Assembly (NCBI GenBank): GCA_902785275.1
Contig: CACZYB010000002.1
Coordinates: 1 to 64,000, forward strand
DNA length: 64,000 nucleotides
Direction of reading: 5' to 3'
From: an uncultured Pseudomonadota bacterium
GTDB taxonomy: Bacteria; Pseudomonadota; Alphaproteobacteria; Rs-D84; CACZYB01
Shown: positions 1 through 64,000 of the stretch, piece after piece
Layout: every line of letters starts with the position of its first letter
Numbering within the stretch: the first letter of the stretch is position 1
The notes under the pieces: model-generated
Database searches by the model: none
Seen by the model: only the letters and a program-made list of their open reading frames with translations
What the model was told of the DNA's origin: nothing
Position numbers and translations under genes: made by a program

Positions 1-1
1 A

Positions 2-709
2 TCCGAGGAATGTGGAACAAGAACTCGTACAAAGACAACATACTGTAATTCAACAGGAAACACATCTTCAACTGCAAATCCGAAACAAGAAACAGAAACT
101 AGTTCAAAAAGTTGCTCCAATGGATACGAATGTATTTCATCAAAATGCTATGCTCCATGTGAAGCAAACTCCCATCGCTCTGGAACATCGTGTGTATGTA
201 ATGATGGGTATGAAAGGGTTGATAGAGAAAGAAGAAGGAGTGGTATTATAACAATAGTTAGTGAACTTCACGGTTGTTATCCAAAATGTGGAGAATATGC
301 ACATCGTAGTAGTTCTAGTTCTGCTTGTATATGTGATGCGGGATACAAGATGGTAAATGGAAAGTGTGAGGAAATTACTTGTACAATGACATATGAAATT
401 GAATCTTGTGGTTATTCATGGGCGTCTGGAAATTCGAATGGTCATTGTTGGAGTAGAGGACGTACTAAAACTAGAGAGACTGTAACAAAGAAATATGGAG
501 AGAAATTTGAAATTCATTTTAAATCTAGTAAATATAGTTATTGTTATTGTGATTATAATTATGATACATCATCAGGATATTGTGACGGATGTAGATATCT
601 TAACGAATTAAGTAATAATGGATTTACTAGGAGTACATTGAAAAATTATTGGGGAGGAAGTCATCGTACTGAAGATAATTATTATGAATATACTTGTACA
701 GGTGAATAA
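2..709 (+). CDS. 3' part of a Cys-rich (TSP1/EGF-like) surface or secreted protein, 5'-truncated by the window
   Basis: Frame 2 is open from base 2 into the listed 350..709 ORF: SEECGTRTRTKTTYC...CVCNDGYE...CICDAGYKMVNGKCE; followed by a terminator. Confidence 0.75.
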   Translation, partial: SEECGTRTRTKTTYCNSTGNTSSTANPKQETETSSKSCSNGYECISSKCYAPCEANSHRSGTSCVCNDGYERVDRERRRSGIITIVSELHGCYPKCGEYAHRSSSSSACICDAGYKMVNGKCEEITCTMTYEIESCGYSWASGNSNGHCWSRGRTKTRETVTKKYGEKFEIHFKSSKYSYCYCDYNYDTSSGYCDGCRYLNELSNNGFTRSTLKNYWGGSHRTEDNYYEYTCTGE

Positions 710-758
710 CAGATTAAACTTTACTATATTTGGAATGTTTGAAAATTTTTTTTGTATA

Positions 759-794
759 AAAAAGTCCCCATCAATTTCTTGGTGGGGATTTTTA
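759..794 (+). terminator. Rho-independent terminator, probably bidirectional
   Basis: AAAAAGTCCCCATC...GGTGGGGATTTTT hairpin between convergent genes. Confidence 0.7.
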
Positions 795-816
795 TTATTT
801 CAGTGTGAATTTCTTT

Positions 817-891
817 TGTCATTCCAGTGTCAAGCGCTAGAATGACGGGGAGGTGTGAATATGGATTCCAGTGCCAGCTACTTAAATGACA
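817..891. repeat. Short palindromic element (REP/RPE/WPE-like)
   Basis: GTCATTCCAGTG-TCAAG-CGCTAGAATGAC imperfect palindrome plus second unit TGGATTCCAGTGCCAGCTACTTAAATGACA. Confidence 0.5.
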
Positions 892-921
892 GGTGCTGTC
901 GGTGGATGATAGTATAGGTAT

Positions 922-3876
922 TTAACATCCCTCTTTTATTAACTCCAATATTGTTTCCTGATCTGTGTATGGAATATTCTTTGTACCAAAAGTTACATAG
1001 TCCTCGTGTCCCTTTCCGGCAACCAAAATCACATCATTTTCTTTTGAAATTTCCATTGCTTTTTTTATCGCATCACGACGACCAGTCTTTATTTCAATCG
1101 CTTCTGGACAATATTTTAAAATATCGTTACGGATTTTTTGTGGATCCTCACCCCTTGGCGAATCATCAGTCAAAATAGAAACATCCGCGTACTTATGTGT
1201 TACTGTTCCAAGCTCGAACCTACGGGTGTTTGCCTCATAAATATCACCGCAAGTACTGAACACATTGATAATCCTGCCACCTTCTTTTAACATAGGGCGA
1301 AGGGTTTTAAGAGTATTTTCCAATGCTTCTCCCTTATAAGCAAAATCGACATAAATGCTTGCGCCGGATTTTGTCTTTCCCATATATTCAAGACGACCAA
1401 GGGCGTTTCTTACTTGTGAAAGAAGTGGTATTGCCTGTTCCCAATTTGGTGTTGTCGCAATAACCATACCCAATGCGCAAAGGAGGTTGTTAAGCTGGAA
1501 TGAACCAAGGATTTTTAAATCTAAGTGATACTTTTTACCAAAGATTTCAACATCGGCAACTTGACCTTCCAAACTTGTTGTTTGGTTGATGATTTTAAGT
1601 TCGGTTCCCTTTCTACCATAAGAGAAAACCTTTACACCACGGCTATCGCAAATATCTTTTAAGTATTGATACTCTGGCACATCAGCATTCAAAACTGCGG
1701 TTCCGTTTTTATCAAGGTTTTCACGGAAAAGTTTTGACTTTGATTTAAGGTATGCGTCATAGCTTCCATAAAATTCAAGATGGTCGGTTCCAAGGTTTGT
1801 AAATCCAGCCGCAGAAATCTTTATATTTTCCATACGAAGCTGATCAAGGCCATGACTTGATAACTCAATTGCACCATTTTCAACACCATACTTTTCTTTG
1901 AAGTATTTAAGGAACTTATACGCCTCACCATTACCAGGTGTTGTGTGGTCGGCATCACTGAACTTTACAATAGATTTTCGGCTGTAAACATTTTCTGCGA
2001 TAATACCAATTGTTCCAATACTTATTGTTGGAAGTGAAAGCAAGCCCCAAATTTGGCGTGTGAAATCAACAACCGAAGATTTACCACTGGTTCCTGTTAT
2101 CGCACAAATTGTTTCTGGCTGTTTTTTATCATAGAATGTAAACACCAAATCGGCCAAAGCCTTTCTTGTATTTTCAGTTCTTATAACAACAATATTTTTT
2201 TCAGAGATAAGAGCCTTTGTTTTTTCATCAAATTCGTATGATGGTTCAATAACAACAGCCTTTGCCCCCTTTGTTATTGCATCGAATGAGTAATTAGCAC
2301 CGTTCTGTGCAAAACCCTTTATACCAACAAAAATACTTCCATCAATAATAGTTTTTGAATCGCATGATACAAGGTGTATAGGAGTATCGGTTGCACCTTC
2401 TGTATCATATCCGGCTTCTTTCAAAAGAGTATTCAAAGGTTTTGATGAAAGCTGTAATTTCTTACGAATAAACTCTTTATCCTTTTCATACATTGTACCA
2501 CAAATGATGATTGAATCCCAATCTCTGGATGTATCAATAATTTCATTTATTGCATCGTAACGATTCGGAATAACCCTTGCTTTTGGACAATATTTTACCA
2601 AAGTTTTTCTGATATTTTCAGGATCTTCGGTTCTTGGATTATCATCAACGATAACAACTGTATCGGCATATTGATTTAAAACCTTTCCCATTTCGATACG
2701 GCGAATATCCGGTCTGTCGCCACTGCAACCTGCTATACAAATAAGGTTGTGTTTCACATAAGGACGAAACTCTGTCAAAAGCTTTTTAAGTCCGTCACCA
2801 TTATGACCGAAATCAACATAAATTTTTGCACCATTAGGTGTTGTCGCAACATATTCGATACGTCCCTTTTCATTCTTTATACTTGAAACAAATGGAATAA
2901 CCTTTTCCCATTCCTTATATGAAGAAATAAACATTCCAAGAGCGCACATAAAATTATATACCTGGAACTTTGTAACAAGGTTTAATGTTAAATCGTAAAT
3001 CTTATCAAATATTGATAAAGTAATTTCTTGCTTGTCTTGAACAATTTCATATTTCTTAAGACATATATCAGCATTTTCACTTTCACCATAGGTGATGACA
3101 TTTACACCACGACCTTTGCATACATCAAAAACGGTTTGACCTCTTTCATCATCAATATTTATAACCGCAGTACCGTTTTTATCAAGAAGTTCAGAAAACA
3201 AACGAAGCTTTGCATTGAAATAATCATCAACAGTTTTGTGATAGTCTAAATGATCATTCGAAATATTTGTAAAGCCAGCAGTTATAATCTTTACACTGTC
3301 GGCACGATGTTGTTCTATACCATGACTGGAAGTTTCAATCGCAACATTTTTCACACCTGATTGTGTAAGGCTATCCAAATTTTTGTGCAAATCAATCGCA
3401 TCCGGAGTAGTCAAAGTTTTTCCACCAACACCATCTGATGTGTGAATACCAACTGTACCAATAGATGCAGAATTGATATTAACAAATTCCCACATCTGGC
3501 GTACGAAATTTACAACCGAGCTTTTACCATTTGTACCAGTTACCGCACAAACAAAATCTGGTTGTAATGGATAAAAAGTACTTGCGATAACAGATTCTAC
3601 CAAACGAATATTATCAACGAAAATAAATGGAACATTTTTATAGTTTTCGGTGTTCACACATTCTTTGTTTTCCTTATCTGTTAAGATTGCAACGGCACCA
3701 TTTTTTATTGCCATATCAATAAAGTCCGCACCATTAACCTTTGTTCCCTTTATTGCAATAAAAAGACTTCCATCAATAACCTTTGTGGAATTATTCTCAA
3801 CAGATTTTATTTCTAAATCCAAATTTTTGTTTTCAATATCGTATGAAATATTTTCTAATAATTTAGCAAGTAACAT
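922..3876 (-). CDS. murE: Tandem MurE-MurE Mur ligase fusion (984 aa)
   Basis: Two complete MurE modules: GTNGKSS/TTP/ETSSHG/DHLDYH/DDNPR and GTSGKSS/TTP/ELSSHG/DHLEFY/DDSPR/AGKGHE. Confidence 0.85.
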   Translation of the reverse strand: MLLAKLLENISYDIENKNLDLEIKSVENNSTKVIDGSLFIAIKGTKVNGADFIDMAIKNGAVAILTDKENKECVNTENYKNVPFIFVDNIRLVESVIASTFYPLQPDFVCAVTGTNGKSSVVNFVRQMWEFVNINSASIGTVGIHTSDGVGGKTLTTPDAIDLHKNLDSLTQSGVKNVAIETSSHGIEQHRADSVKIITAGFTNISNDHLDYHKTVDDYFNAKLRLFSELLDKNGTAVINIDDERGQTVFDVCKGRGVNVITYGESENADICLKKYEIVQDKQEITLSIFDKIYDLTLNLVTKFQVYNFMCALGMFISSYKEWEKVIPFVSSIKNEKGRIEYVATTPNGAKIYVDFGHNGDGLKKLLTEFRPYVKHNLICIAGCSGDRPDIRRIEMGKVLNQYADTVVIVDDNPRTEDPENIRKTLVKYCPKARVIPNRYDAINEIIDTSRDWDSIIICGTMYEKDKEFIRKKLQLSSKPLNTLLKEAGYDTEGATDTPIHLVSCDSKTIIDGSIFVGIKGFAQNGANYSFDAITKGAKAVVIEPSYEFDEKTKALISEKNIVVIRTENTRKALADLVFTFYDKKQPETICAITGTSGKSSVVDFTRQIWGLLSLPTISIGTIGIIAENVYSRKSIVKFSDADHTTPGNGEAYKFLKYFKEKYGVENGAIELSSHGLDQLRMENIKISAAGFTNLGTDHLEFYGSYDAYLKSKSKLFRENLDKNGTAVLNADVPEYQYLKDICDSRGVKVFSYGRKGTELKIINQTTSLEGQVADVEIFGKKYHLDLKILGSFQLNNLLCALGMVIATTPNWEQAIPLLSQVRNALGRLEYMGKTKSGASIYVDFAYKGEALENTLKTLRPMLKEGGRIINVFSTCGDIYEANTRRFELGTVTHKYADVSILTDDSPRGEDPQKIRNDILKYCPEAIEIKTGRRDAIKKAMEISKENDVILVAGKGHEDYVTFGTKNIPYTDQETILELIKEGC

Positions 3877-4005
3877 TTATCTTATCCCTTCATATTAATA
3901 CCATAGTATTTTATAGGAAAAAATATAACTAATCAATAGAAAGTTTTTCTTGTATATTTATTGAAAAAAATGTAAAATCAAACCTTGAAAAAAGGGGTTA
4001 TTATT

Positions 4006-5184
4006 ATGAAAAATTTTGAAAATTATGATGTAATCAGAGTTTTTGATGAAAAAGCTTTTGATGATAATGTAAAAAAGGCAAAAAAAATTTTTGGCTCAAA
4101 GCTTGGGGTTGTAATAAAATCTAATTCTTATGGTATAGGTATTGAAAAAACTTTGCCAATTTTTGAAAAGAATAAAATTTCAAATTTTTTCTGTCAGGAT
4201 ATTATTGAGGCATTAAATGCAAAATCGATTATTTCCAACCCTGATGCAAATGTATATACCTTTGCCGGCGTACAAAAAGGTCAGGAAAAAACATTTGCAG
4301 AAAATAAAATTATTCCAATTTGTATAAATCTTGATCAAATCAAAAATTATAACGAAGTACTTAAAAAATTAAAGAAAACCGCAAAAATCGGTATACATTT
4401 TGATACAGGTATGAACCGTACCGGTCTTTCATTAGTTGAGGTAGAGGAGCTTTCAAAAAATTTTAAGACATTAACTTCAAACCTTGATGTCGTTTTGTAT
4501 ATAAGTCACCTTCACAGCTCTTATACAAAAAAAGATAGGGCGAACGATGCACAACTTGCATGTTTCAAAAAGATGACTTCTATGCTTCCAAAGGCAAAAT
4601 TAAGCCTTTCTGCAACTGGTGGTTCGTTCCGTCTTCCATTAGATTATCATTTTGATTTACTAAGGGTAGGTTACGGTATCTATGGTGTTCTTCGTGAAAT
4701 GAAACCTGTTATTTCTATATATGCAAAAATTTTGCAAATTCGTGATGTATGTAAGGGGGCATCTATTGGTTATTTCGGTGGATACATGGCTCCTAAAAAT
4801 ATGAAAGTTGCCATTTTAAATATTGGTTATAAGGATGGTTATTCAAGAAGCTTAAGCCATACAAATAAATGGAAAGATAAGATTCGTGCAATGCTTAAAA
4901 GTGGTGCAAACTTTGCAACATCTTATATGGTAATTGATGGAAAGTATAAATGTCCAGTTGTTGGTATTATTTCCATGAATAATACAATAATTGATGTTTC
5001 CAATGTCCCAGAAAATATTTTGAAAAAATCTTTGTGGGCAGAAGTTATTGGTAAAAATGCAAATCTTATGGATTTTCGTGAAGCTAATGGTTTTATTCCA
5101 TGCGATTTGTTGACATCACTTTTGCAACAAAATCCAAATGCAGTTGATATGGATACAAAAGAATTTCAAAAGCTTAAAATTTAA
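4006..5184 (+). CDS. alr: Alanine racemase family PLP enzyme (divergent)
   Basis: VIKSNSYGIG (PLP Lys), HFDTGMNRTG, SIGYFG (catalytic Tyr), IGYKDGY; ATG 4006 follows AAGGGG. Confidence 0.75.
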   Translation: MKNFENYDVIRVFDEKAFDDNVKKAKKIFGSKLGVVIKSNSYGIGIEKTLPIFEKNKISNFFCQDIIEALNAKSIISNPDANVYTFAGVQKGQEKTFAENKIIPICINLDQIKNYNEVLKKLKKTAKIGIHFDTGMNRTGLSLVEVEELSKNFKTLTSNLDVVLYISHLHSSYTKKDRANDAQLACFKKMTSMLPKAKLSLSATGGSFRLPLDYHFDLLRVGYGIYGVLREMKPVISIYAKILQIRDVCKGASIGYFGGYMAPKNMKVAILNIGYKDGYSRSLSHTNKWKDKIRAMLKSGANFATSYMVIDGKYKCPVVGIISMNNTIIDVSNVPENILKKSLWAEVIGKNANLMDFREANGFIPCDLLTSLLQQNPNAVDMDTKEFQKLKI

Positions 5185-6142
5185 TTAAAAAGTCGTTTGA
5201 TTCTTTTTCTTATTGAACGGAATAGCTTGAAAATAGTTTTTCTAAAACTAAGGAAAATAATCCTTTCTATATTTAAAGCTATATAAACAAACGGTGTGAA
5301 AATTTTATATTTCCCAAGTAAGAATTTTAAATCATCCACACTTTTGTAATTTCTGATAATAAGAATAGATTTTTTTATCATATCATCGACATCAACTCCC
5401 ATACGTTTCGCATGGTTTGTGATAAGATTTTCATTGTAATCTGGATATCGTTTTTCAAAACCTTTAAAACAAAGTAAACTTTCATCTGGCTGTGTACGTG
5501 TAAAAAACGAAGTCTTAAGCAAAAATCCATTTTGCTTCATAATTTTGTTTGGATAGTATGCAGTAGCATTTTTTATAAATGTAGTATATTTGAATCCAAG
5601 CTTCATAAGAAGTTGAGATAAACCTTTTTCATATTTTATAAGGATATCATCTTTTGATTGTAAATGTTCAACATTTTCGAAAAATTTCTGAAACTTTTTA
5701 TTGGTAAAAACATTTTTCTTAAATACAAAAAAGAACGATTGAATGTGACGTCTATTTTTGCTTTTATTTTTATTTTCTGTATACCCTAAAATATCATACT
5801 GGCTTTTATCGAAATCTGTTGTGCAAAGTTTTTCAATATCATAAAATGGACCATAGCAAGAGTCATTTACAAGAATAAGTCTTTCATACTTTGCAACATT
5901 TTTCCAACCAATTTTTTTGAAAAGTTCGGACCAAGAACCGAAATCATACTTACCATGACGATATGCATCAGCGTAAATTGCGTAATTTTTTACCCTTGAC
6001 ACCCCCCCGTTTTTGTCAAAATACAGTCCGCCAAATAGTAAACATCACAAAATTTTGAATAACGCTTTAGCGCATCGACAACGTAATCATCTATTTTACC
6101 AAATTTATCATAACCAACATAAAGGCAAAGAGTTTTCTTCAT
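5181..6142 (-). pseudogene. Rhamnan synthesis F (RgpF)-like protein, frameshifted at a G7 tract
   Basis: ATG 6142 (TAATG overlap with ctpA stop) gives MKKTLCLYVGYDKFGKIDDYVV...TKTGG then stop; the other frame continues with YDFGSW, LVNDSCYGP, HIQSFF, YEKGLS. Confidence 0.75.
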
Positions 6143-7605
6143 TACTTTGCCTTTTTATCAGTATTGATTTTTACAGGTGCGGGCTTTACACTAGTATTTG
6201 CCTTTATAGTTGTTTTTACGGGTGCAGGTTTAGTTGCCTTTTTCACAGGCTTTACATTAAATCTTTCACCATATACAGCCAAAGCTTTTACCATATCAAC
6301 GGCACGGTTAAGTTGATAATCATTTTTATCACGTTCTTCTTCTTGCTTTTCACGTTCAGCTTTAGCATACTTTTTGATAATTGAGTTGTCCTTTGTGTCG
6401 TTTTTAAGGGCATTAGTCAAAGTTTCTTCAGAGAAAAGTCTGTCTTCTTTTACTTCCTCAATCTTTGCTCGATTAACTTCAACATCTGGTTCAATACCAT
6501 CTGCCTGTATCGAACGACCACTTGGAGTGTAATATCTTGCAGTTGTAATCTTAAGTGCAATATCACCAATAGGAATAAGTGTTTGAACCGAACCCTTACC
6601 ATAAGATTTTGTTCCAATCAAAACTGCACGTCTGTGATCTTGCAATGCACCAGCAACAATTTCCGCAGCCGATGCCGAAGCGCCATTTATAATCACAACC
6701 AAAGGCTTGTTGTCTAAAACATCGCCCTCTGATGCAAAGAATACACGGCTTGCATTTTCTTGACGTGCCATAATAGAAACAATTTCACCTTCATTCAAAA
6801 ATGCATCAGAAATTTTTACCGCCTGATCAAGAAGTCCACCAGTATTGTTTCTTAAATCAAGTATGAAACCCAAAACTTTTGGATTTTCGGATTTGATTTT
6901 CTTAATTGCTTTTACCATATCATTGTATGAATTTTCATTGAATGTAGAAAGACGAACATATCCCACAGAGTTATCTGCCTTCATTTTTGATTTTACTGGT
7001 TCTGTACGAATAATATCGCGGGTAACAGTAATATCCAATGGTTCAGAGTTTTCACGGAAAATTTTAAGCTTTACTTTTGTGCCTGGTTTTCCCTTCATAC
7101 GCTTAATTGCTTCTTGTAAGGTAAGACCTTGAACTTGGACACCATCAATGTGGGTAATCAAATCACCCGCTTCAACACCCGCCTTGAATGCAGGGCTGTC
7201 ATCAAGTGGAGAAATAACCTTAATAACACCTTTATCCATTGTAACTTCGATACCAAGTCCACCGAATGAACCAGAAGTTTGTTCGTTCATATTATTAAAG
7301 TCATCTTCGTTCAAAAAGCTTGAGTGAGGGTCAAGTTTTGATAACATTCCATCAATCGCATTTTCAATTAATTTTTTATTATCAACTTCATCAACGTATC
7401 TGTCTTTTGTTATTTCGAATGCTTTACCGAAAAGTTCTAACATTTCGTAAACATCAGCATCTTTTTTTGCGGTATTAGCCTTTGATTTAGATGCAGCCCC
7501 AGTTTTTTTCGAACTAGATATTTCATACGAAACAATCGATGCACCGAAAAATACAAAAGCCAATAATGTAAATAATTTTGTGAATGAAGAATGTTTTTGA
7601 GCCAT
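6142..7605 (-). CDS. ctpA: Carboxyl-terminal processing protease (S41)
   Basis: LDPHS, GLGIEV (PDZ), DLRNNTGG, SASAAEIVAGALQD, GKGSVQ. Confidence 0.92.
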   Translation of the reverse strand: MAQKHSSFTKLFTLLAFVFFGASIVSYEISSSKKTGAASKSKANTAKKDADVYEMLELFGKAFEITKDRYVDEVDNKKLIENAIDGMLSKLDPHSSFLNEDDFNNMNEQTSGSFGGLGIEVTMDKGVIKVISPLDDSPAFKAGVEAGDLITHIDGVQVQGLTLQEAIKRMKGKPGTKVKLKIFRENSEPLDITVTRDIIRTEPVKSKMKADNSVGYVRLSTFNENSYNDMVKAIKKIKSENPKVLGFILDLRNNTGGLLDQAVKISDAFLNEGEIVSIMARQENASRVFFASEGDVLDNKPLVVIINGASASAAEIVAGALQDHRRAVLIGTKSYGKGSVQTLIPIGDIALKITTARYYTPSGRSIQADGIEPDVEVNRAKIEEVKEDRLFSEETLTNALKNDTKDNSIIKKYAKAEREKQEEERDKNDYQLNRAVDMVKALAVYGERFNVKPVKKATKPAPVKTTIKANTSVKPAPVKINTDKKAK

Positions 7606-7717
7606 AATAAATCTCCCTTTGTTTTATATAATTAAAACATAAAATAAGTATAAATGCAACAATCTTCACATACTTTTTCAAATATGTGTAAAAGTGTTTC
7701 AAAGTGTTGCATATTTT

Positions 7718-8629
7718 TTAAGGATTTTCAAGTTTTCTTGAACCGATAATTTTTATTTCGTATTCAAGCATTATTCCAAATTTTTCATAAACCATCAATC
7801 TTACTTTTTCCGCCAAATCCTCAATATCAGCAGATGTTGCATTGTCTTCATTTACAATGAAGTTTGCGTGAACAGGGGATACAACTGCACCACCCAATTT
7901 CATCCCCTGACAACCAGCTTCTTTAATAAGCTTCCATGCAGGATGTTCTGTACTTGGGTTTTTAAAAGTAGAACCAGTTGTTTTTGTATATGTTGGTTGT
8001 ACTGAATCTTTTTTGGTTTTTATTTCATCCATTTTTTTAAGGATTTCTTCTTTCTTACCGGCAACACCCTTAATTACAACAGATGTGAAAACCCAACGTG
8101 AAGAAATATTGGATTTACGATAAGAAAAACCACATTCATCTAAAGAGAAAGTCTTTTTTTCACCATTTATTTTATCAATAGCATCAACTGATACAACAAT
8201 ATCTTTCATTTCACCGCCAAAACAACCGGCATTTGTAAGTATTGCACCACCAATAGTACCAGGGATACCAAACAAAAATTCCATCCCAGAAATATTGTTT
8301 TCAGCACAAAACTTTGAAATTGCAATACTTGATGTAAATGCACCACATCTTATTGTAGTATCATCGATTTTTTCAATTTGTGAAAAGTTATCATTTTGAA
8401 GTCTTATCACAATACCATTCAAAACACCATCACGAATTAGTACATTGGAACCAAATCCAATTATGTGTATAGGCATATCCTTAGGAGCCTTTTTCAAAAA
8501 ATTTGAAAGGTCATCAACATCGCGTGGGGAAAAGTAAACTTCAGCCACACCACCAGTCTTAAATCTTGTTAAACTAGCAAGTTCGTAATCTTCAAGTAAT
8601 TCGCCTTTTACTTTTGGTAAATCTTTCAT
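7718..8629 (-). CDS. murB: UDP-N-acetylenolpyruvoylglucosamine reductase
   Basis: GFGSNVL, IPGTIGGA, FSYRKS, GSTFKNP, HANF. Confidence 0.95.
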   Translation of the reverse strand: MKDLPKVKGELLEDYELASLTRFKTGGVAEVYFSPRDVDDLSNFLKKAPKDMPIHIIGFGSNVLIRDGVLNGIVIRLQNDNFSQIEKIDDTTIRCGAFTSSIAISKFCAENNISGMEFLFGIPGTIGGAILTNAGCFGGEMKDIVVSVDAIDKINGEKKTFSLDECGFSYRKSNISSRWVFTSVVIKGVAGKKEEILKKMDEIKTKKDSVQPTYTKTTGSTFKNPSTEHPAWKLIKEAGCQGMKLGGAVVSPVHANFIVNEDNATSADIEDLAEKVRLMVYEKFGIMLEYEIKIIGSRKLENP

Positions 8630-8639
8630 AATAAGCTTT

Positions 8640-10043
8640 CTATTTTGTTAGTAAATCTGGTAAATCATAAATGTAATGTTTTATGCTTCCAGCACCAAGT
8701 GACACAATTATATCACCAGATTTTGCATTTGACAATATAATCTCAGTGATTTCATTGAACTTGTTGATTTTAAAGGATTTTTTTTCACCAAGTTTCAACA
8801 TTGCCTCGTAAAAATCATCATGTGTCTTCATATTATCCGAAGATTCTCCAGCCGCATAAACTGGCATACAGATAACATAGTCTGCATTGTTAAAACATTT
8901 TAAAAAACTTTCGAATAAGTCTGTTAATCTTGAATATCTGTGTGGTTGGAATATTGCAAAAATCTTTTTATCCTTTGCAATACCACGAGCCATAGCAAGA
9001 GTTGTTTCAATTTCCTTTGGATGATGACCATAATCATCGAAAATGGTAATACCATTAACTTCCGCAACCTTTGTAAATCTGTGCTGTGTTCCGGTAAATT
9101 CCTTAACTCCGGCCAAAATCTTTTCATCAGAAATATTTAAAAACTTTGCAATAGCAATAGATGCCAAAGAATTAAGTACATTATGTTTTCCGAAAAGTGG
9201 TAATGAAAAACCTTTAATAACTTTTCCATCAGCAAACTTTACATCAAAATGTGAACCATTTGTATCAAAAGAAATATTTTCAGCCATAATATCGGCCTTG
9301 TTATCAATACCGTATGTTATAACATTTTTTTTACCAATAACTTCGTTTGCAAGCTCCAATGCAATAGGGTGATCAGCACATGCAACAACCAAACCATCCG
9401 CTGGAACTCTTCCAATAAAATCTCTGAAATAATTTTTAAGGTTATCAAATGTCTTATAATATTCCATGTGTTCAGCATCAATATTTGTAACCACAGCAAT
9501 ATCAGTTGTATAATGTTTTATATTACCAAAAGCTTCACATGCTTCGGCAACAATATAATCGCCACTACCAACCTTTGCATTTGAACCATATCTATTCATA
9601 ATACCGCCATCAATGATTGTTGAATCAAATCCAGCAACATCAAGCATAGTACCAACGAAAGAAGTAGTTGTTGTTTTTCCGTGCGTTCCAGAAATAGCAA
9701 TAGATTTTTTAAGTGTAAATACATATTGAAGCATTTCGGCACGTTCAATAATAGGAAGCCCACGTTTTTTTGCCTCTACCATTTCAACATTATTTTCAGG
9801 TACAGCAGAAGAAAATACAACATAATCTGCACCATCAATGTTTTCAGCCTTATGTCCGACAAAAACCTTTGCTCCCATATTCTTAAGGGCAAGCATATTT
9901 TCGCCCTCAACTTCATTTGAACCTTGAACACAAAAACCAGTTTTAAAAAGAACTTCAGCAATAGAACTCATTCCAATGCCATCAATACCAATAAAGTGGA
10001 AAACTTTTGATTTTGAAAGCTCTTTTAAATTCATATCTAACAA
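8640..10043 (-). CDS. murC: UDP-N-acetylmuramate--L-alanine ligase
   Basis: FIGIDGIGMS, GTHGKTTTTS, DDYGHHPKEI, FQPHRYSR; dcw position. Confidence 0.93.
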   Translation of the reverse strand: MLDMNLKELSKSKVFHFIGIDGIGMSSIAEVLFKTGFCVQGSNEVEGENMLALKNMGAKVFVGHKAENIDGADYVVFSSAVPENNVEMVEAKKRGLPIIERAEMLQYVFTLKKSIAISGTHGKTTTTSFVGTMLDVAGFDSTIIDGGIMNRYGSNAKVGSGDYIVAEACEAFGNIKHYTTDIAVVTNIDAEHMEYYKTFDNLKNYFRDFIGRVPADGLVVACADHPIALELANEVIGKKNVITYGIDNKADIMAENISFDTNGSHFDVKFADGKVIKGFSLPLFGKHNVLNSLASIAIAKFLNISDEKILAGVKEFTGTQHRFTKVAEVNGITIFDDYGHHPKEIETTLAMARGIAKDKKIFAIFQPHRYSRLTDLFESFLKCFNNADYVICMPVYAAGESSDNMKTHDDFYEAMLKLGEKKSFKINKFNEITEIILSNAKSGDIIVSLGAGSIKHYIYDLPDLLTK

Positions 10044-10044
10044 T

Positions 10045-11145
10045 TTAAAAACCTTTTTTCTTTTTAATTACACAGTCAACCAATTCAGCAATATTTTTGC
10101 TTGCATCATTTTTGACTTGAAAGATTTTAGCTTTTTTCGCCATATTTTCAAGTAAATTTTCATCTTTTACCATTTTTTCTAGGACTTTATACAAATTTTT
10201 GGCAGAAAACTCAGGTTGTGGAATAATTTCACCACCGCCAACCGATGTAATTTGTTCAGCATTTATGAATTGTTGTCTATCTTTATGCATAATAGGAATA
10301 AAAATCGAAGGTCTTCCAACTGTTCCTATTTCCAATACTGTTGATGCACCGGCACGTCCAATAAATATATTTGCCAATGCCAAGAGTTCCGCTGGGTTAG
10401 TAAAGAATGGTTTTATTTCTGCCTTTACCCCAATTTTTTTGTAAAACTTTGAAATTTTATTAACATCTTCGGCAACAACCTGTTGGTAAACGAAAAATCT
10501 TTTCTTTTCCTTTGTATCAAATAAAGAAATTGCCTTTGATACTACATCCCCAAAGATTTTTGCACCTTGTGAACCACCCATAACAACAATATTTATTGTT
10601 TTCCCACCCTTAACAGATTTAAATGGGACATTTGCTACAGCTTTTACATCCTCACGTAATGGAAGTCCGGTAAAGTGAACTTTTGCCTGTGGTGGAATTT
10701 TTTTTGTATCTTTAAATGAAACCATAGTTACATCTGCAAACTTTGAAAGTAATATATTTGCATTTCCAAGTATAGAGTCTGCATTATGCACAAAAGTCTT
10801 CTTTCTTAAAATCTTTCCCCATAAAACAACAGGAACGGAAATATATCCCCCCATTCCAATAACGGCAACGGGGCGTATTTTAAGCATAAAGAAAAATGTT
10901 TGAATAAATCCAACTGCAAGCTTTGAAAGACTTCTTAATCTGTAAAAAAAGCTTTCTCCACTCATACCGCCACCGATAATAACCGAAATATTTTCAAATT
11001 TATCGGCAAATCTTTTACCTCTTTTATCGGTAATCAAATAAACTTTGTATCCAATATCTTCCAATGCCTTCTTTATAGAAGAAGCAGGAAATAAATGTCC
11101 GCCAGTACCACCGGCACCAATTACAACTCTATTATTTTTCTTCAT
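10045..11145 (-). CDS. murG: Lipid II GlcNAc transferase
   Basis: GGTGGHLFP, GGYISVP, GGSQGA, RAGAST. Confidence 0.93.
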   Translation of the reverse strand: MKKNNRVVIGAGGTGGHLFPASSIKKALEDIGYKVYLITDKRGKRFADKFENISVIIGGGMSGESFFYRLRSLSKLAVGFIQTFFFMLKIRPVAVIGMGGYISVPVVLWGKILRKKTFVHNADSILGNANILLSKFADVTMVSFKDTKKIPPQAKVHFTGLPLREDVKAVANVPFKSVKGGKTINIVVMGGSQGAKIFGDVVSKAISLFDTKEKKRFFVYQQVVAEDVNKISKFYKKIGVKAEIKPFFTNPAELLALANIFIGRAGASTVLEIGTVGRPSIFIPIMHKDRQQFINAEQITSVGGGEIIPQPEFSAKNLYKVLEKMVKDENLLENMAKKAKIFQVKNDASKNIAELVDCVIKKKKGF

Positions 11146-11148
11146 ATC

Positions 11149-12417
11149 TTATCTCCGTAAATTTTGATCTTGAAGTAATGATAAAATAATTCCTATGGCA
11201 ATACAAGAAGAAATAAATGATGATCCACCATAAGATATAAATGGCAAAGTCATACCCTTTGTTGGGCCAATACCCAATGTCGAAATAAGGTTATATAAAA
11301 TCTGGAATGTTATATAGCTTGTAATACCAATTCCCGCAAATACAACAAACAAATTATCTTTTGTTTTAAGCTTGTAAAGTATATGCAAAATCAAAGTTAA
11401 AAACATAAGTATCAATAATATGGCAAGTATAGGACCAGTTTCTTCAATTACTGCTGCGAAAATAAAATCGGTATGAATATCCGGAACAACAGTTTTTAAA
11501 TTATTTGAATGCCCACCAAACAAAAGGTTTGATTCTTTTATCGCTTCCAAAGCCTTTTGTAATTGATAATTATCATCTGATAAGAATTGATTAACTCTGT
11601 GTGCAAAATGTGGCAAGAAAAAGTATATTAAAGGAATTCCGCATAATGCCAAAGCAATACCAATAACCACAATACACCATGGAAGCCCCGCCGCAATAAT
11701 CTCGGATAAAAATATTACACCAAAGGTTACGGTCATACCAACATCTGGTTGTTTAAGCAAGATTCCACAAATTACCAAAGTAATCCCCGCCAAAAGAAAT
11801 ATGTAATTTTTTCTACGTTTCTTAAGTTTCTGTACTTCGGTAAGTTCTCCATTCTGTTTCGATTTTCTTTTGAATAAAGAAATAAACGCCCCAAAAAATT
11901 TTGAAATACAAATCATTATTCGTAAAATAAATACAAATACGCCATTTCTTTTCTTTTGATTGGTATTTTCTTTTAGTGCATTTCCAAGCTCTTTTATCCT
12001 TACTAAAATCATGGCAATAACTATTGCAAAGAATGGTTTCAAAAATTCAGAAGGTTGTATTTTCATAAAACCAAGATTAATCCACCGAGAAGCCCCCTTT
12101 GTCTTTGCAAAAAATAATGTTACGAATAATAAAAAGCAAATAAAAGGAAACGTAAAAAGAGCATACTTTCTTATTGTCTGAACTTTTATCGTCGATATCG
12201 TAATCATTGCACCAATACCAATCCAAATGTAAACAAAAATATTTTTCACAAAGTGATATTCATCACTAAGCCCCATTCGTCTTGCTTGGTATGGACTTGC
12301 AGAAATTTGAATAACAATACCAAATATGATAAGAGCAAGTACAGAAAATAAAATTATCTTATCAACTCCAAGCCACCACTTGGCCAGCCAATTATTTTCT
12401 GTACGTCTTATAAACAT
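11149..12417 (-). CDS. ftsW: SEDS peptidoglycan polymerase FtsW
   Basis: GASRWI, QPSEFLK, QPDVG, HTDFIF, KGMTLPFISYGGSS. Confidence 0.92.
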   Translation of the reverse strand: MFIRRTENNWLAKWWLGVDKIILFSVLALIIFGIVIQISASPYQARRMGLSDEYHFVKNIFVYIWIGIGAMITISTIKVQTIRKYALFTFPFICFLLFVTLFFAKTKGASRWINLGFMKIQPSEFLKPFFAIVIAMILVRIKELGNALKENTNQKKRNGVFVFILRIMICISKFFGAFISLFKRKSKQNGELTEVQKLKKRRKNYIFLLAGITLVICGILLKQPDVGMTVTFGVIFLSEIIAAGLPWCIVVIGIALALCGIPLIYFFLPHFAHRVNQFLSDDNYQLQKALEAIKESNLLFGGHSNNLKTVVPDIHTDFIFAAVIEETGPILAILLILMFLTLILHILYKLKTKDNLFVVFAGIGITSYITFQILYNLISTLGIGPTKGMTLPFISYGGSSFISSCIAIGIILSLLQDQNLRR

Positions 12418-12420
12418 ATA

Positions 12421-13839
12421 CTATCCTAATTTCTTAGCATACTTTTCTTTTATTTCTTTGAACAAAGCCTTGAAGTGATCTCCTCTTTCTTCAAAAGATT
12501 TATATTGATCAAAAGATGCAGTTGCAGGTGATAGAAGAATAATAGGTTTTTCAACCTTTCCCTTCTTCAAATCTTTTAATGCAAGTTTAAAAGCCTTATA
12601 AACAGCCTTATCCAACTTGTGACATTTATAAGAAGGAATTACATTCTTTGTTACGGCATAGAAATTCTTTTCACATTCTCCAATAACAAAAGTACGCTTA
12701 ATATTTCCATCGCCAAGTTGTGGTTTCAAAAGGTCGATACCGCCTTCCTTTTGTCTTCCACCAATAATCCAATAAATATCTTTCATTGAATCAATCGCAT
12801 ATTTTACAGATTCTGCGTTAGTAGCCTTTGAGTCATCAATAAATTGTATTCCGGCAAATGTACCAACATCTTCAATTCTGTGTTCCAAAGTTTTAAATGA
12901 CTTTATTGCATTTATAATCTTTGTTGTAGGAAGCCCAGTCTTTTTAACAGCAGCAAATACCGCAACAATATTTTGCCAGTTATGTTTTCCACGAAGGTTT
13001 GTAAGGGTTTTCAAATCGAAAATTTCCTTTTTTTCACCTTTTGTGTTATCAATCAAAATACCATTTGATGAAACATAGTATCCACCATCAACTTTTTTCG
13101 AAGAAGATACAGGAATATTTTTTGATTTTGGTTGTTCATTGCAAAGTTCGTTGAAAATCTTTTTTGTGTGATTATCATCAACTGCAACAACATTAACTGC
13201 ATTTTTTCCAGACTTTCTTGTAAATATTTGTTTCTTTACTGCAATATATCCATCCATACCATTGTGACGTGACAAATGATCCGGAGTAATATTCAAAAGA
13301 ACAGAAATATCAAAATCAATAGATGGAGAAAGTTCAATTTGGTAACTTGACATTTCAAAAACGTAGTAACCATCACTTCCAAGTACTGGTAAATCGAAAA
13401 CAGGAATACCAAAATTTCCACCAATTGCACATGGAATACCATTTTCTTTTAATATATGATATATAAGTGCGGTTGTTGTCGATTTTCCATTTGTTCCTGT
13501 AATACCGATATATTTTGCATCCTTATATGACGAAACAAAAAGTTCAATATCAGAAATAATTCTAACATTATGTTCCTTTGCCAATTTTGCAACAGGATGA
13601 GGAGCAGGGTAGGTATGAGGAATTCCTGGACTTATAATCAAAAGTTCCACAGTCGAAAAGTCCACAGTTTTCAAATCTTGAATTGAAACATTTAATTTTG
13701 CGGCTTCTCTTCTTAATTCTTCTTTATCGTCCCATCCAATTACATGAACGCCACGAATTTTTAATTCTCTTGCAACTGCCATACCTGTCTTACCAAGACC
13801 AAGAATAGCAACGGTTTTATTAAGTAAATTATTAATCAT
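12421..13839 (-). CDS. murD: UDP-MurNAc-L-Ala--D-glutamate ligase
   Basis: GLGKTG, SPGIP, GTNGKSTTT, EMSSYQ, DDSKATN, LLSPATASFDQY. Confidence 0.95.
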   Translation of the reverse strand: MINNLLNKTVAILGLGKTGMAVARELKIRGVHVIGWDDKEELRREAAKLNVSIQDLKTVDFSTVELLIISPGIPHTYPAPHPVAKLAKEHNVRIISDIELFVSSYKDAKYIGITGTNGKSTTTALIYHILKENGIPCAIGGNFGIPVFDLPVLGSDGYYVFEMSSYQIELSPSIDFDISVLLNITPDHLSRHNGMDGYIAVKKQIFTRKSGKNAVNVVAVDDNHTKKIFNELCNEQPKSKNIPVSSSKKVDGGYYVSSNGILIDNTKGEKKEIFDLKTLTNLRGKHNWQNIVAVFAAVKKTGLPTTKIINAIKSFKTLEHRIEDVGTFAGIQFIDDSKATNAESVKYAIDSMKDIYWIIGGRQKEGGIDLLKPQLGDGNIKRTFVIGECEKNFYAVTKNVIPSYKCHKLDKAVYKAFKLALKDLKKGKVEKPIILLSPATASFDQYKSFEERGDHFKALFKEIKEKYAKKLG

Positions 13840-13853
13840 TTAATCCTCTGAAA

Positions 13854-14927
13854 TTATCTTATTTTAAGTGATGATAAAGCAACCAAAGCAAGTATTATAG
13901 ATATAATCCAAAATCTTATAACAACGGTTTGTTCGCTCCAACCTTTAAGTTCAAAATGATGATGGATTGGTGCCATACGGAAAAGTCTTTTACCTCTGAA
14001 CTTGTATGATGCAATCTGAAGCATAACAGAAAGAGCTTCTACAACAAAAATCATACCGCTGATAAGAAGTAAAAATTCACTCTTTGTAATAACACTTATA
14101 ACGCCAAGTCCTGATCCCAAGGCAAGTGATCCAACATCACCCATAAATATTTTTGCAGGATAAGCATTGAACCATAAAAATCCAAGTACTGCACCAATAA
14201 TTGATCCAATCAAAACTGTTACTTCACCAACTCCTGGAACGTATGGAAGGAAAAGGTAAAGTGAATAATCTGAACGGCCAATCAAGTATGATACAAGCAA
14301 GAATACAGCAAATGAACTTATCATTGTCATACTTGCAAGTCCATCAATACCATCAGTAAGGTTTACTGCGTTTGCTGTACCTACAATAACAAATGCAACA
14401 AACAAGAAATAAATTATTCCCAAATCCCACAAAATGTTTTTGAAAAATGGCATTGTGATTGTCATTTTAAACTCATTAGGCATAAGACTGTAAATACCAA
14501 AACAAATAATACCACTTAAAGCAAATTGAAGAACAAGTCTTAATTTTGCAGAAAGTCCACGATATGCATTTCCGTGAACAACTTTGAAATAATCATCTAC
14601 AAATCCAATCGTACCAAATGAAAACATTGTGAAAAGAACAATCCAAATATATCCATTTGTTAAATTACACCATAAAAGAGAAGATGTAAGGATTGAAAAT
14701 AAAATCAAAATTCCACCCATAGTAGGGGTACCTTGTTTTTTAAGATGAGTTTGTGGCCCCTCTTTTCTTATAGGTTGGGTAAACTTTGTTTTAATAAAGT
14801 TTATAAACCTGTTTCCGAAAAATATATAGATGAAAAGAGATGTTAAAAGAGCACCTCCGGTTCTGAAAGTAATATATCTAAAAAGATTAAATATATTGTC
14901 AAAATAAACACTTAAACTATAAAACAT
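13854..14927 (-). CDS. mraY: Phospho-MurNAc-pentapeptide transferase
   Basis: TPTMGG, NAVNLTDGIDGL, FMGDVGSL, APIHHHFE. Confidence 0.96.
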   Translation of the reverse strand: MFYSLSVYFDNIFNLFRYITFRTGGALLTSLFIYIFFGNRFINFIKTKFTQPIRKEGPQTHLKKQGTPTMGGILILFSILTSSLLWCNLTNGYIWIVLFTMFSFGTIGFVDDYFKVVHGNAYRGLSAKLRLVLQFALSGIICFGIYSLMPNEFKMTITMPFFKNILWDLGIIYFLFVAFVIVGTANAVNLTDGIDGLASMTMISSFAVFLLVSYLIGRSDYSLYLFLPYVPGVGEVTVLIGSIIGAVLGFLWFNAYPAKIFMGDVGSLALGSGLGVISVITKSEFLLLISGMIFVVEALSVMLQIASYKFRGKRLFRMAPIHHHFELKGWSEQTVVIRFWIISIILALVALSSLKIR

Positions 14928-14990
14928 TTTACACCTCGTTTGTTGTTTTTTATATTATAGCACAAATTTTATTGATTCTTAAGTTTTTTT

Positions 14991-16664
14991 TTATTTTTTT
15001 GAAATTTTAAGGTCAAGGTTCAAAATAGGTGTAATTTCATTTATAATTTTCGCAGAAACTGGCACTGTTGTACATGCCGCAGTATTGCATCCGTTGTTAT
15101 TTGCTTCATCAAGCATAACAAGCATAGTATACTTAGGGGCATTTGTAGGGAATATTGAAAGGAAAAATGTACGTGTTTTTGTACTATCATACTTTCCATT
15201 TATAAGTTTATACGAAGTTCCGGTTTTTCCACCAACCGAAATATCATGAAGATTCGCCATATATCCGGTACCATTTGTAACAACCAATCGCATAAGCTTT
15301 CTCATCGCATCGGATGTTTCTGGACTTACTACTTGGTATGATTTTAGAACTGAATTTTCATCACGTTTAAGTATTGTTGGGTTTATAAAAAGTCCATCAT
15401 TCACAATTGCATTTACCGCAGTTACAACATGAAGCATAGATGGCGATAAACCGTAACCATAACCAATTGTTGCATTCGCATGTTCGTTCCATTCCTTTGG
15501 TGTCAAAGGTTGTCCTCTTTCTGGAAGTTCAAAATTTATCTTTGAAAGAAGGTTAAGCTTATTTAAAAACTCTTTTTGCTTATCAATGCCCAAATCTTTT
15601 GCAATGTTTGCCATAACAATATTAGACGAGTAAATAAATCCCTCTGTCATATTCAAAAGCCATTTTTTTGGATGAGAGTCTTTTACTCTGTGATTTCCAA
15701 CCATAAATACTTTTGATACATCAAAAATTTTATCGTTCGGATATCCATTTTCTATTGCTAGGGCTGTATTAAAAATTTTCATAACAGACCCAACTTCGTA
15801 AACATCCAAAGTTGTGTGGTTGTTATAAAGAGGGTTAAGAACAATATTTTTATATTCATTATTATGAAAATCAGGCAAAGAAACCATACCCAATATTTCA
15901 CCGGTTTTCACATCAATCACTATACCGCCGGCACTTTTTGCACCATATTCTTCCATTGCTTTCATAAGGTGTTGCCTTATAGCATCCTGAATATAAATAT
16001 CAACGGAAAGTTCAACCGGTTTTGAAGAATTTATCAACTTCTTTTCATCAATATATTTTTCAATTCCACCCATTGCTTTATTATCAACATCAATGGTTCC
16101 TATTATGTGAGAAAAAAGATTGGATTGAGGATATACACGTCCTTCATTTTTAATAAATCTGAAGCCTGGTTCACCAATAAGGGTAATTTTTTCTTGTTCA
16201 AATGGTGAAATTTTTCGTGAAAGGTAAATAAATTTTCTATTTGATTTTACTTTTTTAATAATGTCGTTATAGTTCAAATCAGGCAAAATCTTAACTAACT
16301 TTTTAACTGATTCTTCTGGATAGACCATATATCTTGGATCAGCATACAAATCCACAGTGGGAAGATTCGTTGCCAAGATTTCACCGTTTCTATCTGTAAT
16401 ATCTGGTCTGTGGAAAGAAGATGTAACTTTGTTTGTTTGATTAACTTTTGTATCCAAAAAATTAAACGTAATTTTCATAGATAAAACTTTTACTATTATA
16501 AGTAAAAATGCAATAATGCAAATCCATGAAAAAAAATTGACTCTTTTTTCAGTAGTTGTTTTATTTTTTTCATTAAGCCATTCTAACGGAATATCATCCC
16601 CGAAAACATAGTTTACAGTTTCTTCTTTTTCCTTTTTTAAAAAATTTCTAAAGAATTTTACCAT
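14991..16664 (-). CDS. ftsI: Class B penicillin-binding protein FtsI/PBP3
   Basis: RPDITDRNG, SVMK (SxxK), SSN, KTGT; dcw position. Confidence 0.9.
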   Translation of the reverse strand: MVKFFRNFLKKEKEETVNYVFGDDIPLEWLNEKNKTTTEKRVNFFSWICIIAFLLIIVKVLSMKITFNFLDTKVNQTNKVTSSFHRPDITDRNGEILATNLPTVDLYADPRYMVYPEESVKKLVKILPDLNYNDIIKKVKSNRKFIYLSRKISPFEQEKITLIGEPGFRFIKNEGRVYPQSNLFSHIIGTIDVDNKAMGGIEKYIDEKKLINSSKPVELSVDIYIQDAIRQHLMKAMEEYGAKSAGGIVIDVKTGEILGMVSLPDFHNNEYKNIVLNPLYNNHTTLDVYEVGSVMKIFNTALAIENGYPNDKIFDVSKVFMVGNHRVKDSHPKKWLLNMTEGFIYSSNIVMANIAKDLGIDKQKEFLNKLNLLSKINFELPERGQPLTPKEWNEHANATIGYGYGLSPSMLHVVTAVNAIVNDGLFINPTILKRDENSVLKSYQVVSPETSDAMRKLMRLVVTNGTGYMANLHDISVGGKTGTSYKLINGKYDSTKTRTFFLSIFPTNAPKYTMLVMLDEANNNGCNTAACTTVPVSAKIINEITPILNLDLKISKK

Positions 16665-16667
16665 AGC

Positions 16668-16979
16668 CTACTCAAATTGTGGATTAACGGGAATATCAAT
16701 AACTCTTATAAAATCATTTGGAGTTATGTTTTTATAATTTTTAAGGTAATTATTGGAAAGTTCCTTTACTTTTGAAATGGATGTGAGATGAGAAATTTCT
16801 GTCTTAAGTATTTTTATTTCGACATCAGTTTTTGAAATTTCTTCATTGAACATATTTATATTTTTATCAAACTGACTTATCTTCCATTGCAATGTAAAAG
16901 AAATTATTGCAGAAAAAATTTCTACCAAACACAAAATTGATAAAACTAAAGCTTTTGATTTATTCAATTTGCCCCTCAA
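16668..16979 (-). CDS. ftsL: Cell division protein FtsL-like
   Basis: TM helix plus coiled coil between rsmH and ftsI. Confidence 0.65.
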   Translation of the reverse strand: MRGKLNKSKALVLSILCLVEIFSAIISFTLQWKISQFDKNINMFNEEISKTDVEIKILKTEISHLTSISKVKELSNNYLKNYKNITPNDFIRVIDIPVNPQFE

Positions 16980-16987
16980 AAATAAAA

Positions 16988-17914
16988 TTACAATTTTTCC
17001 ACAACACGAAGTTTTGCAGATCTGGCCCTTGGGTTTACATCAACTTCTTGTTTCGAAGGAATTATAGCATTTTTATTAACACTTTTAAAGGATAAATTTT
17101 CATTATTTTTTATATCAATAGGAACATAGCGAGAGAATGTTTGTTTTGCCTCTGTTTTTGATTTTATAAAATTTTTTACAATTCGGTCTTCTAATGAATG
17201 AAAATCAACAACAACTAACCTTCCTCCACTTTTAAGTAAAGATTCGCTGTCCGATAAAATATGTTCCAATTCGCCAAGCTCATCATTCACAAAAATTCTT
17301 AATGCCTGAAAAATTCTTGGTGTAATTTTTGATGCCTGCCATTCACCGAAAAGATTTTTTATTATTCCAACCAATTCAAATGTTGTGCATATAGGTTTTT
17401 CACCTCTTAAACTTACAATTCTTCGAGCCAAAGCACGTGATCTTGGTTCTTCACCATACTTATAAAATATATCAGAAAGTTCAGATTCGGAAAAATTGTT
17501 TATAACTTCTTTCGCATCCAAATCATTTTTTCCCATTGCCATAGAAAGTGGTGCATCAAATCGAAAAGAAAATCCACGTTCTGGAGTATCAATTTGCATT
17601 GATGATACGCCAATATCTAAAACCAAGCCATTAACTTTATCAATACCATTATTTTGAAATGTAGGAAGTATTTGCGAAAAACAATTTTGAAAAAAGGTAA
17701 ATCTTTCACCATATTTATCTTTTAATTCTTTTACCCTAGGAAGTACAGTTTCATCCCTATCAAATGCAATAACTTTTGTATTTGCCTTATCTAAAATTGC
17801 AGATGTGTATCCACCATTGCCAAAAGTCCCATCAACATAAACACCCCCATCTTTTATATTAAGATTTTCTAATACTTCATTAAGCATTACAGGAATATGA
17901 GGTGTATCTTGCAT
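16988..17914 (-). CDS. rsmH: 16S rRNA m4C1402 methyltransferase
   Basis: HIPVM, DGTFGNGG, DIGVSSMQ, FHSLEDR, NPRARSAKLR. Confidence 0.96.
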   Translation of the reverse strand: MQDTPHIPVMLNEVLENLNIKDGGVYVDGTFGNGGYTSAILDKANTKVIAFDRDETVLPRVKELKDKYGERFTFFQNCFSQILPTFQNNGIDKVNGLVLDIGVSSMQIDTPERGFSFRFDAPLSMAMGKNDLDAKEVINNFSESELSDIFYKYGEEPRSRALARRIVSLRGEKPICTTFELVGIIKNLFGEWQASKITPRIFQALRIFVNDELGELEHILSDSESLLKSGGRLVVVDFHSLEDRIVKNFIKSKTEAKQTFSRYVPIDIKNNENLSFKSVNKNAIIPSKQEVDVNPRARSAKLRVVEKL

Positions 17915-17916
17915 AT

Positions 17917-18366
17917 TTAATCCTTTTTAAAAGAAAGTGAAGGGCGATTTTTGAATGCTTTTTCTCTTGTTTCCTTTTGATATTTTTCAAATTCGTCCTT
18001 GTTCCATATTTGAAAAGTTTTACCCCTTCCAACAAAAAGGGCGTTTCCATTTATTCCGGCAAATTCAAGTAAGTCAGCAGGAATAACAATTCTTCCGGTA
18101 ACGTCAAACGAAAGTTGTCTTGCATCAGAAAAGATAAGAGAATTTAAATTTTCATTTTCTTCACTAAATAAATCTAAATTATCAGTTGCATCAGAAAGCT
18201 TCTCCATTCTTTCCATTGTGCAACCTTCAATACATTTATGTGTGAAAGAGTGATAAAGTATCACACCCTGAAAGTCATCATTTTTGGTTGCCATACGAAA
18301 ATCTGAAGGCACACTTACGCGTCCCTTTGCATCAATTTTATTTTCAATAGTACCCAAAAATAACAT
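17917..18366 (-). CDS. mraZ: dcw transcriptional repressor
   Basis: IDAKGRVSVP and FDVTGRIVIP repeats; first gene of dcw. Confidence 0.94.
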   Translation of the reverse strand: MLFLGTIENKIDAKGRVSVPSDFRMATKNDDFQGVILYHSFTHKCIEGCTMERMEKLSDATDNLDLFSEENENLNSLIFSDARQLSFDVTGRIVIPADLLEFAGINGNALFVGRGKTFQIWNKDEFEKYQKETREKAFKNRPSLSFKKD

Positions 18367-18604
18367 AATTTTTTTCCTTAATTTGAGTCCATCATAGTAT
18401 GGTATTTTATGGTTGTCAATGACAAAAATATGTTTTTAAATGGTTTCGTATGCCCAAACACGTATTTTTGGTATAAAATACAAGTCATTTTAAATAAAAA
18501 TTAATTTTTTTAATTTTTTTACTTGACAATGGATTCTTAATGATTCATAAATAAGGGTATGGAGCGGAATAAAGAGCAACCACAAAACAACAAAGGAGAT
18601 AAAA

Positions 18605-18952
18605 ATGGAGAGCAAAAACAAAACCGTTTTAATGACAGTTATCGATACAATCCTTGAGGAAACAGTTTGGGTAAACAAAATCGGTGAAACCGTATCATTA
18701 AAAGATGCTATCGCAAAAAATATTAAGGCTGGCAAACTTGGCAATATCGACAGCTTGGAAAGAAGTGATCTTTTGGGTGCATACACATCATTCCAAATTA
18801 AAAGACAATCTTTTGCTGAAAACGTTCGTGATATGAAAGATAAAGAACTTGCAGATAAAATTAAATTATTTATCTTCGAAGATACTCGTGAACAAATGAT
18901 TCTTCTTGAAAAAGAACTTGAAATTTCAGAAAGCAAAAGAAAAACAGCTTAA
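18605..18952 (+). CDS. Hypothetical protein
   Basis: AAGGAG RBS, downstream terminator. Confidence 0.7.
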   Translation: MESKNKTVLMTVIDTILEETVWVNKIGETVSLKDAIAKNIKAGKLGNIDSLERSDLLGAYTSFQIKRQSFAENVRDMKDKELADKIKLFIFEDTREQMILLEKELEISESKRKTA

Positions 18953-18972
18953 AAATTGGTGGGCAATCCAAG

Positions 18973-19009
18973 GAAAGATCCCTAGGCGTCAAAACCTAGG
19001 GATTTCTTC
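18973..19009 (+). terminator. Hairpin terminator
   Basis: ATCCCTAGG-CGTCAAAA-CCTAGGGAT-TTCTT. Confidence 0.7.
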
Positions 19010-19072
19010 TATTTGCAAAGTATTCATATTTGTAAGATAATATATTTTGTTAACAACAAAAAAGGAGACAAA

Positions 19073-19579
19073 ATGAAAAAAATTTTACCTATTTTATGTG
19101 TGCTTTCTGCATGTACATCTTACGAAACAACAAACCACTATAATATGCAAGAATCTTCAAAAAAAGAAAATACCCAACAAAAAGAAAGAACATACAAAGT
19201 TTATGAAAACGAAGTTGATGCATTCGTTTGTGATAAAACTAAAAAGGGTGATTTCAGATATTGTGATGTCGAAGGTGAAAAAATCACTGGTTACATAAAA
19301 TCAAAAGGCAGTTACATTTCATATTATGAAAATGGCGAACAATTAAACGGAATTATTTTTTACCCAAGCAGTGATAAAGTAAGAAATTATTTCAAAAAAA
19401 GTTCCGATGGTAACAAATTTACACTTATCACATATTATAAAGACGGAAGCGTTCTTTCCAAAGAAGTAGATGATAAAACAAAAGGTAAAACAGAACAGGT
19501 TTATAAACAGGGTGAACAACAAAAACCATACTATGATGAATCTCAAATAAATGTTTTGGTTGAAGCATTCAATAGTTAA
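19073..19579 (+). CDS. Putative lipoprotein
   Basis: AAGGAG RBS; MKKILPILCVLSAC lipobox. Confidence 0.75.
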   Translation: MKKILPILCVLSACTSYETTNHYNMQESSKKENTQQKERTYKVYENEVDAFVCDKTKKGDFRYCDVEGEKITGYIKSKGSYISYYENGEQLNGIIFYPSSDKVRNYFKKSSDGNKFTLITYYKDGSVLSKEVDDKTKGKTEQVYKQGEQQKPYYDESQINVLVEAFNS

Positions 19580-19598
19580 GCTTTGTTACGCCTAAGTT

Positions 19599-19630
19599 AA
19601 AAAAACTCCCCATGTGGGGAGCTTTTTATT
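19599..19630. terminator. Bidirectional terminator
   Basis: AAAAAACTCCCCATGTGGGGAGCTTTTT between convergent genes. Confidence 0.7.
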
Positions 19631-20161
19631 TTATCTTTCTTTTGATGGTTTATACAAATGACGTTTTGCTTTTGGATTTGAATATATATCAATAAATTTT
19701 TTTCTTTCTTCTAATTGAAGCGCGTCCTTTACGGCCTGATTTCTCATGTGATCAACTATATAAAGTAGATGATCGCCAGATTCGTTTCTTACATCAACAT
19801 TTGCACCATATGCAACCAAAGCTTTTATCGCAGCAACACTTTCCAAAACAGTAGCTACTAATAAAGGTGTATCGCCATCACTGTTTGTTATTTCTTTTTT
19901 TGCACCTTTTTGAATAAGAAACTTTACTGCTTCGGCATTATTTCTTGCAGCGGCATAGTGTAAGAAAGTCCATCCTAATTCATCTGCCATATTTATATTT
20001 TTGATTGCACCAGAATAAAAAGCTTTTTCAAACAATGATAAATCAGTTAAATCAGTACGTGCCGAATTTGAAAACGAAGTATAAGAAGGAATCAAAGAAA
20101 CCAAAGATCTGAAACTGATTCTTTCACCTGTGCTTGTTTCTGGCATATCAACATAATTCAT
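19631..20161 (-). CDS. Ankyrin repeat protein
   Basis: GWTFLHYAA...LIQKGA, GDTPLLVA...LVAYGANVD. Confidence 0.85.
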   Translation of the reverse strand: MNYVDMPETSTGERISFRSLVSLIPSYTSFSNSARTDLTDLSLFEKAFYSGAIKNINMADELGWTFLHYAAARNNAEAVKFLIQKGAKKEITNSDGDTPLLVATVLESVAAIKALVAYGANVDVRNESGDHLLYIVDHMRNQAVKDALQLEERKKFIDIYSNPKAKRHLYKPSKER

Positions 20162-20320
20162 TTTATAAACTCCTGTTTTTTTCTTTATGGAGTTTTAAAT
20201 TATAACAAAAATTTTGATTTGTCAATAATTTTTTCGAAAAATATCGATTCTTTTTATTTTTTTATTTGGCATAGACTAAAAAATATGCTATACTGTATGA
20301 AGATTTGTAGGAGAGATAAT

Positions 20321-21058
20321 ATGAAAAATAGATTTAAAAGTTTAGCTTTAACCTTGGTTTTTCTCGGCTTTTCAACATCTTTGTATGCAAGCGCTTGGGA
20401 GCCTTGGTTAAACGAAGATGAAGAATTAAATTTCAGAAATGGTGGAAGTATTTCTTCTGATTCATCTAAATTTGGTAAACTTTCATCTTTGTGGGAAGAC
20501 GAGGATGAAGAATTGAATTTCAAAAATAAAATAGGTAATTCGAGAAGATTAAGAGCAGAAAATGCACGTAAAAAAGTGGAAAAAAAGAAGTTTTCTACAA
20601 CTGATGCTCAAAGAGATAAATACTATCGTGCAGCAGAAAACTCTGCTTACTCAACAACAGATTATGCCTATTTAGAAGATGATGATATTGAAGATTCAGA
20701 AATTTACAATTCTATAAATAAATGGAAAAGAGGTAATGTTTCTGTTTTCTGGGAAAATTATCGTGGAAACAATATCCGTATAGAAATGTTAAGAAATAAC
20801 AGTGACTTAAAGAATATAAGATTGAAGTTTGTTCAATCACAAAATATGATTTCTGATCCAGACGGTTCTATTTCTGATATGCTTAACATTGTTGCAAACG
20901 AAGTTATGAAACGTACATGCGGAAGAAAGGCAAAACAATCAATCATTCTTTATGAACGTCCATCAGTTGAACTTGAAAAAGAAACTGCTGCTGATGATTA
21001 TAAAGTTATGGCAAAAGGTGCTTCTCTTAAGGAATATGGATTCAGATGTATCTATTAA
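20321..21058 (+). CDS. Secreted hypothetical protein
   Basis: Signal peptide ending LYA; internal repeat W..EDEELNF(R/K)N twice. Confidence 0.7.
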   Translation: MKNRFKSLALTLVFLGFSTSLYASAWEPWLNEDEELNFRNGGSISSDSSKFGKLSSLWEDEDEELNFKNKIGNSRRLRAENARKKVEKKKFSTTDAQRDKYYRAAENSAYSTTDYAYLEDDDIEDSEIYNSINKWKRGNVSVFWENYRGNNIRIEMLRNNSDLKNIRLKFVQSQNMISDPDGSISDMLNIVANEVMKRTCGRKAKQSIILYERPSVELEKETAADDYKVMAKGASLKEYGFRCIY

Positions 21059-21142
21059 AATAAAAAAAATTAAAAATAATACTTGATTTTTTATATTTTA
21101 TAGTGTTTAATATCCATATCTTTTTTAAAAGATGCCCAAAGT

Positions 21143-21220
21143 GGGGGTGTAGCTCAGCTGGTTTAGAGCGCTTGCCTGTCACGTAAGAGGTCGAGGGTTC
21201 GAGCCCCTTCACTCCCGCCA
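21143..21220 (+). tRNA. tRNA-Asp(GTC)
   Basis: Cloverleaf GGGGGTG...CACTCCC-G-CCA, anticodon GTC, GGTTCGAG T-loop. Confidence 0.95.
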
Positions 21221-21244
21221 CTTTTTAAAATAATAGGGCTTAAA

Positions 21245-22267
21245 TTGAAAAAACAATCTGGAAAATCTTCAATATTAAAATCTTTTGGGCTTTCACCGTA
21301 TGTGTGTATGCTTGTTTTAATGTTTTTGTTTGCTACTGGCTCTGTTTTGGGACTTTTGATAAAGTATAATGGTCCAATAAAAAAGAAGATTCCTGCATAC
21401 CAAATAGAAGAAACAAAATCTAACGAAGTTGATCTTATCTCTTCTGAAAACGACAATTCTGCAACATTGACCGAAGTTGTTAAAACAGAAAGTGGTGATT
21501 ATGAAGAAGGTATAATTACACCTATGACAACATTATTTGATGAAAATAAATTGCCTGTTATTGGAAAAATTACTGGTCCAGTTATTGCTTTGGTTATTGA
21601 TGATATGGGAATTGATTTAATTCATTCTCAACAAATGTTAAAGCTAAACGATATCTATACTGTTTCATATTTGACTTATGCTCCAAATCTTCAATCTCAA
21701 ATAGATTTTGCCCGCTCCAAAGGAAAAGAAGTCTTGCTTCACGTGCCAATGGAATCGGTACATAAGATTTTTGATTACGGTCCCGAAGTATTGCTTACTA
21801 CAAACTCTCGTTCTGAAAATTTAAAGTTACTTTCAAGAATGCTTGGAAGAGCATCCGGATATATCGGAATAAATAATCATATGGGAAGTAAGTTTACTGC
21901 GGATTTACCTCTTCTATCTGCTGTGATTGAGGAATTGGCAAACCAAGGCTTAATGTTCCTTGATTCAAAAACAACACAAAAGTCACAGGCTGAAAATATT
22001 GTTTCTCATATAAAATTGCCATATGCTTCACGCGATATCTTTATTGATGATAGCAATAAAATGGAAGATATAGAAAAGTATTTACAGAAATGTGAAACCC
22101 TTTCTAAAAAGCGAGGCTATGTTGTTGCTATTGCACACCCAAGACCAAATACTATAAAGGCTTTGGAACAATGGCTTCCAACATTAAAGGCAAAAGGTAT
22201 AACCACTGTTCCTCTTTCCTATATTGTGGATAATTTTAAGACAATAGACAAAAGATTTGACAAATAA
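21245..22267 (+). CDS. Divergent polysaccharide deacetylase family (YibQ-like)
   Basis: IALVIDDMG, LLHVPME, NNHMGS, FLDSKT, RDIFID, IAHP. Confidence 0.88.
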   Translation: MKKQSGKSSILKSFGLSPYVCMLVLMFLFATGSVLGLLIKYNGPIKKKIPAYQIEETKSNEVDLISSENDNSATLTEVVKTESGDYEEGIITPMTTLFDENKLPVIGKITGPVIALVIDDMGIDLIHSQQMLKLNDIYTVSYLTYAPNLQSQIDFARSKGKEVLLHVPMESVHKIFDYGPEVLLTTNSRSENLKLLSRMLGRASGYIGINNHMGSKFTADLPLLSAVIEELANQGLMFLDSKTTQKSQAENIVSHIKLPYASRDIFIDDSNKMEDIEKYLQKCETLSKKRGYVVAIAHPRPNTIKALEQWLPTLKAKGITTVPLSYIVDNFKTIDKRFDK

Positions 22268-22315
22268 AAATCTATGAAGTACAATATCCTCAACAAAAAA
22301 AACAAGAGGTATTAT

Positions 22316-22504
22316 ATGCAAATAATCGATGAAAAATCAGGTGTTGGAAGATCCGAAGCCGAAGCTTTGCTTTCTGCTGGTAATACGGTATTTAAAAAGC
22401 CATCTGTATTCTCCAGAATAAAATATATGCTTGATTTAAAAAAATCAAAAAAGCTTTTAGAAGAAGCTGATATCTGTAAAGTCCTTGATGAAAACCAAAA
22501 ATAA
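22316..22504 (+). CDS. Small hypothetical protein
   Basis: GAGG RBS before ATG 22316. Confidence 0.5.
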   Translation: MQIIDEKSGVGRSEAEALLSAGNTVFKKPSVFSRIKYMLDLKKSKKLLEEADICKVLDENQK

Positions 22505-22679
22505 AAAGGTATTGCATAGAGGGCAATTTTGTGATATAATGAAATTGTCTCTTAAAAGGGATAAATAATAACGAAAACAAAAGACAGAGAGTGGCGTAAA
22601 AAACCACTCTTTTAAATTTTTTTAAAAAAATACTTGAAATATAAAAAAAATAGGTTATACTTCTTTTATCTTTGTGATT

Positions 22680-22755
<76 letters not shown>

Positions 22756-22894
22756 TTTATCTAATAAATTAAATCCTTGATTTTTCTGAACTTTTTACTT
22801 CAAATTATTTTGAATTTTATATTTTTATCTTTTTGCAAAACACTTGTAAAAACAATAACTTAGCATTTTTAATGCTGTAAAAAAGTAAGAGATT

Positions 22895-24445
22895 TTGCAA
22901 ATGTTGGTAAAGTGTGATGCAAACTGTGATGCACAAATAAAATTTAAACCCCATTTATGGTTGAGAAATGGTGTTTTTTATTGTAGAATGGAATTACCAA
23001 GAAAAAACAATAAAAGAAGGTATTGTAGATATTCTTTATATACTACAAATTATTATGAGGCATTATCTAAGATGGTTGAACTTAATGATTTTAATGACAA
23101 GTTTAATAAATTGTGTCAGTTATATTCCCAAATAAAAGTTATTCCTAAGTATAGAAATCGATCAATGCCATCAGGATTTACGGGTATTATGGTTAATATT
23201 CCTGATGAATTATTTTTATCAAAGGATAATGACCCAAAGACAATTATTGATTTTATGAACCTATTAAATGAAGTAAATCAAAATATTGGTAAATACAATG
23301 TTCAAAAGGAAGTTGTCGATAGATTAAAATCAATGGAATACAAATATGAATTATGTAAAAAATCACTTAATCCTGAATTGTTGGCTCAAATACAGAAAAA
23401 TATTATGGTTGCAGAGCCTCCTAAGCATACTCTTCAATATATTTTGGATTCAATGCTTTTGAAAGCTCAAAATGGAGAGTCTGAAACTAAACGTAAAACT
23501 AATTTTTTAACAACTATATTTGAAAACTTAAATTTATCATTAAGTGATGATTACTCAAAGTTTCATGATGCAGATAATATTCAAAAAATTTCAAAGGATA
23601 TTTTAGCTCAAAAAGATGTTAAAAACGATAATAAACGTCAAAAACTTAGATATATAAAAGAATTTGTAAATTTTGCTTGTAAACTTGAACCTGATTTTTA
23701 TAAAGACAATATACTTATATCCTTACCAAATATTGAAAAGACAAAGAGAAGTGAAAGACAACCTCATTTGCCATATAGTGAAGCTCAACTTAAGGAAATA
23801 TTCAATCCAGAACATACATTTTTTAATGATGAACCTGATATGTTTTGGATTTGTATGATTGCTTTATTTACAGGAGCAAGAAGAAATGCTGCAACAACTA
23901 TTCAATATAAAAATGTTATATTTAAAGATAATTTGTGGTGTATACATTTTTGTGAAGATACAGATGCTGAGGTTAATATAAAACACTTGAAAAATGAAGC
24001 AACAGAGAGAATTGTACCTATACATAAACAGCTTTTAGATTTAGGTTTTGTTGATTATGTTAATCGTAAAAAAGCAAAATTAAATGCAAAAAATGATGAT
24101 TTTATTTTTCCAAAATGTAAAACATCTGGAGGTCAGTATAATAACAAATATATACAAAGATATTTGTTTGAGTTTTTGCAAACAATAGGCGTTAAAGATA
24201 TAAATCATGATTTTCACTCATTCCGTAAAAATGCAAGTTTAGCAATGCAATCTGCTGGTTTGATAAATTCAATAATAAATGCAATTATTGGCTGGGAAGG
24301 TGAAGGAACTATGGAACAATCTTACTCAAACTATGACTTGAAAAAAATAAACGAAGAGTTGAATAAGTTTAGTTATGATTTCCTTAAACCTGAGTTTATT
24401 AAGTGGAAGAAGATTATGAAAACTAAACCTGAGTTGAAGAAGTAA
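22895..24445 (+). CDS. Tyrosine integrase with DUF6538-like N-terminus
   Basis: HLWLRNGVFYCRMELP N-terminus; TGARR, KNEATER, HSFRK, IGW, Y catalytic residues; start uncertain. Confidence 0.9.
   Translation: MQMLVKCDANCDAQIKFKPHLWLRNGVFYCRMELPRKNNKRRYCRYSLYTTNYYEALSKMVELNDFNDKFNKLCQLYSQIKVIPKYRNRSMPSGFTGIMVNIPDELFLSKDNDPKTIIDFMNLLNEVNQNIGKYNVQKEVVDRLKSMEYKYELCKKSLNPELLAQIQKNIMVAEPPKHTLQYILDSMLLKAQNGESETKRKTNFLTTIFENLNLSLSDDYSKFHDADNIQKISKDILAQKDVKNDNKRQKLRYIKEFVNFACKLEPDFYKDNILISLPNIEKTKRSERQPHLPYSEAQLKEIFNPEHTFFNDEPDMFWICMIALFTGARRNAATTIQYKNVIFKDNLWCIHFCEDTDAEVNIKHLKNEATERIVPIHKQLLDLGFVDYVNRKKAKLNAKNDDFIFPKCKTSGGQYNNKYIQRYLFEFLQTIGVKDINHDFHSFRKNASLAMQSAGLINSIINAIIGWEGEGTMEQSYSNYDLKKINEELNKFSYDFLKPEFIKWKKIMKTKPELKK
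22909..22933 (+). repeat. Left arm-type tandem repeat
   Basis: AAAGTGTGATGC-AAACTGTGATGC-A; matches 42967-42991. Confidence 0.7.
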
Positions 24446-24611
24446 AAAGAAAATTTAGCACAATAATATTATTATATATGCAACAAATTTGTTTGTTTCA
24501 AGATGTTTTTGAAAAAATATATTTCCTTGAAAATACTTGAAAAAATCCTTGTTAATACACACATTAATTATTGGTTAAAGAAAAAGAACTTTTAACAGAA
24601 AGGATTTTAAA

Positions 24612-25085
24612 ATGACAAATTTTTTAACACATAGAAACAATCATAATCTAATGAATTATGCTTTTGACAGAGATTTTAACAATCTATTTGATGTGTTTGA
24701 TTGGTTTGATATCCCTGTTGATCGTAGAATGCTTGCAAATACTAAACAAGCAGAACCAAAAATTGAACTTAAAGAGAAAGAAAACGAGGTGGTTGTAAAG
24801 GCTGAAATTCCAGGAATAAATGAGAAAGATATTGATTTGGAAATTTCATCTGATGGATATATTACCATTTCCGGTGAGAAGAAAGAAGAACACGAAGAAC
24901 ATCACAAAGGCAACTATTTCTCTGAGATTTCTTACGGATCTTTTTCAAGAACAATTCCACTTCCAACCGATTTGAAGTTTGATAATGCAAAGGCAGACTT
25001 TGAAAATGGAACGCTTACAATTACTGTGCCAAAAGCTGAACCTATTGAATCAAAGAAAAAGAAGATTGAGATAACACATAAATAA
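24612..25085 (+). CDS. Hsp20/alpha-crystallin small heat shock protein
   Basis: AEIPG, ISGEK, YGSFSRTIPLP, FENGTLTITVPK. Confidence 0.93.
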   Translation: MTNFLTHRNNHNLMNYAFDRDFNNLFDVFDWFDIPVDRRMLANTKQAEPKIELKEKENEVVVKAEIPGINEKDIDLEISSDGYITISGEKKEEHEEHHKGNYFSEISYGSFSRTIPLPTDLKFDNAKADFENGTLTITVPKAEPIESKKKKIEITHK

Positions 25086-25115
25086 AATTTCTTCTACTTA
25101 CTCTTTCCTTATTTC

Positions 25116-25150
25116 TCCCTCCTCATCATCTGATGGGGAGTTTTATTTTT
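25116..25150 (+). terminator. Terminator after hsp20
   Basis: CTCCTCATC-ATCT-GATGGGGAG-TTTTATTTT. Confidence 0.6.
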
Positions 25151-25215
25151 CCTTGAAAGTATATCTAGGAGGATTTAGAATATAGGAAAATAATCAAAAA
25201 AAGGAGATATAAAAA

Positions 25216-25374
25216 ATGAAGAAACTTTGCTTAGTATTGTTACTATTGACTGGATGTAATAGCGTAAGATGTGAATTTACACATCCAGATAATATGTCAG
25301 AGAATTTATTAAAGTATTGTGCAGCAGAAAATTCAAAATCAAAAGAAGTTGTATATGTAAATCAAAAGTTTTAA
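25216..25374 (+). CDS. 52-aa lipoprotein (absent from the ORF track)
   Basis: AAGGAG RBS; MKKLCLVLLLLTGCNSVRCEFTHPD...QKF, LTGC lipobox. Confidence 0.65.
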   Translation: MKKLCLVLLLLTGCNSVRCEFTHPDNMSENLLKYCAAENSKSKEVVYVNQKF

Positions 25375-25388
25375 TAAAAAGGTTTGAG

Positions 25389-25664
25389 ATGGACAATATG
25401 AAAAGTTATAGTGCTATGAGATTGTTGTTTGAAAAAGAGGAAGAAGACAACAGGATTTATGATGAGTTGTGTTTAAAACAAGAAAAAGAACAAGAGGAAA
25501 ATAGGAGATATTTAGAAAATAAAAAATTTAATGAAGAAAGTCTAAAATGTAATAGACTTGCTTTACAACAAGCAAATATTTCAAATAAATTTGCTAAGTT
25601 ATCATTAATTATTTCAGTATTATCCTTGTTTGTTGCTATATTTTCGATTTTTATAAAAAAATGA
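25389..25664 (+). CDS. Hypothetical protein with C-terminal TM helix
   Basis: Coiled coil then LSLIISVLSLFVAIFSIF; stop overlaps next start (ATGA). Confidence 0.6.
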   Translation: MDNMKSYSAMRLLFEKEEEDNRIYDELCLKQEKEQEENRRYLENKKFNEESLKCNRLALQQANISNKFAKLSLIISVLSLFVAIFSIFIKK

Positions 25665-26131
25665 TTAAAGTTCTCTTTGTTTGTCTTGGTAATATCTGTC
25701 GGTCGCCTATGGCGCAGTTTGTATTTCAACAAATGGTGGATGAGGCGGGATTAATTCATTTGTTTGAAATTGATTCAGCTGGAACCGAAAGTTATAACGA
25801 AATCAATCATGCTGGAATTCACTACGGAACAAGGAATATTTTGACGCAAATGCATGTACCTTTTGTGGAGCATTATTCCCGCCAAATTCGGAAATCTGAC
25901 TATGAAAAATTCGACTATATCATCGCGATGGATGAAAGTAATGTTGAAGATATTCAGGCATTGATTGGTGCTGATAAAAACCACAAAATCAGCCTTCTTT
26001 TAGACTATACTTTACACCCCAGAAAAATCAAAGATCCATGGTATACAGGCAACTTTGATGAAACCTATTGGGATGTTTACGAAGGTTGTCAATGCTTCTT
26101 GGAATGGTTGAAGAATCAACACAAGTTTTGA
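25661..26131 (+). CDS. Low molecular weight protein-tyrosine phosphatase
   Basis: VLFVCLGNICRSPMA, DSAGT, DPWY. Confidence 0.93.
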   Translation: MIKVLFVCLGNICRSPMAQFVFQQMVDEAGLIHLFEIDSAGTESYNEINHAGIHYGTRNILTQMHVPFVEHYSRQIRKSDYEKFDYIIAMDESNVEDIQALIGADKNHKISLLLDYTLHPRKIKDPWYTGNFDETYWDVYEGCQCFLEWLKNQHKF

Positions 26132-26223
26132 TAGACTGAAAAAGATTATTTTCCCTTGAAACTTGTTATATAATTAGGTAAAATAAAGAAAATTATTTAT
26201 TAAACTAACAAAAGGTTAGTCTT

Positions 26224-28575
26224 ATGGTTAAAGTTGATTATAATAAATTATCCGAAGAGGATACTAAACGTATTGAAATTACACCAAGCATTATTGAAAG
26301 AGGTTGGGATAATAAGACTCAAATAAGGCAAGAAGTTAGCTTTACTAAAGGTAGAATAATGGTTAGGGGTAAGGAAGTTAAACGTGGAGAGCCTAAAAGG
26401 GCTGATTATGTATTATTCTTTAAACCAAATTTACCTTTGGCTATAGTTGAAGCTAAATCTGGATACAAAACTGTAAGTGCAGGTATTCAACAAGGAATTG
26501 ATTATGCTCAAACTTTAAATATACCATTTGTTTATAGCTCTAACGGTAAAGGATTTTATGAGCACGATTTGTTAACTGGAGCAGAAAGAGAAATTGGAAT
26601 TAATGATTTTCCTACACCTTTTGAATTATGGTCTCGTTATAAGAAAATACAAAATATAACGGATGAACAGGAAGAAAAAATATTTGCTCCATATTATGAT
26701 GATGGTTCAGGTCGTTCTCCTCGTTATTATCAAAGAATAGCTATAAATCGAACTATTGAAGCAATTGCAAAAGGACAAAATCGTATATTGTTAGTTATGG
26801 CTACAGGTACAGGTAAGACATATACAGCTTTTCAGATTATTTGGAGATTATGGAAATCAAAACAAAAAAGAAGAATATTGTTTTTAGCTGATAGAAACAT
26901 TTTGGTAGATCAAACAAAAAATCAGGATTTCGCACCATTTGGTAAAGCTATGACAAAGATTACAGATAGGACTATTGATAAATCATATGAAATTTATCTT
27001 TCATTATATCAAGCTGTTACAGGTACTGAAGAAGAAAAGAATATATATAAACAATTTTCTCCTGATTTCTTTGATTTAATTGTTGTTGATGAGTGTCATA
27101 GAGGATCTGCTGCAGAAGATTCAGCTTGGCATGATATATTAACTTATTTTAGTTCTGCTACACAAATTGGAATGACAGCAACTCCAAAAGAAGAAACTAA
27201 TATTTCAACATCTACATATTTTGGAGAACCTCTTTATACATACTCTCTTAAACAAGGTATTGAAGACGGTTTCTTGGCTCCGTATAAAGTTTTAAAAATT
27301 GGGTTGAATAGAGATTTAATGGGATGGAGACCAGAATTAGGAAAACTAGATAAGTATGGAAATGAAATTGAAGATAGACAATATAGTCAAACTGATTTTG
27401 ATAGAACATTAGTTCTCGAAAAACGTACAAAAGAAGTTGCAAAAAGAGTTATGCAATTCCAACGAGAGAATGATCCATATGCAAAAACTATTGTTTTCTG
27501 TGAGAATATTGATCATGCAGATAGAATGAGAGCAGCATTATGTCAAGAAGCTCAAGAATTTATTAAAGAAAATCCAAAATATATCATGAAAATCACAGGT
27601 GATGATATGTTGGGAAAAGCAGAGTTGGATAATTTTATTGATTTAGATAGTCGTTATCCTGTAATTGCAGTTACTTCTCGTTTAATGTCTACTGGTGTTG
27701 ATGCTAAGACTTGTAAGTTAATTGTGCTTGATAGAAGTGTTGGATCAATGACTGAATTTAAGCAAATTATTGGTAGAGGTACTCGTGTTAATGAAGAGTA
27801 TGGAAAATATTATTTTACTATCATGGATTTTCGAAATGCTACAAAACAATTTGCTAATCCAGAATTTGATGGTTATCCAACAGAGGTTAAATTAGAACTT
27901 GGAGCTGATGTCGATACAGAAGATGTCGAAGAAGGTTATATAGACGATGTAGAGTTTGAAGAAGGAATAGATGATACATACGATTGGGATAATGCTGAAG
28001 TTGTAGATGAACATAAAGTTAAAAAATATTATGTTGATGATGTTGAAGTTGAAGTAGTCGATGTAAATGTTCAATATCTTGATGAAAATGGTAAATTAAT
28101 TGCTGAAAATATAAAGTCGTTTTGTCGTAATTTTATGTTAAAACGTTTCCATGAAGCGAAGAATTTTATTGATTTATGGAAATCTTCAGCAAATAAAACA
28201 AAATTGATTTCAGTATTAAGTGAAACAGGTTTGTTTATAAATGAACTTCGTCGTGAGTATGACAAAGAATATGATGTATATGATATTATTTTAAAGAATA
28301 CGTATGATATAGAGCCTTTAACAAGAACTCAAAGAGCAGAAAAAGCGAATAAAATTCTTGAAGAATTAAATGGAGATTGTAAAAATATTTTCACTGATGT
28401 TATAAAAAAATATATTGAAATTGGTATTTCTGCTATAGAAGATCGTAATACTTTACGAATTGAACCTTTTATTTCTCAATATGGAACAGGTGTTGAAATA
28501 ATAAAGAAGATTGGTGGCAATGAAAAGTATATCGAAATTACAGATAAAATAAAAAATGCAATATATGAGGATTAA
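26224..28575 (+). CDS. hsdR: Type I restriction enzyme R subunit (EcoAI-like)
   Basis: ADYVL..IVEAK nuclease, MATGTGKT, DECHRG, MTATP, QIIGRGTR. Confidence 0.94.
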   Translation: MVKVDYNKLSEEDTKRIEITPSIIERGWDNKTQIRQEVSFTKGRIMVRGKEVKRGEPKRADYVLFFKPNLPLAIVEAKSGYKTVSAGIQQGIDYAQTLNIPFVYSSNGKGFYEHDLLTGAEREIGINDFPTPFELWSRYKKIQNITDEQEEKIFAPYYDDGSGRSPRYYQRIAINRTIEAIAKGQNRILLVMATGTGKTYTAFQIIWRLWKSKQKRRILFLADRNILVDQTKNQDFAPFGKAMTKITDRTIDKSYEIYLSLYQAVTGTEEEKNIYKQFSPDFFDLIVVDECHRGSAAEDSAWHDILTYFSSATQIGMTATPKEETNISTSTYFGEPLYTYSLKQGIEDGFLAPYKVLKIGLNRDLMGWRPELGKLDKYGNEIEDRQYSQTDFDRTLVLEKRTKEVAKRVMQFQRENDPYAKTIVFCENIDHADRMRAALCQEAQEFIKENPKYIMKITGDDMLGKAELDNFIDLDSRYPVIAVTSRLMSTGVDAKTCKLIVLDRSVGSMTEFKQIIGRGTRVNEEYGKYYFTIMDFRNATKQFANPEFDGYPTEVKLELGADVDTEDVEEGYIDDVEFEEGIDDTYDWDNAEVVDEHKVKKYYVDDVEVEVVDVNVQYLDENGKLIAENIKSFCRNFMLKRFHEAKNFIDLWKSSANKTKLISVLSETGLFINELRREYDKEYDVYDIILKNTYDIEPLTRTQRAEKANKILEELNGDCKNIFTDVIKKYIEIGISAIEDRNTLRIEPFISQYGTGVEIIKKIGGNEKYIEITDKIKNAIYED

Positions 28576-28577
28576 AT

Positions 28578-30032
28578 ATGTCAAATTTATCATCAATTAT
28601 TAAAACTATTCAAAATATTATGCGTAAGGATTCCGGTGTTGACGGAGATGCTCAGCGTATAGGACAACTTTCATGGATGTTGTTTTTAAAAATATTTTCT
28701 GATAGTGAAGAAAATTGGAGTTTTTATGAAGAAGATTATGAATCTCCAATACCAGAAGAGTTCAAATGGTCTGCATGGGCAAGTGATGATGAAGGTATTA
28801 CAGGAGATGAACTTCTTGACTTTATTAATAATAAATTATTTCCTACACTTAAAGAGTTACCTGCAGAAAGTAAAAGAGCATTTATGATACGCTCAATTTT
28901 TGAAGATGCTATCAATTATATGAAATCAGGACAGTTATTGCGTCAAGTTATTAATAAGATTAACGAAATAGATTTTAACTCATCAGAAGATAGACATGTT
29001 TTTGGTGATATTTATGAGCAAATATTAAAGGGATTACAATCTGCTGGTAATGCAGGTGAATTTTATACACCAAGAGCAGTAACTCAGTTTATGACTGAAA
29101 TGGTTGATCCTCAATTAGGAGAGAGTGTTTTAGATCCAGCATGTGGTACAGGCGGCTTTTTGGCTTGTGCAGTTAATTATATGAAAAAACAAGTTAAAAA
29201 TCCTGCTGATGAACAAAAGCTCCAAAGTGGAATTATTGGTTGGGAAAAAAAACAACTTCCTCATATTTTATGTACAACTAATATGATTTTGCACGGTCTT
29301 GATGTTCCAAATATACAACATTTAATTGCTGGAAGTTTGGCAAAACCTTTAAACAGTTATACTAAGGAAGATAAAGTTGATGTTATTTTAACAAATCCTC
29401 CATTTGGTGGTATTGAAGAAGATGGAATTGAAAATAATTTTCCAGCTGATGTTCGCACAAAGGAAACGGCTGACTTGTTTTTAGTTCTGATTATGAAGTT
29501 GTTAAAAGATGGTGGTAAGTGTGCAATGGTGTTACCTGATGGTGCATTATTCGGAGAAGGTGTAAAAACTCGTATAAAGGAAAAACTTTTAACTGAATGT
29601 AATTTACATACAATTATTCGTCTTCCAAAATCTGTGTTTGCTCCATATACATCAATTAATACAAACTTGTTGTTTTTTGAAAAAGGAAAACCAACAAAAA
29701 CAACTTGGTTTTATCGTTTAGATATGCCAGAGGGAGTTAAAGCATTTAATAAAACAAATCCTATGATGGTGGAACATTTTGCCCCTGTTAGAGAATGGTG
29801 GAATGATAGACACGAGATTCAACAAGATGGTTTTGATAAAGCAAAACAGTATACTTTTGAAGAATTAAAAGCTCGTAACTTTAATCTTGATTTATGTGGT
29901 TATCCAACGATTGAAGAAGAAATTTTAGAGCCAAAGGAACTTATTGATCAATATCAAACAAAGCGTAAAGAACTTAATGCTAATATAGATAGTATATTGG
30001 CAGAAATTAATAAAAAATTAGGGATTGATTAA
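28578..30032 (+). CDS. hsdM: Type I methyltransferase M subunit
   Basis: GEFYTPR, DPACGTGGFL, NPPFGG. Confidence 0.95.
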   Translation: MSNLSSIIKTIQNIMRKDSGVDGDAQRIGQLSWMLFLKIFSDSEENWSFYEEDYESPIPEEFKWSAWASDDEGITGDELLDFINNKLFPTLKELPAESKRAFMIRSIFEDAINYMKSGQLLRQVINKINEIDFNSSEDRHVFGDIYEQILKGLQSAGNAGEFYTPRAVTQFMTEMVDPQLGESVLDPACGTGGFLACAVNYMKKQVKNPADEQKLQSGIIGWEKKQLPHILCTTNMILHGLDVPNIQHLIAGSLAKPLNSYTKEDKVDVILTNPPFGGIEEDGIENNFPADVRTKETADLFLVLIMKLLKDGGKCAMVLPDGALFGEGVKTRIKEKLLTECNLHTIIRLPKSVFAPYTSINTNLLFFEKGKPTKTTWFYRLDMPEGVKAFNKTNPMMVEHFAPVREWWNDRHEIQQDGFDKAKQYTFEELKARNFNLDLCGYPTIEEEILEPKELIDQYQTKRKELNANIDSILAEINKKLGID

Positions 30033-30033
30033 T

Positions 30034-30861
30034 ATGGTAGGTTGTGAAGAATTATTGATAAATTGGTCTAATGCTTTTGTTACATTTACCTCTGTTTTTT
30101 TAGGTGCTTTATTTGCTTATAAATTTGGTTTAAAGTTAGAAAAACTTAAATTTAAGCGACAAATGCGAGGTGATTTTTGTACTTTAGTATCTCAAATGTG
30201 GTTAAATTTAGATGAGATGCTTGAGTATAAAAGGAATATTTTAGATAATATAAAAATAGCCTACGAAAAGAAGAATATAGAAGCTATATCAACAATTATT
30301 CGTGGTCCAATGGTATCATTTGAGTTTAATATAGATAAATATATATTTTTAAATGATTGTAATAGGTGCTTTATTCCAGAATTAAATATTGTTCACTCAA
30401 ACTACGAAAATTTAAAATTTCTTTGTGTTAATTATACAAAGCGTTTATTTGAAGCTAAACCACAATATATTGAAGGTAATCAAAATGTTTGGGAAGAAAT
30501 GAATAAAACATTTTTATCTATTTATGATATTTATAGTAAGTTATGTATTCGTTTACATTATTTAAATAAACATTTAGGTGATTGTTATAAACGTTTTTTC
30601 AATATTAATTATTACGATATTGCGGAAGATGAAAATGAAGCAAGAAATAAAATAGAAAATTATATTCCTGGAGCATTGCAGGATGAAAATTTTATTAAGA
30701 TGTCAGAATATTTTGATAATTATTGGGCTCCAATTCGTACTTTTTATGAGGATATTAAATATCACTATAGGAAATCTAAATACTATTTTAAATGGATAAA
30801 AATTTACTTTTTAGGTTGTCATAAAACAAAAAATAAAACTAAGAGCAAGGAAAGTAAGTAA
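30034..30861 (+). CDS. Hypothetical membrane-anchored protein inside the hsd operon
   Basis: N-terminal hydrophobic helix; abuts hsdM stop and hsdS start. Confidence 0.7.
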   Translation: MVGCEELLINWSNAFVTFTSVFLGALFAYKFGLKLEKLKFKRQMRGDFCTLVSQMWLNLDEMLEYKRNILDNIKIAYEKKNIEAISTIIRGPMVSFEFNIDKYIFLNDCNRCFIPELNIVHSNYENLKFLCVNYTKRLFEAKPQYIEGNQNVWEEMNKTFLSIYDIYSKLCIRLHYLNKHLGDCYKRFFNINYYDIAEDENEARNKIENYIPGALQDENFIKMSEYFDNYWAPIRTFYEDIKYHYRKSKYYFKWIKIYFLGCHKTKNKTKSKESK

Positions 30862-30862
30862 T

Positions 30863-32308
30863 ATGAAAGCACAAGATTTAAAAAACTCAATATTACAATT
30901 GGCAATTCAGGGGAAATTGGTTCCTCAAGATCCTAATGATGAATCTGCAGAAGTTTTATATGCTAAAATCCAAGCCGAAAAACAAAAGCTCATCAAAGAA
31001 GGTAAAATCAAAAAAGATAAACCTCTCCCACCAATCACCAATGATGAAGTACCTTTTTCAATCCCTCCCTCCTGGAAATGGGTAAGGCACAACGATCTCT
31101 TCGAAATTTCAGGGGGGAGTCAACCTCCAAAATCAAAATTTATACCAAAACCAAAGGAAGGATATATTCGCCTCTACCAAATTCGAGATTATGGAAATAA
31201 TCCACAACCAGTATATATTCCCCAAGATACGGCTACAAAAATTTCACAAAACGGAGATATATTACTAGCACGATACGGGGCATCAGTAGGAAAAATATTT
31301 TATGCTGAATATGGGGCTTATAATGTTGCCATGGCAAAAGTCATTGCTTTATTTGATGATGAATTAATATTTAAACCATTCTTATTTTTTTATTATCATT
31401 CTAGTCTCTATCAAAAATTGGTAAAGAGTAATTCCAGGAGTGCTCAAGCTGGTTTTAACAAAGAGGATCTAGAAAGCTTACTGTTACCCCTCCCACCATT
31501 GGCTGAACAAAAAAGAATTGTGGCGAAGATCGAGGAGTTGGAGCCGTTGGTTAAGCAATATGATAAAGCGGAAACTGAATTATCGGTTTTAAACGATAGT
31601 TTTCCTGAACAGTTGAAAAAATCAATTTTGCAATATGCTATTCAAGGTAAATTGGTTCCGCAAGATGCTAACGATGAGCCAGCAGAAGTTTTATATGCAA
31701 ATATTCAAGCAGAAAAGCAAAAGTTGGTTAAAGAAGGTAAAATTAAGAAGGATAAACCTTTACCACCAATCACCGACGACGAAATACCATTTGAAATTCC
31801 ATCAACTTGGAAATGGGTGCGATTGGGGGATTGTTTTGATGTTAGAGATGGCACACACGATACTCCTAAATATGTTAGTAATGGCGTTCCTTTGGTAACA
31901 AGCAAAAATTTATGTAATGGTATATTGGATTTATCTAATGTTAAATTTATAAGTTTGGAAGATGCTAAAAAAATAGATGAACGTTCAAAAGTAGATAGAA
32001 ATGATATTTTATTTGCAATGATTGGCACAATAGGTAATCCAGTAATAGTTAACGTTGAACCTAATTTTTGTATAAAGAATATGGCCTTAATTAAGTATAA
32101 TAAATTTATGGATACTAATTATATACTATATTTGTTAATCAAAGCACAAGATGATATGAAAAAAGAGGCACAAGGAGCTGTGCAATCTTTTGTCTCTCTT
32201 TCATTTATTCGAAATTTTCCGATACCACTTCCTCCACTAGCTGAACAACATCGTATCGTCGCTAAAATTGAAGAATTAATGCAATATTGTGACAAATTGA
32301 AAATATAA
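30863..32308 (+). CDS. hsdS: Type I specificity subunit, two TRDs
   Basis: Repeated LKxSILQxAIQGKLVPQD...IPxxWKWVR and PLPPLAEQxRIVAKIEEL. Confidence 0.94.
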   Translation: MKAQDLKNSILQLAIQGKLVPQDPNDESAEVLYAKIQAEKQKLIKEGKIKKDKPLPPITNDEVPFSIPPSWKWVRHNDLFEISGGSQPPKSKFIPKPKEGYIRLYQIRDYGNNPQPVYIPQDTATKISQNGDILLARYGASVGKIFYAEYGAYNVAMAKVIALFDDELIFKPFLFFYYHSSLYQKLVKSNSRSAQAGFNKEDLESLLLPLPPLAEQKRIVAKIEELEPLVKQYDKAETELSVLNDSFPEQLKKSILQYAIQGKLVPQDANDEPAEVLYANIQAEKQKLVKEGKIKKDKPLPPITDDEIPFEIPSTWKWVRLGDCFDVRDGTHDTPKYVSNGVPLVTSKNLCNGILDLSNVKFISLEDAKKIDERSKVDRNDILFAMIGTIGNPVIVNVEPNFCIKNMALIKYNKFMDTNYILYLLIKAQDDMKKEAQGAVQSFVSLSFIRNFPIPLPPLAEQHRIVAKIEELMQYCDKLKI

Positions 32309-32842
32309 TATAGGTGATTCGCTTATTTTTTCTTTTGTAAGTCGTTGAAAATAGGAAAAAATTCTGCTGATAAGGTATACTATATTTTTTTTCGATAAGA
32401 TTTGAGCGACTCCCCTGAAAATCTTGGATATAAGGAAATGATACTTATTCCAAAAGCTGTAATAAATGGAAAAAATCACAAAATTGCTTAAAAAAATAGT
32501 TTCTTAAAATGGCTGATTTCTCAGATTTATCTATATATCATCAAAGTATTATATCACAAAAAAATATTAAATTATAGATTTTTCTATACTTTTCCTTAGT
32601 CAAGCATTTTATTTTCAAAAAAACACAAAATATAGTTTGCATTCATTTCAAAAACACTATATATTGAATCATAGAAAAAGGCTCGAAAGCGGGAACTTTC
32701 AAGCCTTCAAATATGGAAAAGAATTTATCATCTTTTCACTTAGTATGTATAGAATGATAACTTCTTTTCTTTGGCATGTCAAGTGCAACTTGTAATATTA
32801 ATCTTCTAGTGTAAAAGCTAGATAAACGAAAAGGAGTTTGTA

Positions 32843-33073
32843 ATGATACAACAGTATTTAAATCGAAACGGAAATTCTTCAGTTAAATCTTATGAAATAG
32901 GTCCAGATTTTATAAAAATTTGGTTTAATAATATGTCTTGGTATTTATACAATTATGTGAGACCAGGAAAATTTCATGTGGAGCAAATGAAAGAACTTGC
33001 TAACCAAGGATATGGATTATGTTCATACATAGGAAGAATTGTGAAGAAAAATTATTTTAGGAAAGGAGTTTAG
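32843..33073 (+). CDS. Small conserved-looking hypothetical protein (KTSC-like)
   Basis: [22 protein letters not shown]...YLY...MKELA.QG.GLCSYI pattern; strong RBS. Confidence 0.6.
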
Positions 33074-33075
33074 AA

Positions 33076-34338
33076 ATGTCGGAAATAAGATGTCCTAATT
33101 GCGCTAAAGTGTTTACTATTGATGAAAGTGAATATCAAAAAATAGCAAGTCAAATCAGAAATGAAGAATTTGAAAAATCTTTACATGATAGACTTTGTGA
33201 AGCTGATAAGGCTAAACAGCAAGAAATTAATTTAATTAAGGTTCAGACTGAACAAAAGATTGCTCAATTAGAAGCAGAACTTAAAAATCAAAGGGAAAAT
33301 TCTCAAAAAGATTTGGAACTTCAAAAAACTAAGTTAGAGCAATCCAATTCAACAGATGTAAACAATCTAAAAAAACAAGTTGAAGCATTAAAATCTCAGC
33401 TTGAAGGTAAAGAGAAAGATACAATTATTGCTGTAAGTAATGCTGTTAAGAGTAAAGATGAAGAAATAAGTAATCTTAAACTAACAATTACACAAAATGA
33501 AAAATCTTTTTCTGATAAAGAAAACAGTTTAAAGGACAGCTATGAATTTAAATTGAAAGAGAAAGATGCTCAGATAGAGTTTTATAAAGATTTGAAAGCA
33601 AAAATGTCTACTAAAATGGTTGGAGAAACTCTTGAACAACATTGTGATATTGAATTTAACAAAATAAGAGCAACAGCTTTCCCTAATGCTTACTTTGAAA
33701 AAGATAATGATGCAAGAACAGGTAGTAAAGGCGATTTTATTTTCAAAGATTACATTGATGGTTTGGAGTATATTTCCATAATGTTTGAAATGAAAAATGA
33801 AATGGATACAACAGCTTCAAAACATAGAAATGAAGACTTTTTCAAGGAATTGGATAAGGATAGACAAGAAAAAGGATGCGAATATGCCGTTCTTGTTTCT
33901 TTACTTGAAAGTGATAGTGAATTGTATAATCAAGGGATTGTTGATGTTTCCCATAAGTATCCAAAGATGTATGTTATCCGCCCACAATTCTTTATTCCAA
34001 TGATTACGTTGTTAAGAAATGCTGCATTAAATTCTGTAGAATACAAAAAACAAATAGTTGAGTATAAAAACCAAAATTTAGATATTACTCATTTCGAAGA
34101 AAACATGAATGCCTTTAAGGATGCATTTTCAAGAAACTATGAACTTGCACAACGTCAATTTGGAACAGCTATTGAGGAAATAGATAAATCCATAGATCAT
34201 TTGCAAAAGATTAAAGATAACTTGTTAAAATCAGGAAATAATCTTCGTTTAGCAAATGATAAAGCTCAAGATTTATCTGTTAAGAAATTAACAAAAGATA
34301 ATCCAACAATGGCAAAGAAATTTGAAGAATTGAAATAG
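33076..34338 (+). CDS. DUF2130 family protein
   Basis: IRCPNC N-terminus, coiled coil, [27 protein letters not shown]. Confidence 0.88.
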
Positions 34339-34347
34339 GAGAATGAA

Positions 34348-34760
34348 TTGTCTGAGAATTTAATTATTGCTTTTATTGGTGCAGGAGGGGTTATTTTAGG
34401 ATCGATTATTACATTACTTGGTGGAATGTGGCAATCATATTTACAAGCTAAAAGAGAGTATAATATGCATTTAAGAGTAAAAAGAGAAGATGTTTACAAA
34501 AAAGCATGTGATTCTTTGATGATACAGGATAAATGTATAAGAAAAAATTTAAATTCAACAAAATGGTACAAAGTTTTCAATGAGTTACAAGCAGATATTA
34601 TGTTATATGCATCAAAAAGTATCCGTAAAGAATACTATATATACAAAAGTTACATACTTATGCTTCTCAAAAAAATAAGAATTTAATACAGATTAGAATT
34701 GCAGATAAAATAATGTCTTTAAATGATAAAATGAGAAAAGAATTAAATATAAAAGATTGA
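34348..34760 (+). pseudogene. Small TM protein frameshifted at (TA)4
   Basis: ORF stops at 34686; removing one TA at 34636-34643 extends it to ...KMRKELNIKD-TGA 34760, close to the next gene. Confidence 0.5.
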
Positions 34761-34768
34761 GGCTGATT

Positions 34769-36937
34769 GTGAAAAAATTAAAAATAAAATTAGAAAATTG
34801 TCATGGAATAAAGAAACTTGAAGATGAATTAGATTTTTCAGAAAGTAATGCAATTGCAATATATGCACAAAATGGTACAATGAAAACTTCTTTTGCAAAA
34901 ACATTTCAAGATGTTATGTTTAGTAATGATACAAAAGATGATATTTATCCAGAAAAAGCTTCTGCTAGGAGTATAAAAGATGAAACTGATACAGAATTAT
35001 CTCCTGACAGAATTTTTGTAATTGAATCTTATAATAAGGATTTTAAATCGGAAAAAATTTCGACTTTACTTGTCGATGAAAATTTAAAAAGGCAATATGA
35101 AGAAATTTATGAAAATATAAATAATAAAAAGAATGATTTATTAAAAGAAATAGCAAAACTATCTGGAATAAAATCAAAAGATGTAGAAAAACTTATAAAC
35201 AAAGATTTTAATGATAATTTTTTTGAAATTATAGTTGAAATGAAAGATAATATAAAGAATTATTCTTCAAATGGAAAAAATTTTGAAAATATTATTTATA
35301 GTAAATTATTTAATGAAAAAACCACTGATTTATTATTAGATAGTAAATTACTAAAAAAAATATCAAAATATATAGATACATATAACGAATTGTTAGAAGA
35401 ATCTAATTTTTTCAAAAAAGGAGTCTTTTCTCATAATAATGCATCAGAAGTAGCAAAAAGATTAAATGATAATGGATGGTTTAAAGCTAATCATTCTGTA
35501 AATATTTGTATTGATGGTAAAGATAAAAAATTAACAAATATGGAGGAACTCGAAAATACAATAAATGAAGAAAAGAATAAAATTTTAACTAATCCAAATT
35601 TAATAAAAGATTTTGAAGAAATTGATAAAATATTAAAGAAAAACAGTTCATTAGTAGAATTTAGAGAACATATAATAGCAAACAAGGAAATTATTGTTCC
35701 TGAACTAGTTGATTGTGATAAATTTAAAAAAGAACTTTGGATTTATTACTTTGCTCAGAATAGTGTAAAATATTTCGAATTGATTGAATTATTTACTCAA
35801 AGTAAAAATCAAATTATTGAAATAAAGAAAAAAGCAGAAGAACAACAAACTCAGTGGCAAGAGGTAGTTGATGAATTTAATGATAGGTATTATGTTCCAT
35901 TTGAAGTAGAGATAACAAATAAGTCAGATGCTATATTATCAATGGATGTTCCTAGTATTAAATTTAAGTTTAAAGATAACTTAAATTCTAGAAATGTAGA
36001 TGAAGATTTACTATTTAAAGTTTTAAGTCAAGGAGAAAAACGCGCTTTATATATTTTAAATATACTTTTTGAGGTTGAAGCTAGAAAAAAAAGTAATCAA
36101 GAAACTTTATTCATTATAGATGATATAGCAGATTCTTTTGATTATAAAAATAAATATGCGATTATTGAGTATCTTAAAGATATGACAAAAGTAGATTATT
36201 TCTATTTAATTATTCTATCGCATAATTTCGATTTTTATAGAAATGTTTCTTCAAGATTATCTATTCCTAAACATTCAAAAAATAAACATTTAATTCATGC
36301 AATAAAAAGTACAGATAATATATCTTTGAAAGAAGAAAAATATCAAAATAATCCATTTAAATTTTGGAAAAAATTTACTACTCCATATCATGAAATAGCT
36401 TGTATTCCATTTGTTAGAAATTTAGCTGAATTTATAGGTGATGATGAACTTTCTCTAAGTTTAACAAGTTTATTGCATCAAAAACCAGAAACAAAAAATA
36501 TAAGGATGTCAAATCTTCTTGATTTATATAAAAAGATTCTTAAAGACATTAGTGGCGGTAGTTTTTCTCCAAGAATATTGGTTGAAAAGCAAATTTATCA
36601 ATTAGCAGATAGTATTTGTCGTAATAATATAAAAATAGAATTAGAACATAAAGTTGTATTATCAATGGCGATTAGATTAAAAGCTGAAAAATTCATGATT
36701 AAAGAAATAAATGATGATGAATTTGTAAAAAGCATAAAGAAAGATCAAACTTACAAATTATTTAAAAAATACAAAGATAAATTTTCATCAGAAAAGGCAA
36801 CTTGGAAAATTTTAGATAAAGTTAATTTAATGACACCAGAAAATATACATATAAATTCGTTTATGTATGAACCAATATTAGATATGTCAATTGAACATTT
36901 AAAAGATTTATATAAATCTGTATCTGATTTAATTTAA
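34769..36937 (+). CDS. Large ABC/SMC-type ATPase (RloC/PrrC-like architecture)
   Basis: Walker A YAQNGTMKTS, long coiled coil, LSQGEKR, IIDDIADSFD, SHNFDF. Confidence 0.75.
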   Translation: MKKLKIKLENCHGIKKLEDELDFSESNAIAIYAQNGTMKTSFAKTFQDVMFSNDTKDDIYPEKASARSIKDETDTELSPDRIFVIESYNKDFKSEKISTLLVDENLKRQYEEIYENINNKKNDLLKEIAKLSGIKSKDVEKLINKDFNDNFFEIIVEMKDNIKNYSSNGKNFENIIYSKLFNEKTTDLLLDSKLLKKISKYIDTYNELLEESNFFKKGVFSHNNASEVAKRLNDNGWFKANHSVNICIDGKDKKLTNMEELENTINEEKNKILTNPNLIKDFEEIDKILKKNSSLVEFREHIIANKEIIVPELVDCDKFKKELWIYYFAQNSVKYFELIELFTQSKNQIIEIKKKAEEQQTQWQEVVDEFNDRYYVPFEVEITNKSDAILSMDVPSIKFKFKDNLNSRNVDEDLLFKVLSQGEKRALYILNILFEVEARKKSNQETLFIIDDIADSFDYKNKYAIIEYLKDMTKVDYFYLIILSHNFDFYRNVSSRLSIPKHSKNKHLIHAIKSTDNISLKEEKYQNNPFKFWKKFTTPYHEIACIPFVRNLAEFIGDDELSLSLTSLLHQKPETKNIRMSNLLDLYKKILKDISGGSFSPRILVEKQIYQLADSICRNNIKIELEHKVVLSMAIRLKAEKFMIKEINDDEFVKSIKKDQTYKLFKKYKDKFSSEKATWKILDKVNLMTPENIHINSFMYEPILDMSIEHLKDLYKSVSDLI

Positions 36938-37185
36938 CTTTCCCGTTGGGTTATTAAGTTACCATTCCTGGATAGAAAACGTTTACTTGAAATATTTGTT
37001 AATACTTAGAGATAACAAATAATTGAAATCTCCAAAAATTAAGCAAAATTGAATGTTTTTATGTAAAAAGTTGCAAAAATGGCTGTTTTTAGCCAATTTT
37101 GTTGTATTTTTATGCGTTTTTTTGTGTGCTTTTGAGGGAAAACCTGGGATAATAGCTATGTAAAACAAAAATGAAAGGTATAAAA

Positions 37186-37440
37186 ATGTTAAAGAAATTT
37201 GAAAATTGGTTGCTACAAAATAATTATAAACCCAACACTGCAAAGGATTACAAATACAGAATACAACGCATTTGTAAGAAGGAAAATATTAGTTTGGATA
37301 TGCTTGTAGAAAATATAAATAATTTGTTGCCAGAATATGAAATAACTGGAACTAAATCTGAATATGGAAGAATGAGCCATGAAAGTGTTAAACAAGCATT
37401 GCGTAGATTTAATAAATTTTTAATGCAGGAAGTTAGATAA
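37186..37440 (+). CDS. Small helical protein (integrase SAM-like N-terminus)
   Basis: FENWLLQNNYKPNTAKDY...ALRRFNKFL. Confidence 0.6.
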   Translation: MLKKFENWLLQNNYKPNTAKDYKYRIQRICKKENISLDMLVENINNLLPEYEITGTKSEYGRMSHESVKQALRRFNKFLMQEVR

Positions 37441-37754
37441 TGGATATTAGGATATTAAACGACAAGTTTAGAAAAACGCTTTTGGGTGGTAAAGTAATGC
37501 TAACTAGAGGTATTTATAGTAAGGGACAAGCTTATATAAATGAGATATTGGATAGTGTTAAAACTTTCAATAATTTTAATGAAAATAACGACCCATATAA
37601 TGAGCATGACTACGGAAGCTTTGTATATAATGGTCAGAAAATTATGTGGAAGATTGATTATTATGATAAGAATTTACAATACTATTCCGAAAACCCTGCT
37701 GATATAACAAAGACCATTAGAGTAATGACTGTTATGTTAGCAGAAGAATACTAA
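37440..37754 (+). CDS. DUF3768 family protein
   Basis: LNDKFR, NDPYNEHDYG, WKIDYYD, RVMTVMLAEEY. Confidence 0.85.
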   Translation: MDIRILNDKFRKTLLGGKVMLTRGIYSKGQAYINEILDSVKTFNNFNENNDPYNEHDYGSFVYNGQKIMWKIDYYDKNLQYYSENPADITKTIRVMTVMLAEEY

Positions 37755-37818
37755 ATATTGAAATTTTAGGATTTGTTTACTATATATATTTTATAAGTTA
37801 ACAAGGAAGGAGTTTGTA

Positions 37819-38568
37819 ATGCACGAACAATTAAAGGAAGAAATTAAAAAATTACAAAACGAATGGCTTCAATTAATAAAAGATTATATTGGTCAGTTTA
37901 ATGATGATGGTACGATGAGAAAGATTATTAATTGCAATATAATTATAAAATATAATTCATTATATACTTCATCTCAAAAAATATTAAGACAAATTCTTCC
38001 TGAAAGATTAAATGATTTTGAAATTTTATATAAAAATAAAAATAGAAAAGATGTTATTCTCTATTCAAATTTCGATATATTTCTGGGGTTGCAATGTGAA
38101 TTTAGTCATCTAGATGCAAATCGTTGTATTATTAAAACACAAAACTTAATGGTTGAACAATATGCTATATTATCCAGTGTTTTAGATATTATTGATAATA
38201 AAATTTTTAATATTAAAGGAGAAATTGAATATAATACATTTATGAATGAATTAGAGGCAGCGTCTCACTTATTAAAGAATAATTTTGTACGTGCTGCTGG
38301 AGCATTAGCTGGTGTTTCATTAGAAAATCATTTAAAAATAGTTTGTCAAAATCATCCTGAGATTACTGTTAATCAAAAAGATACTTTGTCAGTATATAAT
38401 GAAAAATTAAAAAAGGCTGAAATTATAGAAGAAAGTATATGGAGAAAGATTCAATATTTATCAGATATAAGAAATAAATGTGACCATTCAAAAAAAACAG
38501 AACCTCAAAAAGATGAAGTTCAAGAACTTATTGATGGAACAAAAAAAATTATTTCTACAGTTAATTAA
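37819..38568 (+). CDS. Protein with C-terminal HEPN-like (DUF4145-like) domain
   Basis: RAAGALAGVSLENHL, IRNKCDH (RxxxxH), PQKDEVQELI. Confidence 0.7.
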   Translation: MHEQLKEEIKKLQNEWLQLIKDYIGQFNDDGTMRKIINCNIIIKYNSLYTSSQKILRQILPERLNDFEILYKNKNRKDVILYSNFDIFLGLQCEFSHLDANRCIIKTQNLMVEQYAILSSVLDIIDNKIFNIKGEIEYNTFMNELEAASHLLKNNFVRAAGALAGVSLENHLKIVCQNHPEITVNQKDTLSVYNEKLKKAEIIEESIWRKIQYLSDIRNKCDHSKKTEPQKDEVQELIDGTKKIISTVN

Positions 38569-38590
38569 ATACTTCTCAAACTCACATAAA

Positions 38591-38623
38591 CAAGCCAGAA
38601 TTGAGTAGTTTCAGTTCTGGCTT
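38591..38623. terminator. Hairpin between convergent genes
   Basis: AAGCCAGAATTGA-GTAGTT-TCAGTTCTGGCTT. Confidence 0.6.
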
Positions 38624-38644
38624 ATAAGTTATTAAAAGATATTA

Positions 38645-40735
38645 TTAAAATGGAAAAGGGTTAAATATATTATCTAAAGCTTCTATTTTATCTTTTGAAA
38701 TTGTAGGCGATTTATTGCATACAATTTGATCATATCTTTTTTCTAACATATTTTTTAGAGTTTTTGTAAACCCAAATTTTGTGTAAAATATAGTCTTAAT
38801 ATTATCTAAATATAATTTTCTACATGAATTTTCAAAATAAGTGTCTTCTTTTATGAGTTTTTTAATATCAACATTATCAACTCCATTTTTATCAAATATT
38901 AACTTATCAATATATGTCATCAAATCAAAATAAACTTTTACTGAATTTCCATATAATTCTATTTCAGATGAGGAAATAACTTTTTTTTCATTACTATTCA
39001 AAATAATTTCTTTGGTATTTACTTCTTCTGAGATTGATGAAGATATATTACTATTTTCTTTTTTTGATGCATCTTTATTAAAGAAATTATCATATTTTTC
39101 CTTCAAATAAGTTTCATCTTCAATAGAAAATGTAGATATTTTATTTTTGAAAATACTTAGCATTATATCAAAAGGCACAATATCAAATACTTGCGTGTTT
39201 TCTAAAGATTTATCTACGATATATTTAATTGTAAAGTCTTTACATAAATATTCTTTATATTTCACTATATTATTTGCAGTATATTCATATAGTTTAAATG
39301 CATTTTGAAGGTTATCGATCTTACCAGCAATTTTTAGATTAATCAAATTTTCGTTTATTTTATTTATTATAATCTGTTTTTCATCTAAAACTTCATTTTC
39401 TGTTTCACCAGAATATTCTTGATAATATTCCTCAAATAAACTATACAAATCAATTTTTAATATTTTTTCGATATCTTCATCTTTTGTATTTATTTTGGAA
39501 AATTCAGTAGATATTTTTAAATAATTTTCTAAATCGATTAAATAAAATTTAGTTGAGCATCTAGAATATGAATAATCTTCGATTAATCCTTGTTTTTCCC
39601 AGTCGTTAAGTACTTCTCTAATTGCTTCTTTTCTTTCTGTTGGAATTATTTGCTTATTGAAACTACTTTTTATGCAATCATAAATATTAGATGCAGAAAA
39701 TGTCTTTTTCTCTTTCCATTCATCTGAAGTTATACCAAAACCAGGTGATACATAAAAAATTCTACTTAAATATGTTAAAATACCTTCAATAGCAAGAGGA
39801 TTTGTCCTACTTTCATTTATTATAGAAACCTTTTTATAGATATCATAATAATGTTCAAAAGATGGTAATGCATTCATAATATTTGAAATAATATCTTTTA
39901 GACTATTTTCTCCCAAAGGTCTGCCATTAAGTCTTTTACCAAATTTTACAACGGAAACTCTTCTTTGTTTAAGATTGATTTGGTCATTCGATGTAAAGAT
40001 ATTATTTGTATTTACGTGATATATATAATGTTTCTTATTTTTAGGGTTTATTTCAACATCACCACCATTTATTATTGTTAAAAGTAGTTCTCTATCAATA
40101 TCTGTCGGTTTTACTTCATCAAAGTAGTTTAGATGACTTTTCCAAACTTCTTCTTCATGAGTAGATTCTAAAACTTTTCCAGTTGTTGCTCTATAAACAT
40201 TTCCATAATTACTTTCTAGATCAACAATAGCTTTTGCAGTTGCAGATTTACCGTTTCGTGCAACACCATTAAAGAAAACGCAAGTTTTATCATTTTCAGA
40301 CATTTCATGATTTCTTGTATATTTGAGTTGCATTAGAAAACAAACTAAAGCAAGATAGCTATTTCCATCAACAATATTTAATTTAAAAAGGTTTTCAATT
40401 AATGCTAATAAATTTGGAACAGAATTAGCTTCACTTGTTTTGATATTATCATTTATTTTATTTTCATTTAATTCTTTTTTGAAAATTTGAGCTTTTTCAT
40501 TTATTCTGTATATAGTCTTTTCTTGACATTCAAGATTTCTTGCAACTTTTCCAGTTATATCAATTTTTTCTTTTAACCCTGTATTGTCATTATATTCTTC
40601 AATCCAAATAGGATTATCTTTAAATGCATTCATAAGAGTGTTATAAGCATTTCCGAAAGATAGTTCAATATTATTGTTTGCACAATAAATTGCAAGAGTT
40701 TGTTCAATTTCGTGGGTTATTATTATTTTAGACAT
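38645..40735 (-). CDS. SF3 (D5/primase-helicase-like) replication helicase
   Basis: Motif A GVARNGKS, B YFDEV, B' INPKNKK, C IFTSN, Arg finger QRRV; likely start ATG 40735 after AAGGA. Confidence 0.7.
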   Translation of the reverse strand: MSKIIITHEIEQTLAIYCANNNIELSFGNAYNTLMNAFKDNPIWIEEYNDNTGLKEKIDITGKVARNLECQEKTIYRINEKAQIFKKELNENKINDNIKTSEANSVPNLLALIENLFKLNIVDGNSYLALVCFLMQLKYTRNHEMSENDKTCVFFNGVARNGKSATAKAIVDLESNYGNVYRATTGKVLESTHEEEVWKSHLNYFDEVKPTDIDRELLLTIINGGDVEINPKNKKHYIYHVNTNNIFTSNDQINLKQRRVSVVKFGKRLNGRPLGENSLKDIISNIMNALPSFEHYYDIYKKVSIINESRTNPLAIEGILTYLSRIFYVSPGFGITSDEWKEKKTFSASNIYDCIKSSFNKQIIPTERKEAIREVLNDWEKQGLIEDYSYSRCSTKFYLIDLENYLKISTEFSKINTKDEDIEKILKIDLYSLFEEYYQEYSGETENEVLDEKQIIINKINENLINLKIAGKIDNLQNAFKLYEYTANNIVKYKEYLCKDFTIKYIVDKSLENTQVFDIVPFDIMLSIFKNKISTFSIEDETYLKEKYDNFFNKDASKKENSNISSSISEEVNTKEIILNSNEKKVISSSEIELYGNSVKVYFDLMTYIDKLIFDKNGVDNVDIKKLIKEDTYFENSCRKLYLDNIKTIFYTKFGFTKTLKNMLEKRYDQIVCNKSPTISKDKIEALDNIFNPFPF

Positions 40736-41113
40736 ACTAAGTCGTCCTTTCTTGTTTGTATAAGGTAAGTCCCTGAAAATCTCAGATGCCATTTAGAAAA
40801 AGCAAATTTTCAGGGACCTATGTTGAACTTTGAATTTTGACTTAGGTGTGTTGTGCTTTCTAAATAATTTCTGACTTGAATATGTTTCTTACCTTTTTCA
40901 ACATAGAAAACATATTCACTTAGGATTTACCTAGATTAATATTTGAGGGTTTTTATTCCCCCGTTACTTATTAGAACTATTATTTTTTGATTATTTTTTA
41001 GATTTTTGATTTTTTATTTAAAAAAAAATTTATATTAGGGTATTTTGAGAGTTTTATACACTAATATACTTTAATAATTAAAATATTTTAATTTATATAA
41101 TAATTATTTTTTA

Positions 41114-41239
41114 ATTTTATAAATATATTTTTTATAATGTATTTTAATAAATTTTATAAATAAATATATTTTATTTTTTATTTTATAAATATATTTTTTA
41201 TAGATAATTTTAATAAATTTTATAAATAAATATATTTTA
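41114..41239. repeat. AT-rich ~60-bp direct repeat, period 66 (putative origin)
   Basis: 41114-41173 and 41180-41239 differ only in a short central patch (ATGT vs GATA). Confidence 0.7.
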
Positions 41240-41915
41240 CATTTGCATTATATAATAAAAATTAAATAAAGTAAAACAATAAATTAATTAAATTTATAGA
41301 ATTTGCCCTTTTAATAATTATTTATACATATAGTAGAACTAGTAAATTTTTAACTTTTGATACGTGTAAGAATTTTTAAAATGCATTTTTGTTTTTACTA
41401 TGGTGTAAACCCACATTTTTTTTGGTGCAACTTTATATATATGATTTATTTTTTTTTATTAATATTAGAAAATAAAAAATAATGTTTATATAGTATATAC
41501 AATGACTTACGAGATTTTTGAGTTGGGGTTTTTAATGAAATTTAAATAAAATAGATAGAAAAATGTATAAAAAACCCCTTAGAAATGAAGGTTTTAAAAA
41601 ATATAAAATAATGTTGATATTTATGTAGTGATTTTTGGAACTTTTTGAAAATATACCCCCTATAAAGCGCATTTTTTGATAGCCTCGCTTTTTATGAAAT
41701 TTTTATGGAGGGGAGAGCAGCCCAGCCCCCTACACCCTAGGGACCAGACCCCAGGCTCCTACACCCAGGGTCTCCCCAGGGCTCCCCCATTAATAATTGT
41801 ATTTTATATAGATTTAAAAAAATATAACTTGCTGATTTTACAGAAAATAATTTTTTATGTTATTTTAATGTAAAACATGGTATAATTTAATAGATTAATT
41901 AAAAATGGATGAATT

Positions 41916-42890
41916 ATGGAAAATAATATACTTATTTATACCACCAAAGATGGTAATATTGATGTTAAGCTGGAACAGGAAACTGTATGGCTTACACAAA
42001 AGCAAATGAGTAAACTTTTTGATACTACTCCTCAAAATATTACTATTCACATACAAAACATTTATAAAGAACAGGAATTGTCTAAAGATTCAACTTGTAA
42101 AGATTTTTTACAAGTTCAAACTGAAGGAAAAAGACAAATTTCAAGAAGTATGACTTTTTATAATCTTGATATGATTATTTCTGTTGGATATAGAGTAAAT
42201 TCGAAACAAGGTATTCAATTTAGAAAATGGGCAACTAGCAAATTAAAAGAATATTTAGTTCAAGGTTATACTCTTAACGAAAGATTATTAAAGGAAAAGG
42301 TTGAAAAACTTAGTCTTTTACAAAATGCTTTTAATTTACTTAATCGTTCAATTACCAATCAAGCAGAAAATCTTGATGAAGCTCAACAAATATCAAAACT
42401 TATGAGTGATTTTTCGGTTGGTTTGAATTTGCTTGATGATTTTGATAATCAACGACTTGATAATAAAGGAAATACAAAAAAAGAGGCTGTTTATATATCT
42501 GTTGATGAATTTTTGGATGTGATACAGAAAATGAAGACTGAATTTACCTCTGAAATCTTTGGTAATCCAAAGGATGATAGTTTTTCAAGTTCGGTTAATC
42601 AAATATATCAAACCTTTGACGGTAAAGATTGTTATCCATCCATAGAGGAAAAGGCTGTAAATTTACTTTATTTTATAGTTAAAAATCATAGCTTTTCTGA
42701 TGGTAATAAAAGAATTGGTGCAAACTGCTTTCTTTACTTCTTAAAGAAGAATAACCTTTTATATAAGGCTGATAAACCTATAATTGATAATGCTACCCTT
42801 GCAACAATTACACTTTTGATTGCAGAAAGTAAACCAGAAGAGAAAGAAACTGTAAAACAAATAGCCATAAGTATTTTGAATAGGGTATAA
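41916..42890 (+). CDS. RhuM-family / Fic-DOC fusion protein
   Basis: VWLTQKQM, YNLDMIISVGYRVNS, FRKWAT; HSFSDGNKR Fic motif. Confidence 0.9.
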   Translation: MENNILIYTTKDGNIDVKLEQETVWLTQKQMSKLFDTTPQNITIHIQNIYKEQELSKDSTCKDFLQVQTEGKRQISRSMTFYNLDMIISVGYRVNSKQGIQFRKWATSKLKEYLVQGYTLNERLLKEKVEKLSLLQNAFNLLNRSITNQAENLDEAQQISKLMSDFSVGLNLLDDFDNQRLDNKGNTKKEAVYISVDEFLDVIQKMKTEFTSEIFGNPKDDSFSSSVNQIYQTFDGKDCYPSIEEKAVNLLYFIVKNHSFSDGNKRIGANCFLYFLKKNNLLYKADKPIIDNATLATITLLIAESKPEEKETVKQIAISILNRV

Positions 42891-42966
42891 AAATTTCTTT
42901 AACTGCATTTTTTTAATTTTTATTCAAAAAATTGTGTGCATTTTTATAGTTTCAAATTATAATGAA

Positions 42967-42991
42967 AAAGTGTGATGCAAAGTGTGATGCA
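42967..42991 (+). repeat. Right arm-type tandem repeat
   Basis: AAAGTGTGATGC x2 plus A. Confidence 0.7.
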
Positions 42992-43060
42992 TTAGGTAAA
43001 TATAAATAGTAAAAATGACCGAAAATTAGGGTTTTTATAGATATAAATGGCGCAAGTCCA

Positions 43061-43083
43061 GATTCCGTGTACCTGCACCATTT
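43061..43083 (+). repeat. attR (degenerate copy of tRNA-Thr 3' end)
   Basis: GATTCCGTGTACCTGCACCATTT vs GAGTCCGTGTGCCGGCACCATTT. Confidence 0.8.
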
Positions 43084-43236
43084 CTCTCTTAAAAATTTTC
43101 TTTAATTTATTAAGTTTTCTAAGTTTGAATTTTTCAATTATGTATTTTGTATTATTACTCAAAATATCTTGCTTTTCCCCTTAAAAAAGAATATATTGAA
43201 AATGTTTTTATTAAAGTTTTTTAGTGTGGAGAGGTA

Positions 43237-44727
43237 ATGTATAAAAATTTAAAATTATTTTTTAATCATATTGGAAATATGATTAGTGAATTTCCAGTTT
43301 TTTACAGAATTAAACAATATTTTGAAAAACATAAAAAACTTAAGACTATTTTAAATTATTTATATACATTTTTGATATTTTTTCTGATTTGTTTACCTGT
43401 AATAATACTAAATTCTTCAATGAATTTTCCTTTATTATATGATGAGGTACAATTCTTTGTTCCAACAATTTATTCAAATCGTTTTATGTCTTTCTCATAT
43501 AATGTTGGAAGAGATGCAAGATTTTTACCTTTTCAAATGTTAGATTATAATTTGGTTTTACTTTTCCCAGATTCATTTTCTAAATTTCATTTAGTACATC
43601 AATTTTTAAATTTAAAATTTATACTTTTTATCTTTTGTTTATATTATTGTTCAAAATATGTATGTAAATTATGTAAGGTTAAGTTTTCAAAGTCAGTTTT
43701 CTTTTGTTTTACATTTCCTTGTATAATATCTTCTTTGTATTTATTTTATGAACCTGTATTTGCTGAGTGCACAATTGCAATATTATTTTTGATTTTTATG
43801 GTTACATACTTAAAGGCAAAAATAAAGCAAAGTAAATCTTTATATATAGTTTCATTCTTTTTAGTGTTTTACATTACCTATTGTAAAGAAATTGCGTTTG
43901 CGATTTTTTTTCCGTTGGCATTCGGAAATCTTATATTTAACAGAAAGAAAATAACAAAACTTGATAAACTTTTTTACTATTCAATAATATTGAATGCAGT
44001 AATATTTTTTGTTTCATATATCTTTGTTTTAGTTTATGGGGATTATAGTAGTGTTTATTACAATGTTAATAAAATAAAGTCTATTAAAGAACATATCGAA
44101 TATATAGAAAAAGTCTTTGTCTCAAATAAATTTATGTATGTTTGTTTGATGATATATTTATACGATATTTACAAAGTGTTATGGAAAAAGGATGAGTATT
44201 TAGATTTGCATCTGCTTAATTTGTCAGGATGCGTATATATGATTTGCTTTTTATTACTTACAATGAATCTTGTTAGTTATTTTTACTTATGTGTTTTTAT
44301 TTCAATTCCAACAATTTGTTTAATAGCAAAAAAAATTAAATATAAAAATATAGTATATATTTTATTGTGTTTATTAATTTTTCAATCAATAAAATTATGT
44401 AATACTGCAGTTCGTTTTTTTAGAGGAGCTTTAGTAGATGAAAAAGAATTTTATTATGATATTATAAAGTTAAATAAATCAAAAAATTTGTGTTGTGACA
44501 TAAATTCTAGGGATGTTTCTTATGTACTATCTTATATAAATAATTTATGGAAAGATGTTACTCCAAAGTATGGAATGATATCTCCATTAAAAATAGATAA
44601 AGAGAAATGTGAAATCTATCTAAAAAAAGAAATGAATGTACCAGATTATGTTTCAAAATTTTATATATATTTAGATGGTGGTATTCTATATTTTGAAACG
44701 GCGGAGCAATTTAAAAGTTATAGGTAA
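43237..44727 (+). CDS. Polytopic membrane protein, possible GT-C glycosyltransferase (copy 1)
   Basis: Many TM helices, YDE, RFLPF..DY, YCKE; very AT-rich. Confidence 0.65.
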   Translation: MYKNLKLFFNHIGNMISEFPVFYRIKQYFEKHKKLKTILNYLYTFLIFFLICLPVIILNSSMNFPLLYDEVQFFVPTIYSNRFMSFSYNVGRDARFLPFQMLDYNLVLLFPDSFSKFHLVHQFLNLKFILFIFCLYYCSKYVCKLCKVKFSKSVFFCFTFPCIISSLYLFYEPVFAECTIAILFLIFMVTYLKAKIKQSKSLYIVSFFLVFYITYCKEIAFAIFFPLAFGNLIFNRKKITKLDKLFYYSIILNAVIFFVSYIFVLVYGDYSSVYYNVNKIKSIKEHIEYIEKVFVSNKFMYVCLMIYLYDIYKVLWKKDEYLDLHLLNLSGCVYMICFLLLTMNLVSYFYLCVFISIPTICLIAKKIKYKNIVYILLCLLIFQSIKLCNTAVRFFRGALVDEKEFYYDIIKLNKSKNLCCDINSRDVSYVLSYINNLWKDVTPKYGMISPLKIDKEKCEIYLKKEMNVPDYVSKFYIYLDGGILYFETAEQFKSYR

Positions 44728-44825
44728 TAAAGACCAAATATATTGCTTTTCTTTTTAAAAAGGAATATATTAAAAATGTTGTTTTAAAAGAATAGATTAA
44801 AATCTCTTTGGGATGGAAAGTAATA

Positions 44826-46259
44826 ATGTATAAAAATTTTAAATTATATTTTGAAAAACATAAAAGACTTAAGACTATTTTAAATTATTTATATACATTT
44901 TTGATATTTTTTCTGATTTGCTTACCTGCAATAATAATAAATTTTTCAATGAATTATCCTATGCTTTATGATGAATTAGAGTTTTTTGTTCCTTCAATAT
45001 ATTCTAATCACTTTATGCCTTTTTCTTTTAATGTTGGAAGAGATGCAAGATTTTTACCTTTTCAAATGCTAGATTATAATTTAGTTTTACTTTTTCCAGA
45101 TTCATTTTCTAAATTTCATTTAGTACATCAATTTTTAAATTTAAAATTTATACTTTTTATCTTTTGTTTATATTATTGTTCAAAATATGTATGTGAGTTA
45201 TATAAGGTCAAATTTTCCAGATTCATTTTCTTCTGTTTAACTTTAAGTTATATAACAGTTAAATTATTTTTATTTTGCACACCTGTATTTTCTGAAATTA
45301 CAATTGCAATATTATTTCTTGTTTTCATAGTGATATACTTAAAGGCAAAAATAAAGCAAAGTAAATCTTTATACATAGTTTCATTCTTTTTGATGTTTTA
45401 CATTACCTACTGTAAAGAAATTGCGTTCGCGATTTTTTTTCCGTTAGCATTTGGAAATCTTATATTTAACAGAAAGAAAATAACAAAACTTGATAAGATT
45501 TTTTACTATTCAATAATATTGAATGCAGTAATATTTTTTGTTTCATACGTTATTCTTTTAAATTATTTAGATCGTTATGACGTTTATTACAATGTTAATA
45601 AATTAAAATCAATTAAAGAATATATTACATATATAGAAAAAGTTTTTAAAAACAATAATATGTTGTATATATGTTTATTAATCTATTTATACAATATTTA
45701 TAAAGTATTATGTAAAAAAGATAAATATTTTGATTTACATTTACTTAGTTTATCTGGATTTGTTTATGCAATTTGTTCTATTATACTGATTCTTCCTGGT
45801 TTTCATTATTTTTCTTTATCTTGTATATTATTATTTCCAATGATGTTTTTAATAATAGGTAAAATAAAATATAAAAAAATTGTATATGTTTTATTTGCTT
45901 TATTAATTTGTTATTCAGTAAAAGAGTGTTGTATGAAAATTTATTTTTCAAAAATATATTTTGAACAGGAAAAAAATTTATATGACACTTTAGCAGAAAT
46001 AAATAAAACTGAAAAGATATGTTGTTTAAAATATGAAAATAACGTTTATAATATGTTATCGTATGTAAATAACTCTTGGAAAAATGAAAAACCCAAATAT
46101 TATGGTTTTAATTCTTTAAAAACTGATGGTGATGATTGTGATATTTATCTGAAAATGTCAGATGGTAAATATCATGAAAATGTAATGTATTTTTTCTATT
46201 TTGGTGAAGTTGTATACTATCTAGAGCCACTAAAATCATCAAAATTTCAATTTAAGTAG
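44826..46259 (+). CDS. Polytopic membrane protein, paralog (copy 2)
   Basis: Long identical blocks shared with copy 1 in the N-terminal half. Confidence 0.65.
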   Translation: MYKNFKLYFEKHKRLKTILNYLYTFLIFFLICLPAIIINFSMNYPMLYDELEFFVPSIYSNHFMPFSFNVGRDARFLPFQMLDYNLVLLFPDSFSKFHLVHQFLNLKFILFIFCLYYCSKYVCELYKVKFSRFIFFCLTLSYITVKLFLFCTPVFSEITIAILFLVFIVIYLKAKIKQSKSLYIVSFFLMFYITYCKEIAFAIFFPLAFGNLIFNRKKITKLDKIFYYSIILNAVIFFVSYVILLNYLDRYDVYYNVNKLKSIKEYITYIEKVFKNNNMLYICLLIYLYNIYKVLCKKDKYFDLHLLSLSGFVYAICSIILILPGFHYFSLSCILLFPMMFLIIGKIKYKKIVYVLFALLICYSVKECCMKIYFSKIYFEQEKNLYDTLAEINKTEKICCLKYENNVYNMLSYVNNSWKNEKPKYYGFNSLKTDGDDCDIYLKMSDGKYHENVMYFFYFGEVVYYLEPLKSSKFQFK

Positions 46260-46338
46260 TAACAATATTTTATTTTTAACTCTTATTCATAAAAAAATCC
46301 CCCACGAAATATGGGGGAGGGGATTTTAACAAATCATT

Positions 46339-46869
46339 TTATTTATTTGGAACAACAAACATAACCATCTGGCGACCTTCCATTGCAGGTTCCTTATCAA
46401 CCTTTATCTTATCACCAAGTTCGGCCTTTACTCTAGCAAGAAGTTGAAATCCAGAGTCTTGATTTGTGATTTCGCGTCCCTTAAAACGAACGGTAAACTT
46501 AACCTTGTTTCCATCTTCAATAAAACGTTCCGCAGCCTTAATTTTAACCTGGAAATCATGAACATCAATATTTGGACGGATTTTAAGTTCCTTTGTTTCA
46601 ACAACCTTTTGAGCTTTCTTTGCTTCTGACTGTTTTTTGCTTTCTTCGTATTTCCATTTACCATAGTCCATAATTTTACAGACAGAAGGATTTGAATTTG
46701 GTACAATTTCTAAAAGATCAAGACCTGCATCTTTTGCCATATTCAAAGCTTCTGAAATAGAAACTACACCAACATTTTCACCGTTTTGATTTATTAAGCG
46801 AACTTCACGAGCGCGAATTTTTTCATTTACATTAAGCGATAAGCTATTATTTTTATCAGCCAAAAACAT
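46339..46869 (-). CDS. infC: Translation initiation factor IF-3
   Basis: NEKIRAREVRLI, CKIMDYGK, KELKIRPNID, RFKGREI; RBS spacing favours TTG at 46863. Confidence 0.96.
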   Translation of the reverse strand: MFLADKNNSLSLNVNEKIRAREVRLINQNGENVGVVSISEALNMAKDAGLDLLEIVPNSNPSVCKIMDYGKWKYEESKKQSEAKKAQKVVETKELKIRPNIDVHDFQVKIKAAERFIEDGNKVKFTVRFKGREITNQDSGFQLLARVKAELGDKIKVDKEPAMEGRQMVMFVVPNK

Positions 46870-46889
46870 ACTCCTTTAAAAGTGAATCT

Positions 46890-46963
46890 TGGAGGTCGAT
46901 ACCGGATTCGAACCAGTGTACAAGGATTTGCAGTCCTCTGCATAGCCTCTCTGCCAACCGACC
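46890..46963 (-). tRNA. tRNA-Cys(GCA)
   Basis: Reverse complement GGTCGGT...GACT-GCA-AATC...GGTTCGAATCC...ATCGACC-T-CCA. Confidence 0.93.
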
Positions 46964-47081
46964 ATTGGGGAACAGTATAAACGATAATTTCTAAAAAATC
47001 AATAAGTATTTTATTGAAAGAGTTAATAAAATTTGGTATTATGTAGTAATAGTTTAATTTAATAAAGAAGAGGAATTTTAA

Positions 47082-47675
47082 ATGTCTATTTTTAAAAAGA
47101 AAATTTCAGTAAGTGTTTTTTGTGGTGCTAGAGAGGGAAACAAAGAAATTTATGCAAAGACTGCAACAGAACTTGGTAATCTTCTTGCAAAGAATGATAT
47201 GCGTCTTGTTTATGGTGCCGGTGGAAAAGGTTTAATGGGAAAAGTTGCCTATGGAGTTCTTGCTTTAAAAGGTATTATTTTCGGTGTAACAACACGTATA
47301 ATATCTGATTTCGAGGAGCCAATCAAAGGAACAAAATTTAAGATTGTAAAGAATATTCAAATAAGAAAACGTGCATTCATCGATAATTCCGACGCATTTA
47401 TCGTTCTTCCTGGTGGATTCGGTACATTCGATGAGCTTTTTGATATTTTAGTAGGTAAAGAAGTAACCGATAAGTATAATAAGTTGCATAAGAAAGCAAC
47501 AGTAAATAAACCATTGGTTTTGATTGATTTGGATGGATTTTTCAAGCCTTTTGAAAAGCTCATAGATTCAATAATTTCCGCTGGATTTATGAAAGAAAGT
47601 AACAAAAAATATTTTAAAATTGTAAAAACTCCAAAAGAGGCTATTGCTTACATAAAAAAATCTGTAAAAAAATAA
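47082..47675 (+). CDS. LOG family nucleotide phosphoribohydrolase
   Basis: VFCGA, LVYGAG..GLMG, RK, LPGGFGTFDE. Confidence 0.9.
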   Translation: MSIFKKKISVSVFCGAREGNKEIYAKTATELGNLLAKNDMRLVYGAGGKGLMGKVAYGVLALKGIIFGVTTRIISDFEEPIKGTKFKIVKNIQIRKRAFIDNSDAFIVLPGGFGTFDELFDILVGKEVTDKYNKLHKKATVNKPLVLIDLDGFFKPFEKLIDSIISAGFMKESNKKYFKIVKTPKEAIAYIKKSVKK

Positions 47676-47767
47676 TAAGAAAATGTTGCTTTTTTATAAG
47701 AAATACTTTATTATTTAAACAACTGTATTTAAACAGGTAATTAACTTTAACATTAAAGGGGTTATAA

Positions 47768-48925
47768 ATGAGAAAACTTATTGCATTACTTTCTGTTGTT
47801 GTTTTGGGTGCATGTTCTTCAACATCTGATACATTATTTGCAGGAAGTGAGTCAACTAACACACCGGCAAAAGAATCATCAAATGCTTTTGATGGTACTT
47901 TTATAAAGAACAAAATTGCAAATTTTGCTTCTGAACAAAAAGAACTTAAAAAACTCGTTGATAGCAGAAAAGATTCTTTGCAAGCTATGAGAAACGAAAC
48001 AAACACTGCTGTTTCTGATTACAGAAGTGCTGTTGCTCAAATCAATTCAAAATTGCAACTTGGCACAACACCTGGAAATCCTGAACTTATGGATGAATGG
48101 AAAGAAGCACGTGCAAAACTTGAAAAAGTTAACAACATTGCTTTTGATATAAAGAGACTTGTTGCTGATGTTGAATCAGATCAATCAATGGTTGATTATA
48201 TGGTTGGTTCTATCCATGCATCATACAAAATCCGTGGTGCTACAGAAGATGAACACAAACAATTAAAATCATTGGAAGAAGAAGCAAAACAAATTGGTTC
48301 AAATATTTCAATCTTTGCTCGTCAACTTAATGCAGAAGCAGAAAGACAACAAGCATATGTTGATAATGAAAAATACAACCTTAACGATGTTGCTCTTAAC
48401 ATAAAGAATGGTAAACTTTATGGTATGGGTGGTTCATCAACTGATTTCTTTGCAAATGGCGGTTCAATGTTCTCAAGTGATGAAGCATACAATGCATTCA
48501 TGGAAGAAAATGAACAAGAATATGGTTTTGCATCAAGAAAACCAGCACACAGAAAACCAATGGTAAGAGATCACCGCGCAGAAAGAAATGTAATGGTTCC
48601 AATGCGTGCTCCTACACCTGTTGTTGAAAAGGCACCTGCTCCTATTTCAACACGTCCAATCGCTGTTGTAAAATTTGATAAAGCAAACGTAGACTTCGAA
48701 GAACCTCTTTACCAGGCTTTAAGTCGTGCTTTGGAAAGAAATCCATCTGCAACATTTGAAGTATCAGGTATCGCTCCACAAGGCAAACCATCTGCAAATG
48801 TTAAAAAAGATGTAAAAGCTGTTATGAGTGCATTAACTGAAATGGGACTTCCTGCAAGTCGTGTTGCAATCACAATGTCAACAGACAATGTTGAATTTGA
48901 TGAAGTTCGCGTTTTCGAAAGATAA
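47768..48925 (+). CDS. Lipoprotein, coiled coil plus OmpA-like C-terminal domain
   Basis: LGAC lipobox; LQLGTTPGNPEL; MGLPASRV C-terminus. Confidence 0.75.
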   Translation: MRKLIALLSVVVLGACSSTSDTLFAGSESTNTPAKESSNAFDGTFIKNKIANFASEQKELKKLVDSRKDSLQAMRNETNTAVSDYRSAVAQINSKLQLGTTPGNPELMDEWKEARAKLEKVNNIAFDIKRLVADVESDQSMVDYMVGSIHASYKIRGATEDEHKQLKSLEEEAKQIGSNISIFARQLNAEAERQQAYVDNEKYNLNDVALNIKNGKLYGMGGSSTDFFANGGSMFSSDEAYNAFMEENEQEYGFASRKPAHRKPMVRDHRAERNVMVPMRAPTPVVEKAPAPISTRPIAVVKFDKANVDFEEPLYQALSRALERNPSATFEVSGIAPQGKPSANVKKDVKAVMSALTEMGLPASRVAITMSTDNVEFDEVRVFER

Positions 48926-48948
48926 TCGCTTTACAACATGAATTTAAT

Positions 48949-48980
48949 ATCGCCTTTGGTTCTTCCGAGGGCGATTTTTT
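48949..48980 (+). terminator. Terminator
   Basis: ATCGCCTTTGG...CCGAGGGCGATTTTTT. Confidence 0.7.
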
Positions 48981-49127
48981 ACTTTTTAAATACTAAGTCG
49001 TTAATTTAAGCATAAAAAATTTATTCATAAAATTTGCCAGATAAATATTTTCTTTTATATTTTTGTTTGACTAAAATACAAAATTGTGATAAAATAAGGA
49101 CAGTACAACAAAAGAAGGAGTACAAAA

Positions 49128-49307
49128 ATGAGAAAAATGTTTTTTATTGCTTTGTTTTCAATAATAGCATCTGATGTATTCGCAGGTACTATAAATGGCG
49201 CTGTATGCACAAAAAATGGTCGCACAATCCAAACAAGCGACAATATTCATGATTTCATGAAGGTAAACAAAGCTAATGGCTGGAATTGCCGTTATACAAG
49301 GGATTAA
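49128..49307 (+). CDS. 59-aa secreted small protein with two Cys (absent from the ORF track)
   Basis: AAGGAG RBS; MRKMFFIALFSIIASDVFA-GTINGAVCTK...GWNCRYTRD; palindromic terminator near 49328-49354. Confidence 0.65.
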   Translation: MRKMFFIALFSIIASDVFAGTINGAVCTKNGRTIQTSDNIHDFMKVNKANGWNCRYTRD

Positions 49308-49485
49308 TTAGATATCTCAATGTTCAAAATAAGCTCTTTTCAAAAGAGCTTATTTTTTTTACCTATATATAAAGTAGTGAAAAGTCAAAATAAAAGGGCA
49401 TAAAATCTTATGCCTTAAATAAAGAGAAAACCAAACACCAACTATTATATAAAATAGTCGGTGTCATTAAAAAATTTTTTTTAAG

Positions 49486-49692
49486 CTATTTTACGGCACT
49501 ATTTTGTATCGCAGCAAATAAAGAAACATCCTTTCTGCTTGCTGTTGTATTAAAGTTTGATGGTGAATTTATCGCTGCATCCACTATTTCATCAATAGAA
49601 GATAACAAAACTTGTCTTGGCATAGTTCCATCAAGTCTGATGTAAAGATTTTTCCTGTCAACAGTAACTCCAGCTTTAGAATTAATTCTCAT
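49486..49692 (-). CDS. Small hypothetical protein
   Basis: AGGAGG RBS; downstream hairpin near 49435-49465. Confidence 0.55.
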   Translation of the reverse strand: MRINSKAGVTVDRKNLYIRLDGTMPRQVLLSSIDEIVDAAINSPSNFNTTASRKDVSLFAAIQNSAVK

Positions 49693-49845
49693 TTAAATGT
49701 CCTCCTATAAACTTAGGACATATTATATCACATTTTAAAGGCTAATACAAACTCAAATTGAAAAAAACTTCATTTTTTTGTTGCAAGTCTTTAATTTTAG
49801 GTGTATTTTAGCTCAATATTCAATCAAAAAAAGAAAGACTTTATT

Positions 49846-51678
49846 ATGGAAATAAGAAATATTGCTATTATAGCTCACGTTGACCACGGTAAAACAACAC
49901 TTGTTGATGCTATGCTTAAACAAAGTGGTACATTCCGTGATAACGAAAAAGTTGCTGAACGTGTTATGGATTCTGGTGATATCGAACGTGAACGTGGTAT
50001 CACAATTTTGGCAAAATGTACTTCTCTTGAGTACAATAACTACAGAATTAATATTGTTGATACACCGGGGCACGCCGATTTCGGTGGAGAAGTTGAACGT
50101 ATTTTGAATATGGTTGATGGTGTTGTTCTTTTGGTGGATAGCTCCGAAGGTCCACTTCCACAAACTAAATTCGTTCTTGGTAAGGCATTAAATCTTGGCC
50201 TAAAACCAATCGTTGTTATTAACAAGATTGATAGAAACGATGCTCGTCCAGACGAAGTTTTAAATGAAATTTTCGATTTGTTTGATAAGATGGGTGCAAC
50301 TGATGAACAACTTGATTTCCCAACACTTTATGCTGTTGGTCGTGATGGTTGGGCTGTTGAAAATCTTTCTGATATCAATAAACCAAACAAAGATTTAAAA
50401 CCATTGTTCGATTTAATCATTCGTCATGTTCCTGCACCACAAGTTGATACAGAAAAACCATTCTCAATGCTTGCAACAACATTGTCTGGTGATAACTTCT
50501 TGGGTCGTATCTTAACTGGAAAGATTATGTCTGGAAAGTTAAAGATGAATATGCCAGTAAAGGCAATCTCTCTTGATGGAAAGACTGTTGAACAAACAAA
50601 GATTACAAAGATTTTGGCATTTCGTGGTTTGCAAAAAACTCCACTTGAAGAAGCCGAAGCTGGTGATATTGTTTCAATCGCTGGTTTTTCAAAGGCAACC
50701 GTTGGTGAAACACTTTGTGATTTAAGTGTTAACGAAGCAATCCATGCTCAACCAATCGATCCACCAACACTTACTATGACATTCTCTGTTAACACTTCAC
50801 CATTCGCAGGTCAAGAAGGTGACAGGGCAAAACTTCAATCTCGTGTTATTTGGGCAAGACTTGAAAAAGAAGCTGAATCAAATATCGCATTAAAAATTGA
50901 ACGTTCAGAAACAAATGAATCATTCGAAGTTTCTGGTCGTGGTGAATTACAACTTGGTATTTTGATTGAACAAATGCGTCGTGAAGGATTCGAATTCTCT
51001 GTTTCCCGTCCACGTGTTGTTTTCAAAGATATTGATGGGGTAAAATCTGAACCATTCGAAGATGTTATCGTTGATGTTGATGAAGAATTTTCAGGGGTTG
51101 TTGTTGAAAAACTTTCAAAACGTAAAGGTACAATGACAGATATGCGTCCAACAGGTGGTAACAAAGTTCGTATCGTATTTGAAGTTCCATCTCGTGGTAT
51201 GATTGGTTATTTGTCAGAGTTCAGAACTGATACTCGTGGTACCGGTGTTCTAAACCGAATTTTCAGTGGTTATAAACCATATGCTGGTCCAATCGAAAGA
51301 TATAGAAACGGTGTTCTTGTTTCTATGGAACAAGGTACAACAACTGCATATTCATTGTATGCTTTGGAACCTCGTGGTCAACTTTTTGTTGGTGCTGGTG
51401 TTGAAGTTTACTCTGGTATGATTATCGGTGAGCACGCAAAAGAAAATGATTTGGAAATCAATCCTGTAAAGGGAAAGGCATTAACCAACCTTCGTGCATC
51501 TGGTCATGATGAAGCAACTGTTCTTGCTCCACCACGTGTTATGAAGTTGGAAGAAATGCTTTCATACATCGCAGATGATGAACTTTTGGAAATTACTCCA
51601 AAGAGTATCCGTATGCGTAAGAAAGAGTTGGATGCTGGTATCCGCCACAAACAACTTGGCCGTAAAAAGGAAATGTAA
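49846..51678 (+). CDS. typA: Translational GTPase TypA/BipA
   Basis: RNIAIIAHVDHGKTTL, RERGITI, DTPGHADFGGEVER, GRGELQL. Confidence 0.97.
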   Translation: MEIRNIAIIAHVDHGKTTLVDAMLKQSGTFRDNEKVAERVMDSGDIERERGITILAKCTSLEYNNYRINIVDTPGHADFGGEVERILNMVDGVVLLVDSSEGPLPQTKFVLGKALNLGLKPIVVINKIDRNDARPDEVLNEIFDLFDKMGATDEQLDFPTLYAVGRDGWAVENLSDINKPNKDLKPLFDLIIRHVPAPQVDTEKPFSMLATTLSGDNFLGRILTGKIMSGKLKMNMPVKAISLDGKTVEQTKITKILAFRGLQKTPLEEAEAGDIVSIAGFSKATVGETLCDLSVNEAIHAQPIDPPTLTMTFSVNTSPFAGQEGDRAKLQSRVIWARLEKEAESNIALKIERSETNESFEVSGRGELQLGILIEQMRREGFEFSVSRPRVVFKDIDGVKSEPFEDVIVDVDEEFSGVVVEKLSKRKGTMTDMRPTGGNKVRIVFEVPSRGMIGYLSEFRTDTRGTGVLNRIFSGYKPYAGPIERYRNGVLVSMEQGTTTAYSLYALEPRGQLFVGAGVEVYSGMIIGEHAKENDLEINPVKGKALTNLRASGHDEATVLAPPRVMKLEEMLSYIADDELLEITPKSIRMRKKELDAGIRHKQLGRKKEM

Positions 51679-51788
51679 TTTCTCTTTACTTACAATCGAA
51701 AAAAACTTCCATATTTTGTGGAAGTTTTTTTCTTTATTTATTACTTAAAATAGTGTAGACTCCTTTCTGTTCAAATAAGGAGATAATT

Positions 51789-51998
51789 ATGAATCAAACA
51801 GAAATTTTAAAACTAACAGAATACCTAAGAAATAAATTTGAAAATCCAAATATAAATTTAAAATTAAGTAAGTCCGATTCTGAAATGGCAGAAGTTTATA
51901 TAAATTCTGAATTTATGGGAACACTTTATCGTGATGAAGATGAAGGTGAAGTTTCATACGATTTCAATATGTCGATAATTGATATAGATTTGAAATAA
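51789..51998 (+). CDS. DUF3126 family protein
   Basis: YLRNKF.N, AEVYI..EFMG.LYRDEDEGEVSYDFNMSI. Confidence 0.85.
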   Translation: MNQTEILKLTEYLRNKFENPNINLKLSKSDSEMAEVYINSEFMGTLYRDEDEGEVSYDFNMSIIDIDLK

Positions 51999-52002
51999 AA
52001 AA

Positions 52003-52091
52003 CGAGGTATTGACGACCCAACCTTTAAATCCTTGGCTGCTTTCTTCCGAACCTGACCAGTTTGGTTTTAAAAACTGTCCGTCAAACCTCG
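52003..52091 (-). ncRNA. ffs: Small SRP RNA (4.5S)
   Basis: Reverse complement contains GGTCAGGTTCGGAAGAAAGCAGCC domain IV; ends pair CGAGGT...ACCTCG. Confidence 0.88.
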
Positions 52092-52180
52092 AGCTAATTA
52101 TATAAAAAAATAATAAAAAATCAAGTCAAAGATTTTCTTTGTTTTTTTATGTTGATTATTGTATAATCAAATAAGAAATT

Positions 52181-52960
52181 ATGAAAGATTATATCATGTA
52201 TAAAGATTTACATTTCGAGTATATAAAAGGGTCAAAAAAATCAAATGTGAAGTTTGTTTTACTTCATGGTTGGGGACATTGTCTTGAAAATTTAAAACCT
52301 ATCGCAAACGAACTTACTGAATATGATTGTTATTTGGTTGATCTTCCTGGATTTGGAAAAACACCACAACCCGATTCGGTTCTTTCTGTTTCTAATTATA
52401 CTGATATTATTGCGTATTTTATAAAAACTCAATTTTCAAAGAATGATAAGGTTTATATCGTTGGTCATTCTTTCGGTGGAAGAATTGCTGTTTACATTGG
52501 TTCAAACTATCCTGATTTAATTTCCGGTATATTTATCTTGGCTGGTGCTGGACTTAAGAAACATAAGAAAATTTTAAGACAGCTTATTGTGACCGGTGCA
52601 CGTGGCCTTCGCACTGTATACAAGGTTATGGGAAAGAATGTTATGACATCCGCACTTTACAGAAAATATTACGAGAAATTTGCAAGTAGTGATTATAAAA
52701 ATGCAAAGCCTCTTATGCGTGAAATTTTGAAAAAAACTGTGATGGAAAATCTTGCCCCAATTGCAAGAAAGGTTTCTGTACCAACAGTTTTAATTTATGG
52801 TGAAAACGATAATGTGACACCTGTTTATTTTGGAAAAAAATATAATAAATTAATTAAGGATTCAAAACTTTATGTTTTACCAACCTTTGATCACAACAGT
52901 GTTCTAACAGCTGGTAAATATCAGGTTTCATCCATAATTTTAAATAACATAAAGGATTAA
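52181..52960 (+). CDS. Alpha/beta hydrolase
   Basis: LHGWG, DLPGFG, GHSFGG, GEND, DH. Confidence 0.9.
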   Translation: MKDYIMYKDLHFEYIKGSKKSNVKFVLLHGWGHCLENLKPIANELTEYDCYLVDLPGFGKTPQPDSVLSVSNYTDIIAYFIKTQFSKNDKVYIVGHSFGGRIAVYIGSNYPDLISGIFILAGAGLKKHKKILRQLIVTGARGLRTVYKVMGKNVMTSALYRKYYEKFASSDYKNAKPLMREILKKTVMENLAPIARKVSVPTVLIYGENDNVTPVYFGKKYNKLIKDSKLYVLPTFDHNSVLTAGKYQVSSIILNNIKD

Positions 52961-52962
52961 AA

Positions 52963-54552
52963 ATGTTTATAACTTTGATTTTCTTGGCAACTATTTTCTT
53001 TGTATATAAAAGGACTTTATTTTACAGTCTTTTTTTTCAACAAGAACGTTACGAAACAAAATCTTTTTTAAGGTTTATATTTAAAAAATTTCAACTTATA
53101 GATAAAAGATTATCTGTAATTTTATTTTTCTATACAATATTTGCGACAGGTACAAAAATATATAATCTAGATATGAGTATTATTTCGGGATTGTTTTGTA
53201 TTTTTGCTTTGTTAACACCAAACCCACGTTCCGGTTTCGCAAAGAAAAAACTTGATATTACAAAAAGATTGAAAAGAATATTAGAAGTTTCTTTCGCTCT
53301 TGATGCAACTTTTTTGATTGCAATTTTGTTTTATATCCACAAACTTAATGTAAAAAATATTTACTGTTTCTGTGAAGTTATGGGATATATGATTTTGTTT
53401 GTACAAAGTCTTCCATTTATGTTGATTGTATCAAATTTGATTCTTTCACCAATAGAAATTTTTGTAAAAAAGCATTATGTATCAGATGCAAAATCAATCA
53501 TTAATAAATATAAGCCAATAGTTATTGGTATTACTGGTTCATTCGGTAAAACAAGTACAAAAAATATTTTGAATCATATCTTGTCATCCGTTGCATCATC
53601 AATGACTACTGCAAGAAGTATAAATACTTTAATGGGTATAACACAGGTAATTCGTGAAGAATTAAAACCATCATACAAATATTTTATTGTTGAGGTTGGT
53701 ACTTCGAAAAAGGGAAGAATAAGAAAAATTTGCAACCTTATTAAACCACAATATGGTATTTTAACAGCGATTGGTTCTGCTCATTTCGAAAGCTTTAAAT
53801 CAAAGGATGCAATCGCACGTGAAAAATTTGATTTGATAAAATCTGTTGTTGCAAACGATGGTTCTTATATTATAAATCCATTTTTGGTAGATGAAAAATA
53901 TATCAAAAAATTCCATGCGGACAAAACTGATTTTTCAACATCCGATGTTACCGTTACATCAAAGGGTATAAGTTTCACACTTAAATACAATAAACAAAAG
54001 TACGATATTTCAGCCCCTATATTTGGTACACATCAGGCGCAAAATATTTCCCTTACATTTATTATGGCACTAAAGCTTGGTATCCCTGCTGATACTATAA
54101 TTGCAGCCCTTAAAACCCTTCCTCAAACAGAACATAGATTAGAGGTAAAAGATCAGGGTGGTATGATAGTAATTGACGATGCGTTTAATTCAAACGTTGA
54201 AGGTTTCAAATCTGCACTTTCCACACTTCACATTATTGCAAAGGAAAAGAAGGGCCGTGCAATTTTGATTACCCCAGGTATGGTAGAGCTTGGCCGCGAA
54301 CACGATTCTCAACACAAAGAAGTCGCAAACGTTGCCCTTGAAACTTGTGATATTGTGATTGCCGTTGTACCAGAAAGAATAAAGGCATTTGTCTCAAAGT
54401 TCACTGCGGAAAAATCTGTTAATCAAGAAATCATTCTTGTAAACACTCTTGCCGAAGCACGCCAGTGGCTTTCTGCAAATTCGAAAAAGAATGATGTCGT
54501 TCTTTACGAAAACGATCTTCCTGATGTATTTGAAGCAAAAATAAACATATAG
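52963..54552 (+). CDS. murF: MurF-family ligase with N-terminal TM helices
   Basis: GITGSFGKTSTK, IDDAFNSN, TPGMVELG, LYENDLPD; hydrophobic first ~160 aa. Confidence 0.8.
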   Translation: MFITLIFLATIFFVYKRTLFYSLFFQQERYETKSFLRFIFKKFQLIDKRLSVILFFYTIFATGTKIYNLDMSIISGLFCIFALLTPNPRSGFAKKKLDITKRLKRILEVSFALDATFLIAILFYIHKLNVKNIYCFCEVMGYMILFVQSLPFMLIVSNLILSPIEIFVKKHYVSDAKSIINKYKPIVIGITGSFGKTSTKNILNHILSSVASSMTTARSINTLMGITQVIREELKPSYKYFIVEVGTSKKGRIRKICNLIKPQYGILTAIGSAHFESFKSKDAIAREKFDLIKSVVANDGSYIINPFLVDEKYIKKFHADKTDFSTSDVTVTSKGISFTLKYNKQKYDISAPIFGTHQAQNISLTFIMALKLGIPADTIIAALKTLPQTEHRLEVKDQGGMIVIDDAFNSNVEGFKSALSTLHIIAKEKKGRAILITPGMVELGREHDSQHKEVANVALETCDIVIAVVPERIKAFVSKFTAEKSVNQEIILVNTLAEARQWLSANSKKNDVVLYENDLPDVFEAKINI

Positions 54553-54575
54553 TTTTAAAAGCAAAAAAATATGTA

Positions 54576-54609
54576 AAAAAATACCCCGCCAATTTGACGG
54601 GGCTTTTTT
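54576..54609. terminator. Bidirectional terminator
   Basis: AAAAATACCCCGCCAATTTGACGGGGCTTTTTT. Confidence 0.7.
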
Positions 54610-54621
54610 GATATAAGATTT

Positions 54622-56220
54622 TTAAAGTAGGTTCAAAATCTTTTCACGACCGATACTTCTTATAAATCCAGCAAGCTTTGGACCCAAATCACGGTTTATA
54701 AGTATTTGGTAAAGCTTTTTGTAAATATCTGGTGTCAAACCAAATTCTGTTACCATATTGCCGATTTTGTTTTGAAGTTCTTTATCTGTCTGATAGCTAT
54801 CCCAATTTTGTGAAAGTTCATTACGTAAAGCACTAACAAACTTTGCTTCAACATCGGAAAGCTCAATATCAGTACGTTTTTCCTTGTTTATAATAAACTT
54901 GAAATCTTCTGGTGCATGATTTTTAATCCAAAATACAGCACGTTCCGCACGTTCATTGAATCTTCTTTCATCACGTTCGTTTTTGATTTCAGCTTCATAG
55001 TATTTTTTAGCCTTCCCAATATCGAAATCATTTATCTGCAATATGTTGCAAAGATGTCTAAAGCTTGGTTGGAATGGCATAACTTCTGGAATTTTTCCAT
55101 CAGCATTTAGTTGTGAAAGTTCGTAAATACGTTTTGCATTTGCACGTTTTTCATCTTTCACTTGCTCCAAACCATAAACGGTTCTTTCCATTCTATCAAA
55201 GTCTTCGTAATTCTTAAGCACATCCAAATCAAAAGCCAAATCAAAAGCAGCATTTGGTTTATAAGATGCAAAAATCCAACGAACCATTTCTGGCTCATAA
55301 ACATCAAGTATTTCTTTCAATGTGATAACATTACCCTTTGATGAAGAAATCTTTCCATTGAAACCTTTGATGCCAATATTATCATAAGCAGCATAAACCG
55401 GAGCATCCTTATTAAAAATTTCCTTTATGATAATAGATGCAGTATCTCTTGATCCACCAGCAGAGGAGTGATCACGTCCACCTGGTTCAAAATCAACCCC
55501 TTCATAAGACCAACGCATAGGCCAATCGATTCTCCAAGGAAGTTTAAGACGTTTTGAAGTTTTCAAATCTTCTTTACCCTCAAATCCACAAAGTTCACAC
55601 TTATAGGTAATAGTTTTTGTTTCTTTATCATAGTTTGTAATGGAAATTCTATCCCTGTTACAGTGTTGACAGTATGTAAGAAGAGGGGCCCAATCTTCAT
55701 CCAATTCACTTGTTCTAAATTGTTGAAGTATTTCGCCGACCTTGTCCTTATTATCCATAATGTGGATAATATTTTCATTATAATCACCAGCACGGTATTT
55801 TTTGTTTTGATAAATAAAATCAACATAGGTTATACCAACCCTTGGCAAATCACGTTCAAAAACCTTTTCATTATGTTCAGCATAGGAAGAGTATTCTTCG
55901 AATGGATCAGGCACATCAACAATAGGTTGGAATAAAAGCTCCTTTAATTCCTCTTGTTTAGGCATATTTGCAGGAACCTTTCTGAAAGTATCATAATCAT
56001 CCCAAGAATAGATGAAATGAACCTTCTTACCCCTTTGCATCAAAGCACGAGCAACCAAATCAACAGTGATAACTTCTCTGAAATTACCAAAGTGAACCAC
56101 ACCAGATGGAGTAATACCACTTGCAACAGTGTATGATTCCTTATCGCCTTTTTCTCTTATAACCTTTTCGGCGATTTGATCCGCCCAATGAAAAATTTGT
56201 TTTTGATTATTTTCTGACAT
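54622..56220 (-). CDS. lysS: Class I lysyl-tRNA synthetase
   Basis: ASGITPSGVVHFGN, KLPWRIDWPMRW, EPGGRDH, KISSSKG. Confidence 0.93.
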   Translation of the reverse strand: MSENNQKQIFHWADQIAEKVIREKGDKESYTVASGITPSGVVHFGNFREVITVDLVARALMQRGKKVHFIYSWDDYDTFRKVPANMPKQEELKELLFQPIVDVPDPFEEYSSYAEHNEKVFERDLPRVGITYVDFIYQNKKYRAGDYNENIIHIMDNKDKVGEILQQFRTSELDEDWAPLLTYCQHCNRDRISITNYDKETKTITYKCELCGFEGKEDLKTSKRLKLPWRIDWPMRWSYEGVDFEPGGRDHSSAGGSRDTASIIIKEIFNKDAPVYAAYDNIGIKGFNGKISSSKGNVITLKEILDVYEPEMVRWIFASYKPNAAFDLAFDLDVLKNYEDFDRMERTVYGLEQVKDEKRANAKRIYELSQLNADGKIPEVMPFQPSFRHLCNILQINDFDIGKAKKYYEAEIKNERDERRFNERAERAVFWIKNHAPEDFKFIINKEKRTDIELSDVEAKFVSALRNELSQNWDSYQTDKELQNKIGNMVTEFGLTPDIYKKLYQILINRDLGPKLAGFIRSIGREKILNLL

Positions 56221-56374
56221 TTTTAAACCTCTAAATTAAACATAGGAATATGATACCCTAAATTCAGGCACAGTCAATAAAATTAAAGAAAAATCTACTA
56301 AATAATGTAAAAACGTTGACTTATTTTTTTTTTTGTTAAAATAGAAGCGTAGAAACAATAAAAAAGGAGTGAAA

Positions 56375-56704
56375 ATGGCAGAAGTTAAAAAGAAAAAATC
56401 AGAATTAAATTATGATGATGAAATGGCTTGGAAAGAAAGAGAAAAAGCAATAGAAGAAGAGGCTCGTATAACTCATAAAAAGGCATATACAAGGGATACC
56501 CAACGACTTAGCTTTGGTCGTTTTTACGGTGAGGGCAATGCTTATAAAAATGCAACAACAGAGGATAAGTATTCAGAAGTTGAAGATTATACAGAAAAAA
56601 GTGATAAATTTCTAAAAGCATCGGCTAAATTTCAAGAAATATTTGGTTATACTCCAGGAACAAGAATGCTTAAGGGAATGCCTAATCCAAATGAAAAAGA
56701 TTAA
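56375..56704 (+). CDS. Hypothetical protein
   Basis: AAGGAG RBS; terminator follows. Confidence 0.65.
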   Translation: MAEVKKKKSELNYDDEMAWKEREKAIEEEARITHKKAYTRDTQRLSFGRFYGEGNAYKNATTEDKYSEVEDYTEKSDKFLKASAKFQEIFGYTPGTRMLKGMPNPNEKD

Positions 56705-56735
56705 AAAAATTCCCCTCAACAGAGGGGATTTTTTA
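56704..56735. terminator. Bidirectional terminator
   Basis: AAAAAATTCCCCTC-AACA-GAGGGGATTTTTT. Confidence 0.75.
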
Positions 56736-58205
56736 TTTTATCAAATTAAGCTGAGTATTATACAAATCAATATATTCCGCCGCCGATTTATCCCACGAAA
56801 AGTTTTGGTTCATCGCCTGCTTGATAATTCTATCCCAAATTTTCTTTTCATTTTTGTAAGTATTAAGGATGCGGTTGATACCATAAATGAAATCGTGAAC
56901 CGAGTAATTATCAAACAAGAACCCAGTCGCAGTATGATTTACAATAGTATTTTGGAAATTTGCATCAATGATGGAGTCAGCAAGACCACCAGTCCTTCTT
57001 GTGAATGGAACTGTACCATAACGCATCGCAAACATTTGTGTAAGTCCGCATGGTTCAAATCTTGCAGGGTTGATAAGAATATCACAACCAGCAATAAGCT
57101 GATGTGAAAAATCTTCATCAAAATCAACAATAGCAAATTGATCAGGATATTGTTTTGCAATATTTTTAAGTCTTGGTAAATAATTTCCCTGATCTGTACC
57201 CATAACAACAAGCTGAACATTATTCATAAGTATTGCAGGAATTGAATCAATCAAAATATCAATACCCTTTTGTTCAGCAAGTCGGCTTAAAATTCCGAAC
57301 AATGGAACCTTTGCATTTTTAAGTATGCCAAGTTTTGACTGCAAGTATTCCTTGTTTGCCTTTTTACCCTGAGCCACAGTATTCTGGTTATAGTTTTCCT
57401 TTATATTCTTATCGGTTTCCGGATTCCAGATGGAATAATCAACACCGTTCAAAATTCCGGTTAAAACTTCACGCCTTTTTACCAAAGTCCCCTGTAACCC
57501 ACAACCAAATTCATTTGTTTGTATTTCGGATGCATAAGTTGGACTTACGGTTGTAATCTTATCTGCGAATGAAATACCTCCCTTTAAGAAAGAAACCTGA
57601 CGGTAAAATTCCAATCCATCTTCGTTGAACATATAGTTTGGAATATCCAAATCTTCATATATAGAGAATGGGTAAACACCCTGGAATGCAAGGTTGTGTA
57701 TTGTAATCACAGATGAAGTTTTTATCTTTGGATTTTTACGTCTTAGTATTTCAAGGTAAATAGGAACCAAACCACACATCCAATCATTTGCATGTATAAC
57801 ATCTGGTGTCCAATCATCAATCTTGCCTTCTGCAAATTGTGCAGCCACCCATGAAAAACAAGCGTATCTTAAATAGTTATCTCCCCATGGATTTCCGCAA
57901 ACATCCGAGTATTGATTTCCGGCACGAAGGAAAAGTTCCGGCGCTTCAACCAAATAAAATTTTATTGGGTTTCCCTTAATTGTTCCCTTGTAAATATTTA
58001 TTTCTTTTGCTTTAAATTTATTTTCAAATTTATATACCGGAGTAAGTTCAGTAAATTGTTGAAGTATTGATGGAAACGCAGGCATAATATATCTTATGTC
58101 GATACCCGCTTTTTTAAGAGCACGTGGCAACCATGCACATACATCGCCAAGACCACCAGTTTTATTGTATGGAAATAATTCTGATGTAACAAAAAGTGTT
58201 TTCAT
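56733..58205 (-). CDS. glgA: Glycogen synthase
   Basis: KTGGLGDV, HANDW, TIHNLAFQG, EPCGLTQ, TGGLAD. Confidence 0.95.
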   Translation of the reverse strand: MKTLFVTSELFPYNKTGGLGDVCAWLPRALKKAGIDIRYIMPAFPSILQQFTELTPVYKFENKFKAKEINIYKGTIKGNPIKFYLVEAPELFLRAGNQYSDVCGNPWGDNYLRYACFSWVAAQFAEGKIDDWTPDVIHANDWMCGLVPIYLEILRRKNPKIKTSSVITIHNLAFQGVYPFSIYEDLDIPNYMFNEDGLEFYRQVSFLKGGISFADKITTVSPTYASEIQTNEFGCGLQGTLVKRREVLTGILNGVDYSIWNPETDKNIKENYNQNTVAQGKKANKEYLQSKLGILKNAKVPLFGILSRLAEQKGIDILIDSIPAILMNNVQLVVMGTDQGNYLPRLKNIAKQYPDQFAIVDFDEDFSHQLIAGCDILINPARFEPCGLTQMFAMRYGTVPFTRRTGGLADSIIDANFQNTIVNHTATGFLFDNYSVHDFIYGINRILNTYKNEKKIWDRIIKQAMNQNFSWDKSAAEYIDLYNTQLNLIK

Positions 58206-58228
58206 TTTCTCTCTCCCCTCAAATTATT

Positions 58229-59380
58229 CTACTTTAACCCAAGCATATATTTATAAATGTTTACAATTTTTTGTGGAATTGTATTTTTTGCAAAATTAAG
58301 TCTTACATTAGTAGAAAGCTTTTGCGAAATTTCCGCACGTTCTTCCTCTGTAATTTTAAGTGACCAAACAATCGCATCAATAAGCTCATTTATATTCTTT
58401 GGATCAAAAGTTTTGCATGTTGTATCGTTAAGAACATACTCTGGTGTTGAACCAACATTTGATGCAATAATTGGACGACCCAAACTTTCCGCCTCAAGCA
58501 TTGTTACCATTGATGCCTTTGGTTCAATATTTGTTGCAACATAAACATCGCTAAGCATTAAAAGTGCAGGGATATCCGATGTTTCACCGGCAATGTGAAT
58601 CATATCTTCAACCCCAAGCTTTACAGCTAAATTTTCAAGTTCAGTTTTATATCTTTTGTGTTCTTTAAATGAACCAACAATCACACAACGAATTCTTTCT
58701 CTAATTTCCTTTGGAAGTTGAGCAACCGCATTGATAAGTAATGATTGACCGCGATCTTTTTGTAACTTTCCTACAGTTGTGATGATAAAATGATCTTCAG
58801 GAATTCTGAAATCCGAAGCAGTTGAAATGATTCGTTCTGCACTTACATTTCTTGAATTAAAAAGATCGGTATCAACCCATTGTGGAACAATTGCGATTTT
58901 ATCATTTGGAATCTTGTATGTAACCTGAACAAACGAAGCCATATATTCACTTGGAACAATAACAAGTTTACCCTTTGAAAGATAGTTTATACGCTTTTTT
59001 GTAAATGGCCAGAATGTCTTTTTATAAATCTTCAAAAATGAAGTTATGTATGGAATTTTTGTAAGCTTTGAAATTTTGAATCCATAGAACGAAGAATGAG
59101 GAGTAAATGTATGGATTAAATCAATACTGTTAAGCTTTGCAATTTCAGTAATTTTTTTAATATTTCTTCTTACAACAAAAAAGTCGTTGGAATTAACAGG
59201 TAAAAGGTAGTGGTTTATACCTTCTTTTTTAAGTTCCTTTACCATTTTTCCACCAGCAGAAATTACGGAAACTTCAAATCCATTATTCTTAAGGGCAATA
59301 GCAATATCAATAACATTTTTATCAACAAATCCACGTTCAAGCGAGGACGCAATCATAAGCACATTTTTATTTTCAGACAT
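58229..59380 (-). CDS. GT4-family glycosyltransferase (divergent)
   Basis: SAGGKMV, DIPALL..SDV, LEAESLGRPIIASNVG. Confidence 0.8.
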   Translation of the reverse strand: MSENKNVLMIASSLERGFVDKNVIDIAIALKNNGFEVSVISAGGKMVKELKKEGINHYLLPVNSNDFFVVRRNIKKITEIAKLNSIDLIHTFTPHSSFYGFKISKLTKIPYITSFLKIYKKTFWPFTKKRINYLSKGKLVIVPSEYMASFVQVTYKIPNDKIAIVPQWVDTDLFNSRNVSAERIISTASDFRIPEDHFIITTVGKLQKDRGQSLLINAVAQLPKEIRERIRCVIVGSFKEHKRYKTELENLAVKLGVEDMIHIAGETSDIPALLMLSDVYVATNIEPKASMVTMLEAESLGRPIIASNVGSTPEYVLNDTTCKTFDPKNINELIDAIVWSLKITEEERAEISQKLSTNVRLNFAKNTIPQKIVNIYKYMLGLK

Positions 59381-59559
59381 TATTCAAAGATCCTTATTTT
59401 TTAATTGTATATATAATACTTTCTTATTCTTAAAAAGTCATCAAAAATTTAAAAAAAAATGTTTTTAAGAAGTAAATCTTAGAACTTTTAAAAATATAAT
59501 TGTTTTTTTTGAAACTATTTCCTAAAATAAGTATGATTTTGGACATAAAAGAACAGAAA

Positions 59560-60342
59560 ATGAAAAAAATATTTGTATCGTTTTTATTTTTTTTAAGTTT
59601 TGGGCAAAATGTTTTTGCCGGTGATTCTTTGTGCGAAAAAATAATTACCACATCAAATGAATTTTTGGGTAAGCCATATTCTCTTGGTCCACTTGGTGAG
59701 GGTAGGGGAATTGATACAGACCCACTTTACAGATTCGATAAGTTTGATTGTTTAACTTTTGTTGAAACTGTACTTGCAAAAACTTTTTCATCTGAAAATA
59801 ATTTTCCTGAAATTATGAATGATATAAGGTACAAAGATGGTTACGTTTCATTCGAAACACGAAATCATTTCCAAAATCCAGATTGGGTAAATAATAATGC
59901 AAAGTATGTTAAAAATATAAGTAATGAAATTTCAAAATTTATCTTAAACAAAGATGCCAAACAATCAGTTATAAATCTTGATAAAAAGTCGTGGTTTAAA
60001 AAAAATTATGATATTGATGTTGATGTAAAACCACAAACTGTTACACTTGATTATATCACACTTTCCGATTTCAAAAATAACATTGAAAAGTTCACATCAT
60101 TTGTTAATAAGCCATATATTTTTATGACTGTTATTTCCGATAAAACTTTACCACAAAAGGTTGGTACAGAAATTGATGTTTCACATACTGGTTTTTTGAT
60201 TAAAAAGAATGGTGTGCTTTATCTTCGTCATGCATCAAGTATTGCAGGTAAAGTTGTTGATAATAATTTTGAAAAGTATATCGAGAGGATGCAAAAAAAT
60301 CCCAAATACATGGGATTTTCTTTGATTGAAACTTGTAACTAA
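59560..60342 (+). CDS. DUF1460 / NlpC-P60-like MurNAc-L-Ala amidase
   Basis: Signal peptide; FLGKPY, FDCLTFVE, RNHF, VSHTGF, RHASS. Confidence 0.85.
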   Translation: MKKIFVSFLFFLSFGQNVFAGDSLCEKIITTSNEFLGKPYSLGPLGEGRGIDTDPLYRFDKFDCLTFVETVLAKTFSSENNFPEIMNDIRYKDGYVSFETRNHFQNPDWVNNNAKYVKNISNEISKFILNKDAKQSVINLDKKSWFKKNYDIDVDVKPQTVTLDYITLSDFKNNIEKFTSFVNKPYIFMTVISDKTLPQKVGTEIDVSHTGFLIKKNGVLYLRHASSIAGKVVDNNFEKYIERMQKNPKYMGFSLIETCN

Positions 60343-60350
60343 TTGGTTAT

Positions 60351-61835
60351 CTAAAATTTTAATGATAAACCAAATGTTAAACCAACACTTTTCCATTTTG
60401 AAACCAAAATTGCATCTGGATATTCGCCAACGCTTCCATCGGCAAAGTAAAGTGTAGTTTTTGCATTTTTGTTTTCAAGGTATTCATAGTTTGCACTTGC
60501 TGAAAGCATAAGGTTTTTATAAATATTGTATTTATAAGCAAAATCCATAGTATAACCCATACCTTGACCACCATCATCATTGAATGAAGGATCATGCATC
60601 CAATCGGTTCTGTTTGGCCAGTTACCCCAAACATGATACTTTGGTTTAAAGTATTCTATATAGAAGTTCAAATCTTCCTTATCTGAAATTTTTCTTTCAA
60701 AGTTAAGAGCGGCAAAAGGACCTGTCCATTCAACAAAATACATATGTGTAATACCTTCTTGAATCATAAGTGAAGACACACCACCAAATGCCATAAGCAA
60801 AGGTGTACCATCGTCACCAGCTTCTATACATACCTGATTTCCAGATTCTGCAGTATAACAGTAATCTTCTTGATAAATCTGGTCCCCAGCAGAAAGATTA
60901 ATTACACCAGAACCATCATCGTAAACTATTGCACCAGGGATGAACATATCTGCACTTGAAACAGTACCGGAAAGTTTGTTGCCATCTTCATCGGCATAAT
61001 ACATAACATCTTCCCAATATGATGCATCATTGTGGTCTGTAAGTTTTATACCAGAAGTACAAACATTATCATATGTTGAACCATCAATTGTAACTTCACC
61101 ACCATCATCTGCAAAAGTACAGAAATAATCAAGATAGAATGTTGAAGGTGTTGCGTGATCGAACATTGTAAAATCGGTCTTTCTCTTTTTATATCCGATA
61201 TATGGAGTTACATCCCAATTTCCGATTTTCCACAAATTTCTCATACCAAGGGCTATGGAAAATGTTGAAAGTTGAATATCACCACTTCCAAGGGAGATAA
61301 TGTGAGCTTCGTTGTAAATATCATCATCCGAAGTTCTTGTTGTTGTACCACTACCAGAGCCATAAGTTGCAGTAAATACATACTGACGATTTTTAATCAT
61401 AAAATCTTTTGTTGCTCTGAAAATTGTTTCTTTTGTATCAATTTCGTCCCAGTTAAGTATAGATCCTACATCACTTCTGAACATAAAGTGAGCACTATCT
61501 TTTCTATATAAAACATCAAGATCCCAACCCTTCACCGAGTGTTCTACGCTACTTTGATAAAAAGAAGTATAAGGTGTAACATTTTGTGCATATGTTGCAT
61601 CAACTTGATATTGCATATATGGATCATAGATAGGTTGTTGAACCATCTGAGGTACATTTTGTTGTACCTTTTTAACCTTTTCCTTTGGTTTTTTATCAGG
61701 AAAAGCCTTGTAATAATCTTCGTAAAATGAATCATAATATATAGGGGACCCCTCAGCTTTAACCTCGCTTGTCATAACAATCCCAGCACAAGCTAATACA
61801 AGCAAACTCCCTAATTTTCCTATATTTTTCTCCAT
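60351..61835 (-). CDS. Outer-membrane beta-barrel (omptin-like) with Cys/Asp-rich insertion
   Basis: Signal peptide, alternating aromatic strands, C-terminal ...GLSLKF. Confidence 0.6.
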   Translation of the reverse strand: MEKNIGKLGSLLVLACAGIVMTSEVKAEGSPIYYDSFYEDYYKAFPDKKPKEKVKKVQQNVPQMVQQPIYDPYMQYQVDATYAQNVTPYTSFYQSSVEHSVKGWDLDVLYRKDSAHFMFRSDVGSILNWDEIDTKETIFRATKDFMIKNRQYVFTATYGSGSGTTTRTSDDDIYNEAHIISLGSGDIQLSTFSIALGMRNLWKIGNWDVTPYIGYKKRKTDFTMFDHATPSTFYLDYFCTFADDGGEVTIDGSTYDNVCTSGIKLTDHNDASYWEDVMYYADEDGNKLSGTVSSADMFIPGAIVYDDGSGVINLSAGDQIYQEDYCYTAESGNQVCIEAGDDGTPLLMAFGGVSSLMIQEGITHMYFVEWTGPFAALNFERKISDKEDLNFYIEYFKPKYHVWGNWPNRTDWMHDPSFNDDGGQGMGYTMDFAYKYNIYKNLMLSASANYEYLENKNAKTTLYFADGSVGEYPDAILVSKWKSVGLTFGLSLKF

Positions 61836-62025
61836 AGTAACTCCTTAACTCAGCTTTATTATATCATAAAATAAAAAACCTTTCTACATATTTTTTTTAA
61901 TTTTTGTAAAAATTTGTCTTAAAAGTCAATTAAAAGAAATAAAGTTGACTTGTCTTTCTTTGTCTGTTATATTAAGATAACTTTTTGAAATTTTAATAGC
62001 TATAAACAAAATGGAGGTTTATAAA

Positions 62026-62871
62026 ATGGCTGGAATTATGGAAGGCAAAAAAGGTATAATTTTTGGAGTAGCAAATGATCACTCTATGGCTTGGGGTATT
62101 GCAAAGATTTTGCACGACCAAGGCGCAGAAGTTGCTCTTAACTATATGGGCGATATTATGGAAAAACGTGTTCGTCCATTGGGTGAAAGCATTAACGCTC
62201 CTGTTATCATGCCTGCAAACGTTCAAGATGATGCTTCTTTGGATGCATTCTTTGCAGAAGTAGAAAAGAAATTTGGTAAAATTGATTTCTTGCTTCATGC
62301 TGTTGCATTCTCAAACAAAGAAGAACTTTCAGGACTTTATGTTGAAAAAACAACACGTGAAAACTTTAAAAATACAATGGATATTTCAGTATATTCATTC
62401 TGTGATCTTTGCCGTCGTGCATCAAAAATTATGAACGAAGGCGGTTCATGTTTGACACTTACATATCTTGGTGGCGAATATTACATTCCAAACTATAACG
62501 TAATGGGTGTTGCAAAGGCTGCTTTGGATGCATCTGTACGTTACCTTGCATCTGATTTGGGAAATAAAGGTATCCGTGTAAACGCAATTTCCGCTGGTCC
62601 AATTAAGACTTTAGCTGCAAGTGGTATTGATGACTTCTCTTTAATGCAAAAATGGAACGCATACAACACATTCCTTGGTAGAAATATGACATTAGAAGAT
62701 GTTTCAAAGACAGGTCTTTTCATGTTGTCTGATCTTTCAAGTGGTGTTACAGGTGAAGTTTTGCATTGTGATTGTGGTTACCATGCACAAGGAATGGTTA
62801 ACCTTGACCACATCGCTGAATCTGGTGAACTTTTAACCCAATTTGCAGAAAGACTTGCAAAGAAAGATTAA
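62026..62871 (+). CDS. fabI: Enoyl-ACP reductase (NADH)
   Basis: GVANDHSMAWGIA, YNVMGVAKAAL, ISAGPIKTLAA. Confidence 0.96.
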   Translation: MAGIMEGKKGIIFGVANDHSMAWGIAKILHDQGAEVALNYMGDIMEKRVRPLGESINAPVIMPANVQDDASLDAFFAEVEKKFGKIDFLLHAVAFSNKEELSGLYVEKTTRENFKNTMDISVYSFCDLCRRASKIMNEGGSCLTLTYLGGEYYIPNYNVMGVAKAALDASVRYLASDLGNKGIRVNAISAGPIKTLAASGIDDFSLMQKWNAYNTFLGRNMTLEDVSKTGLFMLSDLSSGVTGEVLHCDCGYHAQGMVNLDHIAESGELLTQFAERLAKKD

Positions 62872-62896
62872 TTGAATCTTATTTGGTTTTAATTTC

Positions 62897-62928
62897 AAAA
62901 AAACTCTCATTTTTATGGGAGTTTTTTT
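62897..62928 (+). terminator. Terminator after fabI
   Basis: AAAAAACTCTCAT-TTTT-ATGGGAGTTTTTT. Confidence 0.7.
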
Positions 62929-62982
62929 ATTGTCAAATACTCAATTTTGTGTTATAATATCCTCAAACTATGGAGAGATAAT

Positions 62983-64000
62983 ATGAAAAAAAGTATATAT
63001 GTAGCTTTATTTACATCTGTTTTTTTAACTTCTGCTATTGTTGCAAATGCCGGTCGTGGTAGTAATAATGGTAAAAAATCTGTTCGTGCTGGAAGCACAA
63101 GACGTTCTTCTGTTGCAAAACGTGCCTCTGCAATAAGCGCTGTTACAAAGGCTGCAGCAACTACAGCAACAACTGAAACAACAGAAACTAAAAAAACAAC
63201 CAAAGCAAAAGATGCACAGGAATGCGAAAAGATCTTTTTCGATTGTATGGATACAAAAACTCGTGAATCTCTTATGGCAAACGAAGCTTTGTATACTGAT
63301 TATGAAGATATGGTTTCCGAATTTTATTCTGGTATGAAGACACCTGTTTTCAAATGTATTTATTCAGATGATGTTCGTGGCCTTTATTCAAAATATAACT
63401 ATGGTTTCGAACTTTCCGATTCATCAAGCCGTATCGAAAAAATTCGCCGTAATTCCACATACTATTATATGTACTTAAAGGAAAACGCAACAAACGTTGT
63501 AAACAGATCTCTTTTAATTCAACAGGTTGACAGTGATGTTCTTTCTATTGCTGGTGTTGAAAAGTCAGTAGAAGGTCAAAGTAATCCTGAACTTTGGGAT
63601 GTGTCATATTCAATTCTTTCTGTACAACCAAAAGTATTATGGAAAGAAAATGTTGCATACTGTACTAATCCAAAACAAAACGAAGAACTTGAAGGTTGTC
63701 CAAAATTAAAATCTGATGCTCCTGAAAAATGGTTAAGTAACATACCAACAAAAAAGCAAAGCTGTGCTGATTATGAAACATTCTTGAAAAATACATTATC
63801 AAGGGCAAAATCAGATTCAACAAAGTACATTCAAACACTTCGTCCAAAACTTGAATCTCTTATTGATGAATACAATCTTAAAACAGATGCAGAAAAAGAA
63901 CTTGCCCTTTTGGATTTAAAACAAAAAGAAGAAGATGGTCTTAAAAATCTAAAGGAAGAATGTCAAAAATCTACATACAATATTTGTAAAAAAGCTGTTA
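62983..64000 (+). CDS. Secreted hypothetical protein, 3'-truncated by the window
   Basis: GGAG RBS; MKKSIYVALFTSVFLTSAIVANA signal, Ala/Thr-rich linker, CxxxxxxCMD; open to the window end. Confidence 0.75.
   Translation, partial: MKKSIYVALFTSVFLTSAIVANAGRGSNNGKKSVRAGSTRRSSVAKRASAISAVTKAAATTATTETTETKKTTKAKDAQECEKIFFDCMDTKTRESLMANEALYTDYEDMVSEFYSGMKTPVFKCIYSDDVRGLYSKYNYGFELSDSSSRIEKIRRNSTYYYMYLKENATNVVNRSLLIQQVDSDVLSIAGVEKSVEGQSNPELWDVSYSILSVQPKVLWKENVAYCTNPKQNEELEGCPKLKSDAPEKWLSNIPTKKQSCADYETFLKNTLSRAKSDSTKYIQTLRPKLESLIDEYNLKTDAEKELALLDLKQKEEDGLKNLKEECQKSTYNICKKAV

Follow-up and report, generated by a model that had tools for sequence, protein, structure and literature searches.

A head-to-tail fusion of two MurE modules with differently altered amino-acid pockets in gut alphaproteobacteria

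Here we present a gene, murE-murE, whose 984-aa product consists of two complete MurE modules, each carrying its own set of changes at positions that are almost invariant in stand-alone MurEs. The host lineage consists of gut alphaproteobacteria with genomes of ~1 Mb and ~30% GC. MurE sets the cross-linking residue of the peptidoglycan (PG), by which hosts sense the bacterial wall; NOD1, for example, recognises DAP-type fragments. Mur enzymes of different kinds have been found fused to one another, whereas a two-MurE fusion with diverged pockets was absent from the literature that we searched. From the residue patterns and the gene content of the lineage, we tentatively favour a reading to which we give a little less than an even chance, namely that the protein comprises two active MurE ligases, with differing position-3 specificities for scavenged diamino acids, fused head to tail. 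If the two heads do differ in specificity, one natural enzyme would encode two wall chemotypes. Such an enzyme would reveal how gut bacteria with reduced genomes maintain a wall when they do not synthesise DAP. It would also place two related pockets at hand for the study of MurE specificity, which motif swaps have not explained.

A single ORF encodes two MurE modules

The window analysed here is the stretch of 64,000 nucleotides at positions 1 to 64,000 of contig CACZYB010000002.1 (assembly GCA_902785275.1), and all nucleotide coordinates refer to it. The gene and its parts are as follows.

922..3876, minus strand: murE-murE ORF (P0001), 984 aa, ATG start, stop codon included
2482..3876, minus strand: module 1 (aa 1-465), complete MurE N, central and C domains; DFGHNGD at residues 355-361, DDNPR at 411-415, CGTMYE at 459-464
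2482..2886, minus strand: module 1 C-terminal domain (aa 331-465), with a mean pairwise identity of 0.78, the highest of the domains
2392..2481, minus strand: linker (aa 466-495), helix KDKEFIRKKLQ and then the start of module 2; lowest conservation
925..2391, minus strand: module 2 (aa 496-984), complete MurE with C-terminal tail and AGKGHE; DHLEFY within residues 697-704, DFAYKGE at 844-850, STCGDIY at 874-880, DDSPR at 904-908, AGKGHE at 953-958
1936..2004, minus strand: module-2-specific loop (aa 625-647, IIAENVYS...HTTP), predicted contact for the module 1 C-domain

The central claim of a preliminary description of this DNA, that one ORF holds two full MurE modules, proved real, with the gene on the minus strand and a TIGR01085 match in each half; the motifs quoted there are all present, once each. 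Scored alone, module 1 reached 363.7 bits and module 2 345 bits against a cut-off of 257.3, and each of the Mur-ligase domains PF01225, PF08245 and PF02875 (Pfam) was matched in two stretches of the ORF. The modules are 39% identical to one another over 483 columns (E 4e-105), and the secondary structure of the AF2 model (mean pLDDT 91.1, pTM 0.83) recurs in both halves. Each module has the same three-domain fold as the MurEs of E. coli (1E8C/7B53), S. aureus and M. tuberculosis (2WTZ), with TM scores of 0.84-0.85 for the E. coli and S. aureus enzymes and of 0.81-0.85 overall.

Neither half groups with MurF, whether by subfamily models or in the tree. The models for other Mur ligases gave both halves 92-96 bits for MurF, 77-84 for MurD and 61-69 for MurC, and our own MurE HMM gave them 503-557 bits, as against 24-121 bits for the MurF halves of 72 chimeras. 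A MurF identity for half 2 was rejected at 96 bits against the TIGR01143 cut-off of 288.6, as was membership in the MurE-MurF chimera family NF008896, for which the whole protein scored 693 bits against a cut-off of 1023.

An AAGGGA motif, Shine-Dalgarno-like, lies 5' of the murE-murE ATG. Promoter-like sites numbered 15 in a promoter/terminator scan, as compared with 14.9 in shuffled sequences, and thus show no excess. Short contigs of two metatranscriptome libraries match parts of both modules, although DNA carry-over is possible and the uncovered parts are uninformative.

Distribution and conservation of the fusion

We consider it extremely improbable that the gene is an artefact of assembly or gene calling, with two adjacent genes joined or a repeat collapsed, and the junction, which the preliminary description had singled out as a possible weak point, held up. 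The same single ORF is found in 25 protein clusters from separate sources (897-984 aa, with both halves MurE-scoring). A total of 97 long proteins includes these 25, and each of the remaining 72 pairs a MurE with a weak MurF-like half. It also occurs in ten named MAG contigs from different hosts. Furthermore, a 385-nt contig from a different study spans the junction (2271-2655) with 2 differences, and repeat collapse is excluded because the two halves share only 39% of their protein sequence. Of the 18 other genomes of the family, 16 have a match to murE-murE: 13 near full length and free of internal stops, one split at contig ends (G002) and two truncated (G006 and G007). The two family genomes in which it was not matched are 61% and 70% complete.

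Both modules are under purifying selection, since dN/dS over 6 pairs is 0.07-0.15 in module 1 and 0.055-0.12 in module 2, and over 22 proteins they have the same mean pairwise identity, 0.657.

The two pockets are altered in different ways

As a reference for auditing the catalytic and pocket residues, we used the 61 columns that are at least 98% conserved in the 213 nearest stand-alone MurEs. Module 1 keeps 53 of these 61 columns and module 2 keeps 52, with six changed columns unique to module 1, seven unique to module 2 and two common to both; the earlier impression of two differently altered pockets was therefore quantitatively right. All of the conserved N-domain columns are kept in both modules, and the only changes outside the amino-acid-binding C-domain are T302 in module 1 (G to T) and E701 and Y703 (H to Y) in module 2. 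Nine of the 17 substitutions are fixed in all 22 full-length fusion members (22/22).

The ATP/Mg set is found in both modules: the TGTxGK[ST] P-loop, the Glu of ExSSHG, the DH of DHLD and the Lys that aligns with the carbamylated Lys. In module 1, the P-loop TGTNGKSS, ETSSHG, NDHLDYHK, the H of DFGH, the R of SGDR and DDNPR are all retained; CGTMYE replaces AGKGHE, and the 26-27-aa C-terminal tail is absent. Judged by sequence, the loss of the K and G of AGKGHE and of the tail could abolish catalysis by module 1. Module 2 has Tyr for His in both DHLEFY and DFAYKGE, and Ser for Asn in DDSPR, a position that is Ser in 22/22 members of the fusion family and Asn in 213/213 stand-alone MurEs. In its STCGDIY segment, the two Gly are replaced (G to S, G to C), the Arg is lost and two residues are inserted. 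Thus the GGDR Arg is found together with AGKGHE and the tail in neither module, since module 1 has the Arg only and module 2 has AGKGHE and the tail only. The altered positions, namely the H of DYAH, the R of GGDR, the N of DNPR and the K and G of AGKGHE, are canonical in 212-213 of the 213 stand-alone proteins; chance is a very unlikely source of these deviations. In addition, the segment from the P-loop to ESSHG spans 69 aa in module 2, compared with 51-68 aa in those 213 MurEs.

In the E. coli MurE structure paper, the Arg of the GxGGDRD loop is said to take part in DAP binding. Within DNPR, N and R are the ligands of the distal carboxylate of meso-DAP, and D is that of its distal amine (PMC3829189). 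Motif swaps in MurE fail to convert specificity, and S. aureus MurE has no positive determinant for lysine (PMC3829189), so that a specificity reading from motifs is weak. Moreover, both modules have the pocket Glu as well as the D and R of DNPR, and therefore either might still take meso-DAP; if both do, these organisms would simply scavenge DAP.

Genome context and supply of diamino acids

Three further loci of the window bear on PG synthesis.

3985..5184, plus strand: alr (alanine racemase), divergent neighbour of murE-murE, with the same neighbourhood in G006 and G007
7718..18366, minus strand: dcw cluster, mraZ-rsmH-(103-aa ORF)-ftsI-mraY-murD-ftsW-murG-murC-murB
52963..54552, plus strand: MurF-like ligase, 529 aa, the sole MurF candidate in the genome

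The preliminary description had also considered a canonical murE elsewhere; none was found in the 95.7%-complete genome. Its five Mur_ligase_M domains are the two in the murE-murE ORF plus those of MurC, MurD and the MurF-like ligase, and neither murE nor murF lies between ftsI and mraY of the dcw cluster. The MurF-like ligase scores 215.4 bits with TIGR01143, below the cut-off of 288.6, and its N-terminal ~184 aa are unmatched. PG synthesis is otherwise present (MurI, alr, MurB, MurC, MurD, MurG, MraY, FtsW, FtsI), with Ddl found in 17 of 19 family genomes at E <= 1e-60. YkuD, the LD-transpeptidase that would hint at 3-3 cross-links, was not found in G000.

The supply of a residue for position 3 appears quite different. 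DapF and DapA were each found in 0/19 family genomes, 13 of which are at least 90% complete, and G000 yielded neither DapB nor Asd; these absence calls rest on MAGs of 61-97% completeness. LysA had no match over the cut-off. A 479-aa decarboxylase present in 5/19 genomes was rejected as a LysA-like DAP decarboxylase (126.6 bits against a cut-off of 297.9), and its linkage to murE-murE was likewise rejected, its gene adjoining Fur-like, ParA-like, CysK/M-rhodanese and SufS-like genes. There is no evident ornithine source, because neither OTC nor ArcA (arginine deiminase) was found in G000, and no importer of either DAP or lysine was identified.

Across the order, DapF was found in 2/3 genomes of f6, 0/4 of f2 and 0/18 of f1. 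Both of the MurEs examined in f6 carry DDNPR, with the GGDR Arg kept one alignment column away. The DapF-less sister family f2 has a single MurE with the "SPR" pocket of module 2, and all three f2 MurEs examined (3/3) have SPR, no GGDR Arg and an insertion at the position of the module-2 loop. A non-standard position-3 chemistry of the lineage is plausible, the more so because Asd, DapA, DapB and DapF were not found, and scavenged amino acids may be assembled into the wall peptide in a way that has not been described.

Under the two-specificity reading that we favour, the fusion of two catalytically competent MurE-family ligases would predate the diversification of the family. The position-3 residue would have to be imported, because the lineage has no Asd, DapA, DapB, DapF or true LysA. 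Module 1 would be a DAP-type site, since the distal-carboxylate ligands (the R of GGDR and the N and R of DNPR) are all kept, and module 2 a site for another scavenged diamino acid, since two of those ligands are lost, as in the single MurE of f2. L-lysine would be the likeliest module 2 substrate because it is imported for translation anyway. Thanks to the fusion, UDP-MurNAc-tripeptide could then be made from whichever substrate is available.

Alternatively, both modules might add scavenged meso-DAP, the tandem duplication having been fixed for dosage, stability or subfunctionalised kinetics, for example with a high- and a low-affinity site. DAP-containing wall debris is abundant in the gut, the two halves both score as MurE and keep the DNPR D/R and pocket Glu, and a clade of module 1 with module 2 was not rejected in an AU test (p 0.858). 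The same test did not reject a clade of module 2 with f2 either (p 0.79), and in a quick tree the two modules and the stand-alone MurEs formed a trichotomy. Nevertheless, we rate this single-substrate explanation as improbable. Of 213 stand-alone relatives of DAP type, 212-213 have the original residue at the changed positions, and in the fused family several of the substitutes are fixed 22/22. The module 2 changes recur in DapF-less f2, whereas the two examined MurEs of f6, with DapF in 2/3 genomes, keep DDNPR, and the halves of P0367, an unrelated MurE-MurE protein considered below, also differ at DNPR.

Predicted docking of the modules and the truncated forms

The module 1 C-domain is predicted to dock on the module-2-specific loop. 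Complex prediction for this domain with module 2 gave a score of 0.79 (runs 0.47, 0.79 and 0.79), which expresses model confidence rather than measured binding, compared with 0.01 for the best control; the mark used for docking is reached by 58/80 solved complexes and 2/110 mismatched pairs, counts that are rough since our own alignment was used. Between runs, at least 32% of the contacts are shared, with partner pLDDT of at least 83. The predicted interface sets the module 1 C-domain alone against the central-domain loop and the C-tail of module 2, and includes a DTSRxWD motif (aa 448-454) of the C-domain. In this motif, D448, R451 and W453 are predicted to make contact and are unchanged in 27/27 proteins, 4 truncated ones included.

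The truncated forms, which nest inside the genus in the tree, are informative in this respect. The ORFs of G006 and G007 (650 and 618 aa) comprise a remnant of the module 1 C-domain followed by an intact module 2, and these genomes have four Mur_ligase_M domains, as against five in G001, G011 and G016. The degenerate C-domain is the sole part of module 1 left in the truncated species, and its pocket motifs are gone. The remnant is nonetheless folded in the model of a truncated protein (pLDDT 87.5, pTM 0.88), and truncated forms match the full-length majority at 26/60 interface cells versus 107/448 elsewhere in the domain. In the module 1 remnants of P0121, P0122, P0029 and P0030 alike, fold and interface are kept and catalytic residues are lost. 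Module 1 function is thus dispensable in at least two genomes (4 protein clusters) that have no N and central domains of module 1, and we take module 2 to be the housekeeping MurE because it is the sole MurE left in these two species.

These forms bear directly on the suggestion, made at the outset, that one module is a scaffold. Module 1 might be a non-catalytic pseudo-ligase clamp, whose C-domain docks on the loop and tail of module 2 and stabilises or gates the real MurE. Such a clamp would use the module 1 C-domain only, as in the predicted interface; this domain is just what the truncated species retain, with its interface motif conserved and its pocket motifs gone, and module 1 has lost the tail as well as the AGKGHE residues K and G, features present in 212-213 of 213 stand-alone MurEs. 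If so, this would be a clean case of a duplicated enzyme that has become a regulatory subunit, and a single genus would still contain both the intermediate and the final stage of the change. But a clamp needs no P-loop, Mg-binding Glu, DHLDYH, DYAH His, GGDR Arg or DNPR, and full-length module 1 has them all. Its N and central domains show dN/dS of 0.09-0.40 and 0.09-0.19, respectively, and no part of the protein is better conserved than the pocket segments of its C-domain (0.78 identity). The scaffold suggestion therefore stands for the C-domain, predicted to dock and surviving as a remnant, but sits poorly with the ATP/Mg motifs and purifying selection of full-length module 1, and as an account of the whole module we think it unlikely. 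Under the two-specificity reading, the C-domain would double as a docking domain, which would explain its survival where the rest of module 1 has been lost.

The truncated species also weaken the earlier proposal that the modules add two residues in sequence. In such a pathway, one module would add residue 3, and the other a further residue, such as a branch on residue 3 or D-Glu, or it would do part of the MurF job. G006 and G007 have no catalytic domains of module 1, yet manage with MurC, MurD, module 2, the MurF-like protein and Ddl. In both N-domains, the site of UDP-MurNAc-peptide binding, no conserved column of an ordinary MurE is lost, and we know of no Mur ligase that adds a side-chain branch. 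There are two active sites per chain, as in the sequential MurE-MurF chimeras (PMC10214165), and the MurF-like protein scores under the cut-off of its family and is unusual at its N-terminal end, but we hold a sequential pathway to be very unlikely.

Comparison with known Mur ligases and fusions

The Mur fusions named in the available part of PMC10214165 are MurE-MurF, MurC-Ddl, MurC-MurB, MurG-MurC, MurD-FtsW and MraY-MurG, with no MurE-MurE among them, in a survey that left out proteins of unidentified species. We likewise found no published MurE-MurE fusion in the literature searched, although the chimera list of SI Fig. S1 of that paper might include one. The top sequence and Foldseek match is the Bordetella pertussis MurE-MurF chimera (PDB 8F5D), likewise a head-to-tail fusion of Mur ligases, but one whose second module is MurF rather than MurE. 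The two superpose poorly (rmsd 16.7 Å over 830 columns, TM 0.40-0.49). Both have a fixed inter-module contact, formed in 8F5D by a hydrophobic patch between MurE and the MurF N-terminus (PMC10214165) and here, by prediction, by the module 1 C-domain with the loop and C-tail of module 2.

Stand-alone MurEs differ from the fusion in having one module per chain. They also differ from module 1 in having AGKGHE and the tail, and from module 2, which has DSPR, no GGDR Arg, two invariant His replaced by Tyr and an extended loop ahead of TTP. An altered DNPR accompanies a non-DAP substrate in the L-lysine-adding MurE of S. aureus (4C12, DNPA; PMC3829189), and the motif of module 2 is altered too; T. 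maritima MurE (4BUB), also L-lysine-adding, has DDPR in our alignment. However, module 2 keeps the Arg of the motif (DSPR), unlike S. aureus MurE, and its Tyr-for-His changes and loss of the GGDR Arg are not S. aureus changes.

A second MurE-MurE protein, P0367, is unrelated to the first. It has 979 aa and matches TIGR01085 in two stretches (941 bits), with DNPR in half 1 and DNAE plus a changed GGN loop in half 2. Among metagenome contigs searched for it, four loci were found, none of them P0367, and the three that could be classified are ordinary separate murE and murF genes. A broader proposal is doubtful but possible: DAP/lysine-auxotrophic alphaproteobacteria of Gram-negative type would use a two-headed MurE, with one head for scavenged meso-DAP and another for a different imported diamino acid, probably L-lysine, so that a single protein gives a mixed or switchable PG, and with the C-domain of the first head as a docking partner that the second requires. 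A tandem MurE differing at DNPR would then have evolved at least twice, P0367 being the other case. The halves of P0367 are 52% identical to each other, which points to a younger duplication, and 28-30% identical to the murE-murE modules. Both of them keep AGKGHE and the tail, unlike module 1 of murE-murE.

Architecture and identity of the fused protein

The protein under study is encoded on the minus strand of the window (a point left unstated in the preliminary description) by one 984-aa ORF at 922-3876, in which each of the three Mur-ligase domains is matched twice by Pfam. A tandem of two MurE modules with differently altered pockets had been proposed from the sequence, and all of the motifs then cited are present in this ORF, once each. 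With the protein divided at residue 480 and the halves scored separately, the MurE model TIGR01085 gave 363.7 bits for the first and 345 bits for the second (cut-off 257.3); the two share 39% identity. MurF identity was rejected for both halves, which reached only 92 and 96 bits versus a cut-off of 288.6, and a MurE-MurF identity was rejected for the whole protein (NF008896, 693 versus a cut-off of 1023). In an AlphaFold2 model based on 27 sequences (pLDDT 91.1, pTM 0.83), each module superposed on the MurE of E. coli, S. aureus and M. tuberculosis with TM 0.81-0.85; in contrast, the MurE-MurF chimera 8F5D superposed poorly on the whole fusion (rmsd 16.7 Å). We hold with high confidence that this is a real and conserved MurE-MurE fusion, with intact catalytic cores, differently remodelled pockets and module 2 (aa 496-984) as the housekeeping enzyme, in a lineage without DAP or lysine synthesis.

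Occurrence and conservation

In a word-indexed search, 25 clusters measuring 897-984 aa came up at 53-87% identity to the fusion, the named ones labelled as Alphaproteobacteria or Rickettsiales MAG proteins. On our own MurE HMM, built on 213 stand-alone MurEs, both halves of these 25, out of 97 long hits, scored 400-566 bits; the second half of the remaining 72 scored only 24-121 bits, which identifies these as MurE-MurF proteins. The fusion was matched in 16 of the 18 other genomes of the window's family (f1): 13 near-full length, one split at contig ends (G002) and two in truncated form. The two family genomes in which it was not matched have a completeness of 61% and 70%. According to their record titles, ten named contigs with the fusion belong to MAGs from deer, termite, human and other gut samples. 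Both this recurrence, across clusters and genomes, and a 385-nt contig from a different study, which bridges the module junction (2271-2655, two differences), argue against an assembly or gene-calling artefact, the chance of which we regard as negligible.

No separate murE was found in the window's genome, G000 (1.05 Mb, 95.7% complete). Its Mur-ligase central domains number only five: two in the fusion and one each in MurC, MurD and the following protein.

52963-54552, plus strand: MurF-like ligase, 529 aa, the only MurF candidate in G000

Among 22 full-length fusion proteins, mean pairwise identity is 0.657 for module 1 (aa 1-465) and for module 2 alike, and conservation is strongest in the module 1 C-domain (0.78). 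Nei-Gojobori dN/dS over six pairs, with dS near saturation in some, was 0.07-0.15 for module 1 and 0.055-0.12 for module 2. From these sequence comparisons, both modules seem functional.

Amino-acid pockets

The C-terminal domain binds the incoming amino acid. We compared the modules with the 213 stand-alone MurEs (440-560 aa), which are the nearest relatives at 37-46% identity. Of 61 columns at least 98% conserved in this set, 53 are unchanged in module 1 and 52 in module 2, and only two columns are altered in both. All 22 family members share nine of the 17 substitutes, and only T302, E701 and Y703 lie outside the C-terminal domain. The P-loops read TGTNGKSS in module 1 and TGTSGKSS in module 2. 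Module 1 also lacks a 26-27-residue C-terminal tail.

Changes in the two modules of the fusion
Module 1: G->T302, A->G357, G->S385, D->P389, A->C459, K->T461, G->M462, Q->K465
Module 2: D->E701, H->Y703, H->Y847, G->S874, G->C876, D->A882, N->S906, Q->V961
Module 2, also: Arg of GGDR changed, with a two-residue insertion

In the E. coli structure, the Arg of GGDR is reportedly a third carboxylate ligand. The pocket Glu is retained in both modules, as are the D and the R of the DNPR motif. The distal carboxylate of meso-DAP is held by the N and R of DNPR and its distal amine by the D together with the Glu, and the Lys-type MurE of S. aureus has DNPA (PMC3829189). A tentative reading, to which we give somewhat less than even chances, is that the heads differ in position-3 specificity: the pocket of module 1 would be DAP-type and that of module 2 non-DAP, probably for lysine, with the C-domain of module 1 serving a second role as a docking domain. 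That both heads act redundantly on DAP would agree with the shared D, R and Glu; module 2 has also lost the Asn of DNPR and the Arg of GGDR, and we rate such redundancy as distinctly unlikely.

Supply of the position-3 residue

The 19 genomes of family f1, 13 of them 90% complete or better, yielded neither DapF nor DapA; a search of G000 gave no DapB or Asd, and no LysA above cut-off was found. The wall-synthesis genes alr, MurB, MurC, MurD, MurG, MraY, FtsW, FtsI and MurI are present, as is Ddl in 17/19 family genomes at E <= 1e-60. Since wall synthesis is thus otherwise present without a detected DAP pathway, the position-3 residue must be imported. Lysine has to be imported for translation anyway, and the window encodes its synthetase:

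54622-56220: class I LysRS

Neither ornithine transcarbamylase nor arginine deiminase turned up in G000. Across the order, DapF was found in 2/3 genomes of family f6, 0/4 of the sister family f2 and 0/18 of f1; both f6 MurEs examined have DDNPR. In each of the three MurEs examined from f2, SPR is present, the loop Arg is missing and there is an insertion where module 2 has its loop. This apparent correlation between DapF and MurE motif is to be read as a pattern rather than a statistic, drawn from few and related lineages. The single MurEs of f2 (loci L040-L042) have SPR where others have NPR (TDSPR, YISPR and YLSPR), with GQGHE or GKGHE; in G028, of the same family, ~110 aa of open frame precede the MurE match, for a total of 615 aa. 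In twelve genomes of family f4, of the same order (G021, G025, G029 and G032-G040; 98-100% complete), nothing matched the fusion protein at E <= 1e-20 and DapF was likewise not found; these relatives may be wall-less or much reduced.

The MurF-like protein scores 215 bits on TIGR01143, under the cut-off of 288.6, and its N-terminal ~184 aa match no model; orthologues of 532-545 aa occur in G001, G006, G007, G011 and G016. The N-domain of MurF is the part that binds the tripeptide substrate, and an unusual one would be in keeping with an unusual residue 3.

Truncated species and predicted docking of the module 1 C-domain

In two species of the same genus, with genomes G006 and G007 (93% and 96% complete), the ORF has only 650 or 618 aa and, like the window's fusion gene, is adjoined by alr. 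It is made up of a degenerate remnant (~140 residues) of the module 1 C-domain, followed by the linker and a module 2 that is intact. The same type is seen in clusters P0029 and P0030. In G006 and G007 the Mur-ligase central domains number four, not five, and MurC, MurD, the MurF-like protein and Ddl are retained. Because their module 2 nests within the genus in the tree, the loss of module 1 is secondary; and because module 2 is the only MurE left, it is a sufficient MurE and the catalytic part of module 1 is dispensable there. Sequential addition of residues by the two heads would call on both, and we find it quite improbable.

For complex prediction, module 1 (1-476) was paired with module 2 (479-984) using our own alignment. 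The score was 0.79 (runs 0.47, 0.79 and 0.79; best control 0.01), to be read against a mark attained by 58/80 solved complexes and 2/110 mismatched pairs, which is only rough with an alignment of one's own. Contact agreement between runs was at least 32% and partner pLDDT at least 83. The predicted contacts involve only the C-domain on the module 1 side (347-348, 376-377, 434-453) and residues 631-640 and 960-969 of module 2. Residues 631-640 are part of a loop that lengthens the P-loop-to-ESSHG segment to 69 residues; the segment has 51-68 in the 213 stand-alone MurEs (60 in 139 of them). Only eight module 1 columns are invariant in 27/27 proteins, truncated forms included, among them D448, S450, R451 and W453. 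The truncated forms agree with the full-length majority at 26/60 interface cells versus 107/448 in the rest of the domain, and the remnant is folded in the AlphaFold2 model of a truncated protein (pLDDT 87.5, pTM 0.88). Docking of the module 1 C-domain on module 2 is the predicted reason for the survival of the remnant. Module 1 as a whole might be a pseudo-enzyme serving as a clamp, which would suit the survival of its C-domain alone in G006 and G007; its low dN/dS and retained catalytic motifs speak against this, and we judge the clamp unlikely.

Origin and a second tandem MurE

Modules 1 and 2 each form one clade (100% SH-aLRT), and their internal branching is mirrored; the fusion is therefore older than the family. 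In AU tests, neither a clade of module 1 with module 2 (p 0.858) nor one of module 2 with f2 (p 0.79) was rejected. When 1.84 billion representatives were searched exhaustively with phmmer, the best 150 matches included one further protein with two full MurE halves, the unrelated P0367 (979 aa). Its halves score 399 and 400 bits on our HMM (TIGR01085, 941 bits in two stretches) and are 52% identical mutually and 28-30% identical to the modules of the window's fusion; DNPR stands in the first, DNAE with an altered GGN loop in the second. Eight MurEs of 746-794 aa (P0132, P0135, P0137, P0150, P0175, P0252, P0368 and P0483) carry a C-terminal extension of ~300 aa, in some with only a weak second match to the Mur_ligase N-domain; they may be long-linker MurE-MurF chimeras or decayed second modules. 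The part consulted of a survey of Mur chimeras, from which unidentified species were excluded, gives six fusion types, MurE-MurE not among them (PMC10214165), and a text search of 8.4 million texts found no occurrence of the term 'MurE-MurE'.

Gene context and further observations

In the dcw cluster, ftsI leads directly to mraY (13854-16664, minus strand) without the usual murE-murF pair between; the MurF-like gene lies ~40 kb from the cluster. Instead of ddl-ftsQAZ, murB is followed by genes for an S41 C-terminal processing protease (6142-7605) and by an RgpF-like ORF (5181-6002). The Ddl of the genus (G000:C1:28166-29275 and orthologues) is encoded by ORFs of ~400 aa versus the usual ~300 and scores 212-239 bits, slightly below the 245.65 set as cut-off for TIGR01205; there is also a weak match to a second ATP-grasp protein (~477 aa).

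Outside the window, G000:C2:152900-158300 (locus L047, 4906-10275) encodes a Fur-like regulator, a ParA/MinD-like ATPase, a LysA-like PLP decarboxylase, a CysK/CysM-like enzyme fused to a rhodanese domain and a SufS-like desulfurase. Only 5/19 family genomes (G000, G006, G007, G012 and G014) have this decarboxylase (479 aa; 126.6 bits versus a cut-off of 297.9). Within the window, GC drops to 24-26% at 32001-48000 versus 30-35% in the rest, and the GC skew switches sign near 20 kb.

Follow-up and report, generated by a model that had tools for sequence, protein, structure and literature searches.

An Alr-family racemase with altered specificity positions is divergently paired with a tandem MurE in an alphaproteobacterial lineage

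Alr and MurE carry out textbook, drug-targeted steps of cell-wall synthesis, and the rules for their specificity are drawn from a few model enzymes. Among their relatives, the Bsr racemases are periplasmic, and the MurE of Thermotoga maritima adds both L-Lys and D-Lys; we know of no racemase paired with this MurE. The addition of D-Lys is cited in PMC3829189, and a periplasmic location is described for the broad-spectrum enzyme of P. putida (PMC6034422). For Alr itself (positions follow G. stearothermophilus numbering, e.g. 354, 313, 171 and 137), the roles of the catalytic and PLP residues are set out in PMC3485190, as is that of position 137, where Lyr and Bar carry Asn directly after the Arg. 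The same specificity positions differ between family members (VanT Asn, BsrV Pro, Bar Ala, Lyr Thr; PMC4542195, PMC3485190). VanT, in which the gate Tyr is replaced, kept alanine activity and gained a second substrate, and the BsAlr Y354N mutant also retains alanine activity (PMC4542195). Asp313, discussed as Asp322 of the M. tuberculosis enzyme (MtAlr), is naturally Asn in Bsrs, and M. tuberculosis with the MtAlr D322N variant, which binds D-cycloserine 240-fold more weakly, is viable (PMC10288493). Functional coupling of an Alr to a Mur-ligase-type module is described for the MurF′-Alr chimera of Phocaeicola dorei. Fusions of this kind, joining an Alr to a MurF-like domain, occur in Bacteroidota and Chloroflexota, and in the P. 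dorei enzyme the Mur domain increases both affinity for the substrate and catalytic efficiency (PMC13726279).

Here we analysed a 64,000-nucleotide window from an uncultured alphaproteobacterium (contig CACZYB010000002.1), in which an Alr-family PLP racemase gene (4006..5184, plus strand; 392 aa plus stop) lies head-to-head with a gene encoding a 984-aa MurE-MurE tandem fusion (922..3876, minus strand). The racemase reading frame is open from a TTG at 3985 through 5184, and its likely start is the ATG at 4006, which is preceded by the ribosome-binding site AAAAGGGG (about 3991-3998, plus strand) and is kept in all 11 of the same-genus intergenic regions that were aligned. The N-terminal barrel and C-terminal beta domains that define the fold-type III PLP Alr family are both present (Ala_racemase_N, PF01168, 6e-36; Ala_racemase_C, PF00842, 2.4e-22), and Pfam detected no other domain in the 392 residues. 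Inspection of the sequence by eye revealed no hydrophobic signal-like segment at the N-terminus. When the AF2 model (pLDDT 85.1) was used as a Foldseek query, the top 50 among the matches listed were all Alr-family racemases. Against TIGR00492, the NCBIfam equivalog for strict Alr (EC 5.1.1.1), the protein scored 152.2 bits, under the cut-off of 168, and it is therefore objectively atypical; with NF000792 it fell far under the threshold (134 versus 384). Together with deviations at known specificity positions, these scores bear out the preliminary description of an atypical Alr.

Among solved structures, the closest match is the Alr of Bartonella henselae, 3KW3 (sequence E 8e-40; fold E 1e-31, TM 0.77/0.84). 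The two proteins have in common the two-domain fold, the catalytic Lys/Tyr pair, the SHL motif, an HFDTGMNR-type motif without the carbamylated Lys and an IPxE(I/L)LTSL C-terminal helix. At the gate-Tyr position 3KW3 has His whereas the window's racemase has Cys, and the racemase further differs from 3KW3-type Alr in having 19 extra residues after GYxRxLS and in the replacement of Asp313 by Asn, Leu137 by Thr and Asp171 by Tyr. Phylogenetic analysis recovered the 25 clade rows as monophyletic (support 98) inside alpha-type Alr (support 99); the clade is a small side branch within the alphaproteobacterial Alr type. The phylogeny proposed in the preliminary description yielded this placement, in a tree built without named Bsr sequences. 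A sister lineage (L036, P0104) has Asn137, Asn313 and Glu354.

The second-best solved match is the VanTG catalytic domain (4ECL, E 4.3e-19). Both VanT and the racemase have the gate replaced, but VanT combines an Asn gate with a membrane acyltransferase-like domain and a van operon, whereas the racemase has Cys366 and no extra domain. Identity as a VanT serine racemase was rejected (NF033131, 112 against 460 bits; NF033132, 70 against 900; Cys366; no membrane domain). BsrV, Bar and Lyr resemble the racemase in their fold, non-Tyr gate and Asn at the Asp313 position (PMC4542195, PMC3485190, PMC10288493), as well as in a polar residue after the Arg136 equivalent, although this is Thr139 in the racemase rather than Asn. 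Two of the three broad-spectrum marks (Asn after Arg136, a non-Tyr gate and Asn313) are thus present. Membership of the Bsr/Bar/Lyr group by sequence was likewise rejected (NF009879, 54.9 against 434 bits), the racemase nesting in alpha-type Alr in the tree without named Bsr sequences, and its sequence matches to the solved structures 4dza (E 2e-12) and 4beu (4.9e-10) are distant. The likeness to these enzymes would be convergent.

Residue usage was compared between 26 clade rows and 82 ordinary alphaproteobacterial Alr rows, with the query's best 25 matches serving as a separate class-wide sample. The translation contains both the catalytic Lys (IKSNSYGIG) and the Tyr (SIGYFG) noted earlier. 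Lys38, which forms the Schiff base with PLP (Lys39 equivalent; codon 4117..4119, plus strand), aligns with its counterparts in 3kw3, 4ecl and 4qhr and is invariant in 26/26 clade and 82/82 ordinary rows, and Tyr256, the second catalytic base (Tyr265′ equivalent; 4771..4773, plus strand), is invariant in all rows that cover it. All 26 clade rows keep Lys38, Tyr42, Arg138, His168, Arg220, Tyr256 and Met324, while at position 275 one row has Phe and the other 25 have Tyr; the equivalents of Alr Lys39, Tyr265′, Arg219, Arg136, His166 and Tyr43 are intact in the racemase. Three marks of strict Alr are replaced, namely Lys129 (His131), the inner-gate Tyr354 that confines the pocket to alanine (Cys366) and Asp313′ (Asn325). 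His at the position of the carbamylated Lys129 is common to 55 of the 82 ordinary rows, and His or Gln occurs there in 81 of them, a general feature of the alpha type.

At position 354 (Cys366; codon 5101..5103, plus strand, from the clade and ordinary row alignment), Tyr occupies 81 of 81 ordinary rows covering it and 0/26 clade rows, which have Cys (11), Val (6), Ala (4), Arg (3) or Ile (2). Only 12 of the 25 class-wide matches have Tyr; its absence from the other 13 means that loss of the gate does not exclude Alr function in the alpha subtype. Asn325 (Asp313′ equivalent; 4978..4980, plus strand) is Asn in 23/26 clade rows, whereas Asp was found in 82/82 ordinary rows and in 24 of the class sample (the other being Cys), so that Asn was seen in 0/82 and 0/25, respectively. 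Thr139 (Leu137 equivalent; 4420..4422, plus strand) is Thr in every clade row, whereas 72 of the 82 ordinary rows have Leu and the rest Phe (7), Met (2) or Thr (1). Asp171 is changed to Tyr or Phe in most clade rows and is Tyr in the window's racemase. Four further motifs held to depart from the Alr consensus (SHLHSS, SATGG, GIISMN and IPCDLL) were all found in the translation; SATGG is not distinctive, as it occurs in 5 of the 82 ordinary rows, with AATGG in 8.

The insertion of about 20 aa after GYSRSLS proved to be 19 residues long (285-303, HTNKWKDKIRAMLKSGANF; 4858..4914, plus strand) and begins three residues after Arg281, the equivalent of the entryway Arg290′. It is clade-specific, with the loop after GYxR spanning 29 residues in 26/26 clade rows and 9-21 in the 82 ordinary rows (10 in 44). 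In this region every clade row has Leu283, Ser284, Asn287 and Gly300, 23/26 have Arg294, and a helix is predicted with low pLDDT at residues 288-296. The clade specificity of Asn313 and of this conserved insertion suggests selection beyond plain alanine racemisation.

The partner is a true double MurE, as had been proposed: Pfam detected two copies of each of the three Mur ligase domains. Both halves contain the P-loop and the carbamyl-Lys motif. Alignment to E. coli MurE showed that the N-half keeps DNPR and GDR with GTMYE in place of GKGHE, whereas in the C-half GKGHE is retained, DSPR is present and GDR is missing; the third-residue pockets of both modules are non-canonical. In G006 and G007 most of the N-terminal module has been lost, with the racemase and the pairing retained. 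The proposed divergent module, and the linkage of racemase homologues to the MurE fusion in related genomes, were both confirmed: the genes lie head-to-head on one contig in 16/16 family relatives having both, and in 2/2 metagenome loci of a lineage of 55-59% GC (L114, 58.6%; L115, 55.2%), counts that comprise these sets with the P0043 and P0100 lineages left out. In L114 the pair lies outside the dcw cluster, between DnaJ/RuvA/rubrerythrin and LpxK/M23/AsmA genes, and it has survived in a changed neighbourhood, with the racemase at 40% and MurE at 55% identity. MurE was found within 6 kb of 0/79 ordinary alpha-type alr loci and beside alr in 0/25 loci of the class-wide sample. The racemase and MurE-MurE genes form a conserved divergent two-gene unit. 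Whereas MurF′-Alr joins its parts by fusion (PMC13726279), the alphaproteobacterial racemase and tandem MurE are encoded by separate, divergent genes, and physical contact between the two proteins would be hypothetical.

The MurE-MurE start codon ends at 3876, leaving 129 bp between the two starts (3877..4005). This agrees with the roughly 130 bp estimated previously, although the left edge assigned to the racemase, 3876, is the MurE start. Across the 11 genomes of the same genus in which it was measured, the gap ranges over 120-132 bp. It holds two back-to-back promoter-like blocks, both kept in 11/11 same-genus sequences. One, reported by a promoter scan, faces MurE-MurE (-35 TTGATT, 3936-3931; -10 TAAAAT, 3913-3908; minus strand). 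The other faces the racemase (TTGTAT, 3950-3955; TAAAAT, 3973-3978; plus strand) with a 17-nt spacer ending in TG; its conservation suggests a putative promoter, with a candidate -35 that fits three of six consensus bases and is absent from the scan's list.

In the source genome (G000, 95.7% complete), the racemase is the sole PF01168 gene. The genome also encodes a Ddl-like protein (231-237 bits), MurI and a MurF-like protein (215 bits), and no Aminotran_4 (PF01063, class-IV aminotransferase) gene was detected in it, so the racemase is its only recognisable source of D-Ala. Of the 16 family relatives with a PF01168 gene, 15 have one copy, and Ddl-like genes occur in 15/18 relatives. As a control, five further alphaproteobacterial genomes (98-100% complete), each with an Alr that has no gate Tyr, were examined; that enzyme is the sole PF01168 protein in 4/5 and Ddl is present in 5/5. 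As the only Alr-family enzyme of its genome, always head-to-head with the doubled MurE, the racemase most likely makes cell-wall D-Ala.

On balance, we favour a model in which the racemase is the lineage's single housekeeping Alr, with a loosened pocket and divergently co-transcribed with the tandem MurE. A cytoplasmic, PLP-dependent descendant of the alphaproteobacterial Alr type, with His for the carbamylated Lys, would use Lys38 and Tyr256′ of a homodimer in a two-base mechanism to yield D-Ala, which would pass through the Ddl-like and MurF-like ligases into peptidoglycan precursors. The clade would have rebuilt its entryway and pocket through the changes at Tyr354 (to Cys, Val, Ala, Ile or Arg), Asp313′ (Asn), Asp171 (Tyr or Phe) and Leu137 (Thr), with the putatively helix-forming insertion beside Arg290′ as part of the new entryway. 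Judged from these residues, the rebuilding probably makes the enzyme less specific and less sensitive to D-Ala analogues. The two genes would be transcribed in opposite directions from the back-to-back promoters and are inherited as a unit, from which we infer co-regulation of precursor supply.

The preliminary description had instead envisaged a racemase or epimerase for a non-alanine substrate. Such a dedicated enzyme, serving the double ligase only with D-Ala drawn from elsewhere, would accord with the score under the TIGR00492 cut-off, the rebuilt entryway with its clade-specific insertion and the strict pairing, but we consider it unlikely. The near-complete source genome has no other PF01168 or PF01063 gene and yet encodes Ddl-like and MurF-like ligases, the racemase is single-copy in nearly all relatives, and VanT, BsAlr Y354N and MtAlr D322N still racemise alanine with the same substitutions (PMC4542195, PMC10288493). 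Loss of the gate Tyr in over half of the class-wide matches, and the lone Alr beside Ddl in most control genomes, likewise leave the non-alanine proposal unsupported. Adjacency might also lack functional meaning, as frozen synteny in one family with oddities that drifted in small AT-rich genomes; all pairs seen may come from one family-level lineage, the GYxR loop is an insertion hot spot in ordinary rows, and position 354 varies widely among small-genome relatives. We regard this as highly improbable, given that the pair persists at low identity in a GC-rich genome with different neighbours, that the insertion has invariant residues and that the intergenic promoter blocks are conserved.

A possible though tentative alternative is a dual- or broad-specificity racemase that supplies D-Ala for Ddl and a second D-amino acid or DAP-like epimer for one MurE module, where the second substrate could be Lys or Orn, Ser, or a diamino-dicarboxylic acid, acted on at its distal centre. 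The persistent pairing, which outlasts neighbourhood change, would then reflect substrate supply to the ligase. Positions 354 and 137 are altered in every clade row and 313 and 171 in most, and in part in its sister lineage, as in VanT, BsrV, Bar and Lyr (PMC4542195, PMC3485190), with Asp to Asn natural in Bsrs (PMC10288493). Both MurE halves are conserved with intact P-loops and altered third-residue pockets, and neither DapA nor DapF was found in G000 or in any of 18 family relatives (0/18 each), so that wall chemistry may need an unusual amino acid. The T. maritima enzyme (D-Lys addition cited in PMC3829189) is a precedent for a MurE using a racemase-made D-amino acid, although it is single whereas the window's MurE is tandem and its use of D-Lys hypothetical. 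However, the racemase sequence gives no readable substrate, the variety at 354 resembles relaxed constraint rather than recognition, and non-Tyr sole-copy Alrs are common in other small alphaproteobacterial genomes with a single MurE. Moreover, G006 and G007 retain the pair despite the loss of most of the N-terminal module, and scores with NF009879 and NF033131 lie far below their cut-offs. Speculatively, the two genes could be dedicated to building an unconventional stem peptide in gut alphaproteobacteria that have lost the diaminopimelate pathway. With its widened Bsr-like pocket, a single cytoplasmic enzyme would make D-Ala and a second D-centre (D-Lys, D-Orn or, in a DAP-like diamino acid, the D-end), one of the two MurE modules, whose third-residue pockets are altered in different ways, would ligate it, and the insertion would serve substrate entry or hand-over.

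The lineage's sole Alr-family enzyme breaks several rules together (no gate Tyr, Asn313 and a new entryway insertion), one of them by a residue whose Asn variant weakens D-cycloserine binding in M. tuberculosis (PMC10288493), and it is inherited with a doubled MurE in genomes without DapA or DapF. If it is simply an Alr, then gate residues regarded as "strictly conserved" are dispensable across a whole alphaproteobacterial branch. If a second D-amino acid does feed one MurE module, these rumen and gut symbionts would have an undescribed peptidoglycan chemotype, and the pair would offer a compact, directly testable combination of ligase and racemase.

Several observations count against reading the racemase as a plain Alr. 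Both NCBIfam scores are below their cut-offs; positions 354, 313 and 137, tied in print to specificity, deviate together; and Asn313 with a non-Tyr354 is also a broad-spectrum trait (PMC4542195, PMC3485190, PMC10288493). Moonlighting GlyA or MetC, or uptake, are possible other sources of D-Ala. One relative, G017, has a second Alr-family gene that passes TIGR00492 (181.8 bits), and two racemases could therefore have divided tasks there.

The racemase ORF runs on the plus strand of the window from a TTG at 3985 to 5184; translation probably begins at the ATG at 4006, with AAAAGGGG ahead of it, which gives a protein of 392 amino acids. Both Pfam domains of the family were recognised (Ala_racemase_N, 6e-36; Ala_racemase_C, 2.4e-22), and the protein scored 152.2 bits against the alr equivalog TIGR00492, under the cut-off of 168. 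Every racemase motif quoted in a preliminary description was found in the translation. The closest solved relative was the Alr of Bartonella henselae (3KW3, E 8e-40); next came VanTG (4e-19) and an Acinetobacter Alr (9e-19), whereas sequence matches to Lyr, HisR and BsrV were far weaker. An AF2 model (pLDDT 85.1, pTM 0.84) ranked the solved relatives by fold in the same order as by sequence.

The active site was compared across 116 aligned rows: 26 from the clade of racemases bearing a conserved 19-residue insertion (residues 285-303), two of them probably duplicates of two loci rows, 82 ordinary alphaproteobacterial-type Alr sequences without it, and 8 others. Positions such as Tyr354 and Asp313 follow G. 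stearothermophilus Alr numbering; a prime marks the partner subunit. The catalytic and cofactor residues Lys38, Tyr42, Arg138, His168, Arg220, Tyr256 and Met324 were invariant across the 26 clade rows, and Tyr275 was replaced in a single row, by Phe. While Tyr354 was present in 81/81 ordinary rows covering the position, the clade encoded Cys (11), Val (6), Ala (4), Arg (3) or Ile (2). Asp313, found in all 82 ordinary rows, was Asn in 23 clade rows and Asp in 3; Leu137 was Thr in 26/26, compared with Leu 72, Phe 7, Met 2 and Thr 1 in the ordinary rows. Asp171, the final residue of HLACAD, was mostly Tyr or Phe in the clade and mostly Asp in the ordinary rows, and Ala285 was Lys in 23/26 clade rows and Ala in 76/82 ordinary ones. 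The loop past the Arg290' equivalent was 29 residues long in 26/26 clade rows, compared with 9-21 residues in the 82 others. For the insertion, Asn287 and Gly300 were invariant in the clade, Arg294, Phe303 and Tyr307 near-invariant and the flanking Leu283 and Ser284 invariant; the AF2 model predicted a short helix here with low confidence. Two proposed hallmarks proved not to be distinctive: SATGG also occurred in 5 of the 82 ordinary rows, and His in place of the carbamylated Lys129 follows the alphaproteobacterial rule (His 55 and Gln 26 of 82).

According to the available portions of published work, Tyr354 and Tyr265' form an inner gate that confines Alr to alanine, and at the Tyr354 position VanT has Asn, BsrV Pro, Bar Ala and Lyr Thr (PMC4542195; PMC3485190). 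The same portions report that Y354N in a Bacillus Alr raised serine activity 62-fold without loss of alanine activity, and that VanT retains alanine activity (PMC4542195; PMC3485190). The accessible text of one of these papers describes an Asn after the Arg136 equivalent that in Lyr and Bar substitutes functionally for the carbamylated Lys, and an entryway middle layer lined by the equivalents of Arg290', Arg309' and Asp171 (PMC3485190). In an excerpt of a further study, D322N of the M. tuberculosis enzyme, equivalent to Geobacillus Asp313, lowered D-cycloserine affinity 240-fold, and Asn is natural at this position in broad-spectrum racemases (PMC10288493). The clade residue pattern, read with this literature, therefore indicates that pocket-widening positions were altered together and that a conserved entryway element was gained.

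The ordinary rows are a biased sample, because the pattern-driven scan that supplied them retained the best 80 loci from at least 537 relatives. A correcting set was provided by the 25 best matches in an even class-wide sample of 400 genomes. In this set the gate position was Tyr in only 12, with Arg in 5, His in 4 and Trp, Thr, Asn and Cys in one each, refuting a clade-specific loss of the gate Tyr as the 81/81 count had suggested. Position 137 was Asn or Thr in 10, position 313 was Asp in 24 and Cys in 1, and the loop spanned 8-17 residues. As a control we inspected five class-sample genomes (98-100% complete) whose Alr has no gate Tyr. The non-Tyr Alr was the sole PF01168 member in 4/5 (G363 has two), Ddl was present in 5/5 and above cut-off in four, and the matched Alr sequence of G262 had one in-frame TAA. 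Among small alphaproteobacterial genomes, loss of the gate Tyr thus recurs in racemases that are the sole copy and presumably supply D-Ala, and by itself it cannot be taken as a change of function. Still specific to the clade are Asn313, the loop of 29 residues and the adjacent MurE-MurE gene. A Bsr-like Asn after the Arg136 equivalent together with Arg at the gate was observed at loci L138/L139/L143/L160 and L159 (genomes G363, G048, G191 and G354), and the small alphaproteobacterial genomes G048, G354 and G363 each encode two Alr paralogues. From these sequences, the specificity of alphaproteobacterial-type Alr may have diversified beyond this clade alone.

In a FastTree phylogeny of 111 rows, built without named Bsr, VanT or Lyr sequences and omitting six partial or duplicate rows and four loci identical to others, the 25 insertion-bearing rows formed one clade (support 98). 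Its sister was a single long-branched sequence, L036 (support 100), and the two nested within the alphaproteobacterial Alr type (support 99), apart from E. coli Alr and the canonical f6 enzymes. A long stem leads to the clade (0.74 + 0.32 changes per column). When 1.84 billion representative proteins were searched by profile, the clade resolved into five full-length clusters (P0016, P0040, P0045, P0043 and P0100) scoring 458-666 bits, below which lay proteins with two Alr units in tandem, members of the sister type and ordinary Alrs; the new matches examined were P0100-P0104. The even sample of 400 class genomes held no further clade member (top identity 36%). Scanning genome contigs with the clade alignment returned at least 537 relatives, mainly ordinary alphaproteobacterial-type, with one clade locus, that of G017, among the matches listed. 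A racemase-Mur ligase fusion was considered for two matches of ~950 residues and rejected, as both turned out to be tandem Alr-Alr proteins with no Mur part. The tandem proteins, P0101 of 970 aa and P0102 of 924 aa, come from high-GC organisms; each chain contains two complete racemase units, both having a loop extension and a non-Tyr gate region of their own.

In the window 129 bp separate the starts of the racemase and MurE-MurE genes, and the two-gene module proposed from this arrangement held up among relatives: 16/16 racemase-bearing members of the family encode a head-to-head MurE(-MurE) on the same contig and opposite strand. The gap measured 120-132 bp in 11 genomes of the same genus. 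The spacer contains two promoter-like blocks, conserved and back to back, of which the minus-strand one was also detected by a consensus scan; a shared operator was considered and dropped because two back-to-back promoters account for the conserved blocks, and no palindrome was seen. A metagenome contig scan with P0044, the most distant clade member (40% identical to the window racemase), recovered two loci, L114 (58.6% GC) and L115 (55.2% GC). At L114 the racemase lies head-to-head with, and ~40 bp from, a tandem MurE of 982 aa (55% identity in each half); on the 3-kb contig of L115 it adjoins the first 402 residues of a MurE before the contig ends. The neighbours at L114 encode DnaJ, an Orn/DAP/Arg-type decarboxylase, RuvA, rubrerythrin, LpxK, an M23 peptidase and AsmA, with no dcw cluster. 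A MurE ORF was found within 6 kb of ordinary alphaproteobacterial-type alr at 0/79 loci, some of them clipped at contig ends, and within 1.5 kb at 0/25 class-sample alr loci; the sister lineage genome encodes a single MurE, with none within 6 kb of its alr. The conserved adjacency, together with its absence at ordinary and sister alr loci, therefore identifies the pair as a conserved unit whose origin coincides with that of the clade. A complex prediction for one racemase and MurE residues 475-984 only scored 0.00 and carries no weight either way.

MurE-MurE (922-3876, minus strand) is a protein of 984 amino acids in which all three Mur-ligase domains are present twice, and the best profile for both halves is MurE (for example NF001124, 866 bits in two stretches). 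Across 13 full-length sequences both halves are conserved (mean column identity 77%), with the P-loops and the carbamyl-Lys motif invariant. Alignment with E. coli MurE shows DNPR and the GDR arginine retained in the N-half, where GTMYE replaces GKGHE, whereas the C-half has GKGHE intact and DSPR present with GDR lost. Both patterns are conserved in the 13 full-length sequences, one of which comes from the 58.6% GC lineage. GDR and GKGHE are third-residue pocket motifs; on this motif content both pockets are non-canonical, and differently altered. DNPR is a DAP-type motif, with its role as given in the available part of the source (PMC3829189). Two genomes of the same genus, G006 and G007, retain a remnant of the last domain of the N-half and the whole C-half as ORFs of 658 and 632 aa (G006:C3:40203-42104, L133; G007:C2:103414-105039, L134); the racemase is still adjacent, and the same query found no other strong MurE in either genome.

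The window comes from contig 2 of a genome of 1.05 Mb that is 95.7% complete. A dcw-type array on the minus strand ends at the racemase (mraZ, rsmH, ftsI, mraY, murD, ftsW, murG, murC, murB, S41 peptidase, RgpF-like), and its usual ftsI-mraY slot is without murE and murF. A MurF-like ligase of 529 aa (52963-54552, plus strand) scored 215 bits against the TIGR01143 cut-off of 288.6; its N-terminal ~175 residues have no MurF profile match, and a class-I lysyl-tRNA synthetase gene adjoins it (54622-56220, minus strand). In this genome PF01168 is represented by the racemase gene alone, a Ddl-like gene scores 231-237 bits, barely below its cut-offs of 245.65 and 262, MurI scores 170.6 bits, above its cut-off, and searches for DapF, DapA and Aminotran_4 (PF01063) found none. 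Gene counts were extended to 40 relatives, this genome excluded: 18 of its own family (f1), 3 of f6 and 19 of f2-f5. PF01168 was present in 16/18, 3/3 (canonical Alr) and 0/19, respectively; the f1 genomes without it are G008 (61% complete) and G018 (70%), and the others have one copy each, except for two in G017. Ddl-like proteins of 208 bits or more were found in 15/18 (not G004, G008 or G016), 3/3 and 0/19, DapF in 0/18, 2/3 and 0/19, DapA in 0/18, 0/3 and 2/19, and PF01063 in 1/18 (G016), 0/3 and 0/19. With a single racemase, retained D-Ala-using ligases and no other source recognised, the lineage has no recognisable origin for D-Ala but this racemase. Judged by gene content, the window's genome and the f1 genomes cannot synthesise DAP or lysine by the DapA route. 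DapA and DapF are missing from this genome and its 18 family relatives, yet one MurE module retains the DAP-type DNPR.

On balance we lean towards a model in which the racemase, as the alanine racemase of the lineage, would supply the D-Ala required by Ddl and MurF, its rebuilt entryway probably relaxing substrate specificity, and in which it would be expressed divergently with the tandem MurE. The preliminary description had instead proposed a dedicated non-alanine racemase or epimerase feeding the double MurE; this is very unlikely, since Ddl would then have no source of D-Ala. It is scarcely credible that the adjacency is meaningless synteny, which fits poorly with its conservation through changes of base composition and neighbourhood.

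A more serious, if doubtful, alternative gives the relaxed pocket a physiological use, in which it would provide one MurE module with a DAP-like epimer or with a D-amino acid other than D-Ala. The shared origin and inheritance of the two genes, the specificity of Asn313 and the insertion to the clade and the odd pockets of the ligase favour such a role, but the gate residue varies inside the clade, the pair persists after loss of the N-terminal MurE module and nothing points directly to a substrate. A PLP-dependent replacement of DapF was also considered; because DapA is missing too, there would be no internal LL-DAP to epimerise, and the idea is kept only for salvaged substrates within this second-substrate alternative. 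The Alr family is known, while the literature searched contains no account of this clade or its insertion, of the substitutions in combination, or of the pairing with a tandem MurE; for tandem or duplicated MurE, nothing relevant appeared among the titles and abstracts listed. The closest published coupling of a Mur ligase with Alr, in the part of the report available, is the MurF'-Alr chimera of Phocaeicola dorei (PMC13726279).

Several further observations concern D-Ala metabolism in these genomes. The second Alr-family gene of G017 (L029:1471-2556, minus strand) passed TIGR00492 (181.8 bits) and scored nearly as high against VanT-G (173.7); it encodes Thr at the gate and Gly in place of Asp313, and the gene immediately downstream (L029:830-1474, minus strand) encodes a DdpX/VanX-like D-Ala-D-Ala dipeptidase. 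The Ddl-like gene of the window's genome (G000:C1:28166-29275, locus L030:1423-2622, minus strand; 399 aa) adjoins the C-terminal part of alaS. Its orthologous ORFs span 398-416 aa in the same genus, compared with 297-325 aa in other genera; this length, with the score just under the cut-offs, suggests lineage-specific insertions. Among the 15 genomes of families f3-f5 in the same order, most of them 97-100% complete, Alr and Ddl are missing and MurE gave a weak match in G036 alone, which suggests that these families have lost peptidoglycan.

Sequencing runs containing the window stretch came from bovine and sheep gut, and its homologues carry the organism names "Rickettsiales bacterium" and "Alphaproteobacteria bacterium". 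The stretch at 22895-46259 looks like a mobile or defence island, with an integrase-family gene (22895-24445), a type I restriction-modification system (26224-32308) and genes for DUF2130, AAA_13, DUF5906 and RhuM/Fic proteins. The window also encodes an ankyrin-repeat protein (19631-20161, minus strand) and a porin-like protein of the Pom family (Protochlamydia outer membrane protein; 60351-61835, minus strand), and genes of both types are often met in host-associated bacteria.
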